NCBI GenBank assembly: GCA_041669965.1
Contig: JBAYAD010000001.1
Coordinates: forward strand, 1 to 40,828
Direction of reading: 5' to 3'
Length of the DNA: 40,828 bases
Source of the DNA: Selenomonadaceae bacterium
Lineage (GTDB): Bacteria; Bacillota; Negativicutes; Selenomonadales; Selenomonadaceae
Shown in pieces: positions 1-40,828 of this stretch (positions are counted from its first letter, which is position 1; every line of letters starts with the position of its first letter). The notes below the pieces were generated by a model, which saw nothing but the letters and a program-made list of their open reading frames with translations, was not told the origin of the DNA and searched no databases. The position numbers and the translations under genes were made by a program.

Positions 1-268
1 CATTGACATCCTGGGAGCAATTGTACTTAGGTGCGGCAAATACGCTATCTGACCACATATACCCTTTGATCAACCCGATGCAATCAAAGACCTGCTTACC
101 CAACTGTGACTTGTATGCAGCCTGTCTATTTGCTGTGTAATGTGACGGCAGGCGTTCGGTATTATATTTCAAAATTGTTTCGGTCGCTATCTGACCAAAC
201 GTTCCGTTCCAGTATGGAGCGCCCAAATGTGCGCTCGCATAAGCGGCCAGTCCTGTATTCGTTTTCAT
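1..268 (-). CDS. Endolysin, N-terminal part of NlpC/P60 (C40) peptidase domain; ORF runs off the left window edge
   Basis: Own translation from ATG at 268 (SD GGGAGG upstream): MKTNTGLAAYASAHLGAPYWNGTFGQ...LGKQVFDCIGLIKGYMWSDSVFAAPKYNCSQDVN. It stays open to nt 1. DCxGLxKG is the NlpC/P60 catalytic-Cys motif. Missing from the ORF track because it is truncated. Confidence 0.75.
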   Translation of the reverse strand, partial: MKTNTGLAAYASAHLGAPYWNGTFGQIATETILKYNTERLPSHYTANRQAAYKSQLGKQVFDCIGLIKGYMWSDSVFAAPKYNCSQDVN

Positions 269-282
269 TTTTGTATTCCTCC

Positions 283-1815
283 CTATCTTTTCAGATATTC
301 TACGGTCAAGGTCGGTTTGGTTACATTATCGGTCGTGATGTTGGTAGAGCCGTTCCAGGTGTCAGCCGTGATCGGTGTGAGCTGTGCGGCGGTGGGCGTG
401 GCTAACTGATAAGTGTAATACACAGGATTATTCGTCAGCCATGTATGCAGTGCCGTATTGGCATCTGCGAGCAACTCACTGCCGGTCAAGCCCATAACAG
501 TATAATCAGGATACCAGTATGCATGAGCAACACCTGTAAACACGCCTATCGTATTTAATCCACCTATGCCCGAATTGTTTACAATTGCAGCGTTACAATA
601 GCCGAGAGAATTTGTACCTACTTTTTTATTCGGAGCTAAATCAAGAATTCTCTTTGTTGTTGCGTTCCAGTCGTTCCAATTTATAAGTGGCGGTATAATA
701 CGCAGTCCAATATTCCCTACCGCCATGCCCAAATCATCTATCGTATCCTTTACCCCATTCGGCAAACTGCCGCCAACAAAGCCTGCCGGAAGCGTGATGT
801 CGGTGGTGGTATAGCCTTGATAAGGGGTGTATGCGGTAGCGGTTGATCCTAGTTCAAGCTGTACGTTGTTGAAGATTGATATACCTTCCGTTCCTGAGCT
901 TGCATACAGCAGGACTAATAGTCTATCATTGCTGCCGGAATTAAATAATCCTGTACCAGATTTTAACGACGCGGCGGGTGTTGTTCCATTTATTGTGGCA
1001 AAAACCGCACCAAATCCAAACCCAGATAGTCTTGAATAGTTTAAACAATATACAGTATTCTTTAGCACTGTAACTAGGTATATAACATACCACTTGCCTG
1101 TTACCGTTATTGTTGTTCCGTCTACACTGTGCGTAGTGTCTACCCTGCTATCTGTAATATTGTCTTTGTCAAATATATTTTTCCCATGGCTCGCCACCCT
1201 AAAATACCGCTCATCACCAGAGGATAATATCGGCGATGGATAATCTGGAGATGGTGAATTTGGCACAAATGCGGCGTAGGCTGTACCTACTGTACCAAGT
1301 TCAAACTGCTGTATATCGATACCTGTTATTAGAGAAGAAAACCGTATATATGCTGCTCCAACTGGCGATGTAAATGTTCTGTTATCTGTGCCACTATTTT
1401 GAAGTGACGATATGAACGTTTTTGATGCATCGTAAAAGCAAATTCCTACTAAGGCCGAAAGTACGTTACTTTTAATAGTATAAGCAGTTGATGCTAAGAT
1501 TGTTATGTAAGCAGAGACATACCATGTTGCATCAACCCCAAGCGTACCATCTGACTTCTTTAAGTATCTACCCTGCGTTGCCCTTGTTTTGTCGAACAAA
1601 TTCTTCCCCTGCGTGGTCTGTGCTTGCGTGGATAAACCCTCGAATGCTACTTTGCATTTGTGATTGTAGGTTCCCGTCAGTGCTAAACTCGTGCCGCTTG
1701 CTTCTGCTTCCTGGTACCCCGATACCAGCTGCGAGCCTTGGTATATGCGCACGGGTGCATAATCACCTTTGAACACTTCTGCCGGCTTGTCACCTATATA
1801 TAAGCTCATGCGCAC
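283..1815 (-). CDS. Tail fibre / receptor-binding protein with two tandem jelly-roll-like modules
   Basis: 510-aa ORF at the distal end of the tail module. Contains two modules that each start GKN[LI]FDK and end (F/L)ELG(T/S)..TAY, a pattern typical of Firmicutes phage RBP tips. Confidence 0.6.
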   Translation of the reverse strand: MRMSLYIGDKPAEVFKGDYAPVRIYQGSQLVSGYQEAEASGTSLALTGTYNHKCKVAFEGLSTQAQTTQGKNLFDKTRATQGRYLKKSDGTLGVDATWYVSAYITILASTAYTIKSNVLSALVGICFYDASKTFISSLQNSGTDNRTFTSPVGAAYIRFSSLITGIDIQQFELGTVGTAYAAFVPNSPSPDYPSPILSSGDERYFRVASHGKNIFDKDNITDSRVDTTHSVDGTTITVTGKWYVIYLVTVLKNTVYCLNYSRLSGFGFGAVFATINGTTPAASLKSGTGLFNSGSNDRLLVLLYASSGTEGISIFNNVQLELGSTATAYTPYQGYTTTDITLPAGFVGGSLPNGVKDTIDDLGMAVGNIGLRIIPPLINWNDWNATTKRILDLAPNKKVGTNSLGYCNAAIVNNSGIGGLNTIGVFTGVAHAYWYPDYTVMGLTGSELLADANTALHTWLTNNPVYYTYQLATPTAAQLTPITADTWNGSTNITTDNVTKPTLTVEYLKR

Positions 1816-1821
1816 CCCTCC

Positions 1822-2859
1822 TTAATCAGGTACAACGATGTAGATCGTATCCGGATCGATCGCGGCAATATCATACTGGCTTTGCGTCATGCCCACAATG
1901 CGCTTATTGTTGATGGTATTGGCATTCTCTGCATTGGTCGCAGTAGTAGCATTGCCTGCCTGCACAGCGTAGGATGTGCCCCAAACGACCCAGTTATCAC
2001 GGACGGTAGCGTCACCGTCACCCAGCAGCTGATAGGTTTTTGTAACAGTCTTTACACCATCAACCAGTTCAATCACTTCCGCCAGATCGCCACGCTGCGC
2101 AGTGAGTGAAGTCAATCCGCTGTCATCCGCAACCTCATGTATGTCCTGGATCGCCGTGGCCGGTATTTGTGTCATTGGTACTTTGCCGCCGACCAGTGAT
2201 GCAATGTCAATGCCGATCATGGCCAGCAGATCAGACAGCGCCTGCTGCGCTTCTTCGGCAGATAAGGCAGCCGCACCCACGTGGACATCTACCTGCTCTA
2301 CCACTTGCTGCGCTGCTCCAGTTGCAATAACAGCGTTATCTGTAGCAACGATCGCATTTTCAGTAGCCGTCACGGCTGCACCGGATACCGCTTCCAGTCC
2401 GGTCAGATCGTCCTGCAGCTCAGTTACATCACTTTGTATCCCGATTATATTTTGTTCAACTTGGCTAATCTGTGATAATGTATTTTCCGGTACATATGTC
2501 TGCCCATTTTCATCGTCCTGCAAAACTCTTATTTTGATTGTGCCTGCGGTTACTTGTTGTCCATTATCATAAATTTTTACGGAGCATCTCACACATGCAG
2601 CGTATTCCAATATTTGAGATGATACATTGCATGTAAAGATTCCGTTTTCTATTACAAGGTTTTCATAAAAAGGGGCACCGTCATATAGCCGCTTGAAAAA
2701 GCATTTCCCCGAATAATTTGCTAATTCTACGGTTGCTCCGCTTTTCATGATCTCAAAATCTAGCTTTCCAAGATTGTCATTTTGAAAAAAAAGCAGTTCA
2801 TCTTTTAATGAATCTGCTATTTTATCAATGTCAATTTTGACTAAGTAAGATCTGTTCAT
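1822..2859 (-). CDS. Tail fibre protein (BppU-N-like N-terminus, central Ala-rich coiled coil, conserved fibre C-terminus)
   Basis: N-terminus has IDIDK...FFQNDNLGKLDFEI. It is followed by a low-complexity A/V/T coiled region. C-terminus has GGKVPMTQIP...GDLAEV...W and ends ...DTIYIVVPD, as in many prophage fibres. Confidence 0.6.
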   Translation of the reverse strand: MNRSYLVKIDIDKIADSLKDELLFFQNDNLGKLDFEIMKSGATVELANYSGKCFFKRLYDGAPFYENLVIENGIFTCNVSSQILEYAACVRCSVKIYDNGQQVTAGTIKIRVLQDDENGQTYVPENTLSQISQVEQNIIGIQSDVTELQDDLTGLEAVSGAAVTATENAIVATDNAVIATGAAQQVVEQVDVHVGAAALSAEEAQQALSDLLAMIGIDIASLVGGKVPMTQIPATAIQDIHEVADDSGLTSLTAQRGDLAEVIELVDGVKTVTKTYQLLGDGDATVRDNWVVWGTSYAVQAGNATTATNAENANTINNKRIVGMTQSQYDIAAIDPDTIYIVVPD

Positions 2860-3371
2860 CCGTTTTCACCATCCTGCGAATTTCCATCTGTATCTTGTAA
2901 CTTTTCAGAGCTATCTGTTGTGGTAATAACCGAAGAACCATTATCCCCTTTTTTACGCATTGCTTCCAATGCATTCAAAATAACATTTGGAAAAGGCACT
3001 CCCATAATCGAAAGATTCTCTACAATCGAAATACCTTCATTTCCAATAAAAAACCATATGACTGTTGTCTTGCATATGTCCTTTCCTCCCATTGCGAGAT
3101 CAAGTTGAATTGCTAATAATACAGCTGCAAGTATTCCCATTTTTCTGATCAATCCCTTGAAGCATGCCTTACTTTCCAATCCACCAGTTAATGACTTTGC
3201 GCTCTTTTTCCATACCGTGGCAACTGCCAGCCCTGTTCCAAAGTCTAATGACATTGCCACGATCAGAGCTGTCATATTCCCATCCCACCCTCCAAGCAAA
3301 TTTGTAATTATAGTACCTGCTGTTGCCACTCCCGACAAAATCAAATTCTTAGCTGTTAGTATGTTGTTCAT
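2856..3371 (-). CDS. Holin, Phage_holin_4_1 (toxin secretion/phage lysis holin) family
   Basis: Signature LGGWDGNMTALIVAMSLDFGTGL...FKGLIRKMGIL...FFIGNEGISIVENLSIMGVPFP with several predicted TM helices. Confidence 0.85.
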   Translation of the reverse strand: MNNILTAKNLILSGVATAGTIITNLLGGWDGNMTALIVAMSLDFGTGLAVATVWKKSAKSLTGGLESKACFKGLIRKMGILAAVLLAIQLDLAMGGKDICKTTVIWFFIGNEGISIVENLSIMGVPFPNVILNALEAMRKKGDNGSSVITTTDSSEKLQDTDGNSQDGENG

Positions 3372-3409
3372 TTTTTACCTCCGTATATTAATTTTTTATG
3401 ATTGTCTTA

Positions 3410-4381
3410 TCAATACGCAAATGTCGTAAAACTAAAATATAATAGATCTCCAGCAAGCATGTCCGAGATTTTAAGTTTATCTCCTTTTATTACATCTGCG
3501 CTGTACTGGTATGCCTTATATACATACATTGCTCTATTTTTATCTTCCATTATCCCATATACATAAAGCGCTTTTGTTGTGCTTATACCACTTAAATTGA
3601 TTGGAGTAAATAAAATTGTTTGGAGCCCTGAAAATGAATTTGGAAACCATATGCGTATGTTATCAGTGCTAGAATTTACTTGCGTCTTTTGTATATATCC
3701 ATTGATATTAAACATATCATCCTTGCGAATCATTGTATATGAACCATTCATGCCGGTAACCGACTGTTCATTTATGAGATCCGTACCAATAATTGGCGTC
3801 ATCGTAAATCTACTTATAAGTGGTTTCCCATCGTAGTCATAGCATCCTTGCAAATACACCATTGAAGGTGATTTCAGTGCTTCCATCGTTGGATCTAGAA
3901 TACAGTTTTTCAGAATGATAATCGTCCCAGGAGCTGATCCTGTCGGCAGCTGTATCCGGTTAATTTCAACATCTTCAAATATGCATTTGCAATTATTTCC
4001 GAATATGATCTTGTTGATTCCGTTTCTTTGATTTATTACAGCACCGTATCTCCCTTTTATATGAATATAGCTATTGTCAATAATATTATGATCGCTCGTC
4101 AAGTCATAGCATTTTGATACAACCTGAACAATTGCATTTACAATTGCATAGTCAAGCAGATTATGTCCAGCTCCACTTCCGCTATAAGCTGTCATGCTAT
4201 CGCACAATATATAAAGTGGATCATTTGAAACTGCGTAATCTTCTGTTACCACCAGTTTATCGTAGTCTGCTCTTGTTTTTATAATCTTGTCAATTTTTGT
4301 GAAGTTCTCGTTAAAAGGGACTTGGTTTAAGTCATCGGAATCTTCCGGCAGGTTTAAATTTATATTGGCTGTATGTGTCAT
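3410..4381 (-). CDS. Tail fibre / baseplate-distal protein, possibly beta-helical
   Basis: N-terminal INLNLPEDSDDLNQVPFNENFTKID motif is common at fibre N-termini. Repetitive N/I/G-rich middle region. Lies directly after the baseplate genes. Confidence 0.5.
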   Translation of the reverse strand: MTHTANINLNLPEDSDDLNQVPFNENFTKIDKIIKTRADYDKLVVTEDYAVSNDPLYILCDSMTAYSGSGAGHNLLDYAIVNAIVQVVSKCYDLTSDHNIIDNSYIHIKGRYGAVINQRNGINKIIFGNNCKCIFEDVEINRIQLPTGSAPGTIIILKNCILDPTMEALKSPSMVYLQGCYDYDGKPLISRFTMTPIIGTDLINEQSVTGMNGSYTMIRKDDMFNINGYIQKTQVNSSTDNIRIWFPNSFSGLQTILFTPINLSGISTTKALYVYGIMEDKNRAMYVYKAYQYSADVIKGDKLKISDMLAGDLLYFSFTTFAY

Positions 4382-4401
4382 ATTTTTTCCTCCTATTTAT
4401 A

Positions 4402-4980
4402 TCATCCTACTGAAAAGCTTTTGTTCCATTGCATCATTTCTGCTTTTACATCCCCCCATGTTTTTACTTGTTTGAAATATCCCCATTGTGGCCATGAGAA
4501 TATTCCATCACAGATAGATCTACAATTTTTTATTTGATTTATCCTATCAATAACTTCATTGTATTTATCTGTACCTTTTTGATATAGCAAATTTTCTGTG
4601 CTGAAAGAAAAGTGATATGGTTCTCCTCCATATTGGTACCACTCATGAAATACAATATCAGAATAATATGTATCAATCACTCTTCTGATAGCCCAGATAG
4701 TTCCCATCTTACTGTGAATATAGTCAGCTTGTGCTATGATCTGCCGTTTTGTTTCTACTGGTGCCGCATAATCATACCATTCAATATGCATAGACACTGC
4801 CAACTCATCAAGGACTGCTGCTGCAATCAGTTCATTACCCACTATTTTCGCAGTTTGTCTCAGTTCTATATCCAATGCATTATAAACGGCGTTAACGCAT
4901 TTAGCGATTGCTGCTGCCGAATCATCTTTCTGCAAAAATTTTGGTATCAGCTCAATCATATCTATGCTATTTGTTTTCAT
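4402..4980 (-). CDS. Baseplate/tail protein, P2 gpI / XkdU-like position
   Basis: Start moved to ATG 4980 (MKTNSIDMIE). It has SD GGAGGA and an ATGA overlap with the stop of the J-like gene. Follows baseplate J as gpI does in P2-like and PBSX-like tails. Confidence 0.5.
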   Translation of the reverse strand: MKTNSIDMIELIPKFLQKDDSAAAIAKCVNAVYNALDIELRQTAKIVGNELIAAAVLDELAVSMHIEWYDYAAPVETKRQIIAQADYIHSKMGTIWAIRRVIDTYYSDIVFHEWYQYGGEPYHFSFSTENLLYQKGTDKYNEVIDRINQIKNCRSICDGIFSWPQWGYFKQVKTWGDVKAEMMQWNKSFSVG

Positions 4981-6065
4981 AATGATCCTCCGTATGTCAC
5001 AGTGCTTTCTGTGCATACAGGTATTTCGTACTCATACAGTATTGTGTTTGTAGGGCTGCTTACTGTTACCCTGTACGCACCTGCATTGATTACGGCCGCT
5101 ATTAGAGCGTCTTGATTGATGGATTCACCAATCTTCGCCGTCTGCAGTTTGTAGCTTTCCACGGCTTCCGCAACTGCTTGCGCAATGATTGTTTGTTTGT
5201 CAGCATCCGCTTTTTTTATGTAATACGTAATGTTAATTGCATATTCTCTTGATGTAGCCGGTACGACAGTGAGTTGATCGGTTAATACTCTCAGTTGATT
5301 TGTCTCAAAATATTCCGCTACCGCATTTGCGATTTCAATAGATATCGGTGCTCCATTTTTATCTGCCAGCATTATATTTACTTTTCCTGCAGATGGGCTA
5401 TATACATGAGCTTGCCCTACAGCATTGCTTGCTTTTAGTGCAAAAAACTTATACGCCGCAGCAGGACCAGCACTGCTATATGCAGCAGATGCTGACATTA
5501 CCCGTTGACGGAATGCTGCATCGCTTTCAATATCTAATCCTCCATATGATGTTATCGTATTTTCTGCTGATGTAATACGCGGAATAAGATCCACCATGGT
5601 ATTAATACTTCCTGTAAGTATATTATTTGATTCCGCCCCTGCTACAGTTGCAAAAGCTATGCATTCTCCTTCAGTAGCACCGTCTGGTATTGTGATCTGT
5701 TCCGCAGTTTCGAAAAATATTACACCATCACCGGTCACTCTGGTTCCGGCTGGTATTATGGTATAGTCTGCATATGCCTGTGGCAGCGTAAATTTTATTA
5801 TTGTTTTTGCCGCTTCTGCTTGCAGTCTCTCTACACCACGGTTTTCACCAATTAGATCTAAAAATTCACCTTCTGCGTATTGCGCAAAGTTGTTAGACAT
5901 AACACCATTGAAATCATTAGCCAGCGTTGCTGTTATATATGCAAAAATATAAAGAAGTATTTTTCTTGAATCACCATTGTATAGTGTCTCTCCTGTTTCT
6001 GTTTTAAATTGTTCTGTTATCTGTTCAAGCAGAATACTTGGATCTCTTTCAATGAAATTACGCAT
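4977..6065 (-). CDS. Baseplate J-like protein
   Basis: 362 aa, typical size and position. Sequence has a Baseplate_J-like character and overlaps the neighbouring baseplate genes. Confidence 0.75.
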   Translation of the reverse strand: MRNFIERDPSILLEQITEQFKTETGETLYNGDSRKILLYIFAYITATLANDFNGVMSNNFAQYAEGEFLDLIGENRGVERLQAEAAKTIIKFTLPQAYADYTIIPAGTRVTGDGVIFFETAEQITIPDGATEGECIAFATVAGAESNNILTGSINTMVDLIPRITSAENTITSYGGLDIESDAAFRQRVMSASAAYSSAGPAAAYKFFALKASNAVGQAHVYSPSAGKVNIMLADKNGAPISIEIANAVAEYFETNQLRVLTDQLTVVPATSREYAINITYYIKKADADKQTIIAQAVAEAVESYKLQTAKIGESINQDALIAAVINAGAYRVTVSSPTNTILYEYEIPVCTESTVTYGGSL

Positions 6066-6315
6066 GGCTCCAGTTCACCTCCAGTTTTTCACCATCAAAA
6101 CTTATACCAGTTATTTGCGCGCGTGGTTCATTTTTTACAAGCATATTTGCAATATCTGAATTTGCAATTATGTTTTGATCTGTACCATCAATAATGTCAG
6201 AATTCATCCCTGCCGCAGACATAAATGGTGTTTCTCCAATATGCATCTCAATTAGATTATTTATATTCTGCTGTATGGTTTGTTCTCCTGATAAATTCCA
6301 ATCTATTACTTTCAT
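6058..6315 (-). CDS. Baseplate wedge protein, gp25/gpW-like
   Basis: 85 aa. The motif IGETPFMSAAGMNSDI...NEPRAQI resembles the GPW_gp25 family. Sits immediately upstream of the J-like gene. Confidence 0.6.
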   Translation of the reverse strand: MKVIDWNLSGEQTIQQNINNLIEMHIGETPFMSAAGMNSDIIDGTDQNIIANSDIANMLVKNEPRAQITGISFDGEKLEVNWSHA

Positions 6316-6328
6316 GGTTGTCCTCCAT

Positions 6329-6784
6329 TTACTCTGTCAAATCACTGTCGTATCCTTCTGCAGTTGTGCTTTCATCTTCTGTTTCGGTAGTCCATCCAAT
6401 ATGCTCTTTCATTGATACCGATAGATCAGTTCTCCATATTTGTCCTTTTTGGTAAGTGAGTTTTGATTCGCTTACACCAGTGATGATCCATTGTTTTCCG
6501 TCACTTTTATTCCCAATAAAAAGCGTGCTGACTACTTTGTTATCCATCATGGATATGAGTGTCTTTAATTGATATTCAATGTTTCCACATATATCTCTTC
6601 TCAATATCATTGTAAATGTCATTTTACTAAGCTCAGGCCCTTTGAATATCGTAAGCGGTCTCCCGCCATCTACTTCTTGATCTTGTGTAGATACACTATG
6701 GCTACGTGTCATTGAACTAAATGTAACAGCAGTGTTGCTGTTAACGTAAAATCTTATACTCCCGAAGCTTCCTATATTGGCCAT
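6329..6784 (-). CDS. Tail/baseplate protein with P2 GpU-like sequence pattern
   Basis: Pattern GSFGSIRFYV...RPLTIFKGPEL...WIITGVSES...DLSVSMKE resembles the Phage_P2_GpU family profile as I remember it. The position is atypical for that family. Confidence 0.4.
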   Translation of the reverse strand: MANIGSFGSIRFYVNSNTAVTFSSMTRSHSVSTQDQEVDGGRPLTIFKGPELSKMTFTMILRRDICGNIEYQLKTLISMMDNKVVSTLFIGNKSDGKQWIITGVSESKLTYQKGQIWRTDLSVSMKEHIGWTTETEDESTTAEGYDSDLTE

Positions 6785-6984
6785 TACAGCACCCCCAATA
6801 ATACGCCACTACCGTATCCGTTTGAGTAAAATGCCACAGCCACGCGATCTCCGATTATAATATCTGCTGGATCAATGTGTTTTGGCACATCAATATCAGC
6901 AGATACCGTTCGCTCTGTCCCCATAACATATACTCTGATTTTTTTTACTGAAATTGCAGCTTGTACTATGCAAGTTTTTATCAT
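6784..6984 (-). CDS. Small baseplate/spike-associated protein (XkdR-like position)
   Basis: 66-aa ORF with TAATG and ATGA-type overlaps to its neighbours. Call is by position only. Confidence 0.35.
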   Translation of the reverse strand: MIKTCIVQAAISVKKIRVYVMGTERTVSADIDVPKHIDPADIIIGDRVAVAFYSNGYGSGVLLGVL

Positions 6985-7868
6985 ACTAACCGCCTCCCCG
7001 TACAGTAAAGTTGCTTCCGGCTGTAGCTATAACAAACTTCGGTAACTGCAAAAGTACCTCTTGTCTCATATCCTTGTATTATCATTCGATTCCCAGCGCA
7101 AATGCGCTGGTTAGAATCGCAGCACACCGACATCGTGTACTCTGTCCGATTGCGTCTATATGCAATGCCTGTGGCCAGTCTGTGAGCCTCTCCTCCGCTA
7201 TATACAGGTACATCATCTATATATAATTCTGTCCCGTATGTGCAGCTAGAAGCAACTTTGTCTTTATGTACATTATCTCCGTCATAATATTCAACACTCA
7301 CAGATCTAACAAGTCCGCTATCATCAGAAATAAACCGAGGAGGCTCTGCAGGTATTATGGTTACTATTGGCTGTGAATTAATAATTGTATCATTTGTGAT
7401 CACAATTTTATGATTAAATAGCTTGAAATCGCATGATTCACGCAGGCATAAATTCTCCAATAATCCAATTGTGTTGAGCTTAATACGATCGAATCTACGA
7501 TAAATAGCATTTACGCAAGAAATGTTTTGCAGCGCATATCCGCCTAATTCCTTTGTAGCTTCCAGTAATAACTCCATGAATGTAATTTGTTCATAGGTTT
7601 TTGTTATCGGAGATAACGCTTTTAATGGATATGCATAACAGTTTATATCTTGCATATCCCTTTGCTCCTCTATTTTTGATATATACATTGATCCGCTGCT
7701 GATCTGATTCACTACAAATTCAATGGCATCATTCTTTTTAAATTCAACATATGATGATGTTTTTGATATATAAAGTTCATCAGATTGGCAGCATGTCCTG
7801 TCCTTATATTCGGCATTAATAAGTTTAATTTTTGAAGTAATATCCTTGTCATTAAGCAAAACCTGCAT
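6981..7868 (-). CDS. Baseplate hub / late-control-D (XkdQ)-like protein
   Basis: 295 aa. Lies directly after the LysM-like protein and the tape measure, as gpD/XkdQ does. Confidence 0.5.
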   Translation of the reverse strand: MQVLLNDKDITSKIKLINAEYKDRTCCQSDELYISKTSSYVEFKKNDAIEFVVNQISSGSMYISKIEEQRDMQDINCYAYPLKALSPITKTYEQITFMELLLEATKELGGYALQNISCVNAIYRRFDRIKLNTIGLLENLCLRESCDFKLFNHKIVITNDTIINSQPIVTIIPAEPPRFISDDSGLVRSVSVEYYDGDNVHKDKVASSCTYGTELYIDDVPVYSGGEAHRLATGIAYRRNRTEYTMSVCCDSNQRICAGNRMIIQGYETRGTFAVTEVCYSYSRKQLYCTGRRLV

Positions 7869-7869
7869 A

Positions 7870-8100
7870 TTACCGCCTCCACTCCGGAAGCATGGTTGGC
7901 TTCTGTTTTTTTATGATAGGCAGTGATACTGTCTCCCCGCCCTCAAAAATAACAATACCCGCATACTGAGGATTGGCTACCATTAATTCAGCAATGCGGG
8001 TAGAGTTTCCGTAATATTGGACTGCTATCATATCCCACCGTTCACCGGCAGCAGCTATGTGCGTTTTTCCTATTTTAAGTGTTTCCGTGTTATACTGCAC
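7870..8100 (-). CDS. Tail protein X / LysM-like (XkdP-like)
   Basis: 76 aa. GERWDMIAVQYYGN...IAELMVANP is the LysM-like motif of P2 gpX-type proteins. Follows the tape measure. Confidence 0.65.
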   Translation of the reverse strand: MQYNTETLKIGKTHIAAAGERWDMIAVQYYGNSTRIAELMVANPQYAGIVIFEGGETVSLPIIKKQKPTMLPEWRR

Positions 8101-9625
8101 CTACACGCACCCGCTTTCTGATCAGTTCATCAAATAGCCTTTCAAATTCATCAAGTGCTCTCTTCATAGCATCCGTGATCGGTTCCCCGTTGCTGTATAT
8201 ATTCGGAGCAAAAGTAATACTATAATAATCACCGCTTCCAGGTGCCTGTCCAGTGCCTATCATCGCAGCTCTTGCTAATGCTTGTGATCTTGGATTATTG
8301 TTGTATGGTACAACCGCCTCAGTATCTCCACCTTCACCAAGATATTTTATTGCAGGTCTGGTAACAAGTCCTCCGATAGCAAGACCTTCTATTTGCTCTC
8401 CCTCTGTTTTCGTTTTCACTGTTACCGTGGCATCTTTTTTACCAAAAAGTTTTCCGAACCATTCACCTAACGATTTAAACCAATCAACAATTCCTTTAAT
8501 ACCGCTTACAATTCCTTCTTTGATTTTTTCCCAGTTTTTATAAACCGCAATAATTCCTACGGCAAGCAGTGCAATTGCAGCAATAATGGCCAGTATAATC
8601 CATGTCATAGGATTTGCATACATTGCGGCATTATATGCCCATTGGGCTATTGTCATTGTAACAATTGCTGCTGTAATTCCCATAAGTACCGGAGCCACAT
8701 AGTCTTTATTCTGAATAAGAAAAACAATAGCTTTACTTATACCATTTATAATTTTGGGGATATAATCTAACGCTTGAAGCACTTCCGGTTCTGTAAGCAT
8801 ATCTGCAATAGATTTGTAAATATTCGCTTGTTCTGGCATTATCATCGTCCCCAGTTTTTCTTTTATGCCAGCAATTGTATTCTCTGATTGCTTCATTTTA
8901 CCCAAATCAGTCTTTGCAAGTGCTTCGTTCACTCCGCCTACATTCATGGCCAACGCTTCTGTGAGTGCATTTATTTTTTGCTGTTGGGTGCCAAATTTAA
9001 TTGCTTTCTTTTGATTGTCATTCATTATAATTCCATATCGTGTAAGTGCTCCAACCTGTCCCGTTGTAGCCTTTCCGATAAGGTTTGCTATCTGCACTGC
9101 GTCCTGCTGTGTAGCATTTACACCTTTTGATTGCGCAAGCAAGTCTGCCATTCCTGTGCTTAAAGACTTTATTTCGGCACCGTTGAGCTGGAATGTCGCA
9201 AGTTGCTGCATTCCCGAAACAATGATATCATCATCAATAATGCCAATCGATCGTAACTGATCCGCATATGATGTCAGTTCGTTTGTGGTTTTAGCGTAAA
9301 TATCTGCACCTTTTCCTTGCAGTGATACCACATTCTTTAAAAGAGCTTCTAATTTTGCTTGCGCCTGCAGCATGTTATTCGCTTCTGATGTCCAATCTTC
9401 CATCATGCTAAGTGCACCGCGCAAAGAGATATAACCTGCAAGACCTGCCACTGCTGTTTTTAACGTTCCTCCAATTTTACCAAATGCATTATTCATAGCG
9501 GAGGTTTGTTTCTTTGTATTGTTTGCGGCTTTATCTACCTGAGTATTTACACCAGTCATAGCTTTTACAAAACTACTTAATATTTGACCGCCAATTGCAA
9601 TATTGGTTGTATATGTCTTAGCCAT
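8090..9625 (-). CDS. Tail tape measure protein
   Basis: 511 aa, alpha-helical. TP901-type core (ADQLRSIGIIDDDIIVSGMQQLATFQL). Internal hydrophobic TM-like block. Positioned after the chaperone genes. Confidence 0.85.
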   Translation of the reverse strand: MAKTYTTNIAIGGQILSSFVKAMTGVNTQVDKAANNTKKQTSAMNNAFGKIGGTLKTAVAGLAGYISLRGALSMMEDWTSEANNMLQAQAKLEALLKNVVSLQGKGADIYAKTTNELTSYADQLRSIGIIDDDIIVSGMQQLATFQLNGAEIKSLSTGMADLLAQSKGVNATQQDAVQIANLIGKATTGQVGALTRYGIIMNDNQKKAIKFGTQQQKINALTEALAMNVGGVNEALAKTDLGKMKQSENTIAGIKEKLGTMIMPEQANIYKSIADMLTEPEVLQALDYIPKIINGISKAIVFLIQNKDYVAPVLMGITAAIVTMTIAQWAYNAAMYANPMTWIILAIIAAIALLAVGIIAVYKNWEKIKEGIVSGIKGIVDWFKSLGEWFGKLFGKKDATVTVKTKTEGEQIEGLAIGGLVTRPAIKYLGEGGDTEAVVPYNNNPRSQALARAAMIGTGQAPGSGDYYSITFAPNIYSNGEPITDAMKRALDEFERLFDELIRKRVRVGAV

Positions 9626-9628
9626 ATG

Positions 9629-9874
9629 TTACCTCCTGCTTTGCATTTTCACTTCATCATACTGCGCATTTTGCTCTGCTATAATTGACATTATTTCATT
9701 CCAATGCCCCACCAATTCTATGAAGGGTATGTGCTCTGTTACCGAATAATTATCGCTGGTTTCCTTTGAAAGAAACGCTCTAATGTTTTTCAGCTTCTGA
9801 TCGAGCAAATCATCCTCCGCATAGGTATACTCATCTTCACTTAATCCGTAGAATTGGAGGATTGTACGAAAAAA
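9629..9874 (-). CDS. -1 frameshift extension of the tail assembly chaperone (GT / E+E'-like product)
   Basis: The -1 frame is open from the slippery site to the TAA at 9631..9629, 3 nt before the tape measure ATG. It encodes ...FFRTILQFYGLSEDEYTYAEDDLLDQKLKNIRAFLSKE...QYDEVKMQSRR and has no start codon of its own. Confidence 0.55.
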   Translation of the reverse strand, partial: FFRTILQFYGLSEDEYTYAEDDLLDQKLKNIRAFLSKETSDNYSVTEHIPFIELVGHWNEIMSIIAEQNAQYDEVKMQSRR

Positions 9875-10527
9875 TATAATACAGCGTTCTTAATTGCATA
9901 TATATCTCTTGCAGACATCTTCCGGATAAGTGCGTATTGTGTTTGTGAACACATATTGAAAAATCTTAATCCATATTGCATTTCAAATTCAGGATTCATA
10001 ACCTTCCTACGCAGTATTTTTGAATACACTTCTTTTAACTGCTTTCTTTGATAGGCATTAAAATCTTCAAAGTTGTACGGTATTTCTTTTACGATCTGCC
10101 CATCTTCTAATTCGATTTCATCTGCCAGAATTAAAGTCCCAATTGGCTCTGTAGTTGAAACATCCGCTGAATTAAAATAATTGCTGTATGCCATCCCCAG
10201 CTTATAGATGTCAGATCCTTTTAAATTGATCAGATCATTAAACGGTATGCCCGCGGCTACGGACATAATTTTCATTTGAAAATCATCCTCGCTGCCGATA
10301 ACGGGCATTGTTCCGCCTCCGGAAATAAACTGTTTTTCTTCAATATCAATATACTCATCTGCCGATATCCTTTTGAAATCATAGGTGAGCTCATTTTTTA
10401 CGGTTCCGTTTATATCAATCCCATGCTTCAACTTGATGGTACCTGTTATATAATCTGCAGGAGATTTGCTTTTGTTCTCTGCAAGTGCCTTTTCAAATTC
10501 ATCCATTGCCGTTTTAATTTTGGGCAT
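9841..10527 (-). CDS. Tail assembly chaperone (G/E-like, frame 0 product)
   Basis: Lies between tube and tape measure. Start moved to ATG 10527 (MPKIKTAMDEF), which has SD GAGGAG. Contains a slippery site near its 3' end. Confidence 0.6.
   Translation of the reverse strand: MPKIKTAMDEFEKALAENKSKSPADYITGTIKLKHGIDINGTVKNELTYDFKRISADEYIDIEEKQFISGGGTMPVIGSEDDFQMKIMSVAAGIPFNDLINLKGSDIYKLGMAYSNYFNSADVSTTEPIGTLILADEIELEDGQIVKEIPYNFEDFNAYQRKQLKEVYSKILRRKVMNPEFEMQYGLRFFNMCSQTQYALIRKMSARDIYAIKNAVLYFFVQSSNSTD
9868..9874 (-). other. Slippery heptamer T_TTT_TTC for -1 programmed ribosomal frameshift
   Basis: In frame 0 it reads TAT TTT TTC (Y F F), 8 codons before the stop. This is a canonical X_XXY_YYZ sequence. 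Confidence 0.55.
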
Positions 10528-10550
10528 ACTGTATTCTCCTCTCATTTATG

Positions 10551-10580
10551 AGAAAAGGCGCGCTCCTTACAGAACGCGCC
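10551..10580 (-). terminator. Hairpin plus U-tract between tube and chaperone genes (partial terminator/attenuator)
   Basis: Minus strand: GGCGCG-(12 nt)-CGCGCC followed by TTTTCT. Located 11 nt after the tube stop codon. Confidence 0.45.
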
Positions 10581-10590
10581 ACTCTTCACA

Positions 10591-11121
10591 TTATCCTAAA
10601 GCTGTTCTCAGTTCTTTTAGTACATCTATTCCATTATGGTAAAAGATATCGTTAAGCTTGTCAATTTCAAGCTGCACTTCTCCATTTACAATGCGCTTGT
10701 AATAAGAGCAGGACAGTTCTACCGTGTATTCCTGCGCAGCTCCCTGCTCTCCATCAGCACCTGGATCCTTTGTACAACGCCCTTTGCAAATATGAACAAT
10801 TGTTTTGTACGATAAATTTCCCGTGGCTTTATCATAATAAGACACTGCCTGCGTGATCCTGACCGTTGCACCATTTGGGCTGGTAAGTGTGCTTTGCTGA
10901 ACGGTCTGCGAAGTAGTGGTCACAGTTAGAATAAGATCCCCCACCTCATTCGGATCCGGAACACGTAGCTTTCCAATAATACCTGATCCGGAGATTTCCG
11001 TATCCCCATACTCCAAACTTGGCGTTGTAACCTTGGTACTATCCGGAATTTCTTCGAATTTATCTTCTCTGTAGACATCAACAGATTGTCGTGTCATCTT
11101 AGCTGTAATTTGATTTGACAT
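10591..11121 (-). CDS. Tail tube protein
   Basis: 176 aa, immediately downstream of the sheath gene. Size and position match contractile-tail tube proteins. Confidence 0.7.
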   Translation of the reverse strand: MSNQITAKMTRQSVDVYREDKFEEIPDSTKVTTPSLEYGDTEISGSGIIGKLRVPDPNEVGDLILTVTTTSQTVQQSTLTSPNGATVRITQAVSYYDKATGNLSYKTIVHICKGRCTKDPGADGEQGAAQEYTVELSCSYYKRIVNGEVQLEIDKLNDIFYHNGIDVLKELRTALG

Positions 11122-11136
11122 GATCTTTACCTCCTA

Positions 11137-12549
11137 TTATAAATTGGCATTATAACGAACAACCGCCGTTATAGATTTGATCAGGGTTGCGCTTCGGAAC
11201 TGCAGATCAAAAATAAAGTTTCCACTGGCCAATGCCTGCTCCAGCGTCAAACTGCCACTGAATGCGATTGTGCCGCCCTCAATGGCTCCCAGACCTCTCA
11301 ATGCAGCCAGACGAGTGTTATATATATCGACAAGCTCATTGGCTGTCCTGCGCGTCAATGGGGTATCAATCACATCCAAGTAATTCCTGACAAAATCATT
11401 ACGGATATAGTCCGTCATAATTATTGCAACATCGTCTACTTGGCCAGCATCGATTGTTCCGTCTGCGGTATAATTCGAAAATGAATTTCCCCAATATCTC
11501 CATTGCCCCCTGATGAAGTAGCAGGTCGTGATTCCGATAGAATTTAATGTATCTGCATCAGCCTGTGTAATTTTGATAGCCACTCCTGCGCTGGTGACCA
11601 AAGCTTCGATGTTTGCCGCTTTGTTTGAAACGCATATATACGGTATGTCTCCTGCGCTCTTTACAGCATCCATATAGGTTGCTATTGCACGGGCTGCATT
11701 ACGTACCAGCAGTCCACCTACCAGGCCATAAAAGGTAAATCCTTTCATCTTGGCAGATGTAATTCCCTTTGTTGACTGCTCTGTGACAGCATTTGCAACG
11801 GTATCGGCTGCATACTGATAGGCTGCCCATGCGTTAAATCTGCTGTTGATCTGTCCTTCTGCAATCTCTATGAGCTTTTGATATACCTTCTGACCAGTTG
11901 ATCCGGTCACATATGTATCTTCCCATCCCTGCGCGGCAACGATGCTTGGAACAATACCGGTATCAATTTCAATGGTATCCAGTAAATCAAACGCTGTGCC
12001 GATTCTGCAAGCGGTGAATACAGTCTTTTTATATCCAATGCTTTGCGCACTGGACAGAGATCCTGTTATATCATCAATCTGTACTGTTCTGCCATTATTG
12101 ATGTGGTGAGCGGAATAGTCTGTTCCATATACTTTTCCGGTTATAGTGATTGTAGCAGGAACAATATCCTGCCCTTCAATCGTTGCTTTTCCGTTCACGA
12201 AAGTCACCGATGCTGTAGTTGCTGTTGCATCAACCGTTGGCGCTATTGCAGCGGTAATCAGTAATATAGGTCCTACAGCAAGCCCATTTTTAAAGTGCGC
12301 ATATGCTGCCTCGGATAAACTATACTCTTTGTTCCATCCGCCTGTTATCGGTTCATAATAACCGATTTTTGCAGCCACATCTTCTATTGTGCTGCAAAGG
12401 TATGCCTTACCGGCTTTGTCTGCCCAAGCAGCCTCTCCGCTCTGCCATATAGGTGCTCCACCAAAATAACATGGAATGATTGAGCTTGCCTTTGGTGCTG
12501 CTGCGATTGTGTTTCCCCGTTCCGTATAAACCCCGTGTTTATAACTCAT
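11137..12549 (-). CDS. Tail sheath protein
   Basis: Start moved to ATG 12549 (MSYKHGVYTE...) with SD GGAGG. The HGVY N-terminus and roughly 470-aa size are typical of phage sheath proteins. Confidence 0.85.
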   Translation of the reverse strand: MSYKHGVYTERGNTIAAAPKASSIIPCYFGGAPIWQSGEAAWADKAGKAYLCSTIEDVAAKIGYYEPITGGWNKEYSLSEAAYAHFKNGLAVGPILLITAAIAPTVDATATTASVTFVNGKATIEGQDIVPATITITGKVYGTDYSAHHINNGRTVQIDDITGSLSSAQSIGYKKTVFTACRIGTAFDLLDTIEIDTGIVPSIVAAQGWEDTYVTGSTGQKVYQKLIEIAEGQINSRFNAWAAYQYAADTVANAVTEQSTKGITSAKMKGFTFYGLVGGLLVRNAARAIATYMDAVKSAGDIPYICVSNKAANIEALVTSAGVAIKITQADADTLNSIGITTCYFIRGQWRYWGNSFSNYTADGTIDAGQVDDVAIIMTDYIRNDFVRNYLDVIDTPLTRRTANELVDIYNTRLAALRGLGAIEGGTIAFSGSLTLEQALASGNFIFDLQFRSATLIKSITAVVRYNANL

Positions 12550-12554
12550 TTGTG

Positions 12555-13088
12555 TTACCTCCATCCGTTATTCATATTTGGCACCGCCAGGCTGAATTCT
12601 ACATACCCGAATGAATACGGATATGTTGTCATACTGTCGGTGTAGTCACCTATTTCAATGTCTCCGTCAATGGCAAATTTACCATCGATATTCTGCGCTT
12701 CATTTAACTTTGATGATACATATTCAAGTATGTTCCATAGATCAATATAACTTCCCATGTCTGCCGCCGAATAATAACCAGTATTTGATTGTTCCGGTCT
12801 GTATTCATCTTGACTTGTTATTCCTATTTGCACTCTTATGGGTACCATATATGTATCATCACCAGTGCTTTTATTAATTGGTTTTGATATTCCAATAAGC
12901 ATATAGCTGCCATTCTTCTCTATTGATATTGGCTGAAAGTTTTTGTGCGGAAGTTGCCCCAATAATACAGGTGGCGGTGAATCAATAGAGAATCCATCTA
13001 CATCATCTTCTTCTGTTTTTAAGTAATAGGTTTTTAGTAGATTTTCAAGCTCCAGCTTTACATGCCGCATAACTGCTACAGGTGTCAT
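12555..13088 (-). CDS. Tail completion / neck protein (putative)
   Basis: 177 aa. Call is by position between the head-tail joining genes and the sheath. Confidence 0.4.
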   Translation of the reverse strand: MTPVAVMRHVKLELENLLKTYYLKTEEDDVDGFSIDSPPPVLLGQLPHKNFQPISIEKNGSYMLIGISKPINKSTGDDTYMVPIRVQIGITSQDEYRPEQSNTGYYSAADMGSYIDLWNILEYVSSKLNEAQNIDGKFAIDGDIEIGDYTDSMTTYPYSFGYVEFSLAVPNMNNGWR

Positions 13089-13735
13089 TTCGCACCTCCG
13101 TGTTTCTTAAATGTATATTTATATCCTTGTTCTATTTCATGGTCAAGACGCTGATCAAATACTTCACGCATCCGTTTCATAATGGCTTCTTGATTATATT
13201 TATTTATCATTTCTGCAGCGGCTATAGTTACAAGGATCTGCCCTATCTGTCCTTTTTTTCGCATCTCCCTAAATTGTGATGCTGTATATTGTCCTTTTTT
13301 ATATCTGAAAACCAAAGGCTTATTATTCACAATTCGTGCAAATGTACCAGGTATTTTTACTCTCCGTGCCTTATCTGTCATTAATGCTACAGTAGGCAGT
13401 TTTCTTTTTGCTACTGGTCTTCCCTTTTGTCCGGTAAAAACCTTTTCGCCGCCGAGAATTTTAAACTCGGATGCATTTAGTTTGTATCCCGTTACAGTGA
13501 TAATTCCCTTATTTTCTAAGCTATTATGCTTATTATCTGTTTTTATATATTTATAAAAATCTGCTTTTTTGATATTATATGTTTTTCTAACTTCGATCCA
13601 TAAAGCAGACTTTCCTGCAGTTATGCTTCTCGACAGTGCTCTGCCTGTTGCTTTTGGAATTCGTGATCTCATTTCGTCTGTCAAATTTTTTATATCAACC
13701 GAAGGTGCAAAATCCGCTTTGATTTCGATACTCAT
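13085..13735 (-). CDS. Minor tail protein Z (GPZ)-like tail completion protein
   Basis: Basic 216-aa protein. The pattern KATGRALSRSITAGKSAL...IPGTFARIV...FRYKKG resembles lambda gpZ-family proteins. Confidence 0.45.
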   Translation of the reverse strand: MSIEIKADFAPSVDIKNLTDEMRSRIPKATGRALSRSITAGKSALWIEVRKTYNIKKADFYKYIKTDNKHNSLENKGIITVTGYKLNASEFKILGGEKVFTGQKGRPVAKRKLPTVALMTDKARRVKIPGTFARIVNNKPLVFRYKKGQYTASQFREMRKKGQIGQILVTIAAAEMINKYNQEAIMKRMREVFDQRLDHEIEQGYKYTFKKHGGAK

Positions 13736-14034
13736 TTGAACCGCCTCAAATATAAGTGCATGATTCCCATCTCAGTTATTGCTTTTAAAATTGTATAACT
13801 AAGACTGTTTATTTTTAAGAGATTTCCTACCTCATACTTTTTATTATCTGTATCACAAACTGATAGAATTTTATCAGTCATTGCCATAAGTTCATCATTG
13901 CTTTGTGCTTTCATTTCATTCGTAACATCAATAAAAATAGCAGTGAGGGCAGATCCGTTTATTGTTATCTGATCAGCGAATTCATCCATATTTAAAAAAG
14001 TTGTGATATCACTGTCAATATAATCTTTAAACAT
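13732..14034 (-). CDS. Head-tail connector/adaptor protein (putative)
   Basis: 100 aa. Lies between the head decoration gene and the neck genes. Call is by position only. Confidence 0.4.
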   Translation of the reverse strand: MFKDYIDSDITTFLNMDEFADQITINGSALTAIFIDVTNEMKAQSNDELMAMTDKILSVCDTDNKKYEVGNLLKINSLSYTILKAITEMGIMHLYLRRFK

Positions 14035-14082
14035 AAATCTGCCCTCCTTCCTGTGCTATTTTTTGTTGTTTATAAGTATAGA

Positions 14083-14466
14083 TTAACCCGCCGCAGGCAC
14101 TTCAACCGTTATTACGATTGCGAATGCATCTATCCGCACTTCGACAACGGTACCTGTTTCGGCTTTGGCTGCCCATGCATAACCGCATGAAACGTTCTCT
14201 ACTTCTCCGGTTAATGCAGATGGAGTAACCTTCCCAGCGGCTTCATCCCAGTATACAGGAGCGCCCTGAGATATTGCAGCAGTGTTTACCGCAGGTAGTT
14301 CATATACACCCGTCATAAACAGTGTGCCTTCTTCATCAGGTGCAATATCATCTGCTGCAACACCAATAACTGTGCTTGCAAGCGCAACCACAGTACCAGC
14401 TGCAATAGTGGTTGCTCCACTATTTTTATAGGGCATATTCTGACCTTTTGAAATGTACTTTGCCAT
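14083..14466 (-). CDS. DUF2190-family head decoration / capsid cement-like protein
   Basis: 127 aa. The motif VIGVAADDIAPDEEGTLFMTGVYELP...GAPVYWD is typical of DUF2190 proteins encoded next to the major capsid gene. Confidence 0.6.
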   Translation of the reverse strand: MAKYISKGQNMPYKNSGATTIAAGTVVALASTVIGVAADDIAPDEEGTLFMTGVYELPAVNTAAISQGAPVYWDEAAGKVTPSALTGEVENVSCGYAWAAKAETGTVVEVRIDAFAIVITVEVPAAG

Positions 14467-14487
14467 AGTAATATCCTCCCTCTTTTA

Positions 14488-16380
14488 TTATTGTCCGGCG
14501 TTCTTTGCCATGCCTCTGTAATCACCGGCAACGGCGCCATAGTCCATGTAAATGTTCCATTGAACGCCCAACTGACCAGCCATCTGGAACATGTCGATAC
14601 TCGGAGCATTGATGCCTTTAAGAAAATCAACTTCAACGGTATCTACCAGTGCATTGTCAGCAGCCAGATAATATGCTTTTGCTCCGGCTACAGTCTTTGA
14701 GAGTTCCGCATCTACAATTACAGTCAGGCTATTCCTGTGGATGTTTGTTACCCCCGAATTTATTGCATTCAATGCAGCTGTGGATGTTACCAGTTGGAGT
14801 GCCAAATCTTCAAGTTCAGGTGGCACAATGAGATATTTTGCCGGTATGTTCAGTACGCTTTTCCCATCAACGCCGGTTTGTTTTCTCAGCAATGCCTTTA
14901 GCTCAGATATAGTGGTGTTACCGAGAGCACCAGCTGTACCCAAGTTTGCCTTGTCAGCGCTATACAGACTCGATGTTTGCAGAATACTGTACACAAGAGC
15001 ATTTATATCTCTGGCAGCTGCAGCTGCAATCGCCTGAGACATTCTTGAAAACTGACCAATATCATCATTGATGATCATTCTACGGTCAATGCTCAGTACC
15101 TCCCCATAGGTGTCCAACTGGCGATCAAACGGAGATCCTGTGCCATAGCTGCCTTCTTTGAGTTCTCCAGCTTTTCCAACCTTCTTAAGAGATCCAAATT
15201 CCCCTAATCTGTATGTGGAAGCTGGCTTGAAATCAGGGAGTTCTCCGATTCTGCACCACTGCAGATATGTAGGCTCTGCCATTGCGTAAAATCCGTTTAC
15301 AGTCTTATTTACTGCCGTGTCCATGATTGCAGGGAAAAATGATCCGCCTTGCATAAATGCTTTGACCAGAATATCTTCTCCGCTCACTCTTGCGGTGCTC
15401 TCACCGGTTAATGATACTGCTCGCTCAGCCAATCTTGAGATACTAAATCCCCGCAGTTCGTTTGCACCTTCTGCGGGCTTATCAATTCTCGTACCCATAC
15501 GCAATGCGATTGCGTCAGCTGCAGCTGCTCTGAATTTATCTCCTTCGTCCAAGGTCGTACCACTCCCTGCGGGAATGCCTTTCAACCTTTTTGAAAGCTC
15601 ATCCAAAGCAATTTTGCGGACCGCCTCCACTGTAGAGCCTTTTGTGATATGCTCCGAAAGGTCAATGTTGTATTGCCTCTGCATATCCATAATTGTGGTT
15701 ACGCGCTGCCGTTCTGCCTGTTCTGCTCTTGTAGCAGCTTCTGGATCTGTTTGTGTTGTGCTGCTTGCTACGCCTGTTTCATCAGCAGTTCTGTTCTCTT
15801 CGTCCATGTCAGGTTCCTCCTCCGAATAATATTTTGTATTTTCAGCTCGGCTAACACCTACTGTAGGATCAGCCGGCACACTGACTATAGATACTTCTAA
15901 AGGTGTCCATTTTCGTGCAATTATACACGGACCATCAAATCTGCCATCTGCAGATTTACTGCCCGCTTTCACTTCTTCTATGCTGTCATATTTATAACCG
16001 ACGGATACAGCTTTCAATGTCCCTGATTTTACTTTTTGATAAATCCGCTCCGCCTCATCATCTGTATCAAATTCAATGTCTACACATCCTCGGTTATTTT
16101 CAACCCACGCCCTTGTAATTTTACCAATAACAGTATTAACATCGTGATTGAATAAAACTACACCTATGGTGTTTAGCCTGGACAGATCTGCTGCATTTGG
16201 TGCATGATCCAGTATCTCCATTACTCCCCATCTGCTATACGGTGTCTCGGAAGAAAATGACAATGTAAACTTTCGTTCGTTACCTTCTCCTTCAACCATC
16301 CTTATAGCATCTATCTCCATGGCTCTAAACATCGTCTTCTTCATCGGTTTCGTCAGGTTTGTTGCTTGTTTTTTGCTCAC
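14488..16380 (-). CDS. Prohead protease (S78/HK97-type) - scaffold-like linker - major capsid protein fusion
   Basis: N-terminus has FSSETPYSRWGVMEILDH...VVLFNHDVNTVIGKI, which is protease-like. An acidic Glu/Asp/Ala-rich linker follows. The C-terminal roughly 330 aa are capsid-like. GTG start with SD GGAGG. Confidence 0.7.
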   Translation of the reverse strand: MSKKQATNLTKPMKKTMFRAMEIDAIRMVEGEGNERKFTLSFSSETPYSRWGVMEILDHAPNAADLSRLNTIGVVLFNHDVNTVIGKITRAWVENNRGCVDIEFDTDDEAERIYQKVKSGTLKAVSVGYKYDSIEEVKAGSKSADGRFDGPCIIARKWTPLEVSIVSVPADPTVGVSRAENTKYYSEEEPDMDEENRTADETGVASSTTQTDPEAATRAEQAERQRVTTIMDMQRQYNIDLSEHITKGSTVEAVRKIALDELSKRLKGIPAGSGTTLDEGDKFRAAAADAIALRMGTRIDKPAEGANELRGFSISRLAERAVSLTGESTARVSGEDILVKAFMQGGSFFPAIMDTAVNKTVNGFYAMAEPTYLQWCRIGELPDFKPASTYRLGEFGSLKKVGKAGELKEGSYGTGSPFDRQLDTYGEVLSIDRRMIINDDIGQFSRMSQAIAAAAARDINALVYSILQTSSLYSADKANLGTAGALGNTTISELKALLRKQTGVDGKSVLNIPAKYLIVPPELEDLALQLVTSTAALNAINSGVTNIHRNSLTVIVDAELSKTVAGAKAYYLAADNALVDTVEVDFLKGINAPSIDMFQMAGQLGVQWNIYMDYGAVAGDYRGMAKNAGQ

Positions 16381-17857
16381 TGCTTTTTACCTCCGTTTCT
16401 TTTATTCCCAACAAACTCTTCCAATCAGTAAACTGCTTAATATCTTTAAGCGTCTGATATGGATCATTTCCCTGAGCTGTAATAACTTCTTGATATGTTT
16501 TTAGGTTTTTATCCAGCGCCAGTATCTCCGCCTCAATCTCCTTTTTAGGATCTATCCATTTGCGGGCAGGAACAATCCAATCTGCGCACTCTTCATACTC
16601 CGCTCTTTTTGCGAAGAAGTCTGGCAAATTCACCAATCCCAATAGCGCCACAGAGCAATATAAAAACTCATTGAATACCCATCGTAAAAAATGGTCAATG
16701 AGCGTCTGCTGAATATCTCCGTATGTCTCCCAATCTTCTAGCAGTCCCTGCCTTGCAGATGAATAATTCACCTGCGACATATCTCTGCTTGTTGTTTCAT
16801 AGGACAACCCAATTCCTGCACCGGCTAATCGCTGCTGCTGTCTCATGAAATCTACTCCTCCTGAGCTATTTGGTGGCGAAATTGAACTGATTTCATCACC
16901 TTCGTTTAGCTCCATTATCATGCCAGGTGTTAGTTGCTTTCCTGTGTATTCTTTGCGCTCTCCTGCAGAATTAACAGCATTTCTCCCAAATGAAGTAGCT
17001 GTTGGTGCAGCTCGTTTCACAAACGCTGCCAGGCATGCATTTACTTTTTCTTTTGTGAGCATGTATAAGTTCAAATCGTTGATGTCGTATATTTTGCTTA
17101 ATACAGGAGCAAAGCTGGTTATTTCTCTTAACTGAGAAGGTCTCGTTTTTTTCCATATAAAACAAACATCTTTTGCATCAACCTCTATCCGCTCACCTGT
17201 TAAAAGACCATTGGCATCATACTTAACAAAGTAATATTTAACCGGTTTATTGAATTGATTATATTTGATACCGTTTACAGCTCTATTTCCGTTCTCATCT
17301 TTTCCGGTATTATATGTACTGTCCAATTCATCTACTTCAATAACCTGTAATTTAAATGGGAAACTATCTTTGGTGTATACCTTTAAAATGAAAATGCCGC
17401 CATCCAGTTTGTACCGGCGTACAATCATCTCTTGCATTTCCCTAAATGTTTGTGTGCCAGACACATCACATTCTCTGCACCAGCGTTTCCACAAAAGCTC
17501 CAGCTTATCAAATTCATTTTCTAATACTTCTTGCCCATCTGAAAGGCGAATTTGTAATCTGATACCTTTCCCACCAATTACATTTCTGGTGATAGCCGTT
17601 ATCATTGCTTCAATGATATCTGAGTTTCTTTCAGCTGCTCTCACCCTAGCCCTAAGTACATCCCTGCTTAGATTATCAACCCGTGATGCAGGAGAGTTTA
17701 TTGTGTCGCGTCCACGGTTTAATCTCGAATTATCTGCTGCATCATAGCCACCATATATCCCCCTCATTTCATCCATGGCCATTCTGTAGCTGATTCGCTC
17801 CATTGCTTTCTTGGGACTGAATACTGCAATTAATTTTTCAATACCTGTTATTTCCAT
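16325..17857 (-). CDS. Portal protein, lambda family
   Basis: 510 aa. The motif YGGYDAADNSRLNRGR...LRARVRAAERNSDI is typical of Phage_portal_2. Follows the gpW-like gene and terL. Confidence 0.85.
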   Translation of the reverse strand: MEITGIEKLIAVFSPKKAMERISYRMAMDEMRGIYGGYDAADNSRLNRGRDTINSPASRVDNLSRDVLRARVRAAERNSDIIEAMITAITRNVIGGKGIRLQIRLSDGQEVLENEFDKLELLWKRWCRECDVSGTQTFREMQEMIVRRYKLDGGIFILKVYTKDSFPFKLQVIEVDELDSTYNTGKDENGNRAVNGIKYNQFNKPVKYYFVKYDANGLLTGERIEVDAKDVCFIWKKTRPSQLREITSFAPVLSKIYDINDLNLYMLTKEKVNACLAAFVKRAAPTATSFGRNAVNSAGERKEYTGKQLTPGMIMELNEGDEISSISPPNSSGGVDFMRQQQRLAGAGIGLSYETTSRDMSQVNYSSARQGLLEDWETYGDIQQTLIDHFLRWVFNEFLYCSVALLGLVNLPDFFAKRAEYEECADWIVPARKWIDPKKEIEAEILALDKNLKTYQEVITAQGNDPYQTLKDIKQFTDWKSLLGIKETEVKSSEQKTSNKPDETDEEDDV

Positions 17858-17861
17858 TCAG

Positions 17862-18110
17862 TTACCTCCCGCAAAAGTATGCCGCTACAGCATTCAATAG
17901 CTCCGGCGATTGTTGAGAATTTAATGCTTCTCGTTGTCTGTATAAAAAGTCTCTCTCGCTGCGAAGGGCATTATAATCTACCCTGCGTATTCTTCTATTT
18001 CCTATGTTGTATTCTTGCGCGCCTTGTTCACAAGCCCGCATAGCAGCTTCTATTTCTACGATCCGCTGATCTGTTTTTACAATAGCCTCTGATATGGTCA
18101 AGATAATCAC
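17862..18110 (-). CDS. Head-tail joining protein, gpW-like
   Basis: 82 aa. Sits between terL (GpA type) and a lambda-type portal, as lambda W does. Confidence 0.5.
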   Translation of the reverse strand: MIILTISEAIVKTDQRIVEIEAAMRACEQGAQEYNIGNRRIRRVDYNALRSERDFLYRQREALNSQQSPELLNAVAAYFCGR

Positions 18111-19975
18111 CTACCCCATCTACTGTTAATATTATCATCGTTCCAACTCCAGCTATTCTCATTCGCCTGATGCTCAGCTTCATTTGAATCCGAATTTGCT
18201 TTGGCTTTTACTTCTGTCACTACTTCAACGAGCGTCCTAACCGACATAGCATCGGCGGCTGCACTCGCATATACCTCACAGTCAAAATAGTGGTTCGCTG
18301 CTCTTGTTGTTTTTTTCACCCACTGGCGTGTAAGTTTTCCAGCTTTGCGTGATTCAATCATGTGCTCACTTGTCAGTTGTTCTGCATAATCATCATCGCA
18401 ACCTTTGTATACCATAAATGCTCCCTTGCCAAGTTCTCTATTTAACCTTGATGCAATCATGGTTTTATACTTATTTGTATCAACCAGCATCAATGTAATG
18501 CCAGTACCGCCGCCACGTTCTTGGCTTCTGTTTATACGGCTTATTTTGTAATAATCAAGCGAATGCGAACTTCCTTTGACAGGTATTGCCCATTCTCTAT
18601 TACGGTCGCAAAAATCATATACATCTTCTGTTTGATCTCCACTATCTACCCCGCACAAACAAACAATCAACTTTCCTGTGCCGTTTTCCTTTGCATATTC
18701 CGCATTCATCACATATTCAACATCTGACCATCCCAGTGCCTGTCCATGCAATATGTTCTGAGATGTCATATTAGGTCCCCATGCTCTAATGGTATAGTAC
18801 ATATAATTTTCTTGTACATCTACACCGCCAGTAAGCATTTGTGCCCATGCTGGTACCTTCCCCTTTGGTACCTCTGTCTGCATCTTCATGACTGTCTCTG
18901 CATCTGTCACAAGTTTCGCATCCTCCCACGGTTCGGCCAACCATGAGTTAATAAAGTTTTGCAGCAGCTCAGGATCATCTTTACTATCAAGAAATTCTTT
19001 TGCTACCTCTTCAAAAGTAACAAAAGGACTGTAAAGTGTGTTCATCCAATATGCTATTGATTTAGCGTTGTTTGTTTTCTTTTCAACAGCTGTCCATCTG
19101 CCATTTCGTAGCATAGCCGGCTTGTGTCTATCGCGGATAATGCCGCCGCAAATTTGGCAGCAATAATAGGCGCTTTTCGCACGATCCGCATCTGACATAC
19201 TTTCTTCTTTTGCCCATAAAAGATTTTTAAAATCAAACTCTATCATTTCACCGCAATGTGGGCACGGCATTTCATAGTGTTTAACCACCTCTGCGGTCTG
19301 TAGTGCTTTCCATATGTTGCCGTTTTTTACAGTGGGCGTGCTGGTCTTAAAGACCTTTCTGTTATCAAATGTTTTTGTACGCTCTTCTGCAAGACTAAGC
19401 GCATCTGCTTCCTTTGTACTTGCGCCTGGATATTTATCTATTTCATCTAAAAAGAGATAGCGTATTGGTCTGCTTGCCAATGAGCTCGGACTATTTGCAC
19501 CTACAATCGAAACAAAGCAATCTTTGAATCTCATTTCTAAACGACTGCTATCTGCCATTTTGTATTGGCTCCTTAGTTTTGGACTTAATTCAACCATCGG
19601 AGCTATTCTGTTTTCAGCGTTTGTTTCCGCCAGTTTGTCAGTTGGATACACAACCAATGCAGGTCCTGGATCATTATCAATGCAATATCCCAGCATATTC
19701 ATAAGGCTCTCTGTACCGCCAACCTGTGTTGGCTTTACAAAAACAATTTCTTCTGTATACGGATTATTCAATTCGTCCATAATCTCTTTAAGATATGGCG
19801 TTTTTGTATTACTCCATTGTCCTGGCAGCGCCGATGTTCGGCTGTCGAGTATGCGATATTTTTCAGCCCATTTAGATACTGTTAATTTCTCCGGAGGATA
19901 AAATGCAGAAAGCGCTTCTGATATATAGCTATTTAATTTTTTTCGCCTTTGCTTTTTCTGCAATAAACTCACCAT
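18107..19975 (-). CDS. terL: Terminase large subunit, GpA family
   Basis: 622 aa. LTVSKWAEKYRILDSRTSALPGQWSNTKTPYLKEIMDEL...TQVGGTE matches the lambda GpA-type N-terminus and Walker region. Confidence 0.9.
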   Translation of the reverse strand: MVSLLQKKQRRKKLNSYISEALSAFYPPEKLTVSKWAEKYRILDSRTSALPGQWSNTKTPYLKEIMDELNNPYTEEIVFVKPTQVGGTESLMNMLGYCIDNDPGPALVVYPTDKLAETNAENRIAPMVELSPKLRSQYKMADSSRLEMRFKDCFVSIVGANSPSSLASRPIRYLFLDEIDKYPGASTKEADALSLAEERTKTFDNRKVFKTSTPTVKNGNIWKALQTAEVVKHYEMPCPHCGEMIEFDFKNLLWAKEESMSDADRAKSAYYCCQICGGIIRDRHKPAMLRNGRWTAVEKKTNNAKSIAYWMNTLYSPFVTFEEVAKEFLDSKDDPELLQNFINSWLAEPWEDAKLVTDAETVMKMQTEVPKGKVPAWAQMLTGGVDVQENYMYYTIRAWGPNMTSQNILHGQALGWSDVEYVMNAEYAKENGTGKLIVCLCGVDSGDQTEDVYDFCDRNREWAIPVKGSSHSLDYYKISRINRSQERGGGTGITLMLVDTNKYKTMIASRLNRELGKGAFMVYKGCDDDYAEQLTSEHMIESRKAGKLTRQWVKKTTRAANHYFDCEVYASAAADAMSVRTLVEVVTEVKAKANSDSNEAEHQANENSWSWNDDNINSRWGR

Positions 19976-20759
19976 TCCCTAGCTGTATCAGTTGGTTATC
20001 AATTACCTCTATCATGCTTGCTTCTATCCTCCTGATTTCACTGCTATCAATCAGACCGGTTAATTGGCTTGCGCATTTTCTCGGTACCGTTCGTATTACC
20101 GTCTTTATACCTGCAAACAGTGATGCAAGTTCTCTTATAACATCATCCCTGCGAAGCAGTTCTCCGTTCTGAATAGAATTCTTCATAGCTTGAAATTGCA
20201 TCTGATATTCTTTCAGCATTATTTCTGCTTCCATTTTTCGTGCGTACAGATTCTTTGCCTTTGCCTTTTCCTCTGTAGCATATGCTCCACCGCCTATAAG
20301 GCCACGCCACTTTAATACCTCTTCTATATCCCACCAGCCGGTTGCAACCTTCGGACATCCTTCTTTATTCCACATTGTTAATGTTTTATTCGTAATCTCT
20401 AAAAAATCAGCCAATCTACTTGACGAATAAAGCACCTTCCCTTCAATAAAACGAACTGACTTATCCGCTATTTTCATAACCGCCTCGTTCCTATCTATCT
20501 TTAATTGTTTTGATAGTTTAGAAATTATGTTGGATTGCTCATTAATGATTTTTTGATACGGATTTGTTACCGTTTTATCATCTCGTTTTCCTACCAGAGG
20601 ATACTTTAAGCATTCTTTTTTTGCCCTTTCATATGTAGCGACCGCCTCGCAATATGTATGTAAAACTGTCTGATCATATTTTTTTTTGCTATCAGATGTA
20701 ACCCTATCCCATTCTGCTTTCGCTTCGGGGCTTAGATTCTCATAAATGCTATTATCCAT
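19929..20759 (-). CDS. terS: Terminase small subunit: P27-like N-terminal half fused to a Nu1-like winged-HTH half
   Basis: aa 1-95 resemble Terminase_4/P27 (W..V...L..YCEAVATYERA...NPY). aa about 110-276 resemble Nu1 (LADFLEITNKTLTMWNKEGCP...WDIEEVLKWR). Overlaps both neighbouring genes. Confidence 0.7.
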   Translation of the reverse strand: MDNSIYENLSPEAKAEWDRVTSDSKKKYDQTVLHTYCEAVATYERAKKECLKYPLVGKRDDKTVTNPYQKIINEQSNIISKLSKQLKIDRNEAVMKIADKSVRFIEGKVLYSSSRLADFLEITNKTLTMWNKEGCPKVATGWWDIEEVLKWRGLIGGGAYATEEKAKAKNLYARKMEAEIMLKEYQMQFQAMKNSIQNGELLRRDDVIRELASLFAGIKTVIRTVPRKCASQLTGLIDSSEIRRIEASMIEVIDNQLIQLGNGEFIAEKAKAKKIK

Positions 20760-21954
20760 TAAGCAGCACCGCCGTACATCCAGAATGTTTCTCCCATCTT
20801 TTCACTATTACATTACAATACTTTGGATCAAGTTCCATTGTGTAGCAGCAACGCTCCATTTGTTCACATGCAATCAGAGTAGATCCTGATCCTCCAAACA
20901 AATCCATTATTATATCTTTCCGCATAGAACTGTTTTTCATCGGATATGCGATAAGAGGAATTGGCTTCATTGTGGGATGCTCGTCAGATCTATTCGGTTT
21001 ATCGAAATACCATACTGTTTTTTGCTTCCTATTACCGTGCCACTTATGCCCTGATCTTAAATCCCATCCGTATAAAACAGGTTCGAATTCGCCCTCTATT
21101 GATTCACCGCACATCACCGGCTCATGCTGCCATTGGTAATCCTGCCTACCCATTACCATGCTATTTTTTACCCATATGCATGTCTGCGCTAATTTAAATC
21201 CTGCATCACAAAACGCACCACGGAAGTTATATCCTTCGGAATCTGAGTGAAATATGTATGCAGCTGCTCCATAATTACAGAATGCACGCATATTTACAAA
21301 AGCATCAAACAGAAACTTTCTAAATGCATCACTTTTCATGTTATCATTTAGTATCGTTCCGGCCTTGCCTTGGACATTCACATTATACGGAGGATCCGTA
21401 ATAATTAGATTGGCTTTGCTCCCAGCCATAAGCATTTCCACATCATCATAAGAAGTGCTGTCTCTGCACATCAAACGGTGATCCCCAAGCTGCCAGATCA
21501 TGCCTTGTTTTATATGCGAAATATCTGCTTCTTTATATGCATTTTCAACATCGAAGTTATCTTCAAATGGCTCTATGTTTTTATCAAATCCAGATAGTCC
21601 AAATTGGCTCATATCGATTCCTATATCCGCCAATTCTATCTGCAATAATTCAATATCCCATTCGGCCAAATCTGCGGTGGAATTATCAGCAATCCGAAAG
21701 GCTTTTATTTGCTCTTCGGTCAGATCATCTGCAATGATACATGGAATTTCTATCATGCCCAGCTTTCGTGCTGCCTTGATTCTTGTATGTCCTGCAATCA
21801 CACCATTTTCACGGTCGATAATTACCGGCACCTTGAATCCAAATTCACGAATACTATTTGCAACCGCTTCTACGGCGATGTCATTCTTGCGCGGATTGCC
21901 TTTGTACTCGTTCAGGCTTCCCACGGGCATATTAACGATTTGCATTGAATTCAT
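20752..21954 (-). CDS. ParB-like nuclease domain fused to a DNA N6-adenine/N4-cytosine methyltransferase
   Basis: N-terminus has YKGNPRKND...GHTRIKAA, which is ParB/Srx-like. Motif IV is IITDPPYNVN and motif I is DLFGGSGSTLIACE, the beta-class order. Translationally overlaps terS. Confidence 0.85.
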   Translation of the reverse strand: MNSMQIVNMPVGSLNEYKGNPRKNDIAVEAVANSIREFGFKVPVIIDRENGVIAGHTRIKAARKLGMIEIPCIIADDLTEEQIKAFRIADNSTADLAEWDIELLQIELADIGIDMSQFGLSGFDKNIEPFEDNFDVENAYKEADISHIKQGMIWQLGDHRLMCRDSTSYDDVEMLMAGSKANLIITDPPYNVNVQGKAGTILNDNMKSDAFRKFLFDAFVNMRAFCNYGAAAYIFHSDSEGYNFRGAFCDAGFKLAQTCIWVKNSMVMGRQDYQWQHEPVMCGESIEGEFEPVLYGWDLRSGHKWHGNRKQKTVWYFDKPNRSDEHPTMKPIPLIAYPMKNSSMRKDIIMDLFGGSGSTLIACEQMERCCYTMELDPKYCNVIVKRWEKHSGCTAVLLNG

Positions 21955-22063
21955 CCTTTTACATTTTTACCTGATTTTTTTTACTTAAATCCAGCCATGG
22001 AATGGGACACCCTGTACCTGCCTAGGTTTACCCCCCTGGGAAGTACCTTTTTTGTCCGGTGTG

Positions 22064-22088
22064 AAAAAGCAGTTGCCTGTGCAACTGC
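22064..22088 (-). terminator. Rho-independent terminator, second of a tandem pair
   Basis: Minus strand: GCAGTTGC-ACAG-GCAACTGC followed by TTTTTCAC. Confidence 0.5.
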
Positions 22089-22125
22089 TCACAAAATGTA
22101 TGTTCATGTTACAACCACTTTCATT

Positions 22126-22153
22126 AGTAAAAAAGCAGCCTTTCTATTGGCTG
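22126..22153 (-). terminator. Rho-independent terminator after the early operon, first of a tandem pair
   Basis: Minus strand: GCAGCC-(8 nt)-GGCTGC followed by TTTTTTAC. Located 40 nt after the stop at 22193. Confidence 0.6.
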
Positions 22154-22192
22154 CCTTTCACGCTTAAAGTATATCATTTAATCTTCGGGAAT

Positions 22193-22597
22193 TCAGGGAA
22201 TTTTTAGGGTGTTAAGATATCTGTAATGCTTCTTCTTTTCTGTGCTTCCATCACCAGCATTACCCATTGCAGCTGCTACCCCTGGCCATGACAGTCCATT
22301 TACATATTTAAGTGTTAATATTTGTCTGATTTCGCTATCTTCAATTCCCAGTATAAATCTGTTCAATCGGTTATATTCTACCCTGCATTCAGTATATTTA
22401 AGAATGAGCATATTCCTTATTTCATCAATGTTTATTACAATAGATGCTGTCCTGTCTGTTATAATACCTGATGATGGCATTCCGGTAATTTTAGACGTAA
22501 TATTCTCTTTAGAATCTTCCAATTCTAAAAGTCTGGCAGCTAATAGCGGGATTTCATTCTTTACACTTATGTACTTTGACAATTCTTCTTTCGTCAT
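22193..22597 (-). CDS. Sigma-70 region-4-like late transcription regulator (RinA/ArpU/DUF1492-like)
   Basis: 134 aa. C-terminal IRQILTLKYVNGLSWPGVAAAMG is a sigma region-4-type HTH. It is the last gene before the packaging and structural module. Confidence 0.5.
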   Translation of the reverse strand: MTKEELSKYISVKNEIPLLAARLLELEDSKENITSKITGMPSSGIITDRTASIVINIDEIRNMLILKYTECRVEYNRLNRFILGIEDSEIRQILTLKYVNGLSWPGVAAAMGNAGDGSTEKKKHYRYLNTLKIP

Positions 22598-22938
22598 TTC
22601 CTGTATTTCCCCCTATATTTACAAAATATATCTCTACAGAATATTGCTTTCCCATCATCCTTGATCGATACCCAGCAGGTATCACATATATTCTTGCGCT
22701 CAGCCGGATTATTTGTTGATCCCTTTGGTAATATCGTCACTCCTGCTGCATCTGCTGCCTCTCCGAGATTGATAAGCACTTTTCTTTTATCCTTCTCTGA
22801 CTTCTTGATAGTTAACTTATGGTCTTTCATCCTATCTCGCAAAGTAGGAGCGCTCCAGCCTATACGATTTGCCATTTCATCTTGTGTGATCCATTCTTCA
22901 CGCTTACCGCGGATATAGATTTTATCTTTTGTGGCCAT
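22594..22938 (-). CDS. HTH DNA-binding protein, function unknown
   Basis: ITQDEMANRIGWSAPTLRDRM is HTH-like. The C-terminal tail is basic and contains cysteines. Confidence 0.4.
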   Translation of the reverse strand: MATKDKIYIRGKREEWITQDEMANRIGWSAPTLRDRMKDHKLTIKKSEKDKRKVLINLGEAADAAGVTILPKGSTNNPAERKNICDTCWVSIKDDGKAIFCRDIFCKYRGKYRK

Positions 22939-22939
22939 T

Positions 22940-22974
22940 GTTTATTCCGCCTCCGTTCTCTGCTTATTCTTTGG
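22940..22974. repeat. Direct repeat copy A (35 nt, 32/35 identical to 24038..24072)
   Basis: gtttattccgcctccgttctCtgctTAttctttgg. It covers the last codons (PKNKQRTEAE*) of the upstream gene plus the SD and spacer of the next gene. Confidence 0.8.
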
Positions 22975-23790
22975 TTTCAGAGATTCTGGATACTCTTGGA
23001 TAAATTCATCTCCCATAATCTCACGAAGGCTTTCCTTCATGAATACCGGAACTTCTGCGGCCTTAAAGCAGTCTACGAGTGTTTGTATCCATTTTCTCTT
23101 CGGAATCACTTTGTCTTTTCGGTTTCCGGTTTCTGCTCCAATAATAACCCATTGAATATGCCGTACATATTGATATGGTATTGGATCTATTTCTTTGAGT
23201 ATAGGTTCAATTGAAATAAATGTATTACTTTTACTATCTAAGTGATGGCAAGCAAGTATACTTGCATTTGTATATAACTCCGGATAATTTGTAGCAGATG
23301 CGCCAAACCATAATGACTTATAACTTTGAAATGAATATTTGATTATTCTCATATACCGATGCGGATTCTTTGTTAGAAATAAATAGTTATGTTGCTTTGT
23401 TCCTTTGCACCGTGCTATAATTTCATCGATCCACTCATCAGGTACCCATTCTCCGAACAAATCCGCCATGCTACAAACGAATATATTCTTTCCTTGCTTG
23501 TTCGCATAATCATCCAGCCTATAACGGTGGAAGGTAGGATCAAAATAATATGGATATGGTGCTTTTTGACCTCTGTCAACATCATAAATAGGTTCTATTA
23601 AATCATGTACCTTGCCTGTTTCTTCTGTTTCCCATTGGCATTGCGAACCTACGGTTTCATTATGATGTGTTTCGCTCGCACCTCCGAATCTGGCAGCTAT
23701 TTTCCGAGCATAGCAGTATTCGCATCCGTGTAGACAGCCGGTAACAGGGTTCCATGTGCTATCGCACCAATCTATCTTCGTTTTATTCAT
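22942..23790 (-). CDS. Phage Gp37/Gp68 (DUF5131) family protein with a CxxxCxxC motif
   Basis: MNKTKIDWCDSTWNPVTGCLHGCEYCYARKIA is the characteristic N-terminus of this family. Confidence 0.8.
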   Translation of the reverse strand: MNKTKIDWCDSTWNPVTGCLHGCEYCYARKIAARFGGASETHHNETVGSQCQWETEETGKVHDLIEPIYDVDRGQKAPYPYYFDPTFHRYRLDDYANKQGKNIFVCSMADLFGEWVPDEWIDEIIARCKGTKQHNYLFLTKNPHRYMRIIKYSFQSYKSLWFGASATNYPELYTNASILACHHLDSKSNTFISIEPILKEIDPIPYQYVRHIQWVIIGAETGNRKDKVIPKRKWIQTLVDCFKAAEVPVFMKESLREIMGDEFIQEYPESLKPKNKQRTEAE

Positions 23791-24037
23791 TGTTTATTCC
23801 GCCTCCTGCTATTTGTGCTTCTATTCCTGCTTTAAATGCGCACTGTGTACACGCTGCCTTCATGCCTTCATTTTGTATTAGCTTTCTTGTTTCGTCAGCC
23901 TCCCAGCATTCTTCGCCGCATATAGGACATATAACGAGTTTCCAGTCTGTATTTTTGGGATACGGTACGTTTGATTTTCGCGGCATACATATAATCCCTC
24001 CGTCTCCCTTTTTATGTTGTTTTATTTTTATATACAT
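23783..24037 (-). CDS. Small zinc-ribbon protein
   Basis: Start moved to ATG 24037 (MYIKIKQHKK...) behind GGAGGCGGAATAAAC. Has CPICGEEC...CTQC cysteine pairs. Confidence 0.5.
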   Translation of the reverse strand: MYIKIKQHKKGDGGIICMPRKSNVPYPKNTDWKLVICPICGEECWEADETRKLIQNEGMKAACTQCAFKAGIEAQIAGGGINNE

Positions 24038-24072
24038 GTTTATTCCGCCTCCGTTCTTTGCTCGTTCTTTGG
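24038..24072. repeat. Direct repeat copy B (35 nt)
   Basis: gtttattccgcctccgttctTtgctCGttctttgg. It encodes PKNEQRTEAE* plus the SD. A 15-nt partial third copy lies at 23792..23806. Confidence 0.8.
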
Positions 24073-24699
24073 ATCCGTCCAGCAGCTTCCATCTTCCGTT
24101 CTGTGCGGGCAATGCTCGTTTTCAGAGTAATCTCCGCAAATGCTATTCTCTCCTGCTTTTGCACAGTCACAGCATAGACCATTTACGCATAATGCATCCT
24201 CACTTAATTCATTCTTTGCGTGTTCAGTGTTATATCTGCAGGTATCTGTTTCAGTGCAATAATCACAATAACCACTATCCACGCCCTTTATATTTTCGTT
24301 ATGCAGGCATTCGTCACACAGCATAAGTCGATTACCGCACACAGGACAATATGCTTTATATCCATATAGGTCAACATCCCACGCCATTTCTATTTCGTTG
24401 TCACAATGTGGGCACATTTCTACGACATTTACTATATCATCCCTCTGCTTCCGAAGCTGTGCGTTCTCGGCTTGGAGTTGTTTTAGCCTTGACAATTTTA
24501 CTTTAATCTCTCTCATCTCTACAATCAATGCGAGTATATTTTTGTATTGTGAAAAATCATCAATGTACGCCTGAATTTCATCACTCGTGAAATCAGCCTC
24601 TGTGGTTCGCAACATATGGCTGTTTTTTAATTTACATTGTTGTTTTATAATAAATGCCTTAATCTCTTCCAGATGTTTTTCTGTCATTTGTTTTCTCAT
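24040..24699 (-). CDS. Coiled-coil plus cysteine-rich protein, unknown function
   Basis: 219 aa. N-terminal heptad-like region, then many CxxC pairs (CPHCDNE...CPVCGNRLMLCDEC...CDYC...CCDC). Confidence 0.5.
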   Translation of the reverse strand: MRKQMTEKHLEEIKAFIIKQQCKLKNSHMLRTTEADFTSDEIQAYIDDFSQYKNILALIVEMREIKVKLSRLKQLQAENAQLRKQRDDIVNVVEMCPHCDNEIEMAWDVDLYGYKAYCPVCGNRLMLCDECLHNENIKGVDSGYCDYCTETDTCRYNTEHAKNELSEDALCVNGLCCDCAKAGENSICGDYSENEHCPHRTEDGSCWTDPKNEQRTEAE

Positions 24700-25292
24700 T
24701 TGCTTTCACGCTCCGTTCTTTCAAATTCAATCACCCATACCCACGGGTTAAAACAAAAGCGGTAGGGAGAAAGCGGCCCTGTCTGCTTCTCCTTTAAAGT
24801 ACTGTTCCACAACATTTCAAAACAGGCGATATGGTAATAGGCTATATCGCCCCCCATCACTTCAATATACTTGTCACCGTCTTTTGTACCTTCTGCCACT
24901 ACATCGGCTTCTGTAATTTCCTTCAATTTTTCTACTCTTACAGCGGTCACCTTTAAGAAGATTCGTGCAGCTTCTTTGGGCATATGGATTGATGGGCGCC
25001 AATTACCATCATAATCAGTATCATCTGCCTTATAGAAAATATCGCACATAGTGGTTGCAAAGGTTTCCCTTACATATAGAACATCACCGACTTTATGTGG
25101 TAATTTATAAATCTTTTCACCGTATCCATTAATAAAATTACCTCTGGCGCTGATTGAACCTTTAAGAGTAAAGAAAGTATAGCCAAATTCTGCGTCATCA
25201 GGCACATACTCCTTTAAAACTCTCCTGGTCACCGTCTTTCTTCCATCTAAAATTGCCTTTACCATTTCGGTATTAAATAATATCGGTTTCAT
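24696..25292 (-). CDS. ASCH/PUA-like domain protein
   Basis: MKPILFNTEMVKAILDGRKTVTRRV...GDVLYVRETF...WRPSIHMPKEAARIFLKVTAVRVEKL is the pattern of phage ASCH-like proteins. Confidence 0.6.
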   Translation of the reverse strand: MKPILFNTEMVKAILDGRKTVTRRVLKEYVPDDAEFGYTFFTLKGSISARGNFINGYGEKIYKLPHKVGDVLYVRETFATTMCDIFYKADDTDYDGNWRPSIHMPKEAARIFLKVTAVRVEKLKEITEADVVAEGTKDGDKYIEVMGGDIAYYHIACFEMLWNSTLKEKQTGPLSPYRFCFNPWVWVIEFERTERESK

Positions 25293-25332
25293 ATGTATCC
25301 TTTCTTTTGCAGGTTACTGCAAACGGTTATAT

Positions 25333-25794
25333 TTATCCTTCCAGCATCGGAAGCAGTGACGGCATTGTTCCTGTGAGATATGCATCCTTTATCTGCGGCC
25401 CCATGAAATCGCTTACGGTTTGATTGTTCGGCAGGAGTATGTTTGCCATGAATTCATCGTCAAATACCGATATTCCGCATTCTACCGCCTCCAGCTTTGC
25501 CTTGATTACCAGATGCAGCGCTCTCCATCTCTGCCGGCATGCTTGCTCCCAGGCTTCTCTTTGGCTGTTTGCCGTACGTTCTTGTCTTCCGCTCGGTGTG
25601 TATTTATAATCGCTTATAGGTGGCAAAGGGAGAAGGAACTTAATCTGTCGATCGTACATTTTAAAGGCGATCATTGCTTTTCCCTCTGATGATGCATACA
25701 TGAAACTGCTTGCCCCGTATTTTATAAGTGTCCGCTCGATCTCCAGCCTTGAAAGTTCACTTGATACCGTTGTGTTCTCTGCATATTTAGGCAT
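25333..25794 (-). CDS. Conserved phage hypothetical protein
   Basis: 153-aa ORF in operon context. No motif recognised with certainty. Confidence 0.5.
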   Translation of the reverse strand: MPKYAENTTVSSELSRLEIERTLIKYGASSFMYASSEGKAMIAFKMYDRQIKFLLPLPPISDYKYTPSGRQERTANSQREAWEQACRQRWRALHLVIKAKLEAVECGISVFDDEFMANILLPNNQTVSDFMGPQIKDAYLTGTMPSLLPMLEG

Positions 25795-27649
25795 ATATGT
25801 GACCTCCCTTATTTTCTTTTTGATTATCCACCCATATAATCTGATCTGATGTTCCCCAGTGCCATCCGTCTACCAAACACGGGATGATGGTTTCAAGTAA
25901 TACTGTTCCCATGGCTAGAGCTGCTGGAGGCGGTACTGCGTTCCCGATATGCTCTCTCCACCTGGCATCACTTTTACCGGATAGGCACAACGGAGATCCG
26001 TCTGCATAGGTACTTGGAAATCCTTGCAGCATAGCCAGCTCAAATGTGGTCAACGGTCTATGCCATGTGCCGTCCTCTGCAATAATGATCCAGATACCGT
26101 TTTCATTCTCTTCCGGTGTTCTTGGATCAGCCACCAATGTGCTGCCAGCCCCGTGTATATTTCCTTTTCCGGTTACGGTACCGTTCGGCTTGTCCCACTC
26201 CTGGATGAATGTTACCTGTGAACGGTTCCATGTACCTTTTTGATCTTCTGAAATACGTGGATCTGCAATAGCAGCTGCGCCTTGTGTATGTATATCTCCG
26301 TTTGCCGTAATTGTATTACTTGGCTTGTTATAATCCATCACAAGGCATTTACCCGCATTATATGTATTACGCTTATCTGCGACTAAAAGAGCTCCGCTGC
26401 CTATCCTTGCGCCTATTACAGTGTTTGCAGGCTGGTCATATTCGTTCACTTGATAATTGTTTCCGAACTTTCCCGCTTTTCCGTATCTTACATCACAGAT
26501 GATACCTGCTCCTTGGAATACCCCTGTGCCGCCTGTAACGGTATTGGCGGTCTTATCAAATGGCTGTACTTGGATACGGTTTGCGTGAAAGCGTTTGTCT
26601 GCCAGCACGATACCTCCATTATGGGCATTAATATCCTTGGCTCCTGTGACCGTTCTGGATGGATCCTCATAATCAGATACGGAAAGCTGCCCTGCTCTAC
26701 TGTCTGCTACAGCTTGGCACCCTTGCCCTTTCATATTGAATCCTGATCTTCCTGTAACGGTGATTGCTGTGCTGTCAAACTCTTGTACCTTGCATGTTTG
26801 GCTCATAGCTTTTTCGCCCAATGCCCGAATATCTTTGCCTGCAGGTATCATGGCCAGTTTCACCCATGTCTTATAAGCGAGGTTTGGCATCCTGTGCATA
26901 GGACCGCATGCTTCTGTATCCCCTGGCATTGGTATGGGACCTATAATATCCCCAATGGTCTTATGCTTGTACTTCTTTGGCTGGTAGATGAATGCAGGTA
27001 TCTTTTGAGGATTGCGGGCTATAAGCAGGAAACGCTTTCTATACTGCCCCAGCTGCCCGATCTCTCCGCAATCGTGATCCGCCTCATTGATTTCGTATCC
27101 GTATGCTTTGAGTATACTTTCTATCTCATCCACCAGCTTTCTACCCCGTGTTTTAATACGGGGTACATTCTCAAACAGAATGAATGCTGGTAGATCATCC
27201 ATAAACGCTTCACACAGTAGCTTTATTGATCTGATAGTAAGTCTGTTCAATGCCTGATACTTTGGTGTCTTTGCACTCTTTTCAGGAAGCAATCCGGAGA
27301 AGCCTTTACATGGTGCTGACATGAATGCTCCATATGGAGCTATGCCCTTGCACGCTGCCCTTATATCTTCCGGTGTGATTTCATGCCAATCTGCTGTTGG
27401 TTCGTGTCCCCAGAAGTCTATGTACTGCTTACGGTCAAACAGATCCATCTGTGCCGCCGGTACGCCCGTAAGCTTCTCAAAGTCCTTGCAGCAATACGGA
27501 TCACAATCTATACCCAGCAGAGTGGTGAAGCGACCTTTCACGCCCTTATACTCTGTGGTGCTGTTCTGCATTCCGTATGCCCCACCTCCGCTTCCGCAGA
27601 AGAAATGTATTACCGGTAGTTCGTATTCTTTATTCATGATATCCTCCAT
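25787..27649 (-). CDS. DNA (cytosine-5)-methyltransferase with six tandem TRD-like repeats
   Basis: Motif I FFCGSGGG, IV SAPCKGFS, VI FENVPR, VIII QYRKRFLLIA, IX LTTFELAMLQGFP, X GNAVPPP. The likely true start is the ATG at 27637, behind GGAGGA. Confidence 0.9.
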   Translation of the reverse strand: MEDIMNKEYELPVIHFFCGSGGGAYGMQNSTTEYKGVKGRFTTLLGIDCDPYCCKDFEKLTGVPAAQMDLFDRKQYIDFWGHEPTADWHEITPEDIRAACKGIAPYGAFMSAPCKGFSGLLPEKSAKTPKYQALNRLTIRSIKLLCEAFMDDLPAFILFENVPRIKTRGRKLVDEIESILKAYGYEINEADHDCGEIGQLGQYRKRFLLIARNPQKIPAFIYQPKKYKHKTIGDIIGPIPMPGDTEACGPMHRMPNLAYKTWVKLAMIPAGKDIRALGEKAMSQTCKVQEFDSTAITVTGRSGFNMKGQGCQAVADSRAGQLSVSDYEDPSRTVTGAKDINAHNGGIVLADKRFHANRIQVQPFDKTANTVTGGTGVFQGAGIICDVRYGKAGKFGNNYQVNEYDQPANTVIGARIGSGALLVADKRNTYNAGKCLVMDYNKPSNTITANGDIHTQGAAAIADPRISEDQKGTWNRSQVTFIQEWDKPNGTVTGKGNIHGAGSTLVADPRTPEENENGIWIIIAEDGTWHRPLTTFELAMLQGFPSTYADGSPLCLSGKSDARWREHIGNAVPPPAALAMGTVLLETIIPCLVDGWHWGTSDQIIWVDNQKENKGGHIYA

Positions 27650-28500
27650 TATGTATTAAAGTTTTTAAAGCTCGTTCCCTTTTCGCAATGTGTCACCGTT
27701 GCTGCCGGTCTTGACCACATCCGATGGAACTTTTTCCAATCGTCACTGTAATCCTGTTTTATATCTGCTCCGATCGGCTGATATAGTTGTGCAAATGGCA
27801 TAGCACCTGCATGGTATATTTCTTGTAAACGTGCTTCGTTTTTATCCATATCATCACCGATCAGCGCATAGCAGTAGATTTTATTACGGTCGAATCCTGC
27901 CTTTTTCAGCTTTTCTGTAGCTTTTTTCAGCCTTTGAATGGCTCCGTCTGTATCACAAGCTATCCATAGCTCAGGAAGGTATTTTAGGCTTGTACATCCG
28001 TTTATAAAGCGATCGTCTATTAAATCCGTTTCTAATCCGCCTTTGAATACAACATGCTTTTGAGACTTAAGCATTTCAAAAACTTTATCTTTGTGTGTCT
28101 TGTTTGCCTGCAAAAAGTTGTTGTCTTGAATTATGTTTCCTGAGCATATAGGTAGCTCCCGCAGTCTTCCTTCAAGTTTCGGTACAATGCACCATGGGCA
28201 ATTATTATTGCATCCTCTGCTTGTAAAGATAATATTAGGCTTTATATACATGCCTTGTTTGAACTCATTTACTTCGCTTCCAAAAGCTGGCCCGCCTAAC
28301 TTCACTTGTTTTTTTGTTTTGCCCTCCCATTGGTAAGCTAAATCTTCACAATACTTCTTGTCCCAAGAGAAAACACCACACACATGTACTTCATCGTGTT
28401 CTGGTATAAACATTTCATGCGGAGGAAGTCCAACAAACGCATACGGATCACTCGGTGTAAAACTGGTTCGCTGAGGGAATACTCTTATAACTCCGTTCAT
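27649..28500 (-). CDS. Radical-SAM-like protein (CxxxCxxC)
   Basis: FTSRGCNNNCPWCIVPK carries the CX3CX2C cluster motif. Its stop overlaps the methyltransferase ORF start (TAATG). Confidence 0.65.
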   Translation of the reverse strand: MNGVIRVFPQRTSFTPSDPYAFVGLPPHEMFIPEHDEVHVCGVFSWDKKYCEDLAYQWEGKTKKQVKLGGPAFGSEVNEFKQGMYIKPNIIFTSRGCNNNCPWCIVPKLEGRLRELPICSGNIIQDNNFLQANKTHKDKVFEMLKSQKHVVFKGGLETDLIDDRFINGCTSLKYLPELWIACDTDGAIQRLKKATEKLKKAGFDRNKIYCYALIGDDMDKNEARLQEIYHAGAMPFAQLYQPIGADIKQDYSDDWKKFHRMWSRPAATVTHCEKGTSFKNFNT

Positions 28501-28512
28501 ATCCGCCTCCGA

Positions 28513-28962
28513 TTACCCTTCGAGCTTATATTTCTGTGTCTCTGTGCGCTCCACGTTGATCTTGTCTTTGTTATTTCGGGATAGCTTGCCTTTTCCGCCT
28601 GCTTCAAGCTCTATTGAAATGCTCCATATCTGCTCTGCACTGATGAGTTCTATTGCGCCTTCCATAATTTCTATGATATCCTGACTTACCGGACTTAGCC
28701 CCTTCTTTTCGGCATCCTCACCAAATAATTGTTGAATCTTTCGCTTTGCCCCTTGTTTTTGGGCTTGCTTATCTGCTACCGCTTTGGCTGCCGGACATAC
28801 ACAAAATTGCGTTGCCATATCGTCTCGTTCTGCCGTGGTCATTTCATCCGTGTATTCAGCCAATACCATTTCACCACAATAGCGACAGGCTCCGAGCCTA
28901 CCTTTCGGCTCCATTACAAAATCTTCATCAATCTCCAGTGTATTGGTTTCACTATTAAACAT
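28513..28962 (-). CDS. Hypothetical protein with an N-terminal Cys cluster
   Basis: 149-aa ORF with CRYCGE...CVCP. Sits in operon context. Confidence 0.45.
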   Translation of the reverse strand: MFNSETNTLEIDEDFVMEPKGRLGACRYCGEMVLAEYTDEMTTAERDDMATQFCVCPAAKAVADKQAQKQGAKRKIQQLFGEDAEKKGLSPVSQDIIEIMEGAIELISAEQIWSISIELEAGGKGKLSRNNKDKINVERTETQKYKLEG

Positions 28963-29425
28963 ACTTATCTCCTTTCAAAACTTCTGGATTGTCATAAACA
29001 TTACCCACTACTTCCATTTTATCTATATCGCTTATACCGTTCTCGTCAACGCAAGGAAATAATTCATAGCCATTCCATTTTAAAACTACAGCGGTAATTT
29101 CCACTTTTGCATATTCATCATCAAAATCAGGATGACATTTTATTGTTCTAACAACTGTTTTTATATCAACCTCAAAATAACGAACTTCACCATCTGGCAA
29201 AACTAATTTTGTAATATTGCCTTTGAAAATATTTTTACCGTTCTTGTCTGTCAAGCCTGTGTATTGACCGATGGTGTCCTCAATTACTTCGTATTCTCCT
29301 ATGAATTTATCTTCTCGAAACCTTTGAATAACAAAAACTTCTTGGCGAAAAAACATTTTAAATAGAAAACCTTCCACCCATTCCTTGTTATCGCATCTCT
29401 GCGCTCTGAATAAAATCTCGTTCAT
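28955..29425 (-). CDS. YopX family protein
   Basis: MNEILFRAQRCDNKEWVEG...IGQYTGLTDKNGKNIFKGNI is the YopX hallmark. Confidence 0.75.
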   Translation of the reverse strand: MNEILFRAQRCDNKEWVEGFLFKMFFRQEVFVIQRFREDKFIGEYEVIEDTIGQYTGLTDKNGKNIFKGNITKLVLPDGEVRYFEVDIKTVVRTIKCHPDFDDEYAKVEITAVVLKWNGYELFPCVDENGISDIDKMEVVGNVYDNPEVLKGDKYV

Positions 29426-30018
29426 ATTTCTTTTCCTCCATCAATTATAAATTTAATTACGCCATTTTTCATTGGTACCCTGTATGGCAGCAGCTCTTCC
29501 AGCTTCATATATTTACGGCCATACAGATGCTTCATTGTTCTCCATGCTTCCCATGGCACCCGAAAGAACCGTGAAAAGCGATATGATACCAGTACGAAAC
29601 ATTCTGCCCCCATCTGATAATGAAGCTCCATCTGCTCTATCTGCTCTTCTGTGAGCCTTGCATACTCAATCTGATCATTGTCTGTATGCTTGGCTTCAAA
29701 TGCTATTGCCCGCCCGCCTCGGAGCGTTCCCTTAAAATCCGGCTGTGCCATTTTTTCAAAATGTCCTTGAAACTGTCCGTTCCCTAAGTCTCTTGTAATC
29801 TTAAATGGCTCCGGCGTTTTTTCAATGTTGGCCATTCCCTGTTTTTTATACTCTTTGCAAGCAGCTTTTATAAGGTTTTCAAAAGCTTCCCCGTTGGCTC
29901 TGGATTGATAACTCCGCAGTTGTCTTAAAGGATTCTTTTGCTTTTCAATGACTTTTACGAGTGGCGCCCCGCCTCGGATAGCGTTTTGATATTGTTCTTC
30001 GGTAAAATATACTGCCAT
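29422..30018 (-). CDS. recU: RecU-like Holliday junction resolvase
   Basis: Start moved to ATG 30018 (MAVYFTEEQ) behind GGAGGCGGAG. Shows the PDFKGTLRGGRAIAFEAKHT...ECFVLV pattern of RecU. Confidence 0.65.
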   Translation of the reverse strand: MAVYFTEEQYQNAIRGGAPLVKVIEKQKNPLRQLRSYQSRANGEAFENLIKAACKEYKKQGMANIEKTPEPFKITRDLGNGQFQGHFEKMAQPDFKGTLRGGRAIAFEAKHTDNDQIEYARLTEEQIEQMELHYQMGAECFVLVSYRFSRFFRVPWEAWRTMKHLYGRKYMKLEELLPYRVPMKNGVIKFIIDGGKEI

Positions 30019-30461
30019 TACTCCGCCTCCAGTGCTCGTATGTAATAATTTTTGATGTATTCTACCGTATCCCATATTGCATTTCTTCCGGTAAATTTTT
30101 TATCCACGCATTCTAAAATCCACGGATGCACCGATGAAAAGTTCCCATCTGTCCGGTATGCAATGATCGGTATCCCTTTTTTATATGCTTCGAATACCTC
30201 TATGGCAGTTCCTATGCTGTCCGGATAATCAAGGTTTAGTAGGATTATGTCGCTGTGTTGTACTGCCCAAATATCAAATCTCATGATCTCCTTTTCCGTG
30301 TAACTGGATATTGACATATCAAAATTATAAAAGTCACATGGGCTTATGGCTTTTGCCCCTATTTGTTCAAGTGCTACTTTTGCATATTCCCTCCATGCTG
30401 TCATTTGCTCTTTTGTAAGTCCGCTCATTTTCCCTGCAAGATATACTGTTGTTTTTTTCAT
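30018..30461 (-). CDS. Nucleoside 2-deoxyribosyltransferase-like (DUF4406-type) protein
   Basis: VYLAGKMSGLTKEQ...GTAIEVFEAYKKGIPII matches the YxAGxM and catalytic Glu pattern of the family. Confidence 0.6.
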   Translation of the reverse strand: MKKTTVYLAGKMSGLTKEQMTAWREYAKVALEQIGAKAISPCDFYNFDMSISSYTEKEIMRFDIWAVQHSDIILLNLDYPDSIGTAIEVFEAYKKGIPIIAYRTDGNFSSVHPWILECVDKKFTGRNAIWDTVEYIKNYYIRALEAE

Positions 30462-31390
30462 ACTATTTCCTCCATAAAATCAAATAATGTTGGCATATCC
30501 AGTTTGGATTCCTCGGCTTTGCAATATCCTACGCCATCACGGAAGTAATCTGCATTTAGTTCTATTCCGCAGCCAAAACGGCCGGACTTAATTGCCATCA
30601 TGGGAACGGTGAAAAGACCTGCGAAAGGATCAAGCACAACATCACCTGGATTGCTATACCGGTTGATGATCCGCTCCACAATATCAATCTGCAAAGGGCA
30701 TACGTGCATCTGCTGCCTTCGCTGGCTTTGTGTGGTGTTCAGTGTGCGCATCCGGTTTATATCGTCCCATACTTCATCCGTCCAGCTGCCTGGTGCTACT
30801 ACCATAAATGATGCAGGGAGCTTTCCGTCTGCATCCAGTTTCTTTGCCAATGCAACATGCTCCTCATAGCTATAAACCGCTTCTTTCGAGTATTTACGAT
30901 AGGCAGCCTGCAGCTTGTTCACCGGTATGGACAGCAGCTCTTCCTTTGTCAGAATCCTATTTCCGGATGATCTCCAATACCCATGCGCATCTATCTGCCA
31001 TTGCGCCCGTGTGTACTGCTCCTTTGTCTTGCGTACCGGTTCATCCGCATAAGCCTTTCCTGTATCGCTGGGCAGTTTGCGGAACAGGAGAATGTACTCT
31101 GGGCACCCTACTCCCATCTTTGATCCGTCTTTGCACTGCTCGCTCCATCCAAGCCTATAGGTCTGATTGTTTTCACGAACCACATCTGTCACGATTGTAA
31201 TCATTCCGAAATACTGAAAGCCATGATCCATATAGTGTTTGATGCAGATAGAGTGAAACGGTTCCATGGTCGGCATCCCTGTGCCGGTAGCATTACCGAA
31301 AAGCACTCTGTCTTTTACATGGCACGCATATACCCGCCCTGGCTTTAAGATACGGAGCAGCTGCGGTGTTAGATAATCCATCTGTTCCAT
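30458..31390 (-). CDS. DNA methyltransferase (N6_N4 type) C-terminal portion; the frame stays open upstream to 31507 and includes the motif-IV-like DFPF
   Basis: Has LLRILKPGRVYACHV and motif I VVLDPFAGLFTVPMMA. The same frame upstream of the listed ATG reads SIGAPQLRKQNISDFPFSNHYEYTPSYNDFGHN. Confidence 0.6.
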   Translation of the reverse strand: MEQMDYLTPQLLRILKPGRVYACHVKDRVLFGNATGTGMPTMEPFHSICIKHYMDHGFQYFGMITIVTDVVRENNQTYRLGWSEQCKDGSKMGVGCPEYILLFRKLPSDTGKAYADEPVRKTKEQYTRAQWQIDAHGYWRSSGNRILTKEELLSIPVNKLQAAYRKYSKEAVYSYEEHVALAKKLDADGKLPASFMVVAPGSWTDEVWDDINRMRTLNTTQSQRRQQMHVCPLQIDIVERIINRYSNPGDVVLDPFAGLFTVPMMAIKSGRFGCGIELNADYFRDGVGYCKAEESKLDMPTLFDFMEEIV

Positions 31391-31935
31391 GAATCGCTGC
31401 GTATTTTGGTTATGTCCGAAATCGTTATAGCTGGGTGTGTATTCGTAATGGTTACTGAAAGGAAAGTCTGATATGTTTTGCTTCCGAAGCTGCGGAGCAC
31501 CGATGCTTCATCCAATGCCGTAGCAGTGAAATACGTTGGATCGATATCCCCATCCCGTACCCGCTCATAGTTAGTCATCAGGATATTGGCATCTGTAGCT
31601 TTTACCTCGGCCATGTTACGGACATACACCGGAGCAGTTATCCCCAGAAGCTCTACCGCATCCCTTGTAAACTCCTGCTTAACACCCAACGGAAGAACTA
31701 TAAGTGATTTCCCTCCCACATGATCTGTCACGATCCTGCAGTATTCCAGTTCCTGCGCTGTCTTACCCAAACCAAAGGCTTCAAATAGTGCCCGCCTTCC
31801 GCCTTTGACCGCCCATCTTACACCGTCACGCTGGTGTGGCTTCAATACCTGGTTGATTTCACTGTCAGACACATCAAAGCCTGTGTCCTTGGCGATCTCC
31901 ATTTTTGATTTTAAAAATTCTATGTATGGCTGCAT
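31369..31935 (-). CDS. SNF2/DEAD-like helicase N-lobe fragment (motifs I to II), out of frame with the downstream methyltransferase
   Basis: LKPHQRDGVRW...FGLGKTAQ (motif I), ILMTNYERV, LDEASVLRSFGSKTYQTF (motif II region). The last roughly 25 aa look like out-of-frame read-through. Confidence 0.55.
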   Translation of the reverse strand: MQPYIEFLKSKMEIAKDTGFDVSDSEINQVLKPHQRDGVRWAVKGGRRALFEAFGLGKTAQELEYCRIVTDHVGGKSLIVLPLGVKQEFTRDAVELLGITAPVYVRNMAEVKATDANILMTNYERVRDGDIDPTYFTATALDEASVLRSFGSKTYQTFLSVTITNTHPAITISDITKIRSDSWNRWII

Positions 31936-32103
31936 TTAATTTACCTCCGTAACCTTTACTATCCATACTTTGTCCGGATCACAATCCCAACGCTTTGCAG
32001 CTTCTCTCTTTGCATCTTCTGGCGAATATTCCGTTTCGATGCAGCCATATACTTGATTGTCGTATATCCCTCTGCAGTGGAATTCATATTTCTGTCGTTT
32101 CAT
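31936..32103 (-). CDS. Small hypothetical protein (55 aa)
   Basis: Own translation MKRQKYEFHCRGIYDNQVYGCIETEYSPEDAKREAAKRWDCDPDKVWIVKVTEVN. SD GGAGGCGGA upstream. Its stop abuts the next ATG. Below the ORF-track size cutoff. Confidence 0.4.
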   Translation of the reverse strand: MKRQKYEFHCRGIYDNQVYGCIETEYSPEDAKREAAKRWDCDPDKVWIVKVTEVN

Positions 32104-32104
32104 G

Positions 32105-32815
32105 CTATCCGCCTCCGTTTCTGTCTTCCGTAAAAAACTTGGTCATTACTATGTATTGGTATGGACCTGTGTAAATATTGTCCTGCGTTTCTGTGTGTAT
32201 GATCTTGTATCCCTTTGGCGGCTGTGGCTGCTTGTAAATATTGATTCTTTTTATTATTTTTCTTGTGATCTCAGGCTTTTTTAGGTTCTTACTGCTGTTC
32301 CATCGTCGCTTTGATTGCCCTTGCTTTGCCAGATACTTTGCCACACCCTCTAAACCGAATGCATCAGGCTTTAATTTTGAAATGTTGATCCGATCATCCC
32401 CGCCCCATAATCCCTCCACTTCATCTAGTGTCATGCCATTACCGCTCATGATTATGTGATGGTGAGGCTTTCCGCATTTCATTACTGTAGTGGATATATA
32501 CTTCAGCTGTGGCAGCCCTTTCTTTTTTCGCAAGGCATTTAGCTTTCTGAAATAATTTCGGAGCTTCTTTTTTGCTTCCGCCTCCGGTATCTTTTTCGCA
32601 TAGTCGACCGACATGAAGAAGTCATTTAATGTGAAATTCGCATTTGCCAATCTTGAGATGGTTTTTTTTGCGTTTTTATCATTTAGCTTTTGCTGCTCCT
32701 CCGTTGATGGTCTTTCGTTTGGGCTTCTCGGTTTCCGTCTACCGGTATCCGTTATGGCGTATCTCTCTATCTCCAGCATTGGGCCAGAGACTATTCGTTT
32801 TTCTATGTACGGCAT
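32105..32815 (-). CDS. HUH rolling-circle replication initiator (Rep, pC194-like motifs)
   Basis: Motif 1-like FFMSVDY, motif 2 KPHHHIIMSG (HUH), motif 3 GVAKYLAKQ (catalytic Tyr, YxxK). SD AAGGAG. Confidence 0.65.
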   Translation of the reverse strand: MPYIEKRIVSGPMLEIERYAITDTGRRKPRSPNERPSTEEQQKLNDKNAKKTISRLANANFTLNDFFMSVDYAKKIPEAEAKKKLRNYFRKLNALRKKKGLPQLKYISTTVMKCGKPHHHIIMSGNGMTLDEVEGLWGGDDRINISKLKPDAFGLEGVAKYLAKQGQSKRRWNSSKNLKKPEITRKIIKRINIYKQPQPPKGYKIIHTETQDNIYTGPYQYIVMTKFFTEDRNGGG

Positions 32816-32892
32816 ATTCTTTTCTCCTTAGTATTTTTGGGTTTATGTTCTTAGGGGTTACGTCCTAAAGTTAATACCCTTAACAAGGACGC

Positions 32893-32914
32893 ATGCGCCC
32901 TGATTTCGGCGCAT
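32893..32914. other. GC-rich hairpin upstream of rep (candidate origin/nick-site structure)
   Basis: ATGCGCC-(8 nt)-GGCGCAT, with no U-tract on either strand. Confidence 0.35.
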
Positions 32915-32941
32915 TCTGCGGCTCCTGCCGCACATAAAAAC

Positions 32942-32970
32942 TTGACGTCACACCCGCAAAATGCTATACT
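32942..32970 (+). promoter_or_regulatory. Plus-strand sigma-70-type promoter inside the minus-strand early operon
   Basis: TTGACG, 17-nt spacer, TGc-TATACT (extended -10). Confidence 0.5.
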
Positions 32971-32976
32971 AAGGCA

Positions 32977-33042
32977 TGGGCATTTTGCCTGTGGATTGAA
33001 ACGGTTTAGAGCTCTCTGGTAGGGGTGCTGAACCGTTTTTTT
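32977..33042 (+). ncRNA. Candidate roughly 65-nt antisense sRNA
   Basis: Runs from the predicted start site to a hairpin (AAACGGTT...AACCGTTT, imperfect extension) followed by a T-run ending at 33042. Has a 5' hairpin GGGCA-TTT-TGCCT. The longest ORF is 7 codons. Confidence 0.35.
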
Positions 33043-33344
33043 ATTTGTTCATTAAATCTATCTATTTCTCCGTTTCGCTCTGCTGCTTCCCTCATAGCCG
33101 ATTCTTCTACCACAAAAAGAAGAATTCCAAGTAGGCTAATATGGCACAGCTGTCTATCATCCGTTTCATGATTATCAAGTATGTAATAATCTTCGCCATC
33201 TCCTTGGTACAAATAACCGACCATCTTATAGTCCATTACCGTCCACCGCATTGTTGATCCGTTATAGCGAGCTAAATACACTGTCTCGTCTATCGGTGCC
33301 GGAAGATCTATCTGGATGCGTCCTTTTAATGATCTTTGTTTCAT
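33006..33344 (-). CDS. Hypothetical protein
   Basis: 112-aa ORF with a TAATG overlap to the upstream small ORF. Confidence 0.5.
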   Translation of the reverse strand: MKQRSLKGRIQIDLPAPIDETVYLARYNGSTMRWTVMDYKMVGYLYQGDGEDYYILDNHETDDRQLCHISLLGILLFVVEESAMREAAERNGEIDRFNEQIKKRFSTPTREL

Positions 33345-33478
33345 TATTTTTCTACCTCCAATCTAAATAATTTTGATAATCGTCTCACCGTCCGCCGGGT
33401 GCAAGGCTTGTCCTCGTGAATGGTGTACAGGCAGGCTGCCACCATAACCACTGCGAATAAAATGCAGATACCGTACAT
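33344..33478 (-). CDS. Small membrane protein (44 aa)
   Basis: Own translation MYGICILFAVVMVAACLYTIHEDKPCTRRTVRRLSKLFRLEVEK. SD GGAGGTGGG. One TM segment. Confidence 0.35.
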   Translation of the reverse strand: MYGICILFAVVMVAACLYTIHEDKPCTRRTVRRLSKLFRLEVEK

Positions 33479-33479
33479 C

Positions 33480-33680
33480 TCAATCCCACCTCCACGTTTC
33501 AATCAGTCCGATGTCTTGCATTTCTTGCAGCTCAGTAATAACTTCTTCGAACGTGGAATCTTCATGCGGAGTAAGATTTTCTTTGCTGTTTAATCGGTCT
33601 GCTTTGGCTTTCAAGAGCGTTTCAAACCTTTTAATTTGATCGCGCATTTTTTTTGCCTGATCGTATCCGCTACTCATCAC
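33480..33680 (-). CDS. Small coiled-coil hypothetical protein
   Basis: 66-aa ORF with an ATGA-type overlap to the upstream gene. Confidence 0.45.
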   Translation of the reverse strand: MMSSGYDQAKKMRDQIKRFETLLKAKADRLNSKENLTPHEDSTFEEVITELQEMQDIGLIETWRWD

Positions 33681-34777
33681 TGTGCCTCCTTCGCTGTTTC
33701 AATCTGCATTTCCATCTGTTTCTTCTGTGCCGCCCTAAGCGCCTTGTAATCGTTGTACTGCTGCCGGTATCTATAGCTGTCGCCGAACACGTTCCACGCC
33801 GCCTTTACTAAATTCGGCTCGTACGGTCGTATCTTTTCCAAATCATCTACTGCTCTCGCCGATATGGAGCATCCACAACAGCCTGTGCGTGTTAGACCAT
33901 ATACCTCATAGGCGTCCGAATATCGAATTCCGTAGTAGTTTTTGTACCATTGCTTGTCCGCGTCAGACACATAAAATAGGGGTCTAAGTCGGTACTTGCC
34001 ATCAGCTGCTTCGGAAAAGCACATTGACGTATTGTCTTGGCGCGGAACAGACCTCATGCCGCCCTCGTCCCGGCGCTCTCCAGTAATTATCATGTCAAAT
34101 GACTTTTGCACGCTGTGCGCCAAATGCTTTTTGCAATCAGTGCAACATTTGTTGCTGACCCTGAATGGGATCGGGTTTTCGGTGATAAAATCAAGCATAT
34201 ATTTTGATGATCCGATGACGAGCTGAATGTCCGGCCGTGGATCCCCGGCGGAATTGCACCCGCACAGAAAATTAATTGGCGATTCGCATTTTGGGTAGCG
34301 TTCACGAAGCTCTGCCCGTTTTGCCGTTTTATCCTCTGCGTTTGCGTATTCTGCTGCAATGGATAGCGGGATGTTTTTTGTTTGCACGCCCTCTAACCCA
34401 GCCGACATGATTTTTGATACAAACGGTATTCCGTGTTCTCGTGTTGATTGCACGATACCTTTTTTCGGGCGGTGCTCGGTGATTGTGACGCTATACAATT
34501 CCGCTATTTCGCGGACATGGCGTTTTATTGCGTCCATCTCGAGCCCGGTGTTAAAAAAGCAGTATTGGATGGGCGGAAGATTGAAGATTTTTCGCACCAT
34601 TTCGATCAGATGTAACATAATGTCGCTGTCACTTCCGCCAGAGTACGAGCAGATTGCATTCGGATGCTCAATCAACCGTCTCGCGATTATGCTTTTAATG
34701 GCTTCGAACTTATGCGGAGCATCGAAATCTGCATACTCTGGACGGTCTGTATATACTTTGCTTTTATATCCGCTCAT
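33677..34777 (-). CDS. PAPS reductase-like PP-loop ATP pyrophosphatase family protein
   Basis: PP-loop CSYSGGSDSDIMLH. C-terminal Cys cluster LTRTGCCGCS, as in phage PAPS-reductase-like proteins. Confidence 0.8.
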   Translation of the reverse strand: MSGYKSKVYTDRPEYADFDAPHKFEAIKSIIARRLIEHPNAICSYSGGSDSDIMLHLIEMVRKIFNLPPIQYCFFNTGLEMDAIKRHVREIAELYSVTITEHRPKKGIVQSTREHGIPFVSKIMSAGLEGVQTKNIPLSIAAEYANAEDKTAKRAELRERYPKCESPINFLCGCNSAGDPRPDIQLVIGSSKYMLDFITENPIPFRVSNKCCTDCKKHLAHSVQKSFDMIITGERRDEGGMRSVPRQDNTSMCFSEAADGKYRLRPLFYVSDADKQWYKNYYGIRYSDAYEVYGLTRTGCCGCSISARAVDDLEKIRPYEPNLVKAAWNVFGDSYRYRQQYNDYKALRAAQKKQMEMQIETAKEAQ

Positions 34778-34926
34778 TCCCGTCCCGCCTCCTTGCTTGA
34801 TTCGGATATGATCAAATCATTCTCCAGTTTTGCTATGTATGTCTCCTGTTGGTCTGTCAGTCCCCGATAACCTTCAATTACAAATTGTTGCTCCAGCAGC
34901 TGCGTCTTTGTTGACTGCTTATCCAT
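34774..34926 (-). CDS. Small hypothetical protein (50 aa)
   Basis: Own translation MDKQSTKTQLLEQQFVIEGYRGLTDQQETYIAKLENDLIISESSKEAGRE. SD GGAAAGGAG. Its stop overlaps the next ATG. Confidence 0.4.
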   Translation of the reverse strand: MDKQSTKTQLLEQQFVIEGYRGLTDQQETYIAKLENDLIISESSKEAGRE

Positions 34927-34932
34927 CTTCTG

Positions 34933-35097
34933 TCACTCCTTTCCGATCGGCTTATCGCACCGATCCATATTATCCCTGTCGGCACTATGCCTTGCCTCTT
35001 CTCTCCGGCTTTCGCACGCTGCCGACCTCATCAAGCACCATAACACCCACAAAATTAAAGCGAATATAAAAGATGCAATAAATATAATGATTCTCAT
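34933..35097 (-). CDS. Small membrane protein (54 aa)
   Basis: Own translation MRIIIFIASFIFALILWVLWCLMRSAACESRREEARHSADRDNMDRCDKPIGKE. SD AAGAAAGGAG. Confidence 0.4.
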   Translation of the reverse strand: MRIIIFIASFIFALILWVLWCLMRSAACESRREEARHSADRDNMDRCDKPIGKE

Positions 35098-35133
35098 GTG
35101 GTTGACTCCTTTCTTACGACATCCACCATGCCG

Positions 35134-35373
35134 TCATGCTCTCATTTGGATTATTCGTTCATAAAATTCCAATAACGCATCCCTGGATATTGCATATGAT
35201 TTTGTGCCGGTTAGTTCTCTGGGTGCTACTTTAATAACACCTTCTCTGCACATTCTTCTTATTCTGTCCGGAGGGAAAATTGTCTCTCCCAGTATTTTGC
35301 TTGCCTCATCAGTTGTATAAAACAGCTTTTCTATTCCAAGTGATCTAAGTGTTTCCGCATTTATTTGTGACAT
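35134..35373 (-). CDS. HTH DNA-binding protein (excisionase/MerR-like)
   Basis: 79 aa, with YTTDEASKILGETIFPPDRIRRMCREG. Confidence 0.5.
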   Translation of the reverse strand: MSQINAETLRSLGIEKLFYTTDEASKILGETIFPPDRIRRMCREGVIKVAPRELTGTKSYAISRDALLEFYERIIQMRA

Positions 35374-35423
35374 TTAGGTTGCTCCTTTCAACGCTTGCCC
35401 CGCCTCCGGTTAAATAATTATTT

Positions 35424-35618
35424 TTATGTCCTTATTTTCTTTGTGTTACTATTTTCTAAAATCAACCTGCGTACAGATTCTTCTTCTATCTGTAACCCCA
35501 ACTTTGTAGCAAGGCAAAATCCTTTTAATTTGCCATTTCGGTAATATTTACATACCGTCCATGGCGTTACACCCAGCCTTTTTGCTGTCTCCTGTGTCGA
35601 AATATGGCTATTTTCCAT
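35424..35618 (-). CDS. Cro/excisionase-family HTH protein, first gene of the early operon
   Basis: Start moved to ATG 35618 (MENSHISTQETAKRLGVTPWTVCKYYRNGKL) behind AGGAAG. The longer 92-aa form has no SD and begins inside a hairpin loop. Confidence 0.55.
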   Translation of the reverse strand: MENSHISTQETAKRLGVTPWTVCKYYRNGKLKGFCLATKLGLQIEEESVRRLILENSNTKKIRT

Positions 35619-35670
35619 GTTTTTCACTTCCTTTCTATTTTTGTTGTTGCTTTTTGTTGTTCTCTCTGTT

Positions 35671-35711
35671 AAAATATCAGTGCTGGTGAGGTCGCAATTC
35701 ATTCAGCACTG
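35671..35711 (-). promoter_or_regulatory. Leader hairpin with a weak U-tract in the early-operon 5' UTR
   Basis: Minus strand: CAGTGCTG-(18 nt)-CAGCACTG then ATATTTTAAC. Confidence 0.35.
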
Positions 35712-35734
35712 ATTTCTTCATAAGCAACTTGGCA

Positions 35735-35764
35735 CACTAGTAACTGGGAGCACTAGCTACTGGG
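35735..35764. repeat. Tandem 14-bp direct repeats in the early leader
   Basis: CACTAGTAACTGGG (35735..35748) and CACTAGCTACTGGG (35751..35764). Confidence 0.6.
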
Positions 35765-35807
35765 TACATGTGTTTTATTCCGTGCCTTTCTTGTTGCTTA
35801 TGGTGGT

Positions 35808-35836
35808 ATTATATCGTGGTGTACTACGATAGTCAA
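35808..35836 (-). promoter_or_regulatory. Early (lytic, PR-like) promoter
   Basis: Minus strand: TTGACT (35836..35831), 17-nt spacer, TATAAT (35813..35808). Confidence 0.6.
35812..35831. promoter_or_regulatory. Operator O1
   Basis: TATCGT-GGTGTACT-ACGATA inverted repeat. It fills the spacer of the early promoter. Confidence 0.5.
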
Positions 35837-35842
35837 TATTAA

Positions 35843-35862
35843 TATCGTGGTATTCTACGTTA
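35843..35862. promoter_or_regulatory. Operator O2
   Basis: TATCGTGGTATTCTACGTTA, related to O1 and centred 31 bp from it, next to the repressor gene. Confidence 0.45.
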
Positions 35863-35884
35863 TTGTAATAGTGCACAAAAAAAG

Positions 35885-36250
35885 GTGGTGTTTTATGTGC
35901 AAGTTGCACAACGAATATTTCAGTTAATGGAACAAAATGGTGTAACGAAGTATCGCTTATCAAGGGACTTATATATATCTGATAGTTTAATTAGCCAATG
36001 GGGTAACGGTAGAACCAGTCCCGAAAATTCCAAGCATCTTCCTGCCATTGCTGATTATTTTCATGTGTCTGTTGATTATTTACTTGGCAGAGATGAAAGC
36101 TATCCCGTCCCTGAACCTAAACTTGAATTAACAGATGATGCGATCGAAATGGCAAAAGCATATGAAGCTGCCAGTATAGATGTGAAGAATGGTGTTCGCC
36201 GCTTCCTGGGCTTGCCGGAAGTGGCAATCAAAAAAGAGAAGCGAGCTTAA
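35885..36250 (+). CDS. XRE-family (CI-like) repressor
   Basis: HTH_3 pattern RIFQLMEQNGVTKYRLSRDLYISDSLISQWGNGRTSP...VSVDYLLGR. The start may instead be GTG 35897, behind AAGGTGG. Divergent from the early operon. Confidence 0.8.
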   Translation: MVFYVQVAQRIFQLMEQNGVTKYRLSRDLYISDSLISQWGNGRTSPENSKHLPAIADYFHVSVDYLLGRDESYPVPEPKLELTDDAIEMAKAYEAASIDVKNGVRRFLGLPEVAIKKEKRA

Positions 36251-36330
36251 TTTTGAATTTAGCGTTATATGTTAAGCCGTTATAGTTTTATATACATATA
36301 GTTAATATTTTGATTTTTTTGAGGTATTTG

Positions 36331-36948
36331 ATGAAGTTTTCGTTTTTAAAAAAGTTACTGCTGTCAGTACTTTCTTTAAGTTTATTAGCGCTTATTGTTG
36401 TTTTTATCATGCTTGTTTCTACATATCAAACAGGTTCTGTCTTTGGTTTCATTAAGGGTGTTACAGCTTCTCCCATTCCTGATCCGGATGTTCGCACTGT
36501 AAAATTTGGTATGAGCCAAAAAGATGTAATGCGTTTAGATTCAGAAGCCAAGCTTTCCGAGGAAGGCTCCAAACTGGTTGGATATGTTTTATTAGGAGAC
36601 TATGAAGCTACAGTTTATTATGTTTTTAATGAAAGTGATCAGCTTTATTTAATGTATTATGAATTTAATATTACTCATCAGATTACGAATAAATATTTTT
36701 CGGATTTTAGCACTATTAGTGCAGAGCTAAAAGAAAAATATGGTGATCCATTAAAGGATGAAATTAAATGGTACAACCCTCTTTATCGCAATGATAAAAC
36801 CTATTGGGGTACGGCACTCCAATTGGGTATGATGGAAGCCTACGCAATATTTGACAATTCAACAATGACTATAAAAGAATCGCTTTATTGTGATGATCTC
36901 TTTCCCATGTTGAAAGTTACATATCAAAGTAAAAGTTATAAAGAGTAA
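36331..36948 (+). CDS. Signal-anchored extracytoplasmic protein (possible superinfection-exclusion/moron gene)
   Basis: Start moved to ATG 36331 (MKFSFLKKLLLSVLSLSLLALIVVFIMLV) behind GAGG. Has a BamE/BLIP-like VKFGMSQKDVMRL motif. Lies between the repressor and int. Confidence 0.55.
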   Translation: MKFSFLKKLLLSVLSLSLLALIVVFIMLVSTYQTGSVFGFIKGVTASPIPDPDVRTVKFGMSQKDVMRLDSEAKLSEEGSKLVGYVLLGDYEATVYYVFNESDQLYLMYYEFNITHQITNKYFSDFSTISAELKEKYGDPLKDEIKWYNPLYRNDKTYWGTALQLGMMEAYAIFDNSTMTIKESLYCDDLFPMLKVTYQSKSYKE

Positions 36949-37010
36949 TATAAAATTCTTGTGGAGCAGCATTCATATAAAGCTTTATTGTGTAGCATGG
37001 AGGTATGAAT

Positions 37011-38165
37011 ATGGCAACCTATCGGAAGCGCGGATCAACATGGTATTGTCAGTATGTTGAATCATATGACAGCAATAATAAAAAAATAATCCGTCAAAAA
37101 GGCGGATTTCGCATCAAACAGGATGCTATTAATTATGCAAAAAATGCAGAGGTATCGCTCCGTTCCGGTTCATATGTCAACCCTGTAGACAAAACCACTG
37201 TATCTGAATGGATTGACGATTATATCAAACTGTTCTGCACCACTCAGCGCCCAAATACTATTGCAAGCTATACCAATACTGCTAAGCATATCAAAGAAAA
37301 GATCGGTAATAAGAAAATATCCGATGTAACCGTCAAGGATGTGCAACAGCTTTACAATTCAGTTGAAGCCGAAATATCACCCTATACCGCAATTCAAGTG
37401 GCCAGAGTGCTCTGTATGGCTTTCAAAAAGGCTACCGAAAGCAAAATGATACATGACAACCCTACTATATACGCAAAAAAACCCAAAAAACCCGAATGCG
37501 AACAGCGCGTATACTCGACCGATCAGATCGGAATGTTGATGAACAGCATACATGATCCAGCCAGTCCATACCGCTGCCTATTTGCACCTATATTATTATG
37601 TGTTACGCTCGGTCTCCGTAGGGGCGAAGCTCTCGGATTAAAATGGAGCGATTATAAAGACGGTAAAATTTGGATATCTGATGCGCTTATCAATAATAAT
37701 CGAGATAAACGAATTGATCTGGCAGATGTAAAAACGCATAGATCGAACAGGCCTATTGCAGTCGGCCCGTTTATCGCTTCTATATTGACAGAGCAACAGC
37801 AGTGGCAAGCCTCTAACCGTCAGAAGATCGGTGACGAATATATCCTGAGCAATTCTATCTGTACTTTGCCTGGCGGAATGCCAATGAAACCCAACTACCT
37901 TACCCATCGTTTTGACATGGCCTGCGAAAAAGCCAAACTGGATCACATCAGACTGCATGATCTGCGGCACACGATGGCAAGTGTTGCAAACGCTGAGGGA
38001 ATCGATATTAAAAAGGTTTCATCAAGGCTGGGACACTCCAGCATATCCATTACGGCAGACACCTATACGCATATGTTTGCCGAAGTGGATCAGACGGTAT
38101 CCAATACGATCGAAAATGCCATTGAAAACTCCATTGTAAAGGCGAAAAAAAAGAAAGTAAAGTAG
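37011..38165 (+). CDS. int: Tyrosine integrase
   Basis: C-terminal HDLRHTMASV...LGHSSISITADTYTH (R-H-R-Y catalytic set). N-terminal MATYRKRGSTWY arm-binding-type domain. ATG 37011 has better spacing from GGAGG than ATG 37005. Confidence 0.9.
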   Translation: MATYRKRGSTWYCQYVESYDSNNKKIIRQKGGFRIKQDAINYAKNAEVSLRSGSYVNPVDKTTVSEWIDDYIKLFCTTQRPNTIASYTNTAKHIKEKIGNKKISDVTVKDVQQLYNSVEAEISPYTAIQVARVLCMAFKKATESKMIHDNPTIYAKKPKKPECEQRVYSTDQIGMLMNSIHDPASPYRCLFAPILLCVTLGLRRGEALGLKWSDYKDGKIWISDALINNNRDKRIDLADVKTHRSNRPIAVGPFIASILTEQQQWQASNRQKIGDEYILSNSICTLPGGMPMKPNYLTHRFDMACEKAKLDHIRLHDLRHTMASVANAEGIDIKKVSSRLGHSSISITADTYTHMFAEVDQTVSNTIENAIENSIVKAKKKKVK

Positions 38166-38192
38166 GCTGAATAATCATTCGTAAACACTGTT

Positions 38193-38217
38193 AGGGCATA
38201 GAAATATGCCCTTTTTG
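38193..38217 (+). terminator. Rho-independent terminator after int
   Basis: AGGGCATA-GAAA-TATGCCCT followed by TTTTG. Confidence 0.65.
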
Positions 38218-38277
38218 TATGCCAAATTCATATTCTAAAAGTGATATTTCTATTTTAGTATGCCAAAAGTATGCCAA
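38217..38277 (+). repeat. Arm-type repeats, int-proximal arm (3 copies of GTATGCCAA)
   Basis: Copies start at 38217, 38258 and 38269. ATTCTAAAA is at 38232. Confidence 0.6.
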
Positions 38278-38301
38278 ATTGTAATTTACAAATTTTTGAG
38301 T

Positions 38302-38328
38302 AAAGAAAAAGTGCCTATTATAGGCACT
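38302..38328 (-). terminator. Rho-independent terminator immediately 3' of the tRNA fragment
   Basis: Minus strand: AGTGCCTA-TAA-TAGGCACT followed by TTTTTC. Confidence 0.6.
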
Positions 38329-38332
38329 TTGC

Positions 38333-38383
38333 TGGTGACCCATCCGCGATTCGAACGCGGGACACCCTGATTAAAAGTCAGGC
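38333..38383 (-). other. attP core: 3' fragment of tRNA-Lys(UUU), from anticodon stem to CCA
   Basis: Minus strand: GCCTGA-CTTTTAA-TCAGG GTGTC CCGCG-TTCGAAT-CGCGG ATGGGTC A CCA. There is no D-arm or 5' acceptor strand upstream. Confidence 0.8.
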
Positions 38384-38472
38384 AGAATACGTTTTCTCAT
38401 TCCTTTTGGTGTAGTAATATGGGCATTTTGAGCCTTTTTCAGTTTCTCATATTATCTCATGTTCACATGCGC

Positions 38473-38505
38473 GTATGCCAAAAGTATGCCAACTGTATTC
38501 TAAAA
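38473..38505 (+). repeat. Arm-type repeats, distal arm (2 copies of GTATGCCAA plus ATTCTAAAA)
   Basis: Copies start at 38473 and 38484. ATTCTAAAA is at 38497. Same orientation as the int-proximal copies. Confidence 0.6.
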
Positions 38506-38554
38506 CAAAATCAGGTGCTCTGCCTTTCACGGATAGATTAAATCCACGTTTATA

Positions 38555-38582
38555 ATTATACCGATATGGTGCGTTCTGTCAA
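38555..38582 (-). promoter_or_regulatory. Consensus sigma-70 promoter reading toward the att core
   Basis: Minus strand: TTGACA, 16-nt spacer, TATAAT. No ORF longer than 9 codons lies between it and the terminator at 38302..38328. Confidence 0.55.
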
Positions 38583-38803
38583 TGGTTTTTATCTTACAAT
38601 TTCAATATTACCGAAGTAGGGCTGATGTACTACCGTTTCCGATTCGCGTACCTTCTATACGTTGCTCTTTGTCGGCACTGCTCCGTACAGGCTGTGCCCA
38701 AAATGTAGGCACGATATAATCCGAGGCATCGTACCAAAATGTATACGATTCCTCAAGGCGTATGCTGCAGTAATGGCTTTCGGTGGTTGCGGGTGGGAGA
38801 GCA

Positions 38804-38832
38804 TAAAAAAAGAGCAGCTCCGGATAGCTGCT
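38804..38832 (-). terminator. Rho-independent terminator of the accessory operon
   Basis: Minus strand: AGCAGCT-ATCCGG-AGCTGCT followed by CTTTTTTTAT. Located 13 nt after the stop at 38845. Confidence 0.65.
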
Positions 38833-38844
38833 GATAACCATTAT

Positions 38845-39267
38845 CTATTGTTTACGTTTTGAGCGTCTGCACTGATCGCAGTATACCCGTCTGGTACCGT
38901 GTGCGTCAAACTCAGTGCCACAGATCTTGCATACTGCGATCTTTTTACGCCGCTCGTATCGCACAGGATTAATACTCTCCCTGTTTTTGTAATAATACTG
39001 CAGTCCTCCGATCCGATCTGCCTCTGCAATCATCTTTGGCGCACAGTCTGCGCAATATTTTTGTAATCCTGCTTTTACGGCATATGGTTTACCACACGCA
39101 ATGCATATATCGATTGATCCTAATCTGCGTATATCTCCCTGTTTACACCTGGCTTTAAAACTTCTGCATTGCTGCCTAATTCTGTCCGCCCTGCAGGATG
39201 GGCAATAATATGCGCGTGGTCCTCCGTCAAAAGCAGCCCCGCATTGCTTGCATATGTGCCGCATCAT
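38845..39267 (-). CDS. Basic triple zinc-ribbon protein, unknown function
   Basis: Three CxxC...CxxC units (CKQCG..CPSC; CIACG..CADC; CKICG..CDQC). ATGA overlap with the upstream gene. Confidence 0.55.
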   Translation of the reverse strand: MMRHICKQCGAAFDGGPRAYYCPSCRADRIRQQCRSFKARCKQGDIRRLGSIDICIACGKPYAVKAGLQKYCADCAPKMIAEADRIGGLQYYYKNRESINPVRYERRKKIAVCKICGTEFDAHGTRRVYCDQCRRSKRKQ

Positions 39268-39605
39268 AACGATCTAATAAAATCCCGCAGCAGTTCTGAT
39301 GTGGTCTTATCTTGACTTTCTGTTGCAGTTTCTAGTTTTTGTTTTTCGGTCGGTGTGATGCGTATATGGATTACCTCTGTAAGACTCTCGTTATTTTTCT
39401 CCAGTCCATAAAACCGATAAAAATATTCCGGCAGAGGACTGCCTTTAAGCCTGCGCGGATGGTAGCCTTTGTACTGTGTTAGGTCTGTGACAGAAATCTC
39501 GCGATATGGTGTCAGATTAACTTTAGACAGTGATCCGTCCTCCAGTTCTACAACTATTTGAGTTGGCAATTGATCTACATACCATGCGCCATTAATTTTT
39601 AACAT
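39264..39605 (-). CDS. Protein with a C-terminal ribbon-helix-helix (CopG/MobC-like) domain
   Basis: C-terminal VIHIRITPTEKQKLETATESQDKTTSELLRDFIRSL fits the RHH strand-helix-helix pattern. The N-terminal roughly 75 aa are not recognised. Confidence 0.55.
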   Translation of the reverse strand: MLKINGAWYVDQLPTQIVVELEDGSLSKVNLTPYREISVTDLTQYKGYHPRRLKGSPLPEYFYRFYGLEKNNESLTEVIHIRITPTEKQKLETATESQDKTTSELLRDFIRSL

Positions 39606-39632
39606 ATTATTTCCTCCTTATTTTTAATAGTT

Positions 39633-39650
39633 GGGGCGATTGCTCGCCCC
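39633..39650. other. GC-rich intercistronic hairpin
   Basis: GGGGCGA-TTGC-TCGCCCC. The T-run is on the plus-strand side only. Confidence 0.5.
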
Positions 39651-39660
39651 TTTTAAATCA

Positions 39661-40002
39661 TTACATATTCGCTTTTATAAAATCGTTGATAGTATCCGTG
39701 CGATGGTCTATCCAGTATTTTGCATCATTAATGGCAAAAATCTTGTTAAATATTGTCTGTACTTTTTCAACCGGCGTTGCTGCAGTAGTTGACTTGTATG
39801 CGTAATCGCTAAACTCTTTTACAAATCCAGTATATATGGTGTTTGCCCATGCGACTTGCTTTTCCGATCCGCCCTCAGTGATTGCATCTAATACCGTAAA
39901 ATCCCAATCTGCACACTCGCAAAAATCTCTCGTGCAATACTTCTGTGTGCTTTCGTTTCTCCATGCCGCCTGCAATGTTCTGATCTTTTCAAAGTTTGTC
40001 AT
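39661..40002 (-). CDS. Hypothetical protein, first gene of the accessory operon
   Basis: 113-aa ORF with SD AAGGAG. No motif recognised. Slightly acidic, with no TM segment. Confidence 0.55.
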   Translation of the reverse strand: MTNFEKIRTLQAAWRNESTQKYCTRDFCECADWDFTVLDAITEGGSEKQVAWANTIYTGFVKEFSDYAYKSTTAATPVEKVQTIFNKIFAINDAKYWIDHRTDTINDFIKANM

Positions 40003-40063
40003 TTTGTTTCTCCTTGCCTTGACGCCGGCTCGCGATTATGTTGGTCATCTCTTAACCACATGT

Positions 40064-40089
40064 ATATTGTATCACGCGTGATACAATAT
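40064..40089. promoter_or_regulatory. 26-bp perfect palindrome (candidate operator)
   Basis: ATATTGTATCACG|CGTGATACAATAT. It covers the -10 and the whole spacer of the promoter. Confidence 0.65.
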
Positions 40090-40094
40090 GTCAA
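40066..40094 (-). promoter_or_regulatory. Near-consensus sigma-70 promoter of the accessory operon
   Basis: Minus strand: TTGACA (40094..40089), 17-nt spacer, TACAAT (40071..40066). Confidence 0.6.
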
Positions 40095-40140
40095 TAGTTT
40101 TTTATAATTATTTTAAAAATATTTTTATGGTTTATTCCAA

Positions 40141-40170
40141 AAATAAATAAAAGCCCCGCCGAAGCGGGGC
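40141..40170 (-). terminator. Rho-independent terminator after the endolysin
   Basis: Minus strand: GCCCCGC-TTCG-GCGGGGC followed by TTTTATTTATTTTT. Confidence 0.7.
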
Positions 40171-40216
40171 AAAATATGTAATCGGCAGTCTCAAATAATA
40201 CTGCCTGCTGTGATGT

Positions 40217-40828
40217 TTATAATTTCCCGATCTTCGCAGCCAGCACCTTGCACTGCGCCAGCTTATCCTTATATCCGTCCCTTTCAACAATCAGTGCCGC
40301 CACCTGAGCAGCCAGCGCCGCCTTTTCTGCCACGATCGCATCGTATGCAGATTTACTCACAGTCTCTGCTGTAGCGGTTTGTGCAGGGGCGGATGCGGCC
40401 GGAGCGGATACCTCCTTCGCATACGTAGCAGATATACTGCACCATCCGGTCTTGCCGCCGTAGGTAGTCTTTCCCCAACTGCCGGATACCTCTGTTACCT
40501 CGATTATAGTATCCTTCGGGATGTCGCCAATATCGGCGGATGATGCGTTTGAGCTTGCCCTCAAATTCATGGTTTCTTTTATTAATTTATAATACTTCAC
40601 TGTGTTTTCCTCCTTCTTTTCTTCGGCATATTCAATCCAAGGGCACTTCCCCCAGCTTGTCCATGGGCGTGACCTTAATGAGGTTTTCACCACGCCATAA
40701 GCAAAGCCTCTAGCCTCAACCACATAACCGTCACCAATATATACGCCAACATGCCCCTTTGAAAATACCAACACACCCGGCATATCCGGCATGGTGCTGA
40801 TAGAGCCATGTTCAGTGCATTTTAATAA
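40217..40828 (-). CDS. Endolysin, C-terminal part: end of the NlpC/P60 domain (His motif), SH3-like domain and coiled-coil tail; ORF open at the right window edge
   Basis: The frame is open to nt 40828 (LLKCTEHGSIST precedes the listed Met). Has SKGHVGVYIGDGYVVEA (catalytic His region), an SH3-like YYKLIKETMNLRASS...GWCSISATY, then an Ala-rich heptad tail. Confidence 0.75.
   Translation of the reverse strand, partial: LLKCTEHGSISTMPDMPGVLVFSKGHVGVYIGDGYVVEARGFAYGVVKTSLRSRPWTSWGKCPWIEYAEEKKEENTVKYYKLIKETMNLRASSNASSADIGDIPKDTIIEVTEVSGSWGKTTYGGKTGWCSISATYAKEVSAPAASAPAQTATAETVSKSAYDAIVAEKAALAAQVAALIVERDGYKDKLAQCKVLAAKIGKL

What the first reader, a model, noticed from the sequence alone, without database searches (positions are those of the whole stretch)
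26120..26791. Six tandem TRD-like repeats inside a C5-cytosine methyltransferase (candidate highly multispecific enzyme)
Between motif VIII (QYRKRFLLIA) and motif IX (LTTFELAMLQGFP) the protein carries six consecutive repeats of about 36-45 aa. Their consensus is v.(E/D)(F/Y/W)D.P..T(V/I)TG....h..G....vAD.R. The T(V/I)T(G/A) cores are at aa 297, 333, 370, 410, 446 and 491.

Each repeat resembles the single 'WD.PS.TIT...R' target-recognition core of ordinary Dcm-type enzymes.

The multispecific methyltransferases of Bacillus phages (SPR, phi3T, rho11s) carry several TRDs in tandem, each for a different target. Six copies would be an extreme case and would protect against many restriction systems at once. 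Alternatively, the repeats form a novel DNA-tracking domain.
Basis: partly seen in the sequence, partly recalled or inferred. Interest (0 to 1): 0.65.

Follow-up and report, generated by a model that had tools for sequence, protein, structure and literature searches.

The report
Phage cytosine methylase with six recognition modules
A temperate phage encodes a DNA cytosine-5 methyltransferase whose DNA-reading region is an array of six different ~40-residue modules; it belongs to a large family, not found described in the papers searched, in which such modules (3 to 12 per protein) are gained, lost and reordered, which suggests (but does not prove) that one enzyme protects the phage against many restriction systems.

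Summary
ORF 25787-27649 (-) is an intact C5-cytosine methyltransferase. Between motifs VIII and IX it carries six ~40-aa units at exactly the stated positions. Each scores 20-41 bits against a unit model built without this protein; 2000 shuffles reach at most 7 bits.

Six units is not extreme. The unit array defines a large phage and prophage family with 3-12 units per protein; 5-6 is the commonest count.

Comparative evidence favours the multispecific reading but does not prove it:
- Units fall into discrete types with a shared framework (V..W.EP..TVTG...G...VADPR) and a type-specific loop.
- The unit aligns to M.HaeIII residues 228-242. Extended on a sequence recalled from memory, this puts R227 and R243 at unit positions 1 and 17.
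- Proteins rarely carry one type twice.
- Unit order differs between proteins.
- Of 94 protein pairs with at least 80% identical N-terminal domains, 86 differ in unit content.
- Units are about as conserved as the catalytic core.

The units are not detectably homologous to the recognition domains of the Bacillus SPbeta-group enzymes. AlphaFold2 could not model the array in two attempts. No methylation data exist for any member.

Verdict: a new variant of a known kind (tandem-TRD phage methyltransferase). Multispecificity is probable, about 0.6.

The parts
25787..27649 (-). Whole gene: 620-aa C5-cytosine DNA methyltransferase. The gene caller of the public collection starts at Met5, giving 616 aa (P0001).
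   Evidence: ORF; Pfam PF00145 at 65.7 bits; Foldseek top matches are C5 methyltransferases
27011..27649 (-). aa 1-213: catalytic domain, N-terminal part. Motif I FFCGSGGG 16-23, motif IV APCKGFS with catalytic Cys114, motif VI ENV 160-162, motif VIII QYRKR 202-206.
   Evidence: Sequence; alignment to DNMT1; AlphaFold2 pLDDT above 90
26795..27010 (-). aa 214-285: segment before the array, conserved across the family (GPMHR.P.L..KTWV+LA.IPAG.D.R.L). Read here as the shared scaffold of the small domain.
   Evidence: Invariant columns of alignment A1; pLDDT 74-92 up to about aa 270 and falling to 62 over aa 271-280
26690..26794 (-). Unit 1, aa 286-320 (CKVQEFDSTAITVTGRSGFNMKGQGCQAVADSRA); nearest family type 'I' (50%).
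   Evidence: (19.6 bits)
26585..26686 (-). Unit 2, aa 322-355 (LSVSDYEDPSRTVTGAKDINAHNGGIVLADKRFH); nearest type 'B' (53%).
   Evidence: (22.2 bits)
26477..26575 (-). Unit 3, aa 359-391 (IQVQPFDKTANTVTGGTGVFQGAGIICDVRYGK); nearest type 'T' (53%).
   Evidence: (28.3 bits)
26360..26455 (-). Unit 4, aa 399-430 (YQVNEYDQPANTVIGARIGSGALLVADKRNTY); nearest type 'J' (60%).
   Evidence: (34.2 bits)
26246..26347 (-). Unit 5, aa 435-468 (CLVMDYNKPSNTITANGDIHTQGAAAIADPRISE); type 'A'. This type is the last unit in 107 of 120 relatives but is next to last here.
   Evidence: (41.1 bits)
26111..26212 (-). Unit 6, aa 480-513 (TFIQEWDKPNGTVTGKGNIHGAGSTLVADPRTPE); type 'L'.
   Evidence: (37.0 bits)
25787..26110 (-). 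aa 514-620 plus stop: conserved segment after the array (NGIWIIIAEDGTWHRP), motif IX LTTFELAMLQGFP, motif X GNAVPPP, and C-terminal helix.
   Evidence: A3 consensus; pLDDT 82-97 from aa 511 on, with a dip to 65 over aa 521-530 and 74 over aa 591-600

Best explanation
The gene encodes an orphan, phage-borne C5-cytosine DNA methyltransferase. Its variable region is an array of six different mini recognition modules, each about 30 conserved residues plus a linker of about 10.

Proposed mechanism (inferred, not shown):
- The catalytic domain, the conserved segment before the array and the conserved hairpin after it form one fixed socket.
- The units share a framework (V..W.EP..TVTG...G..VADPR) that fits this socket, so one unit at a time docks while the others loop out on short polar linkers.
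- The docked unit's type-specific loop (positions 15-20, plus 3, 10 and 23-24) and its basic position 1 read the bases around the target cytosine.
- Each unit therefore adds one target sequence. During lytic growth the phage genome is methylated at up to six kinds of site and escapes several restriction systems at once.

Shown here: the enzyme class, the array, the discrete unit types, their reordering, their non-redundancy, their turnover and their conservation.

Inferred: that each unit is a working recognition domain, that units dock alternately, and which targets they read.
For: 1. All catalytic motifs are intact and the catalytic domain models at pLDDT above 90.

2. Units lie exactly where TRDs lie, between motifs VIII and IX. 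Unit positions 2-16 align to M.HaeIII 228-242, VRQWNEPAFTVQASG. In one search, 14 of the 15 type-specific models place their best hit at HaeIII 227/229-238/244; most score above all 1000 shuffles (up to 10.9 bits, shuffles at most 4.7), and four do not exceed the best shuffle. Extending that alignment on the HaeIII sequence recalled from memory puts R227 at unit position 1 and R243 at position 17. HaeIII S224, R225 and R227 contact the GGCC bases, and R243Q shifts preference from GGCC to GCGC (PMC3526282).

3. Across 703 units from 120 relatives, framework positions are nearly invariant (D27 in 695 of 703, P28 in 643, R29 in 662). Positions 15-20 are highly variable between types yet conserved within a type.

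4. A unit's best match in another protein is 80% identical; its best match in the same protein is 47%.

5. 105 architectures occur among 120 proteins, and 39 of 160 type pairs occur in both orders.

6. Internal units of the same type occur twice in 3-21 proteins, depending on the clustering threshold, against 26-56 expected. None of 1000 permutations goes as low. The six units of the window protein are nearest to six different types.

7. Of 94 protein pairs with N-terminal domains at least 80% identical, 86 differ in unit content, for example 98% identity with OJFUHLA against OJ..KA.

8. Matched units are as conserved as the catalytic core, 0.60 against 0.62.

9. Context is an orphan gene in a temperate phage. 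The window has integrase, terminase, portal and sheath genes and two further DNA methyltransferases, with no nuclease gene annotated beside the methyltransferase. Relatives sit in Pseudomonas phages phiCTX and Dobby and in a Brevibacillus prophage.

10. Precedent for the mechanism: Bacillus phage enzymes array several TRDs in one polypeptide (PMC12707154, PMC8936443). The prophage enzyme M.BceSV modifies 5-7 targets (PMC3459991, PMC3526280).
Against: - No member of this family has a measured methylation pattern in any source I could reach.
- The unit models do not detect the TRDs of SPR, phi3T, rho11s or H2, so function cannot be transferred by homology.
- The similarity to HaeIII covers only the first half of a unit and is not significant in a database-wide search (E=1.6).
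- AlphaFold2 gives the array pLDDT below 50 with no secondary structure, both for this protein and for a 3-unit relative. Nothing structural therefore shows that a unit can dock.
- Non-redundancy and discrete types could partly reflect descent from one ancestral array of already different units.
- A near-invariant DPR in every unit could equally point to a common structural role.
- In the window protein four of six units have lost the Pro of DPR, and none of the first five has Trp at position 5 (F, Y, F, Y, Y), so some units may be weakened.
Confidence: 0.6

Rival explanations
1. Only one unit works as the recognition domain: the one next to motif IX, or the widely conserved type A. The internal units would be silent or 'pseudo' domains, spacers, or a store of cassettes that recombination brings into the active position. 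The enzyme would then have one target, or few, at a time.
For: Type A is the last unit in 107 of 120 proteins. The first and last positions are stable while internal units turn over. From my own knowledge, inert pseudo-domains are reported in the SPbeta-group enzymes. AlphaFold2 docks no unit.
Against: Internal units are as conserved as the catalytic core, which is not expected of silent sequence. Each type keeps its own conserved loop. The window gene has no DNA-level repeats that would drive cassette recombination. In the window protein type A is not last.
Confidence: 0.2
2. The units act together as one extended, low-specificity DNA-binding or DNA-tracking domain. This would give processive or relaxed methylation (very short or degenerate targets) rather than a list of discrete targets. 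More units would mean more affinity, not more targets.
For: Every unit shares a near-invariant framework, including DPR. The unit count varies freely from 3 to 12. Non-specific phage or prophage methyltransferases exist for adenine, such as M.EcoGII (cited in PMC12707154).
Against: A generic affinity repeat should tolerate or favour identical copies. Instead, duplicated types are strongly avoided and types are discrete, with loops conserved within each type. No regular fold is predicted. The loop corresponds to a specificity-determining residue of HaeIII.
Confidence: 0.12
3. The array has a role unrelated to DNA sequence reading, for example a flexible spacer, a protein-interaction region or a packaging signal. 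In that case the target would be read by the conserved segments on either side of the array.
For: Low-confidence, structure-less AlphaFold2 prediction. Composition rich in Gly, Ala, Ser and Thr, and polar linkers.
Against: The array occupies the TRD position and aligns to the HaeIII TRD. Among the nine long or many-unit array proteins scanned against Pfam, every one is a C5 methyltransferase. The flanking segments are invariant across the family, so on their own they would give all members the same target. That makes the rapid turnover of units hard to explain.
Confidence: 0.05

Closest known systems
Multispecific C5 methyltransferases of the Bacillus subtilis SPbeta-group phages (M.SPRI, M.Phi3TI, M.Rho11sI, M.H2I, M.SPBetaI)
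   Same: These are phage-borne orphan C5 enzymes with several short recognition domains in tandem between motifs VIII and IX. The domains are about 40-50 aa (from my own knowledge of Trautner et al. 1996; that paper was not readable here). They share the motif 'aromatic...P..T(L/I/V)T'. As read from the fetched sequences and my recollection of the TRD map, the TRD next to motif IX (the GGCC one) is common to all four enzymes and the upstream ones vary, as with type A here.
   Different: No detectable homology of units to their TRDs. The catalytic cores are not close: no Bacillus phage appears among tblastn hits at E<=1e-5. Here there are 3-12 units instead of 2-4, a much more regular unit (period 37-44 aa with VADPR at the end), dozens of unit types, and a host range across Bacillota and Proteobacteria.
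M.BceSV (BCE_0393), orphan m5C methyltransferase of a Bacillus cereus ATCC 10987 prophage
   Same: A prophage-borne orphan m5C enzyme that protects against at least 12 restriction enzymes. [quoted passage not shown] It lies next to a ParB-methyltransferase (PMC3459991, PMC3526280). The window phage also carries a ParB-methyltransferase.
   Different: I could not obtain its sequence, so whether it carries these units is untested. Three of its targets coincide with SPbeta-group TRDs, and no Bacillus phage carries the present family. It may therefore belong to the SPbeta type.
M.BssHII of Bacillus stearothermophilus H3 (Schumann et al. 1996, cited in PMC4081073)
   Same: A multispecific C5 methyltransferase with five targets (from my own knowledge). 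It comes from a thermophilic member of the Bacillales, a group in which this family is common.
   Different: Neither the sequence nor the paper was available. The relation is untested.
M.HaeIII (monospecific, GGCC; PDB 1dct, 3ubt)
   Same: The catalytic fold is the same. Residues 228-242 align to unit positions 2-16. On the sequence recalled from memory, the specificity residues R227 and R243 fall at unit positions 1 and 17.
   Different: HaeIII has one such segment, not an array. Its 'LHP' stands where the units have 'VADPR'. The similarity is short and weak.

Membership tests
C5-cytosine DNA methyltransferase (Pfam PF00145) | Profile match above the curated cut-off | tested here: met
   65.7 bits against a cut-off of 22, E=6e-18, in two stretches flanking the array. 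TIGR00675 gives 42 bits, below its cut-off of 100.65.
C5-cytosine DNA methyltransferase (Pfam PF00145) | Ordered motifs I (FxGxG), IV (PC), VI (ENV), VIII (QxRxR), IX and X (GN.V) | tested here: met
   FFCGSGGG 16-23, PC 113-114, ENV 160-162, QYRKR 202-206, LTTFELAMLQGFP 533-545, GNAVPPP 569-575
C5-cytosine DNA methyltransferase (Pfam PF00145) | Fold of the catalytic domain | tested here: met
   AlphaFold2 pLDDT above 90. Foldseek matches MET1/ZMET2, DNMT1, prophage CP-933R methyltransferase 3g7u (rmsd 2.7), HaeIII and HhaI, E about 1e-11 to 3.5e-9 for the 50 matches listed.
C5-cytosine DNA methyltransferase (Pfam PF00145) | Methyl transfer to C5 of cytosine in DNA | not testable with these tools
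   Needs expression and a methylation assay
Unit-array C5 methyltransferases (the family delimited here) | At least 3 tandem units matching V..W.EP..TVTG...G..VADPR between motifs VIII and IX | tested here: met
   Six units of 19.6-41.1 bits against a model built without this protein. Relatives carry 3-12 units.
Unit-array C5 methyltransferases (the family delimited here) | Conserved segment before the array and conserved ...IIAEDGTWHRP hairpin after it | tested here: met
   Invariant columns of A1 and A3
SPbeta-group multispecific methyltransferases | Several TRDs in tandem in the variable region | tested here: met
   The architecture is analogous. That the units are TRDs is inferred.
SPbeta-group multispecific methyltransferases | Sequence homology of the TRDs to those of SPR, phi3T, rho11s or H2 | tested here: not met
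   The general unit HMM scores negative and the best type-specific HMM reaches only 1.3 bits on all four enzymes, within the range of shuffles
SPbeta-group multispecific methyltransferases | Close relation of the catalytic core (the group shares at least 58% identity) | tested here: not met
   tblastn of the window protein against 50,697 phage records finds no Bacillus phage at E<=1e-5. Identity within the group is seen.
SPbeta-group multispecific methyltransferases | Several targets, each lost on deletion of one TRD | not testable with these tools
   Needs methylome data and deletion constructs
Beta-solenoid or other rigid structural repeat domain | Regular stacked fold predicted with confidence | tested here: inconclusive
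   The array has pLDDT below 50 and no secondary structure in two AlphaFold2 runs: the 6-unit window protein and the 3-unit P0035. The alignments were shallow (65 and 50 sequences) and ambiguous within the array.
M.BceSV / M.BssHII type multispecific enzymes | Sequence relation to these enzymes | not tested
   Sequences and primary papers were not obtainable

The most novel reading that the evidence does not exclude
This family is a natural combinatorial system of plug-in recognition modules for one catalytic core. It would hold dozens of module types, each encoding one target, assembled in arrays of 3-12 and exchanged quickly between phages. The window enzyme would then methylate about six unrelated target sequences. 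The family would also give a readable 'module type to DNA target' code for C5 methyltransferases, and a test bed for how alternative domains take turns at one active site.
Probability: 0.45. Interest if true: 0.75.

Novelty: new variant of a known kind. Interest (0 to 1): 0.6.

Why it matters
If each unit is a working recognition domain, three things follow.

1. One phage gene would disarm many restriction systems. The window phage carries two more methyltransferases besides this one.

2. The family would be by far the largest natural set of interchangeable C5 recognition modules. It has 494 clusters at 50% identity, relatives in 272 stretches of species-representative genomes, and at least 24 recurrent unit types. 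Measuring the methylomes of a few dozen members would assign targets to unit types. Specificity, which is hard to predict for m5C enzymes, could then be read from sequence.

3. The family bears on an old open question left by the SPbeta enzymes: how several recognition domains share one catalytic domain. From my own knowledge, no structure of a multispecific enzyme exists.

If the units turn out not to be independent, the family is still a widespread, unannotated domain architecture that Pfam covers only with the generic PF00145 model.

Tried and rejected
- **AlphaFold2, two runs.** The window protein with 65 relatives and the 3-unit relative P0035 with 50 relatives both left the array unmodelled. 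This gives no structural evidence either way.
- **Unit profile against PDB sequences.** Nothing but noise. The type-A profile extended through motif IX hit only HaeIII, weakly.
- **hhalign of the unit profile against 18 monospecific C5 enzymes.** The enzymes were taken from loci L087-L166. No alignment was found.
- **Unit HMMs against SPR, phi3T, rho11s and H2.** The general and the type-specific models found no match. Homology to those TRDs is therefore rejected.
- **DNA-level repeats in the gene.** None.
- **Primary papers.** Trautner 1996, Lange 1996, Behrens 1987 and Xu 2012 are not held.
- **Sequence of BCE_0393 (M.BceSV).** A genome scan with the rho11s enzyme and a look at a B. cereus phage hit did not yield it.
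- **Literature searches for a description of this family.** Searches on phiCTX, tandem TRDs and multi-specific m5C phage enzymes found none.
- **Chance or low complexity as the source of the repeats.** Rejected by the shuffle test.
Full report
**1. The observation**

The finding lies in ORF 25787-27649 on the minus strand, 620 aa. The protein is a C5-cytosine DNA methyltransferase. Pfam PF00145 matches at 65.7 bits against a cut-off of 22, in two stretches that flank the repeats. All motifs are present in order:
- motif I, FFCGSGGG 16-23
- motif IV, APCKGFS with Cys114
- motif VI, ENV 160-162
- motif VIII, QYRKR 202-206
- motif IX, LTTFELAMLQGFP 533-545
- motif X, GNAVPPP 569-575

Window 26120-26791 corresponds to aa 287-510.

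The six units are 26-48% identical to each other. A unit HMM built only from other proteins finds six domains of 19.6-41.1 bits. The best score in 2000 shuffles of the protein is 7.0 bits. There is no DNA-level tandem repeat, so the units are old and diverged.

**2. A family, not a one-off**

The protein search gave 3636 relatives at E<=1e-5. The best 120 are 41-50% identical to the window protein and 498-773 aa long. The unit HMM counts 3-9 units in them, with a mode of 5-6. Protein length follows unit number with r=0.97. The unit period is 37-44 aa, and linkers are about 10 polar, Gly-rich residues.

A search of 1.84 billion cluster representatives with the unit profile found 494 clusters at E<=0.001 and arrays of up to 12 units. 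The nine long or many-unit proteins I scanned against Pfam are all C5 methyltransferases, and five of them carry an intein.

Members occur in these phages:
- Pseudomonas phages phiCTX, Dobby, LKA5 and H66
- Achromobacter phage CF418P1
- Marinobacter phage PS3
- Sinorhizobium phage PBC5

They also occur in 272 stretches of species-representative genomes. Among the 80 best loci listed, these span Bacillota (Brevibacillus, Paenibacillus, Cohnella, Desulfosporosinus, clostridia) and Proteobacteria. Six units is therefore ordinary within the family.

**3. Context**

The window is a temperate tailed phage. It has integrase, small and large terminase, portal, head protease/capsid, sheath and tape-measure genes. 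It carries two further DNA methyltransferases: a ParB-N6/N4 fusion at 20752-21954 and an N6/N4 enzyme at 30458-31390. No nuclease gene is annotated beside the C5 gene. In phage Dobby and in a Brevibacillus prophage the gene also sits in the early or replication region without a nuclease partner. The enzyme is an orphan, phage-borne methyltransferase.

**4. Anatomy of the unit**

Over 703 units the framework is V2, W5, P8, T11, V/I12, G14, G21, V/I25, A26, D27, P28, R29. D27 is present in 695 of 703 units.

At a clustering threshold of 0.5 the units form 55 clusters, 24 of them with four or more members. Positions 15-20, and to a lesser degree 3, 10, 23 and 24, carry most of the information that separates types. 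Within a type they are well conserved: total entropy is about 2-3.4 bits, within-type entropy 0.4-1.5 bits.

The only solved structure with any similarity is M.HaeIII. Its residues 227-324 align to the last unit plus motifs IX-X at E=8e-6 with the whole-family profile. VRQWNEPAFTVQASG (228-242) aligns to unit positions 2-16.

Fifteen type-specific HMMs were run against HaeIII. Fourteen place their best HaeIII hit at the same spot, at up to 10.9 bits; one reported no hit. The best of 1000 shuffles per type reaches 1.5-4.7 bits, and four types do not exceed their best shuffle. For this test I used a HaeIII sequence recalled from memory, and only residues 228-242 of it are checked.

Extending the alignment on that recalled sequence puts HaeIII R227 at unit position 1, which is usually R, K or Q, and R243 at position 17, inside the type-specific loop. 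In HaeIII, S224, R225 and R227 contact the GGCC bases, and R243Q shifts preference from GGCC to GCGC (PMC3526282). Each unit thus holds the counterparts of known specificity determinants. This link is short and weak, and I treat it as a lead supported by position, not as proof.

**5. Evolutionary pattern**

- A unit's closest relative is in another protein (mean 80% identity), not in its own protein (47%).
- Type A is the last unit in 107 of 120 proteins. The window protein is one of three exceptions, with order A then L.
- Internal units vary. There are 105 architectures in 120 proteins, and 39 of 160 type pairs occur in both orders, for example B-D 33 against 13 and H-L 13 against 7.
- The same internal type occurs twice in 3-21 proteins, depending on the threshold, against 26-56 expected. 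No permutation reaches the observed value.
- Of 94 pairs with N-terminal domains at least 80% identical, 86 differ in architecture. Examples are P0004 (OJFUHLA) against P0021 (OJ..KA) at 98%, and P0046 (EMBDA) against P0050 (EMCBDA) at 95%.
- Matched units are as conserved as the catalytic core, 0.60 against 0.62.
- The six window units are nearest to six different types: I, B, T, J, A and L.

Together these results describe discrete, selected, non-redundant modules that are exchanged quickly. That is what independent recognition domains under pressure from changing restriction systems would produce.

One caveat applies. Descent from an ancestral array of already different units also lowers redundancy, and the permutation test ignores relatedness.

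**6. Structure**

AlphaFold2 models the catalytic domain well but gives the array pLDDT below 50 with no secondary structure. This holds both for the window protein and for the 3-unit relative P0035. Foldseek matches concern the catalytic domain only. There is therefore no support for a rigid solenoid, and none for docking either. The alignments were shallow and ambiguous within the array.

**7. Comparison with the known**

*SPbeta-group enzymes.* Tandem recognition domains in one phage C5 methyltransferase are known from the Bacillus SPbeta-group enzymes (PMC12707154, PMC8936443). I fetched SPR, rho11s, H2 and phi3T. Their domains share the loose pattern 'aromatic...P..T(L/I/V)T', but the unit HMMs do not detect them. 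The catalytic cores are not close either. The window enzyme works like them in architecture but is not a member of their family.

*M.BceSV.* A prophage enzyme with 5-7 targets, M.BceSV, has been characterised (PMC3459991, PMC3526280). High multispecificity is therefore not without precedent. I could not obtain its sequence, or that of M.BssHII, to test a relation.

*Literature on this family.* Six literature searches found no description of this unit-array family. The searchable library is limited and REBASE could not be consulted.

**8. Verdict**

Six units is typical for the family, not extreme.

Main rivals:
- only one or a few units are active (0.2)
- the units bind DNA collectively with low specificity (0.12)
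- the array has a role unrelated to DNA reading (0.05)

Novelty: a new variant of a known kind. Interest: 0.6.

Noticed in passing
window 20752-21954 (-) and 30458-31390 (-), with 31369-31935 (-): The phage carries two further DNA methyltransferases. One is a ParB_N + N6_N4 fusion. The other is an N6_N4 enzyme whose upstream, overlapping ORF (31369-31935) hits the same large PHROG helicase/methyltransferase families, so the gene may be split or frameshifted. The pairing of a ParB-methyltransferase with a C5 enzyme recalls BCE_0392/BCE_0393 of B. cereus ATCC 10987.
   Followed up: partly
window 27649-28500 (-): A 283-aa radical-SAM-like ORF lies directly upstream of the C5 gene, with its stop overlapping the methyltransferase start codon. 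It matches phrog_9298 at E=3e-22; Pfam Radical_SAM gives only 23 bits, below its cut-off. The overlap suggests co-translation with the methyltransferase. Its function is unknown.
   Followed up: partly
window 33677-34777 (-); L005 5384-6616 (Pseudomonas phage Dobby gp46): A PAPS-reductase-like gene occurs in the window phage. In phage Dobby such a gene lies directly downstream of the homologous C5 methyltransferase. The association recurs in distant phages and is unexplained.
   Followed up: no
P0136, P0159, P0253, P0194, P0210 (relatives, not in the window): Several family members of about 930-1200 aa carry intein-type domains in the N-terminal part, upstream of the PF00145 match. All five have a LAGLIDADG domain, and four of them also have a Hint domain.
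   Followed up: partly
window 22942-23790 (-), 24040-24699 (-), 24696-25292 (-), 25333-25794 (-): A run of conserved phage genes of unknown function lies downstream of the methyltransferase: DUF5131, a Cys-rich 219-aa protein, phrog_874 and phrog_17260.
   Followed up: no
window 14488-16380 (-): A single 630-aa ORF matches both the head maturation protease and the major head protein (phrog_4523, 'major head and protease protein'). It appears to be a fused protease-capsid gene.
   Followed up: no

Follow-up and report, generated by a model that had tools for sequence, protein, structure and literature searches.

A putative acr-aca-type anti-defence operon beside attP in a Bacillota phage, with a candidate Aca-like ribbon-helix-helix repressor

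The discovery of anti-CRISPR genes relies on conserved anchor genes, and to our knowledge few anti-CRISPR or other anti-defence genes are known from Clostridia-type Bacillota phages. A small operon lying between a lysin gene and attP in 40,828 nucleotides of Selenomonadaceae DNA (hereafter “the window”, meaning this whole stretch) raises the question of whether such genes can be recognised here. An earlier note, made from the sequence without database searches, had compared its architecture with that of anti-CRISPR/aca-type operons, while mentioning toxin-antitoxin, abortive-infection and defence modules as alternatives. Our comparison of the locus with related phage loci supports the first of these readings, through a cargo gene related to anti-CRISPRs, a constant anchor gene, a conserved operator and a recurrent genomic slot. 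We thus read the locus, with a probability of about 0.7, as an anti-defence operon of the acr-aca type in a temperate phage of Bacillota, its function being deduced from sequence.

Layout of the operon and its flanks

The three genes are called A, B and C in the order in which they follow the promoter. The features are, from the lysin side to the integrase side:

Upstream neighbour of the operon: lysin gene, NlpC/P60 (weak match) and SH3_3 domains
40153..40170, − strand: intrinsic terminator of the upstream lysin gene, 7 GC pairs and a T run
40066..40094, − strand: SigA/Sigma-70-type promoter, TTGACA, 17 nt, (TG)nTACAAT
40064..40089: operator, a 26-bp perfect palindrome covering the whole spacer and the (extended) −10
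40003..40060, − strand: 5′ leader with hairpin 1, conserved core and Shine-Dalgarno site
39661..40002, − strand: gene A, cargo, ORF of 113 aa, pI 5.1
39633..39650, − strand: GC hairpin right after the gene A stop codon, 7 bp, −15.2 kcal/mol
39264..39605, − strand: gene B, candidate Aca-like autorepressor, ORF of 113 aa
38845..39267, − strand: gene C, basic protein with three zinc ribbons, ORF of 140 aa, pI 9.7
38813..38832, − strand: intrinsic terminator at the operon end after gene C, hairpin and T run
38344..38399: partial tRNA at attP, positions 8–63 of 71 of the Rfam tRNA model
37005..38165, + strand: tyrosine integrase gene

All the sequence features on which the earlier note had built its proposal were found where it had placed them. 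Indeed, the promoter it called near-consensus scores 11/12 and has an extended −10 TG in addition (TTGACA at 40094..40089, a 17-nt spacer, TACAAT at 40071..40066), and the perfect palindrome over spacer and −10 reads ATATTGTATCACG|CGTGATACAATAT (40089..40064). The first gene is present as an open reading frame, and the GC hairpin that follows it (39650..39633) lacks a U tract on the − strand, as had been described. Genes B and C share a 4-nt overlap (ATGA), in agreement with the translational coupling proposed for them, and T-run hairpins close off both sides of the operon (40170..40153 and 38832..38813), the one behind the lysin gene shielding it from late transcription. The three CxxC...CxxC zinc ribbons of the basic gene C product could all be located (C6/C9-C22/C25, C55/C58-C72/C75 and C113/C116-C130/C133). 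The position beside attP, which the note had likened to that of a moron, is borne out by the integrase gene and by the partial tRNA with five GTATGCCAA arm-type repeats on its flanks, and a comparable slot is used in other loci; ARAGORN found no complete tRNA at attP.

A 77-aa ORF at 38608..38841 was discarded as spurious: it overlaps the terminator and has neither a Shine-Dalgarno site nor a family. Joining the ends of the window into a circle failed to rebuild the lysin N-terminus, and no DNA relative of the window was found among GenBank phages.

Constant frame, variable cargo

Gene B anchors a cassette in about 30 metagenomic Bacillota phage or prophage loci. It has 28 homologues at 52–62% identity and 46 distinct sequences overall, with no homologue in 50,697 GenBank phages. 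What stays constant in the cassette, besides gene B itself, is the promoter with its palindromic operator, the structured 5′ leader and the GC hairpin after the cargo: an equivalent promoter layout is seen in about 20 related cassettes, the conserved leader accompanies about 29 of the 46 distinct gene B sequences, and almost every related cassette has an equivalent GC hairpin behind its cargo gene, in many instances together with a short U tract. The earlier note had proposed checking whether the same slot holds different cargo in related phages, and it does, with 29 proteins of 58–236 aa between leader and B that fall into about 25 unrelated families, are mostly acidic (pI 4.1–5.5) and belong for the most part to families without known function. 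One locus (L007) has four cargo genes in this interval, the fourth of which belongs to the gene A family. In another cassette (L146/L147), the cargo slot is filled by a homologue of AcrIC5 (PF22147, 4.7e-24; PDB 7yhr, 7.4e-11), an anti-CRISPR with loci in Clostridia and Actinobacteria (PMC7913775). The cassette is carried by otherwise unrelated phage backbones, and in the window, as in L001, L002, L005 and L009, it lies after lysis genes or next to the integrase or the flanking host DNA. Gene B therefore behaves like an Aca, that is, as a constant anchor with interchangeable upstream cargo.

The gene B family is new: Aca-like, it combines a highly conserved N-terminal beta-rich domain (residues 1–75) with a C-terminal NikA/CopG-like ribbon-helix-helix (RHH; residues about 76–113). 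The RHH had been named in the earlier note. Pfam supports it weakly, gene B matching the NikA-like family PF21983 at E=1e-3 with a score of 19.6 bits, below the cut-off of 27. The same family is precomputed for four gene B homologues. In the AF2 monomer (pLDDT 86), helices span 85–96 and 102–112, and the segment at about 76–84 is not called a strand by DSSP. Foldseek searches of BFVD matched the C-terminus to viral CopG-type, NikA-type and other RHH models with probabilities of 0.85–0.97 (E>0.4, about 40 columns aligned, target TM about 0.6–0.7); against the PDB, the model gave nothing at E<1 and the sequence profile nothing significant.

The operator is what may link B to the promoter. Its 18-bp core, TGTATCAC-GC-GTGATACA, has one copy in the window for 0.01 expected by chance, and related cassettes keep a GTAYCAC-N0-4-GTGRTAC palindrome; no second copy turned up, either in the window or in related loci, each locus having one. 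By sequence comparison, the operator bases co-vary with the predicted DNA-reading strand of the RHH, His going with GTGATAC and Arg with GTGGTAC. Of the 9 loci whose strand reads EVIH.R.T, 7 have GTGATAC and none has GTGGTAC, and of the 12 with EVIR.R.S, 10 have GTGGTAC (Fisher p=2.5e-4, for related sequences and with a rough NJ tree); the His and Arg types are interspersed on the tree built from the gene B N-domain alone. From this covariation we infer that gene B probably binds the operator and represses transcription. The correspondence of His/Arg to A/G is a simple, testable prediction of how the RHH reads its operator.

A close parallel is Aca14, an RHH Aca whose inverted repeat lies over the −10 (bioRxiv 10.64898/2026.07.27.740549, Feussner et al.). 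Compared by architecture only, both are small RHH regulators encoded 3′ of variable anti-defence genes, with an inverted repeat overlapping the −10 and with autorepression, which is experimental for Aca14 and predicted for B. The two differ in that Aca14 comes from Proteobacteria (Pasteurella) and B from Bacillota phages, and in the very conserved 75-aa N-terminal beta domain that B has in addition. Moreover, Aca14 controls neighbouring operons, whereas B loci have one operator copy each, and a covarying leader motif goes with the B cassettes, whereas no RNA motif was found to be conserved with Aca14.

The cargo, the third gene and competing readings

The earlier note had recognised none of the three proteins. 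This still holds for PADLOC and NCBIfam, which gave nothing useful on any of them, but not for the gene A family profile, for which AcrIF23 and AcrIE7 are the only matches among the 177,635 sequences of the PDB. Profile A2 finds AcrIF23 (7fia) at E=6e-7 and AcrIE7 at E=5e-5, and the narrower profile A6 leads to the same outcome (E=8e-5 and 7.6e-5, respectively). A search of the PDB with the single gene A sequence found nothing, the likeness existing at profile level only. Likewise, a word-index search matched gene A to itself only, and it took a full HMMER scan to collect its 27 remote homologues; none of the family members listed exceeds 45% identity to gene A. Two PHROG families are matched (phrog_16984 and phrog_16123), both annotated as of unknown function, and the sole match among GenBank phages is a marginal one to a hypothetical protein of a Mannheimia phage.

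The similarity lies in the C-terminal domain of gene A (about residues 41–113), with the signature GSEKQ..WA..I ... AKYWIDHR. Residues G45, Q49, W52, A53, W97 and I98 are invariant in the family and K48 is nearly so (at least 90%); for S46 and E47, invariance is confined to the ten closest relatives (A6). In the alignment to AcrIE7, K48 (the Lys of GSEKQ) and R101 (the Arg of WIDNR) correspond to K6 and R49, both required for ssDNA binding and Cas3 inhibition (PMC12002350). The domain is modelled by AF2 with a pLDDT of about 90, and among its Foldseek matches 7fia comes second in rank and first in probability (0.54), but not at a significant level (E=2.1, TM=0.39). One has to add that the crystal structure of AcrIE7 deviates from AlphaFold models, according to its authors (PMC12002350).

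At profile level, gene A resembles proven anti-CRISPRs. With AcrIE7 (PDB 9n3x, 9l2q; PMC12002350) and AcrIF23 (7fia; PMC9270243), it has in common what is probably the same helical domain, marked by GSEKQ..WA..I and A.(F/W)WIDNR, as well as the Lys and Arg on which AcrIE7 depends, and a small protein encoded directly behind the promoter and upstream of a regulator gene. It differs from them in its distinct N-terminal 40 residues, with three Cys, in its host phylum and, from AcrIF23, in lacking the Cas2/3-binding loop region; the match is at profile level (HMMER E=6e-7 to 1e-4), with a weak fold match. The closest homologue of gene A, P0040, also follows a lysin gene and terminator; the −10 of the promoter ahead of it is overlapped by an imperfect palindrome, and downstream come a hairpin and a different RHH protein.

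The same domain also feeds the best of the competing readings. Residues 17–28 of AcrIF23 bind Cas2/3 (PMC9270243) and fall outside the domain common with gene A, so that this domain may be a generic ssDNA-binding or scaffold module; what gene A has in common with AcrIE7 is the ssDNA-binding part. Domains of the gene A type are, moreover, widespread, with tandem copies and zinc-ribbon fusions in many proteins, and most cargo families are uncharacterised. The operon would then be a generic autoregulated moron with B still as the autorepressor, in which gene A is not an anti-CRISPR but an ssDNA-binding accessory for replication, recombination, lysogenic conversion or protection from a non-CRISPR nuclease. 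We consider this rather unlikely, as the only solved relatives of gene A are two anti-CRISPRs, AcrIC5 occupies the equivalent slot of a sister cassette, and small acidic cargo together with a self-repressed strong promoter is a hallmark of anti-defence.

Gene C is probably a nucleic-acid-binding partner. Its homologues follow B in L014/L037, L022, L024 and L148; elsewhere the third slot holds an AP2 protein (L001 and L011), a true HNH (L015), HTH_11, or nothing. Proteins with AP2 domains are reported to be frequent in acr loci (bioRxiv 10.1101/2023.05.22.541795), and the downstream AP2 genes of L001 and L011 recall the reports on acr loci from phages of C. curtum and C. difficile (PMC7913775; bioRxiv 10.1101/2023.05.22.541795), with the difference that those studies took the AP2 protein as anchor and the RHH protein B is the anchor here; the window itself has neither an AcrIC5 nor an AP2 protein. 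Pfam gives weak zinc-ribbon matches only for gene C and no HNH family, and a PDB sequence search gave nothing significant. Gene C does match the middle of phrog_1271, annotated “HNH endonuclease” (5e-7, profile positions 114–244 of 361), which, together with the HNH and AP2 proteins of the third slot and the spread of the cassette over unrelated backbones, would suit a cassette left behind, or carried along, by a free-standing homing endonuclease or a mobile DNA-binding gene; gene C would be a homing protein of HNH/AP2 type that has degenerated, with A and B incidental. Such an origin may account for the movement of the cassette but not for its conserved regulation or its Acr-related cargo; no HNH catalytic motif was found in gene C, in the phrog_1271 alignment or by Pfam, where zinc ribbons alone were detected, and what the cassettes conserve is B with its leader, operator and promoter rather than the third gene. 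We regard it as highly improbable.

None of the alternatives in the earlier note, toxin-antitoxin, abortive infection or defence, found support. The reading with the lowest probability takes the operon for a type II toxin-antitoxin or abortive-infection module with B as RHH antitoxin and A or C as toxin: antitoxins are commonly RHH proteins, B and C are translationally coupled and a PemK toxin gene lies near the L005 cassette, but B has no conserved partner, toxin or other (about 25 families upstream; zinc-ribbon, AP2, HNH, HTH or nothing downstream), neither a toxin domain nor a PADLOC match was found, and the RHH is C-terminal in a protein encoded after the variable gene, not before it.

The acr-aca-type reading, for its part, is backed by four independent lines, namely the likeness of gene A, the B anchor, the operator covariation and the recurring position, and it is supported because a constant frame with variable cargo comes together with a link to proven anti-CRISPRs and a match between repressor and operator.

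The leader RNA and a proposed mechanism

The 5′ leader comprises hairpin 1 (about 40060..40039), with a purine-rich loop, and a conserved core, CGCGAGCCGGCGTCAAGGCA, at 40034..40015, in which 40029..40027 pair with 40018..40016 to form a stem that abuts the Shine-Dalgarno sequence AAGGAG (40015..40010). The core is kept in 24 distinct cassettes (alignment A3), with compensatory changes in 3 of the 4 pairs of the stem and a covariation score reached by none of 500 shuffles; RNAalifold gives the same stem. Support for it comes from covariation alone, since the folding energy of the window leader is not significant (z=−0.66). As hairpin 1 is variable in length, MAFFT and RNAalifold gave no alignment of it, and its covariation was judged by eye. 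A covariance model of the leader matches 40005..40040 at 35.6 bits, the window sequence being part of its training alignment, and no Rfam 15 family overlaps 40003..40065, even at E<=10. The covarying stem or pseudoknot beside the Shine-Dalgarno site is thus a new element with no Rfam match. A scan of IMG/VR with the pattern CGCRNNNNRGCGNNAANNNNRGAAGGAG (N at the paired positions) was set aside: it returned mostly unrelated conserved coding sequence and one true cassette, and so gave no independent covariation data.

The leader core is also present upstream of head genes in unrelated phages without gene B, so it is not a B-specific site. The HMM of the gene B N-domain had no match in the head-gene loci bearing the core, which rules B out as the universal partner of the motif; a host partner, for example the ribosome, is at least as likely as B. 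RNA motifs have been described in the 5′ UTRs of acr-aca operons, where Aca1 and Aca2 are reported to bind cognate RNA motifs, Aca2 being a dual DNA and RNA binder (bioRxiv 10.64898/2026.07.27.740549). The B cassettes resemble these systems in having structured 5′ UTR RNA beside the ribosome-binding site of the first gene, and differ in that Aca1 and Aca2 are HTH regulators whereas B is an RHH protein, and in that the leader core of B cassettes is unlike the operator.

A wider proposal, which we put forward tentatively and consider somewhat doubtful as a whole, is that gene B represents a family of Aca-like regulators in Bacillota phages that has not been described before. The RHH would read the operator, and the near-invariant N-terminal beta domain would have a separate job, such as binding the 5′-UTR element, which is just as invariant, or detecting a factor from the host or from a defence system. 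Phages would widely use the 20-nt stem or pseudoknot at the Shine-Dalgarno site (CGCRNNNCRGCG-AYAA-NNNN) as a so far unrecognised element that controls or enhances translation, common to anti-defence operons and to head-morphogenesis genes of unrelated phages.

The acr-aca-type reading suggests the following course of events. Upon entry of the phage DNA, the near-consensus, host-type promoter would fire without any phage factor, and the leader, with its hairpin and covarying stem or pseudoknot at the Shine-Dalgarno site, would probably aid the stability or translation of the first gene, and gene A would be the first product and the most abundant one. At profile level, its domain is homologous to AcrIE7 and AcrIF23, which block type I CRISPR-Cas at the Cas3 or Cas2/3 cleavage step, and it keeps the Lys and Arg that AcrIE7 uses for binding R-loop ssDNA; our best guess is that it would guard the phage DNA against type I CRISPR or a similar ssDNA-directed nuclease. 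The GC hairpin at 39633..39650 may reduce or buffer read-through, as a candidate attenuator or mRNA-stability element, after which genes B and C would be translated as a coupled pair. B would dimerise through its RHH, bind the palindrome over the −10 and shut the promoter, a negative autoregulation that would leave low-level expression in lysogens, and gene C would be an interchangeable DNA or RNA binder of the third slot.

For the phages of Bacillota, gene B and the promoter, operator and leader that accompany it offer a new anchor for the discovery of anti-defence genes, marking about 25 unrelated, small and mostly acidic candidate families, one of them AcrIC5-like. Gene A carries the AcrIE7/AcrIF23 domain into Bacillota phages and indicates a conserved Lys/Arg patch as the core of this domain. 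As for the leader motif, which these operons have in common with head genes in unrelated phages, it may serve phages in general as a means of achieving strong or regulated translation.

Anatomy of the operon and of related cassettes

The sequence features listed in the earlier note are all present. They include the promoter set in a 26-bp palindrome, which holds the whole spacer and the −10, the GC hairpin lacking a U tract after gene A, the translational coupling of genes B and C, and the terminators on both sides.

Elements of the operon in window coordinates, in order of transcription
40170..40153, −: strong lysin terminator, upstream border of the operon
40094..40066, −: promoter, TTGACA (40094..40089), 17-nt spacer, TACAAT (40071..40066), extended −10 TG
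40089..40064, −: perfect 26-bp palindrome enclosing the entire spacer and the −10
39661..40002, −: gene A, the cargo gene
39650..39633, −: 7-bp GC hairpin, −15.2 kcal/mol, no U tract
39264..39605, −: gene B, with a predicted domain of the ribbon-helix-helix (RHH) type
38845..39267, −: gene C, overlapping gene B by ATGA
38832..38813, −: operon-end terminator, downstream border

The window has one copy of the palindrome core, where 0.01 would be expected by chance. A 77-aa ORF starting 3 nt after gene C (38608..38841, −), which a single JGI record lists as a gene, is probably spurious, since it overlaps the operon terminator and has neither a Shine-Dalgarno site nor a family.

Gene B has 28 homologues at 52–62% identity, and its family comprises 46 distinct sequences across viral, genome and metagenome collections; hosts, where named, are mostly Bacillota, e.g., Peptococcaceae or “Bacillus sp.” MAGs. 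In about 29 loci, a common frame lies upstream of B: a TTGAC-type −35; the palindrome GTAYCAC-N0-4-GTGRTAC, within the spacer and extended −10; TACAAT; a hairpin whose loop is rich in purines; and a near-invariant core, CGCGGCCCGGCG-AYAA-GGGC, immediately 5′ of the Shine-Dalgarno site. The content of the segment from this leader to B changes between loci. Comparison of the same slot in related phages, proposed as a check in the earlier note, yielded 29 distinct cargo proteins of about 25 unrelated families (58–236 aa, most with a pI of 4.1–5.5), with zero (L150/L151) to four (L007) cargo genes per cassette. In nearly every cassette, a GC hairpin, often with a short U tract, comes immediately after the stop codon of the cargo and is thus a conserved part of the design. 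The cassettes recurrently lie behind lysis genes or adjoin the integrase or host flank.

The third slot, behind B, likewise changes content and, where occupied, encodes a basic, predicted nucleic-acid-binding protein.

Content of the third slot, after B
Triple zinc ribbons of the gene C type: window, L014/L037, L022, L024, L148
Zinc-ribbon repeats with AP2: L001 (E = 6e-5), L011 (2.5e-6)
HNH: L015 (2e-13)
HTH_11: L002/L010 (6e-10), L013/L139 (7e-8)
Other small zinc ribbons: further cassettes

Homologues of gene C also occur without B (L165 3625..4450, L166 231..1017, L164 4001..4480); in L165 and L166, they stand directly behind an unrelated acidic protein, annotated at 111–124 aa with an uncertain start, of which about 107 aa are common to both when read from the first ATG. 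The zinc-ribbon protein may recur in its own right as a partner of small acidic proteins.

Gene B, its probable operator and the leader

The AF2 model of B (pLDDT 86) combines a beta-rich N-domain (residues 1–75) with a pair of helices at the C-terminus. Viral models of CopG, NikA and other RHH proteins match the C-terminal part (probability 0.85–0.97), the sole match of the N-domain is an uncharacterised 79-aa phage protein, and the whole model matches no PDB fold with E < 1. The N-domain is more conserved than the RHH and holds all 16 of the 16 invariant positions. It is found alone in L018–L021 and L163 (69–94 aa), with a different C-terminus in L161, in a B extended by a zinc ribbon in L015/L016 (ORF about 4001..4579) and, in L150/L151, where a separate cargo gene is lacking, in a B with an acidic domain of about 110 aa at its C-terminus (ORF 1448..2119 in L150), so it appears to function in its own right. 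The latter fusion recalls the reported Acr-Aca fusion proteins AcrIE10 and AcrIF24.

The best available support for binding of the palindrome by B is indirect and comes from co-variation between the RHH strand and the operator. Where the strand reads EVIH.R.T, the right half-site is GTGATAC in seven of nine cassettes and GTGGTAC in none of the nine; where it reads EVIR.R.S, GTGGTAC is found in 10 of 12 (Fisher p = 2.5e-4). Arg–G pairing fits direct readout in protein–DNA recognition. In an NJ tree based only on the N-domain, sequences of both types are intermingled, suggesting that the His/Arg switch took place several times independently. As the palindrome covers the extended −10, binding by B should repress the promoter, and with a single operator copy per locus, B looks like a dedicated autorepressor.

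The 5′ leaders of 24 distinct cassettes share a covarying stem, in which the four bases following CGCR pair with the four following AYAA (GCCC/GGGC, GCTC/GAGC, CCCC/GGGG, CTCC/GGAG, ACC/GGT, GCC/GGC). Compensatory changes affect three of the four stem pairs, across 12 cells; none of 500 shuffles reached the stem score, the proposed structure pairs at 95% versus 25–40% for slid controls, and RNAalifold predicts the same stem. The window copy is a 3-bp version whose thermodynamic stability is not significant when taken alone. The flanking CGC/GCG could pair as a second helix, giving a compact H-type pseudoknot; because they are invariant, covariation speaks neither for nor against it. A purine stands on either side of the 5′ strand; the pair is G,G in 19 sequences, A,A in five and mixed in none. 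No Rfam family was matched, even at E ≤ 10. L002 carries its main leader at 5356..5390 and a second, weaker covariance-model match directly upstream of B (5960..5995, 24.4 bits, E = 0.004).

A 20-nt core of the leader (CGCGGCYCGGCG-NN-AAGRGC; window 40010..40034, −) is also present in unrelated IMG/VR contigs, some of high GC (L030/32/34/38, L033/39/57, L040, L042, L043, L051, L052, L054/66, L055, L056/60 and L061), upstream of portal genes, scaffold genes or genes that occupy the scaffold slot, flanked by portal and major capsid. A Shine-Dalgarno site and ATG follow it immediately in most such loci; in L051, the distance to the downstream phrog_172 scaffold gene is about 190 nt. Its Y and R covary in these head-gene UTRs as well (GCCC/GGGC vs. 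GCTC/GAGC), and the core may be a widespread phage 5′-UTR element. By analogy with the Aca1 and Aca2 RNA motifs, the leader could be a site of translational repression. We favour a host-directed role, i.e., translation enhancement or mRNA stabilisation beside the ribosome-binding site, since the same core precedes head genes in contigs where no B homologue was found within the stretches examined.

Cargo proteins and interpretation of the operon

Gene A has no Pfam family and no match beyond itself in a word-indexed search. HMMER, run in full against 1.8 billion representatives, retrieved 27 remote relatives with a common domain of about 65 aa (L.GSEKQ.AWA..IR ... A.(F/W)WID.R), often in tandem copies or behind a zinc ribbon. 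Against 177,635 PDB sequences, the family profile matched exactly two protein families, both anti-CRISPRs: AcrIF23 (7fia, residues 65–128, E = 6e-7) and AcrIE7 (residues 2–49, E = 5e-5). A narrower profile from ten single-domain relatives found the same two (about 8e-5) and nothing else below 0.5; Foldseek ranked 7fia second, a weak match (probability 0.54, E = 2.1), and gene A used as a single query sequence matched nothing in the PDB. K6 and R49 of AcrIE7, a patch required for ssDNA binding and for the block of Cas3 cleavage (PMC12002350), correspond in the alignment to K48 (in GSEKQ) and R101 (in IDNR) of gene A. In AcrIF23, the Cas2/3-contacting residues 17–28 (PMC9270243) fall, however, outside the common domain.

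Other loci independently point the same way. The cargo of L146/L147 is a plain AcrIC5 homologue (PF22147, 4.7e-24; PDB 7yhr, 7.4e-11), and AcrIC5 orthologues are known from Firmicutes and Actinobacteria (PMC7913775); in L007, the last of the four cargo genes is a member of the gene A family. The closest relative of gene A, P0040, lies in an analogous unit (L170 1..1488) made of lysin, terminator, promoter whose −10 is overlain by an imperfect palindrome, A-like gene, hairpin and an RHH protein of 128 aa that differs from that of B (RHH_3, weak match). The other of the two closest relatives, P0041, follows a consensus promoter bearing repeated GTTAAC-type sites (ACATGGTTAACA in L171); in L171 1..914, a near-identical 40-nt leader precedes each of the next two small genes. 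The homologies to AcrIF23, AcrIE7 and AcrIC5 link the cargo of B cassettes to proven anti-CRISPRs.

The resemblance to acr-aca operons drawn in the earlier note is thus strengthened by the AcrIF23/AcrIE7-like gene A, the AcrIC5 sister cargo and the B/operator co-variation, and we put the probability of an acr-aca-type system at roughly 0.7. The strong promoter would give an immediate burst, with no phage factor needed, and the AcrIE7/AcrIF23-like protein would be made at high output; synthesis of B and C would be coupled and attenuated, and B would then shut the promoter, leaving a low expression level in lysogens. That gene A specifically inhibits a type I CRISPR system is about an even bet. 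A generic moron encoding an ssDNA-binding protein is less probable but keeps some weight, because the domain that gene A shares with anti-CRISPRs is their nucleic-acid-binding part. A homing-endonuclease remnant may explain the movement of the cassette; it leaves the regulation unexplained, and gene C has no HNH motif. The toxin-antitoxin or abortive infection module, also raised in the earlier note, is disfavoured, as the genes on either side of B vary and searches for toxins and defence systems gave no match.

The acr-aca operon is an already known kind of system, and an RHH-type Aca (anti-CRISPR-associated repressor) was first described in a 2026 preprint (bioRxiv 10.64898/2026.07.27.740549). 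What is new here is, as predicted from sequence, a regulator family joining an N-terminal beta domain to an RHH, with no B homologue among the 50,697 GenBank records of sequenced isolate phages, and a candidate His/Arg-operator recognition code, together with the conserved leader motif and post-cargo hairpin.

Phage genome and attP side

The window phage is temperate and sheath-tailed, with 41.5% GC. Its lysin (40217..40828; NlpC/P60, a weak match, and SH3_3) is truncated by the window end and misses the N-terminal half of the NlpC/P60 domain. The N-terminus is not recovered by closing the end of the window onto its beginning (1..300), so the contig is no clean circular permutation. Other genes of the phage code for a ParB-like/DNA methyltransferase fusion, another DNA methyltransferase and a protein resembling PAPS reductase (20752..21954, 25787..27649 and 33677..34777, −); in L022 and L024, a protein that is PAPS-reductase-like by sequence motif alone lies directly upstream of the B cassette. 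Further anti-restriction functions are possible for these proteins.

The operon lies between the lysin gene and attP.

Elements of the attP region (38212..38503) and its surroundings
37005..38165, +: tyrosine integrase
38217, 38258, 38269, 38473 and 38484: five arm-type repeats GTATGCCAA, flanking the partial tRNA
38330..38308: terminator adjoining the tRNA 3′ end
38344..38399: partial tRNA (Rfam model positions 8–63); the 3′ fragment spans about 38335..38399

ARAGORN finds no complete tRNA at 38344..38399; the fragment appears tRNA-Lys(UUU)-like from its aligned anticodon loop, and the terminator would serve the tRNA reconstituted upon integration. A promoter with 12 of 12 consensus positions (38555..38582, −; TTGACA, 16 nt, TATAAT) is directed from the operon end to attP, with no ORF downstream. 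In the free phage, it would yield an RNA of about 250 nt ending at the terminator 38330..38308. In a lysogen, it would transcribe past the prophage end, via the duplicated 3′ part of the tRNA, into host DNA, and may restore host gene expression downstream of the interrupted tRNA-Lys locus.
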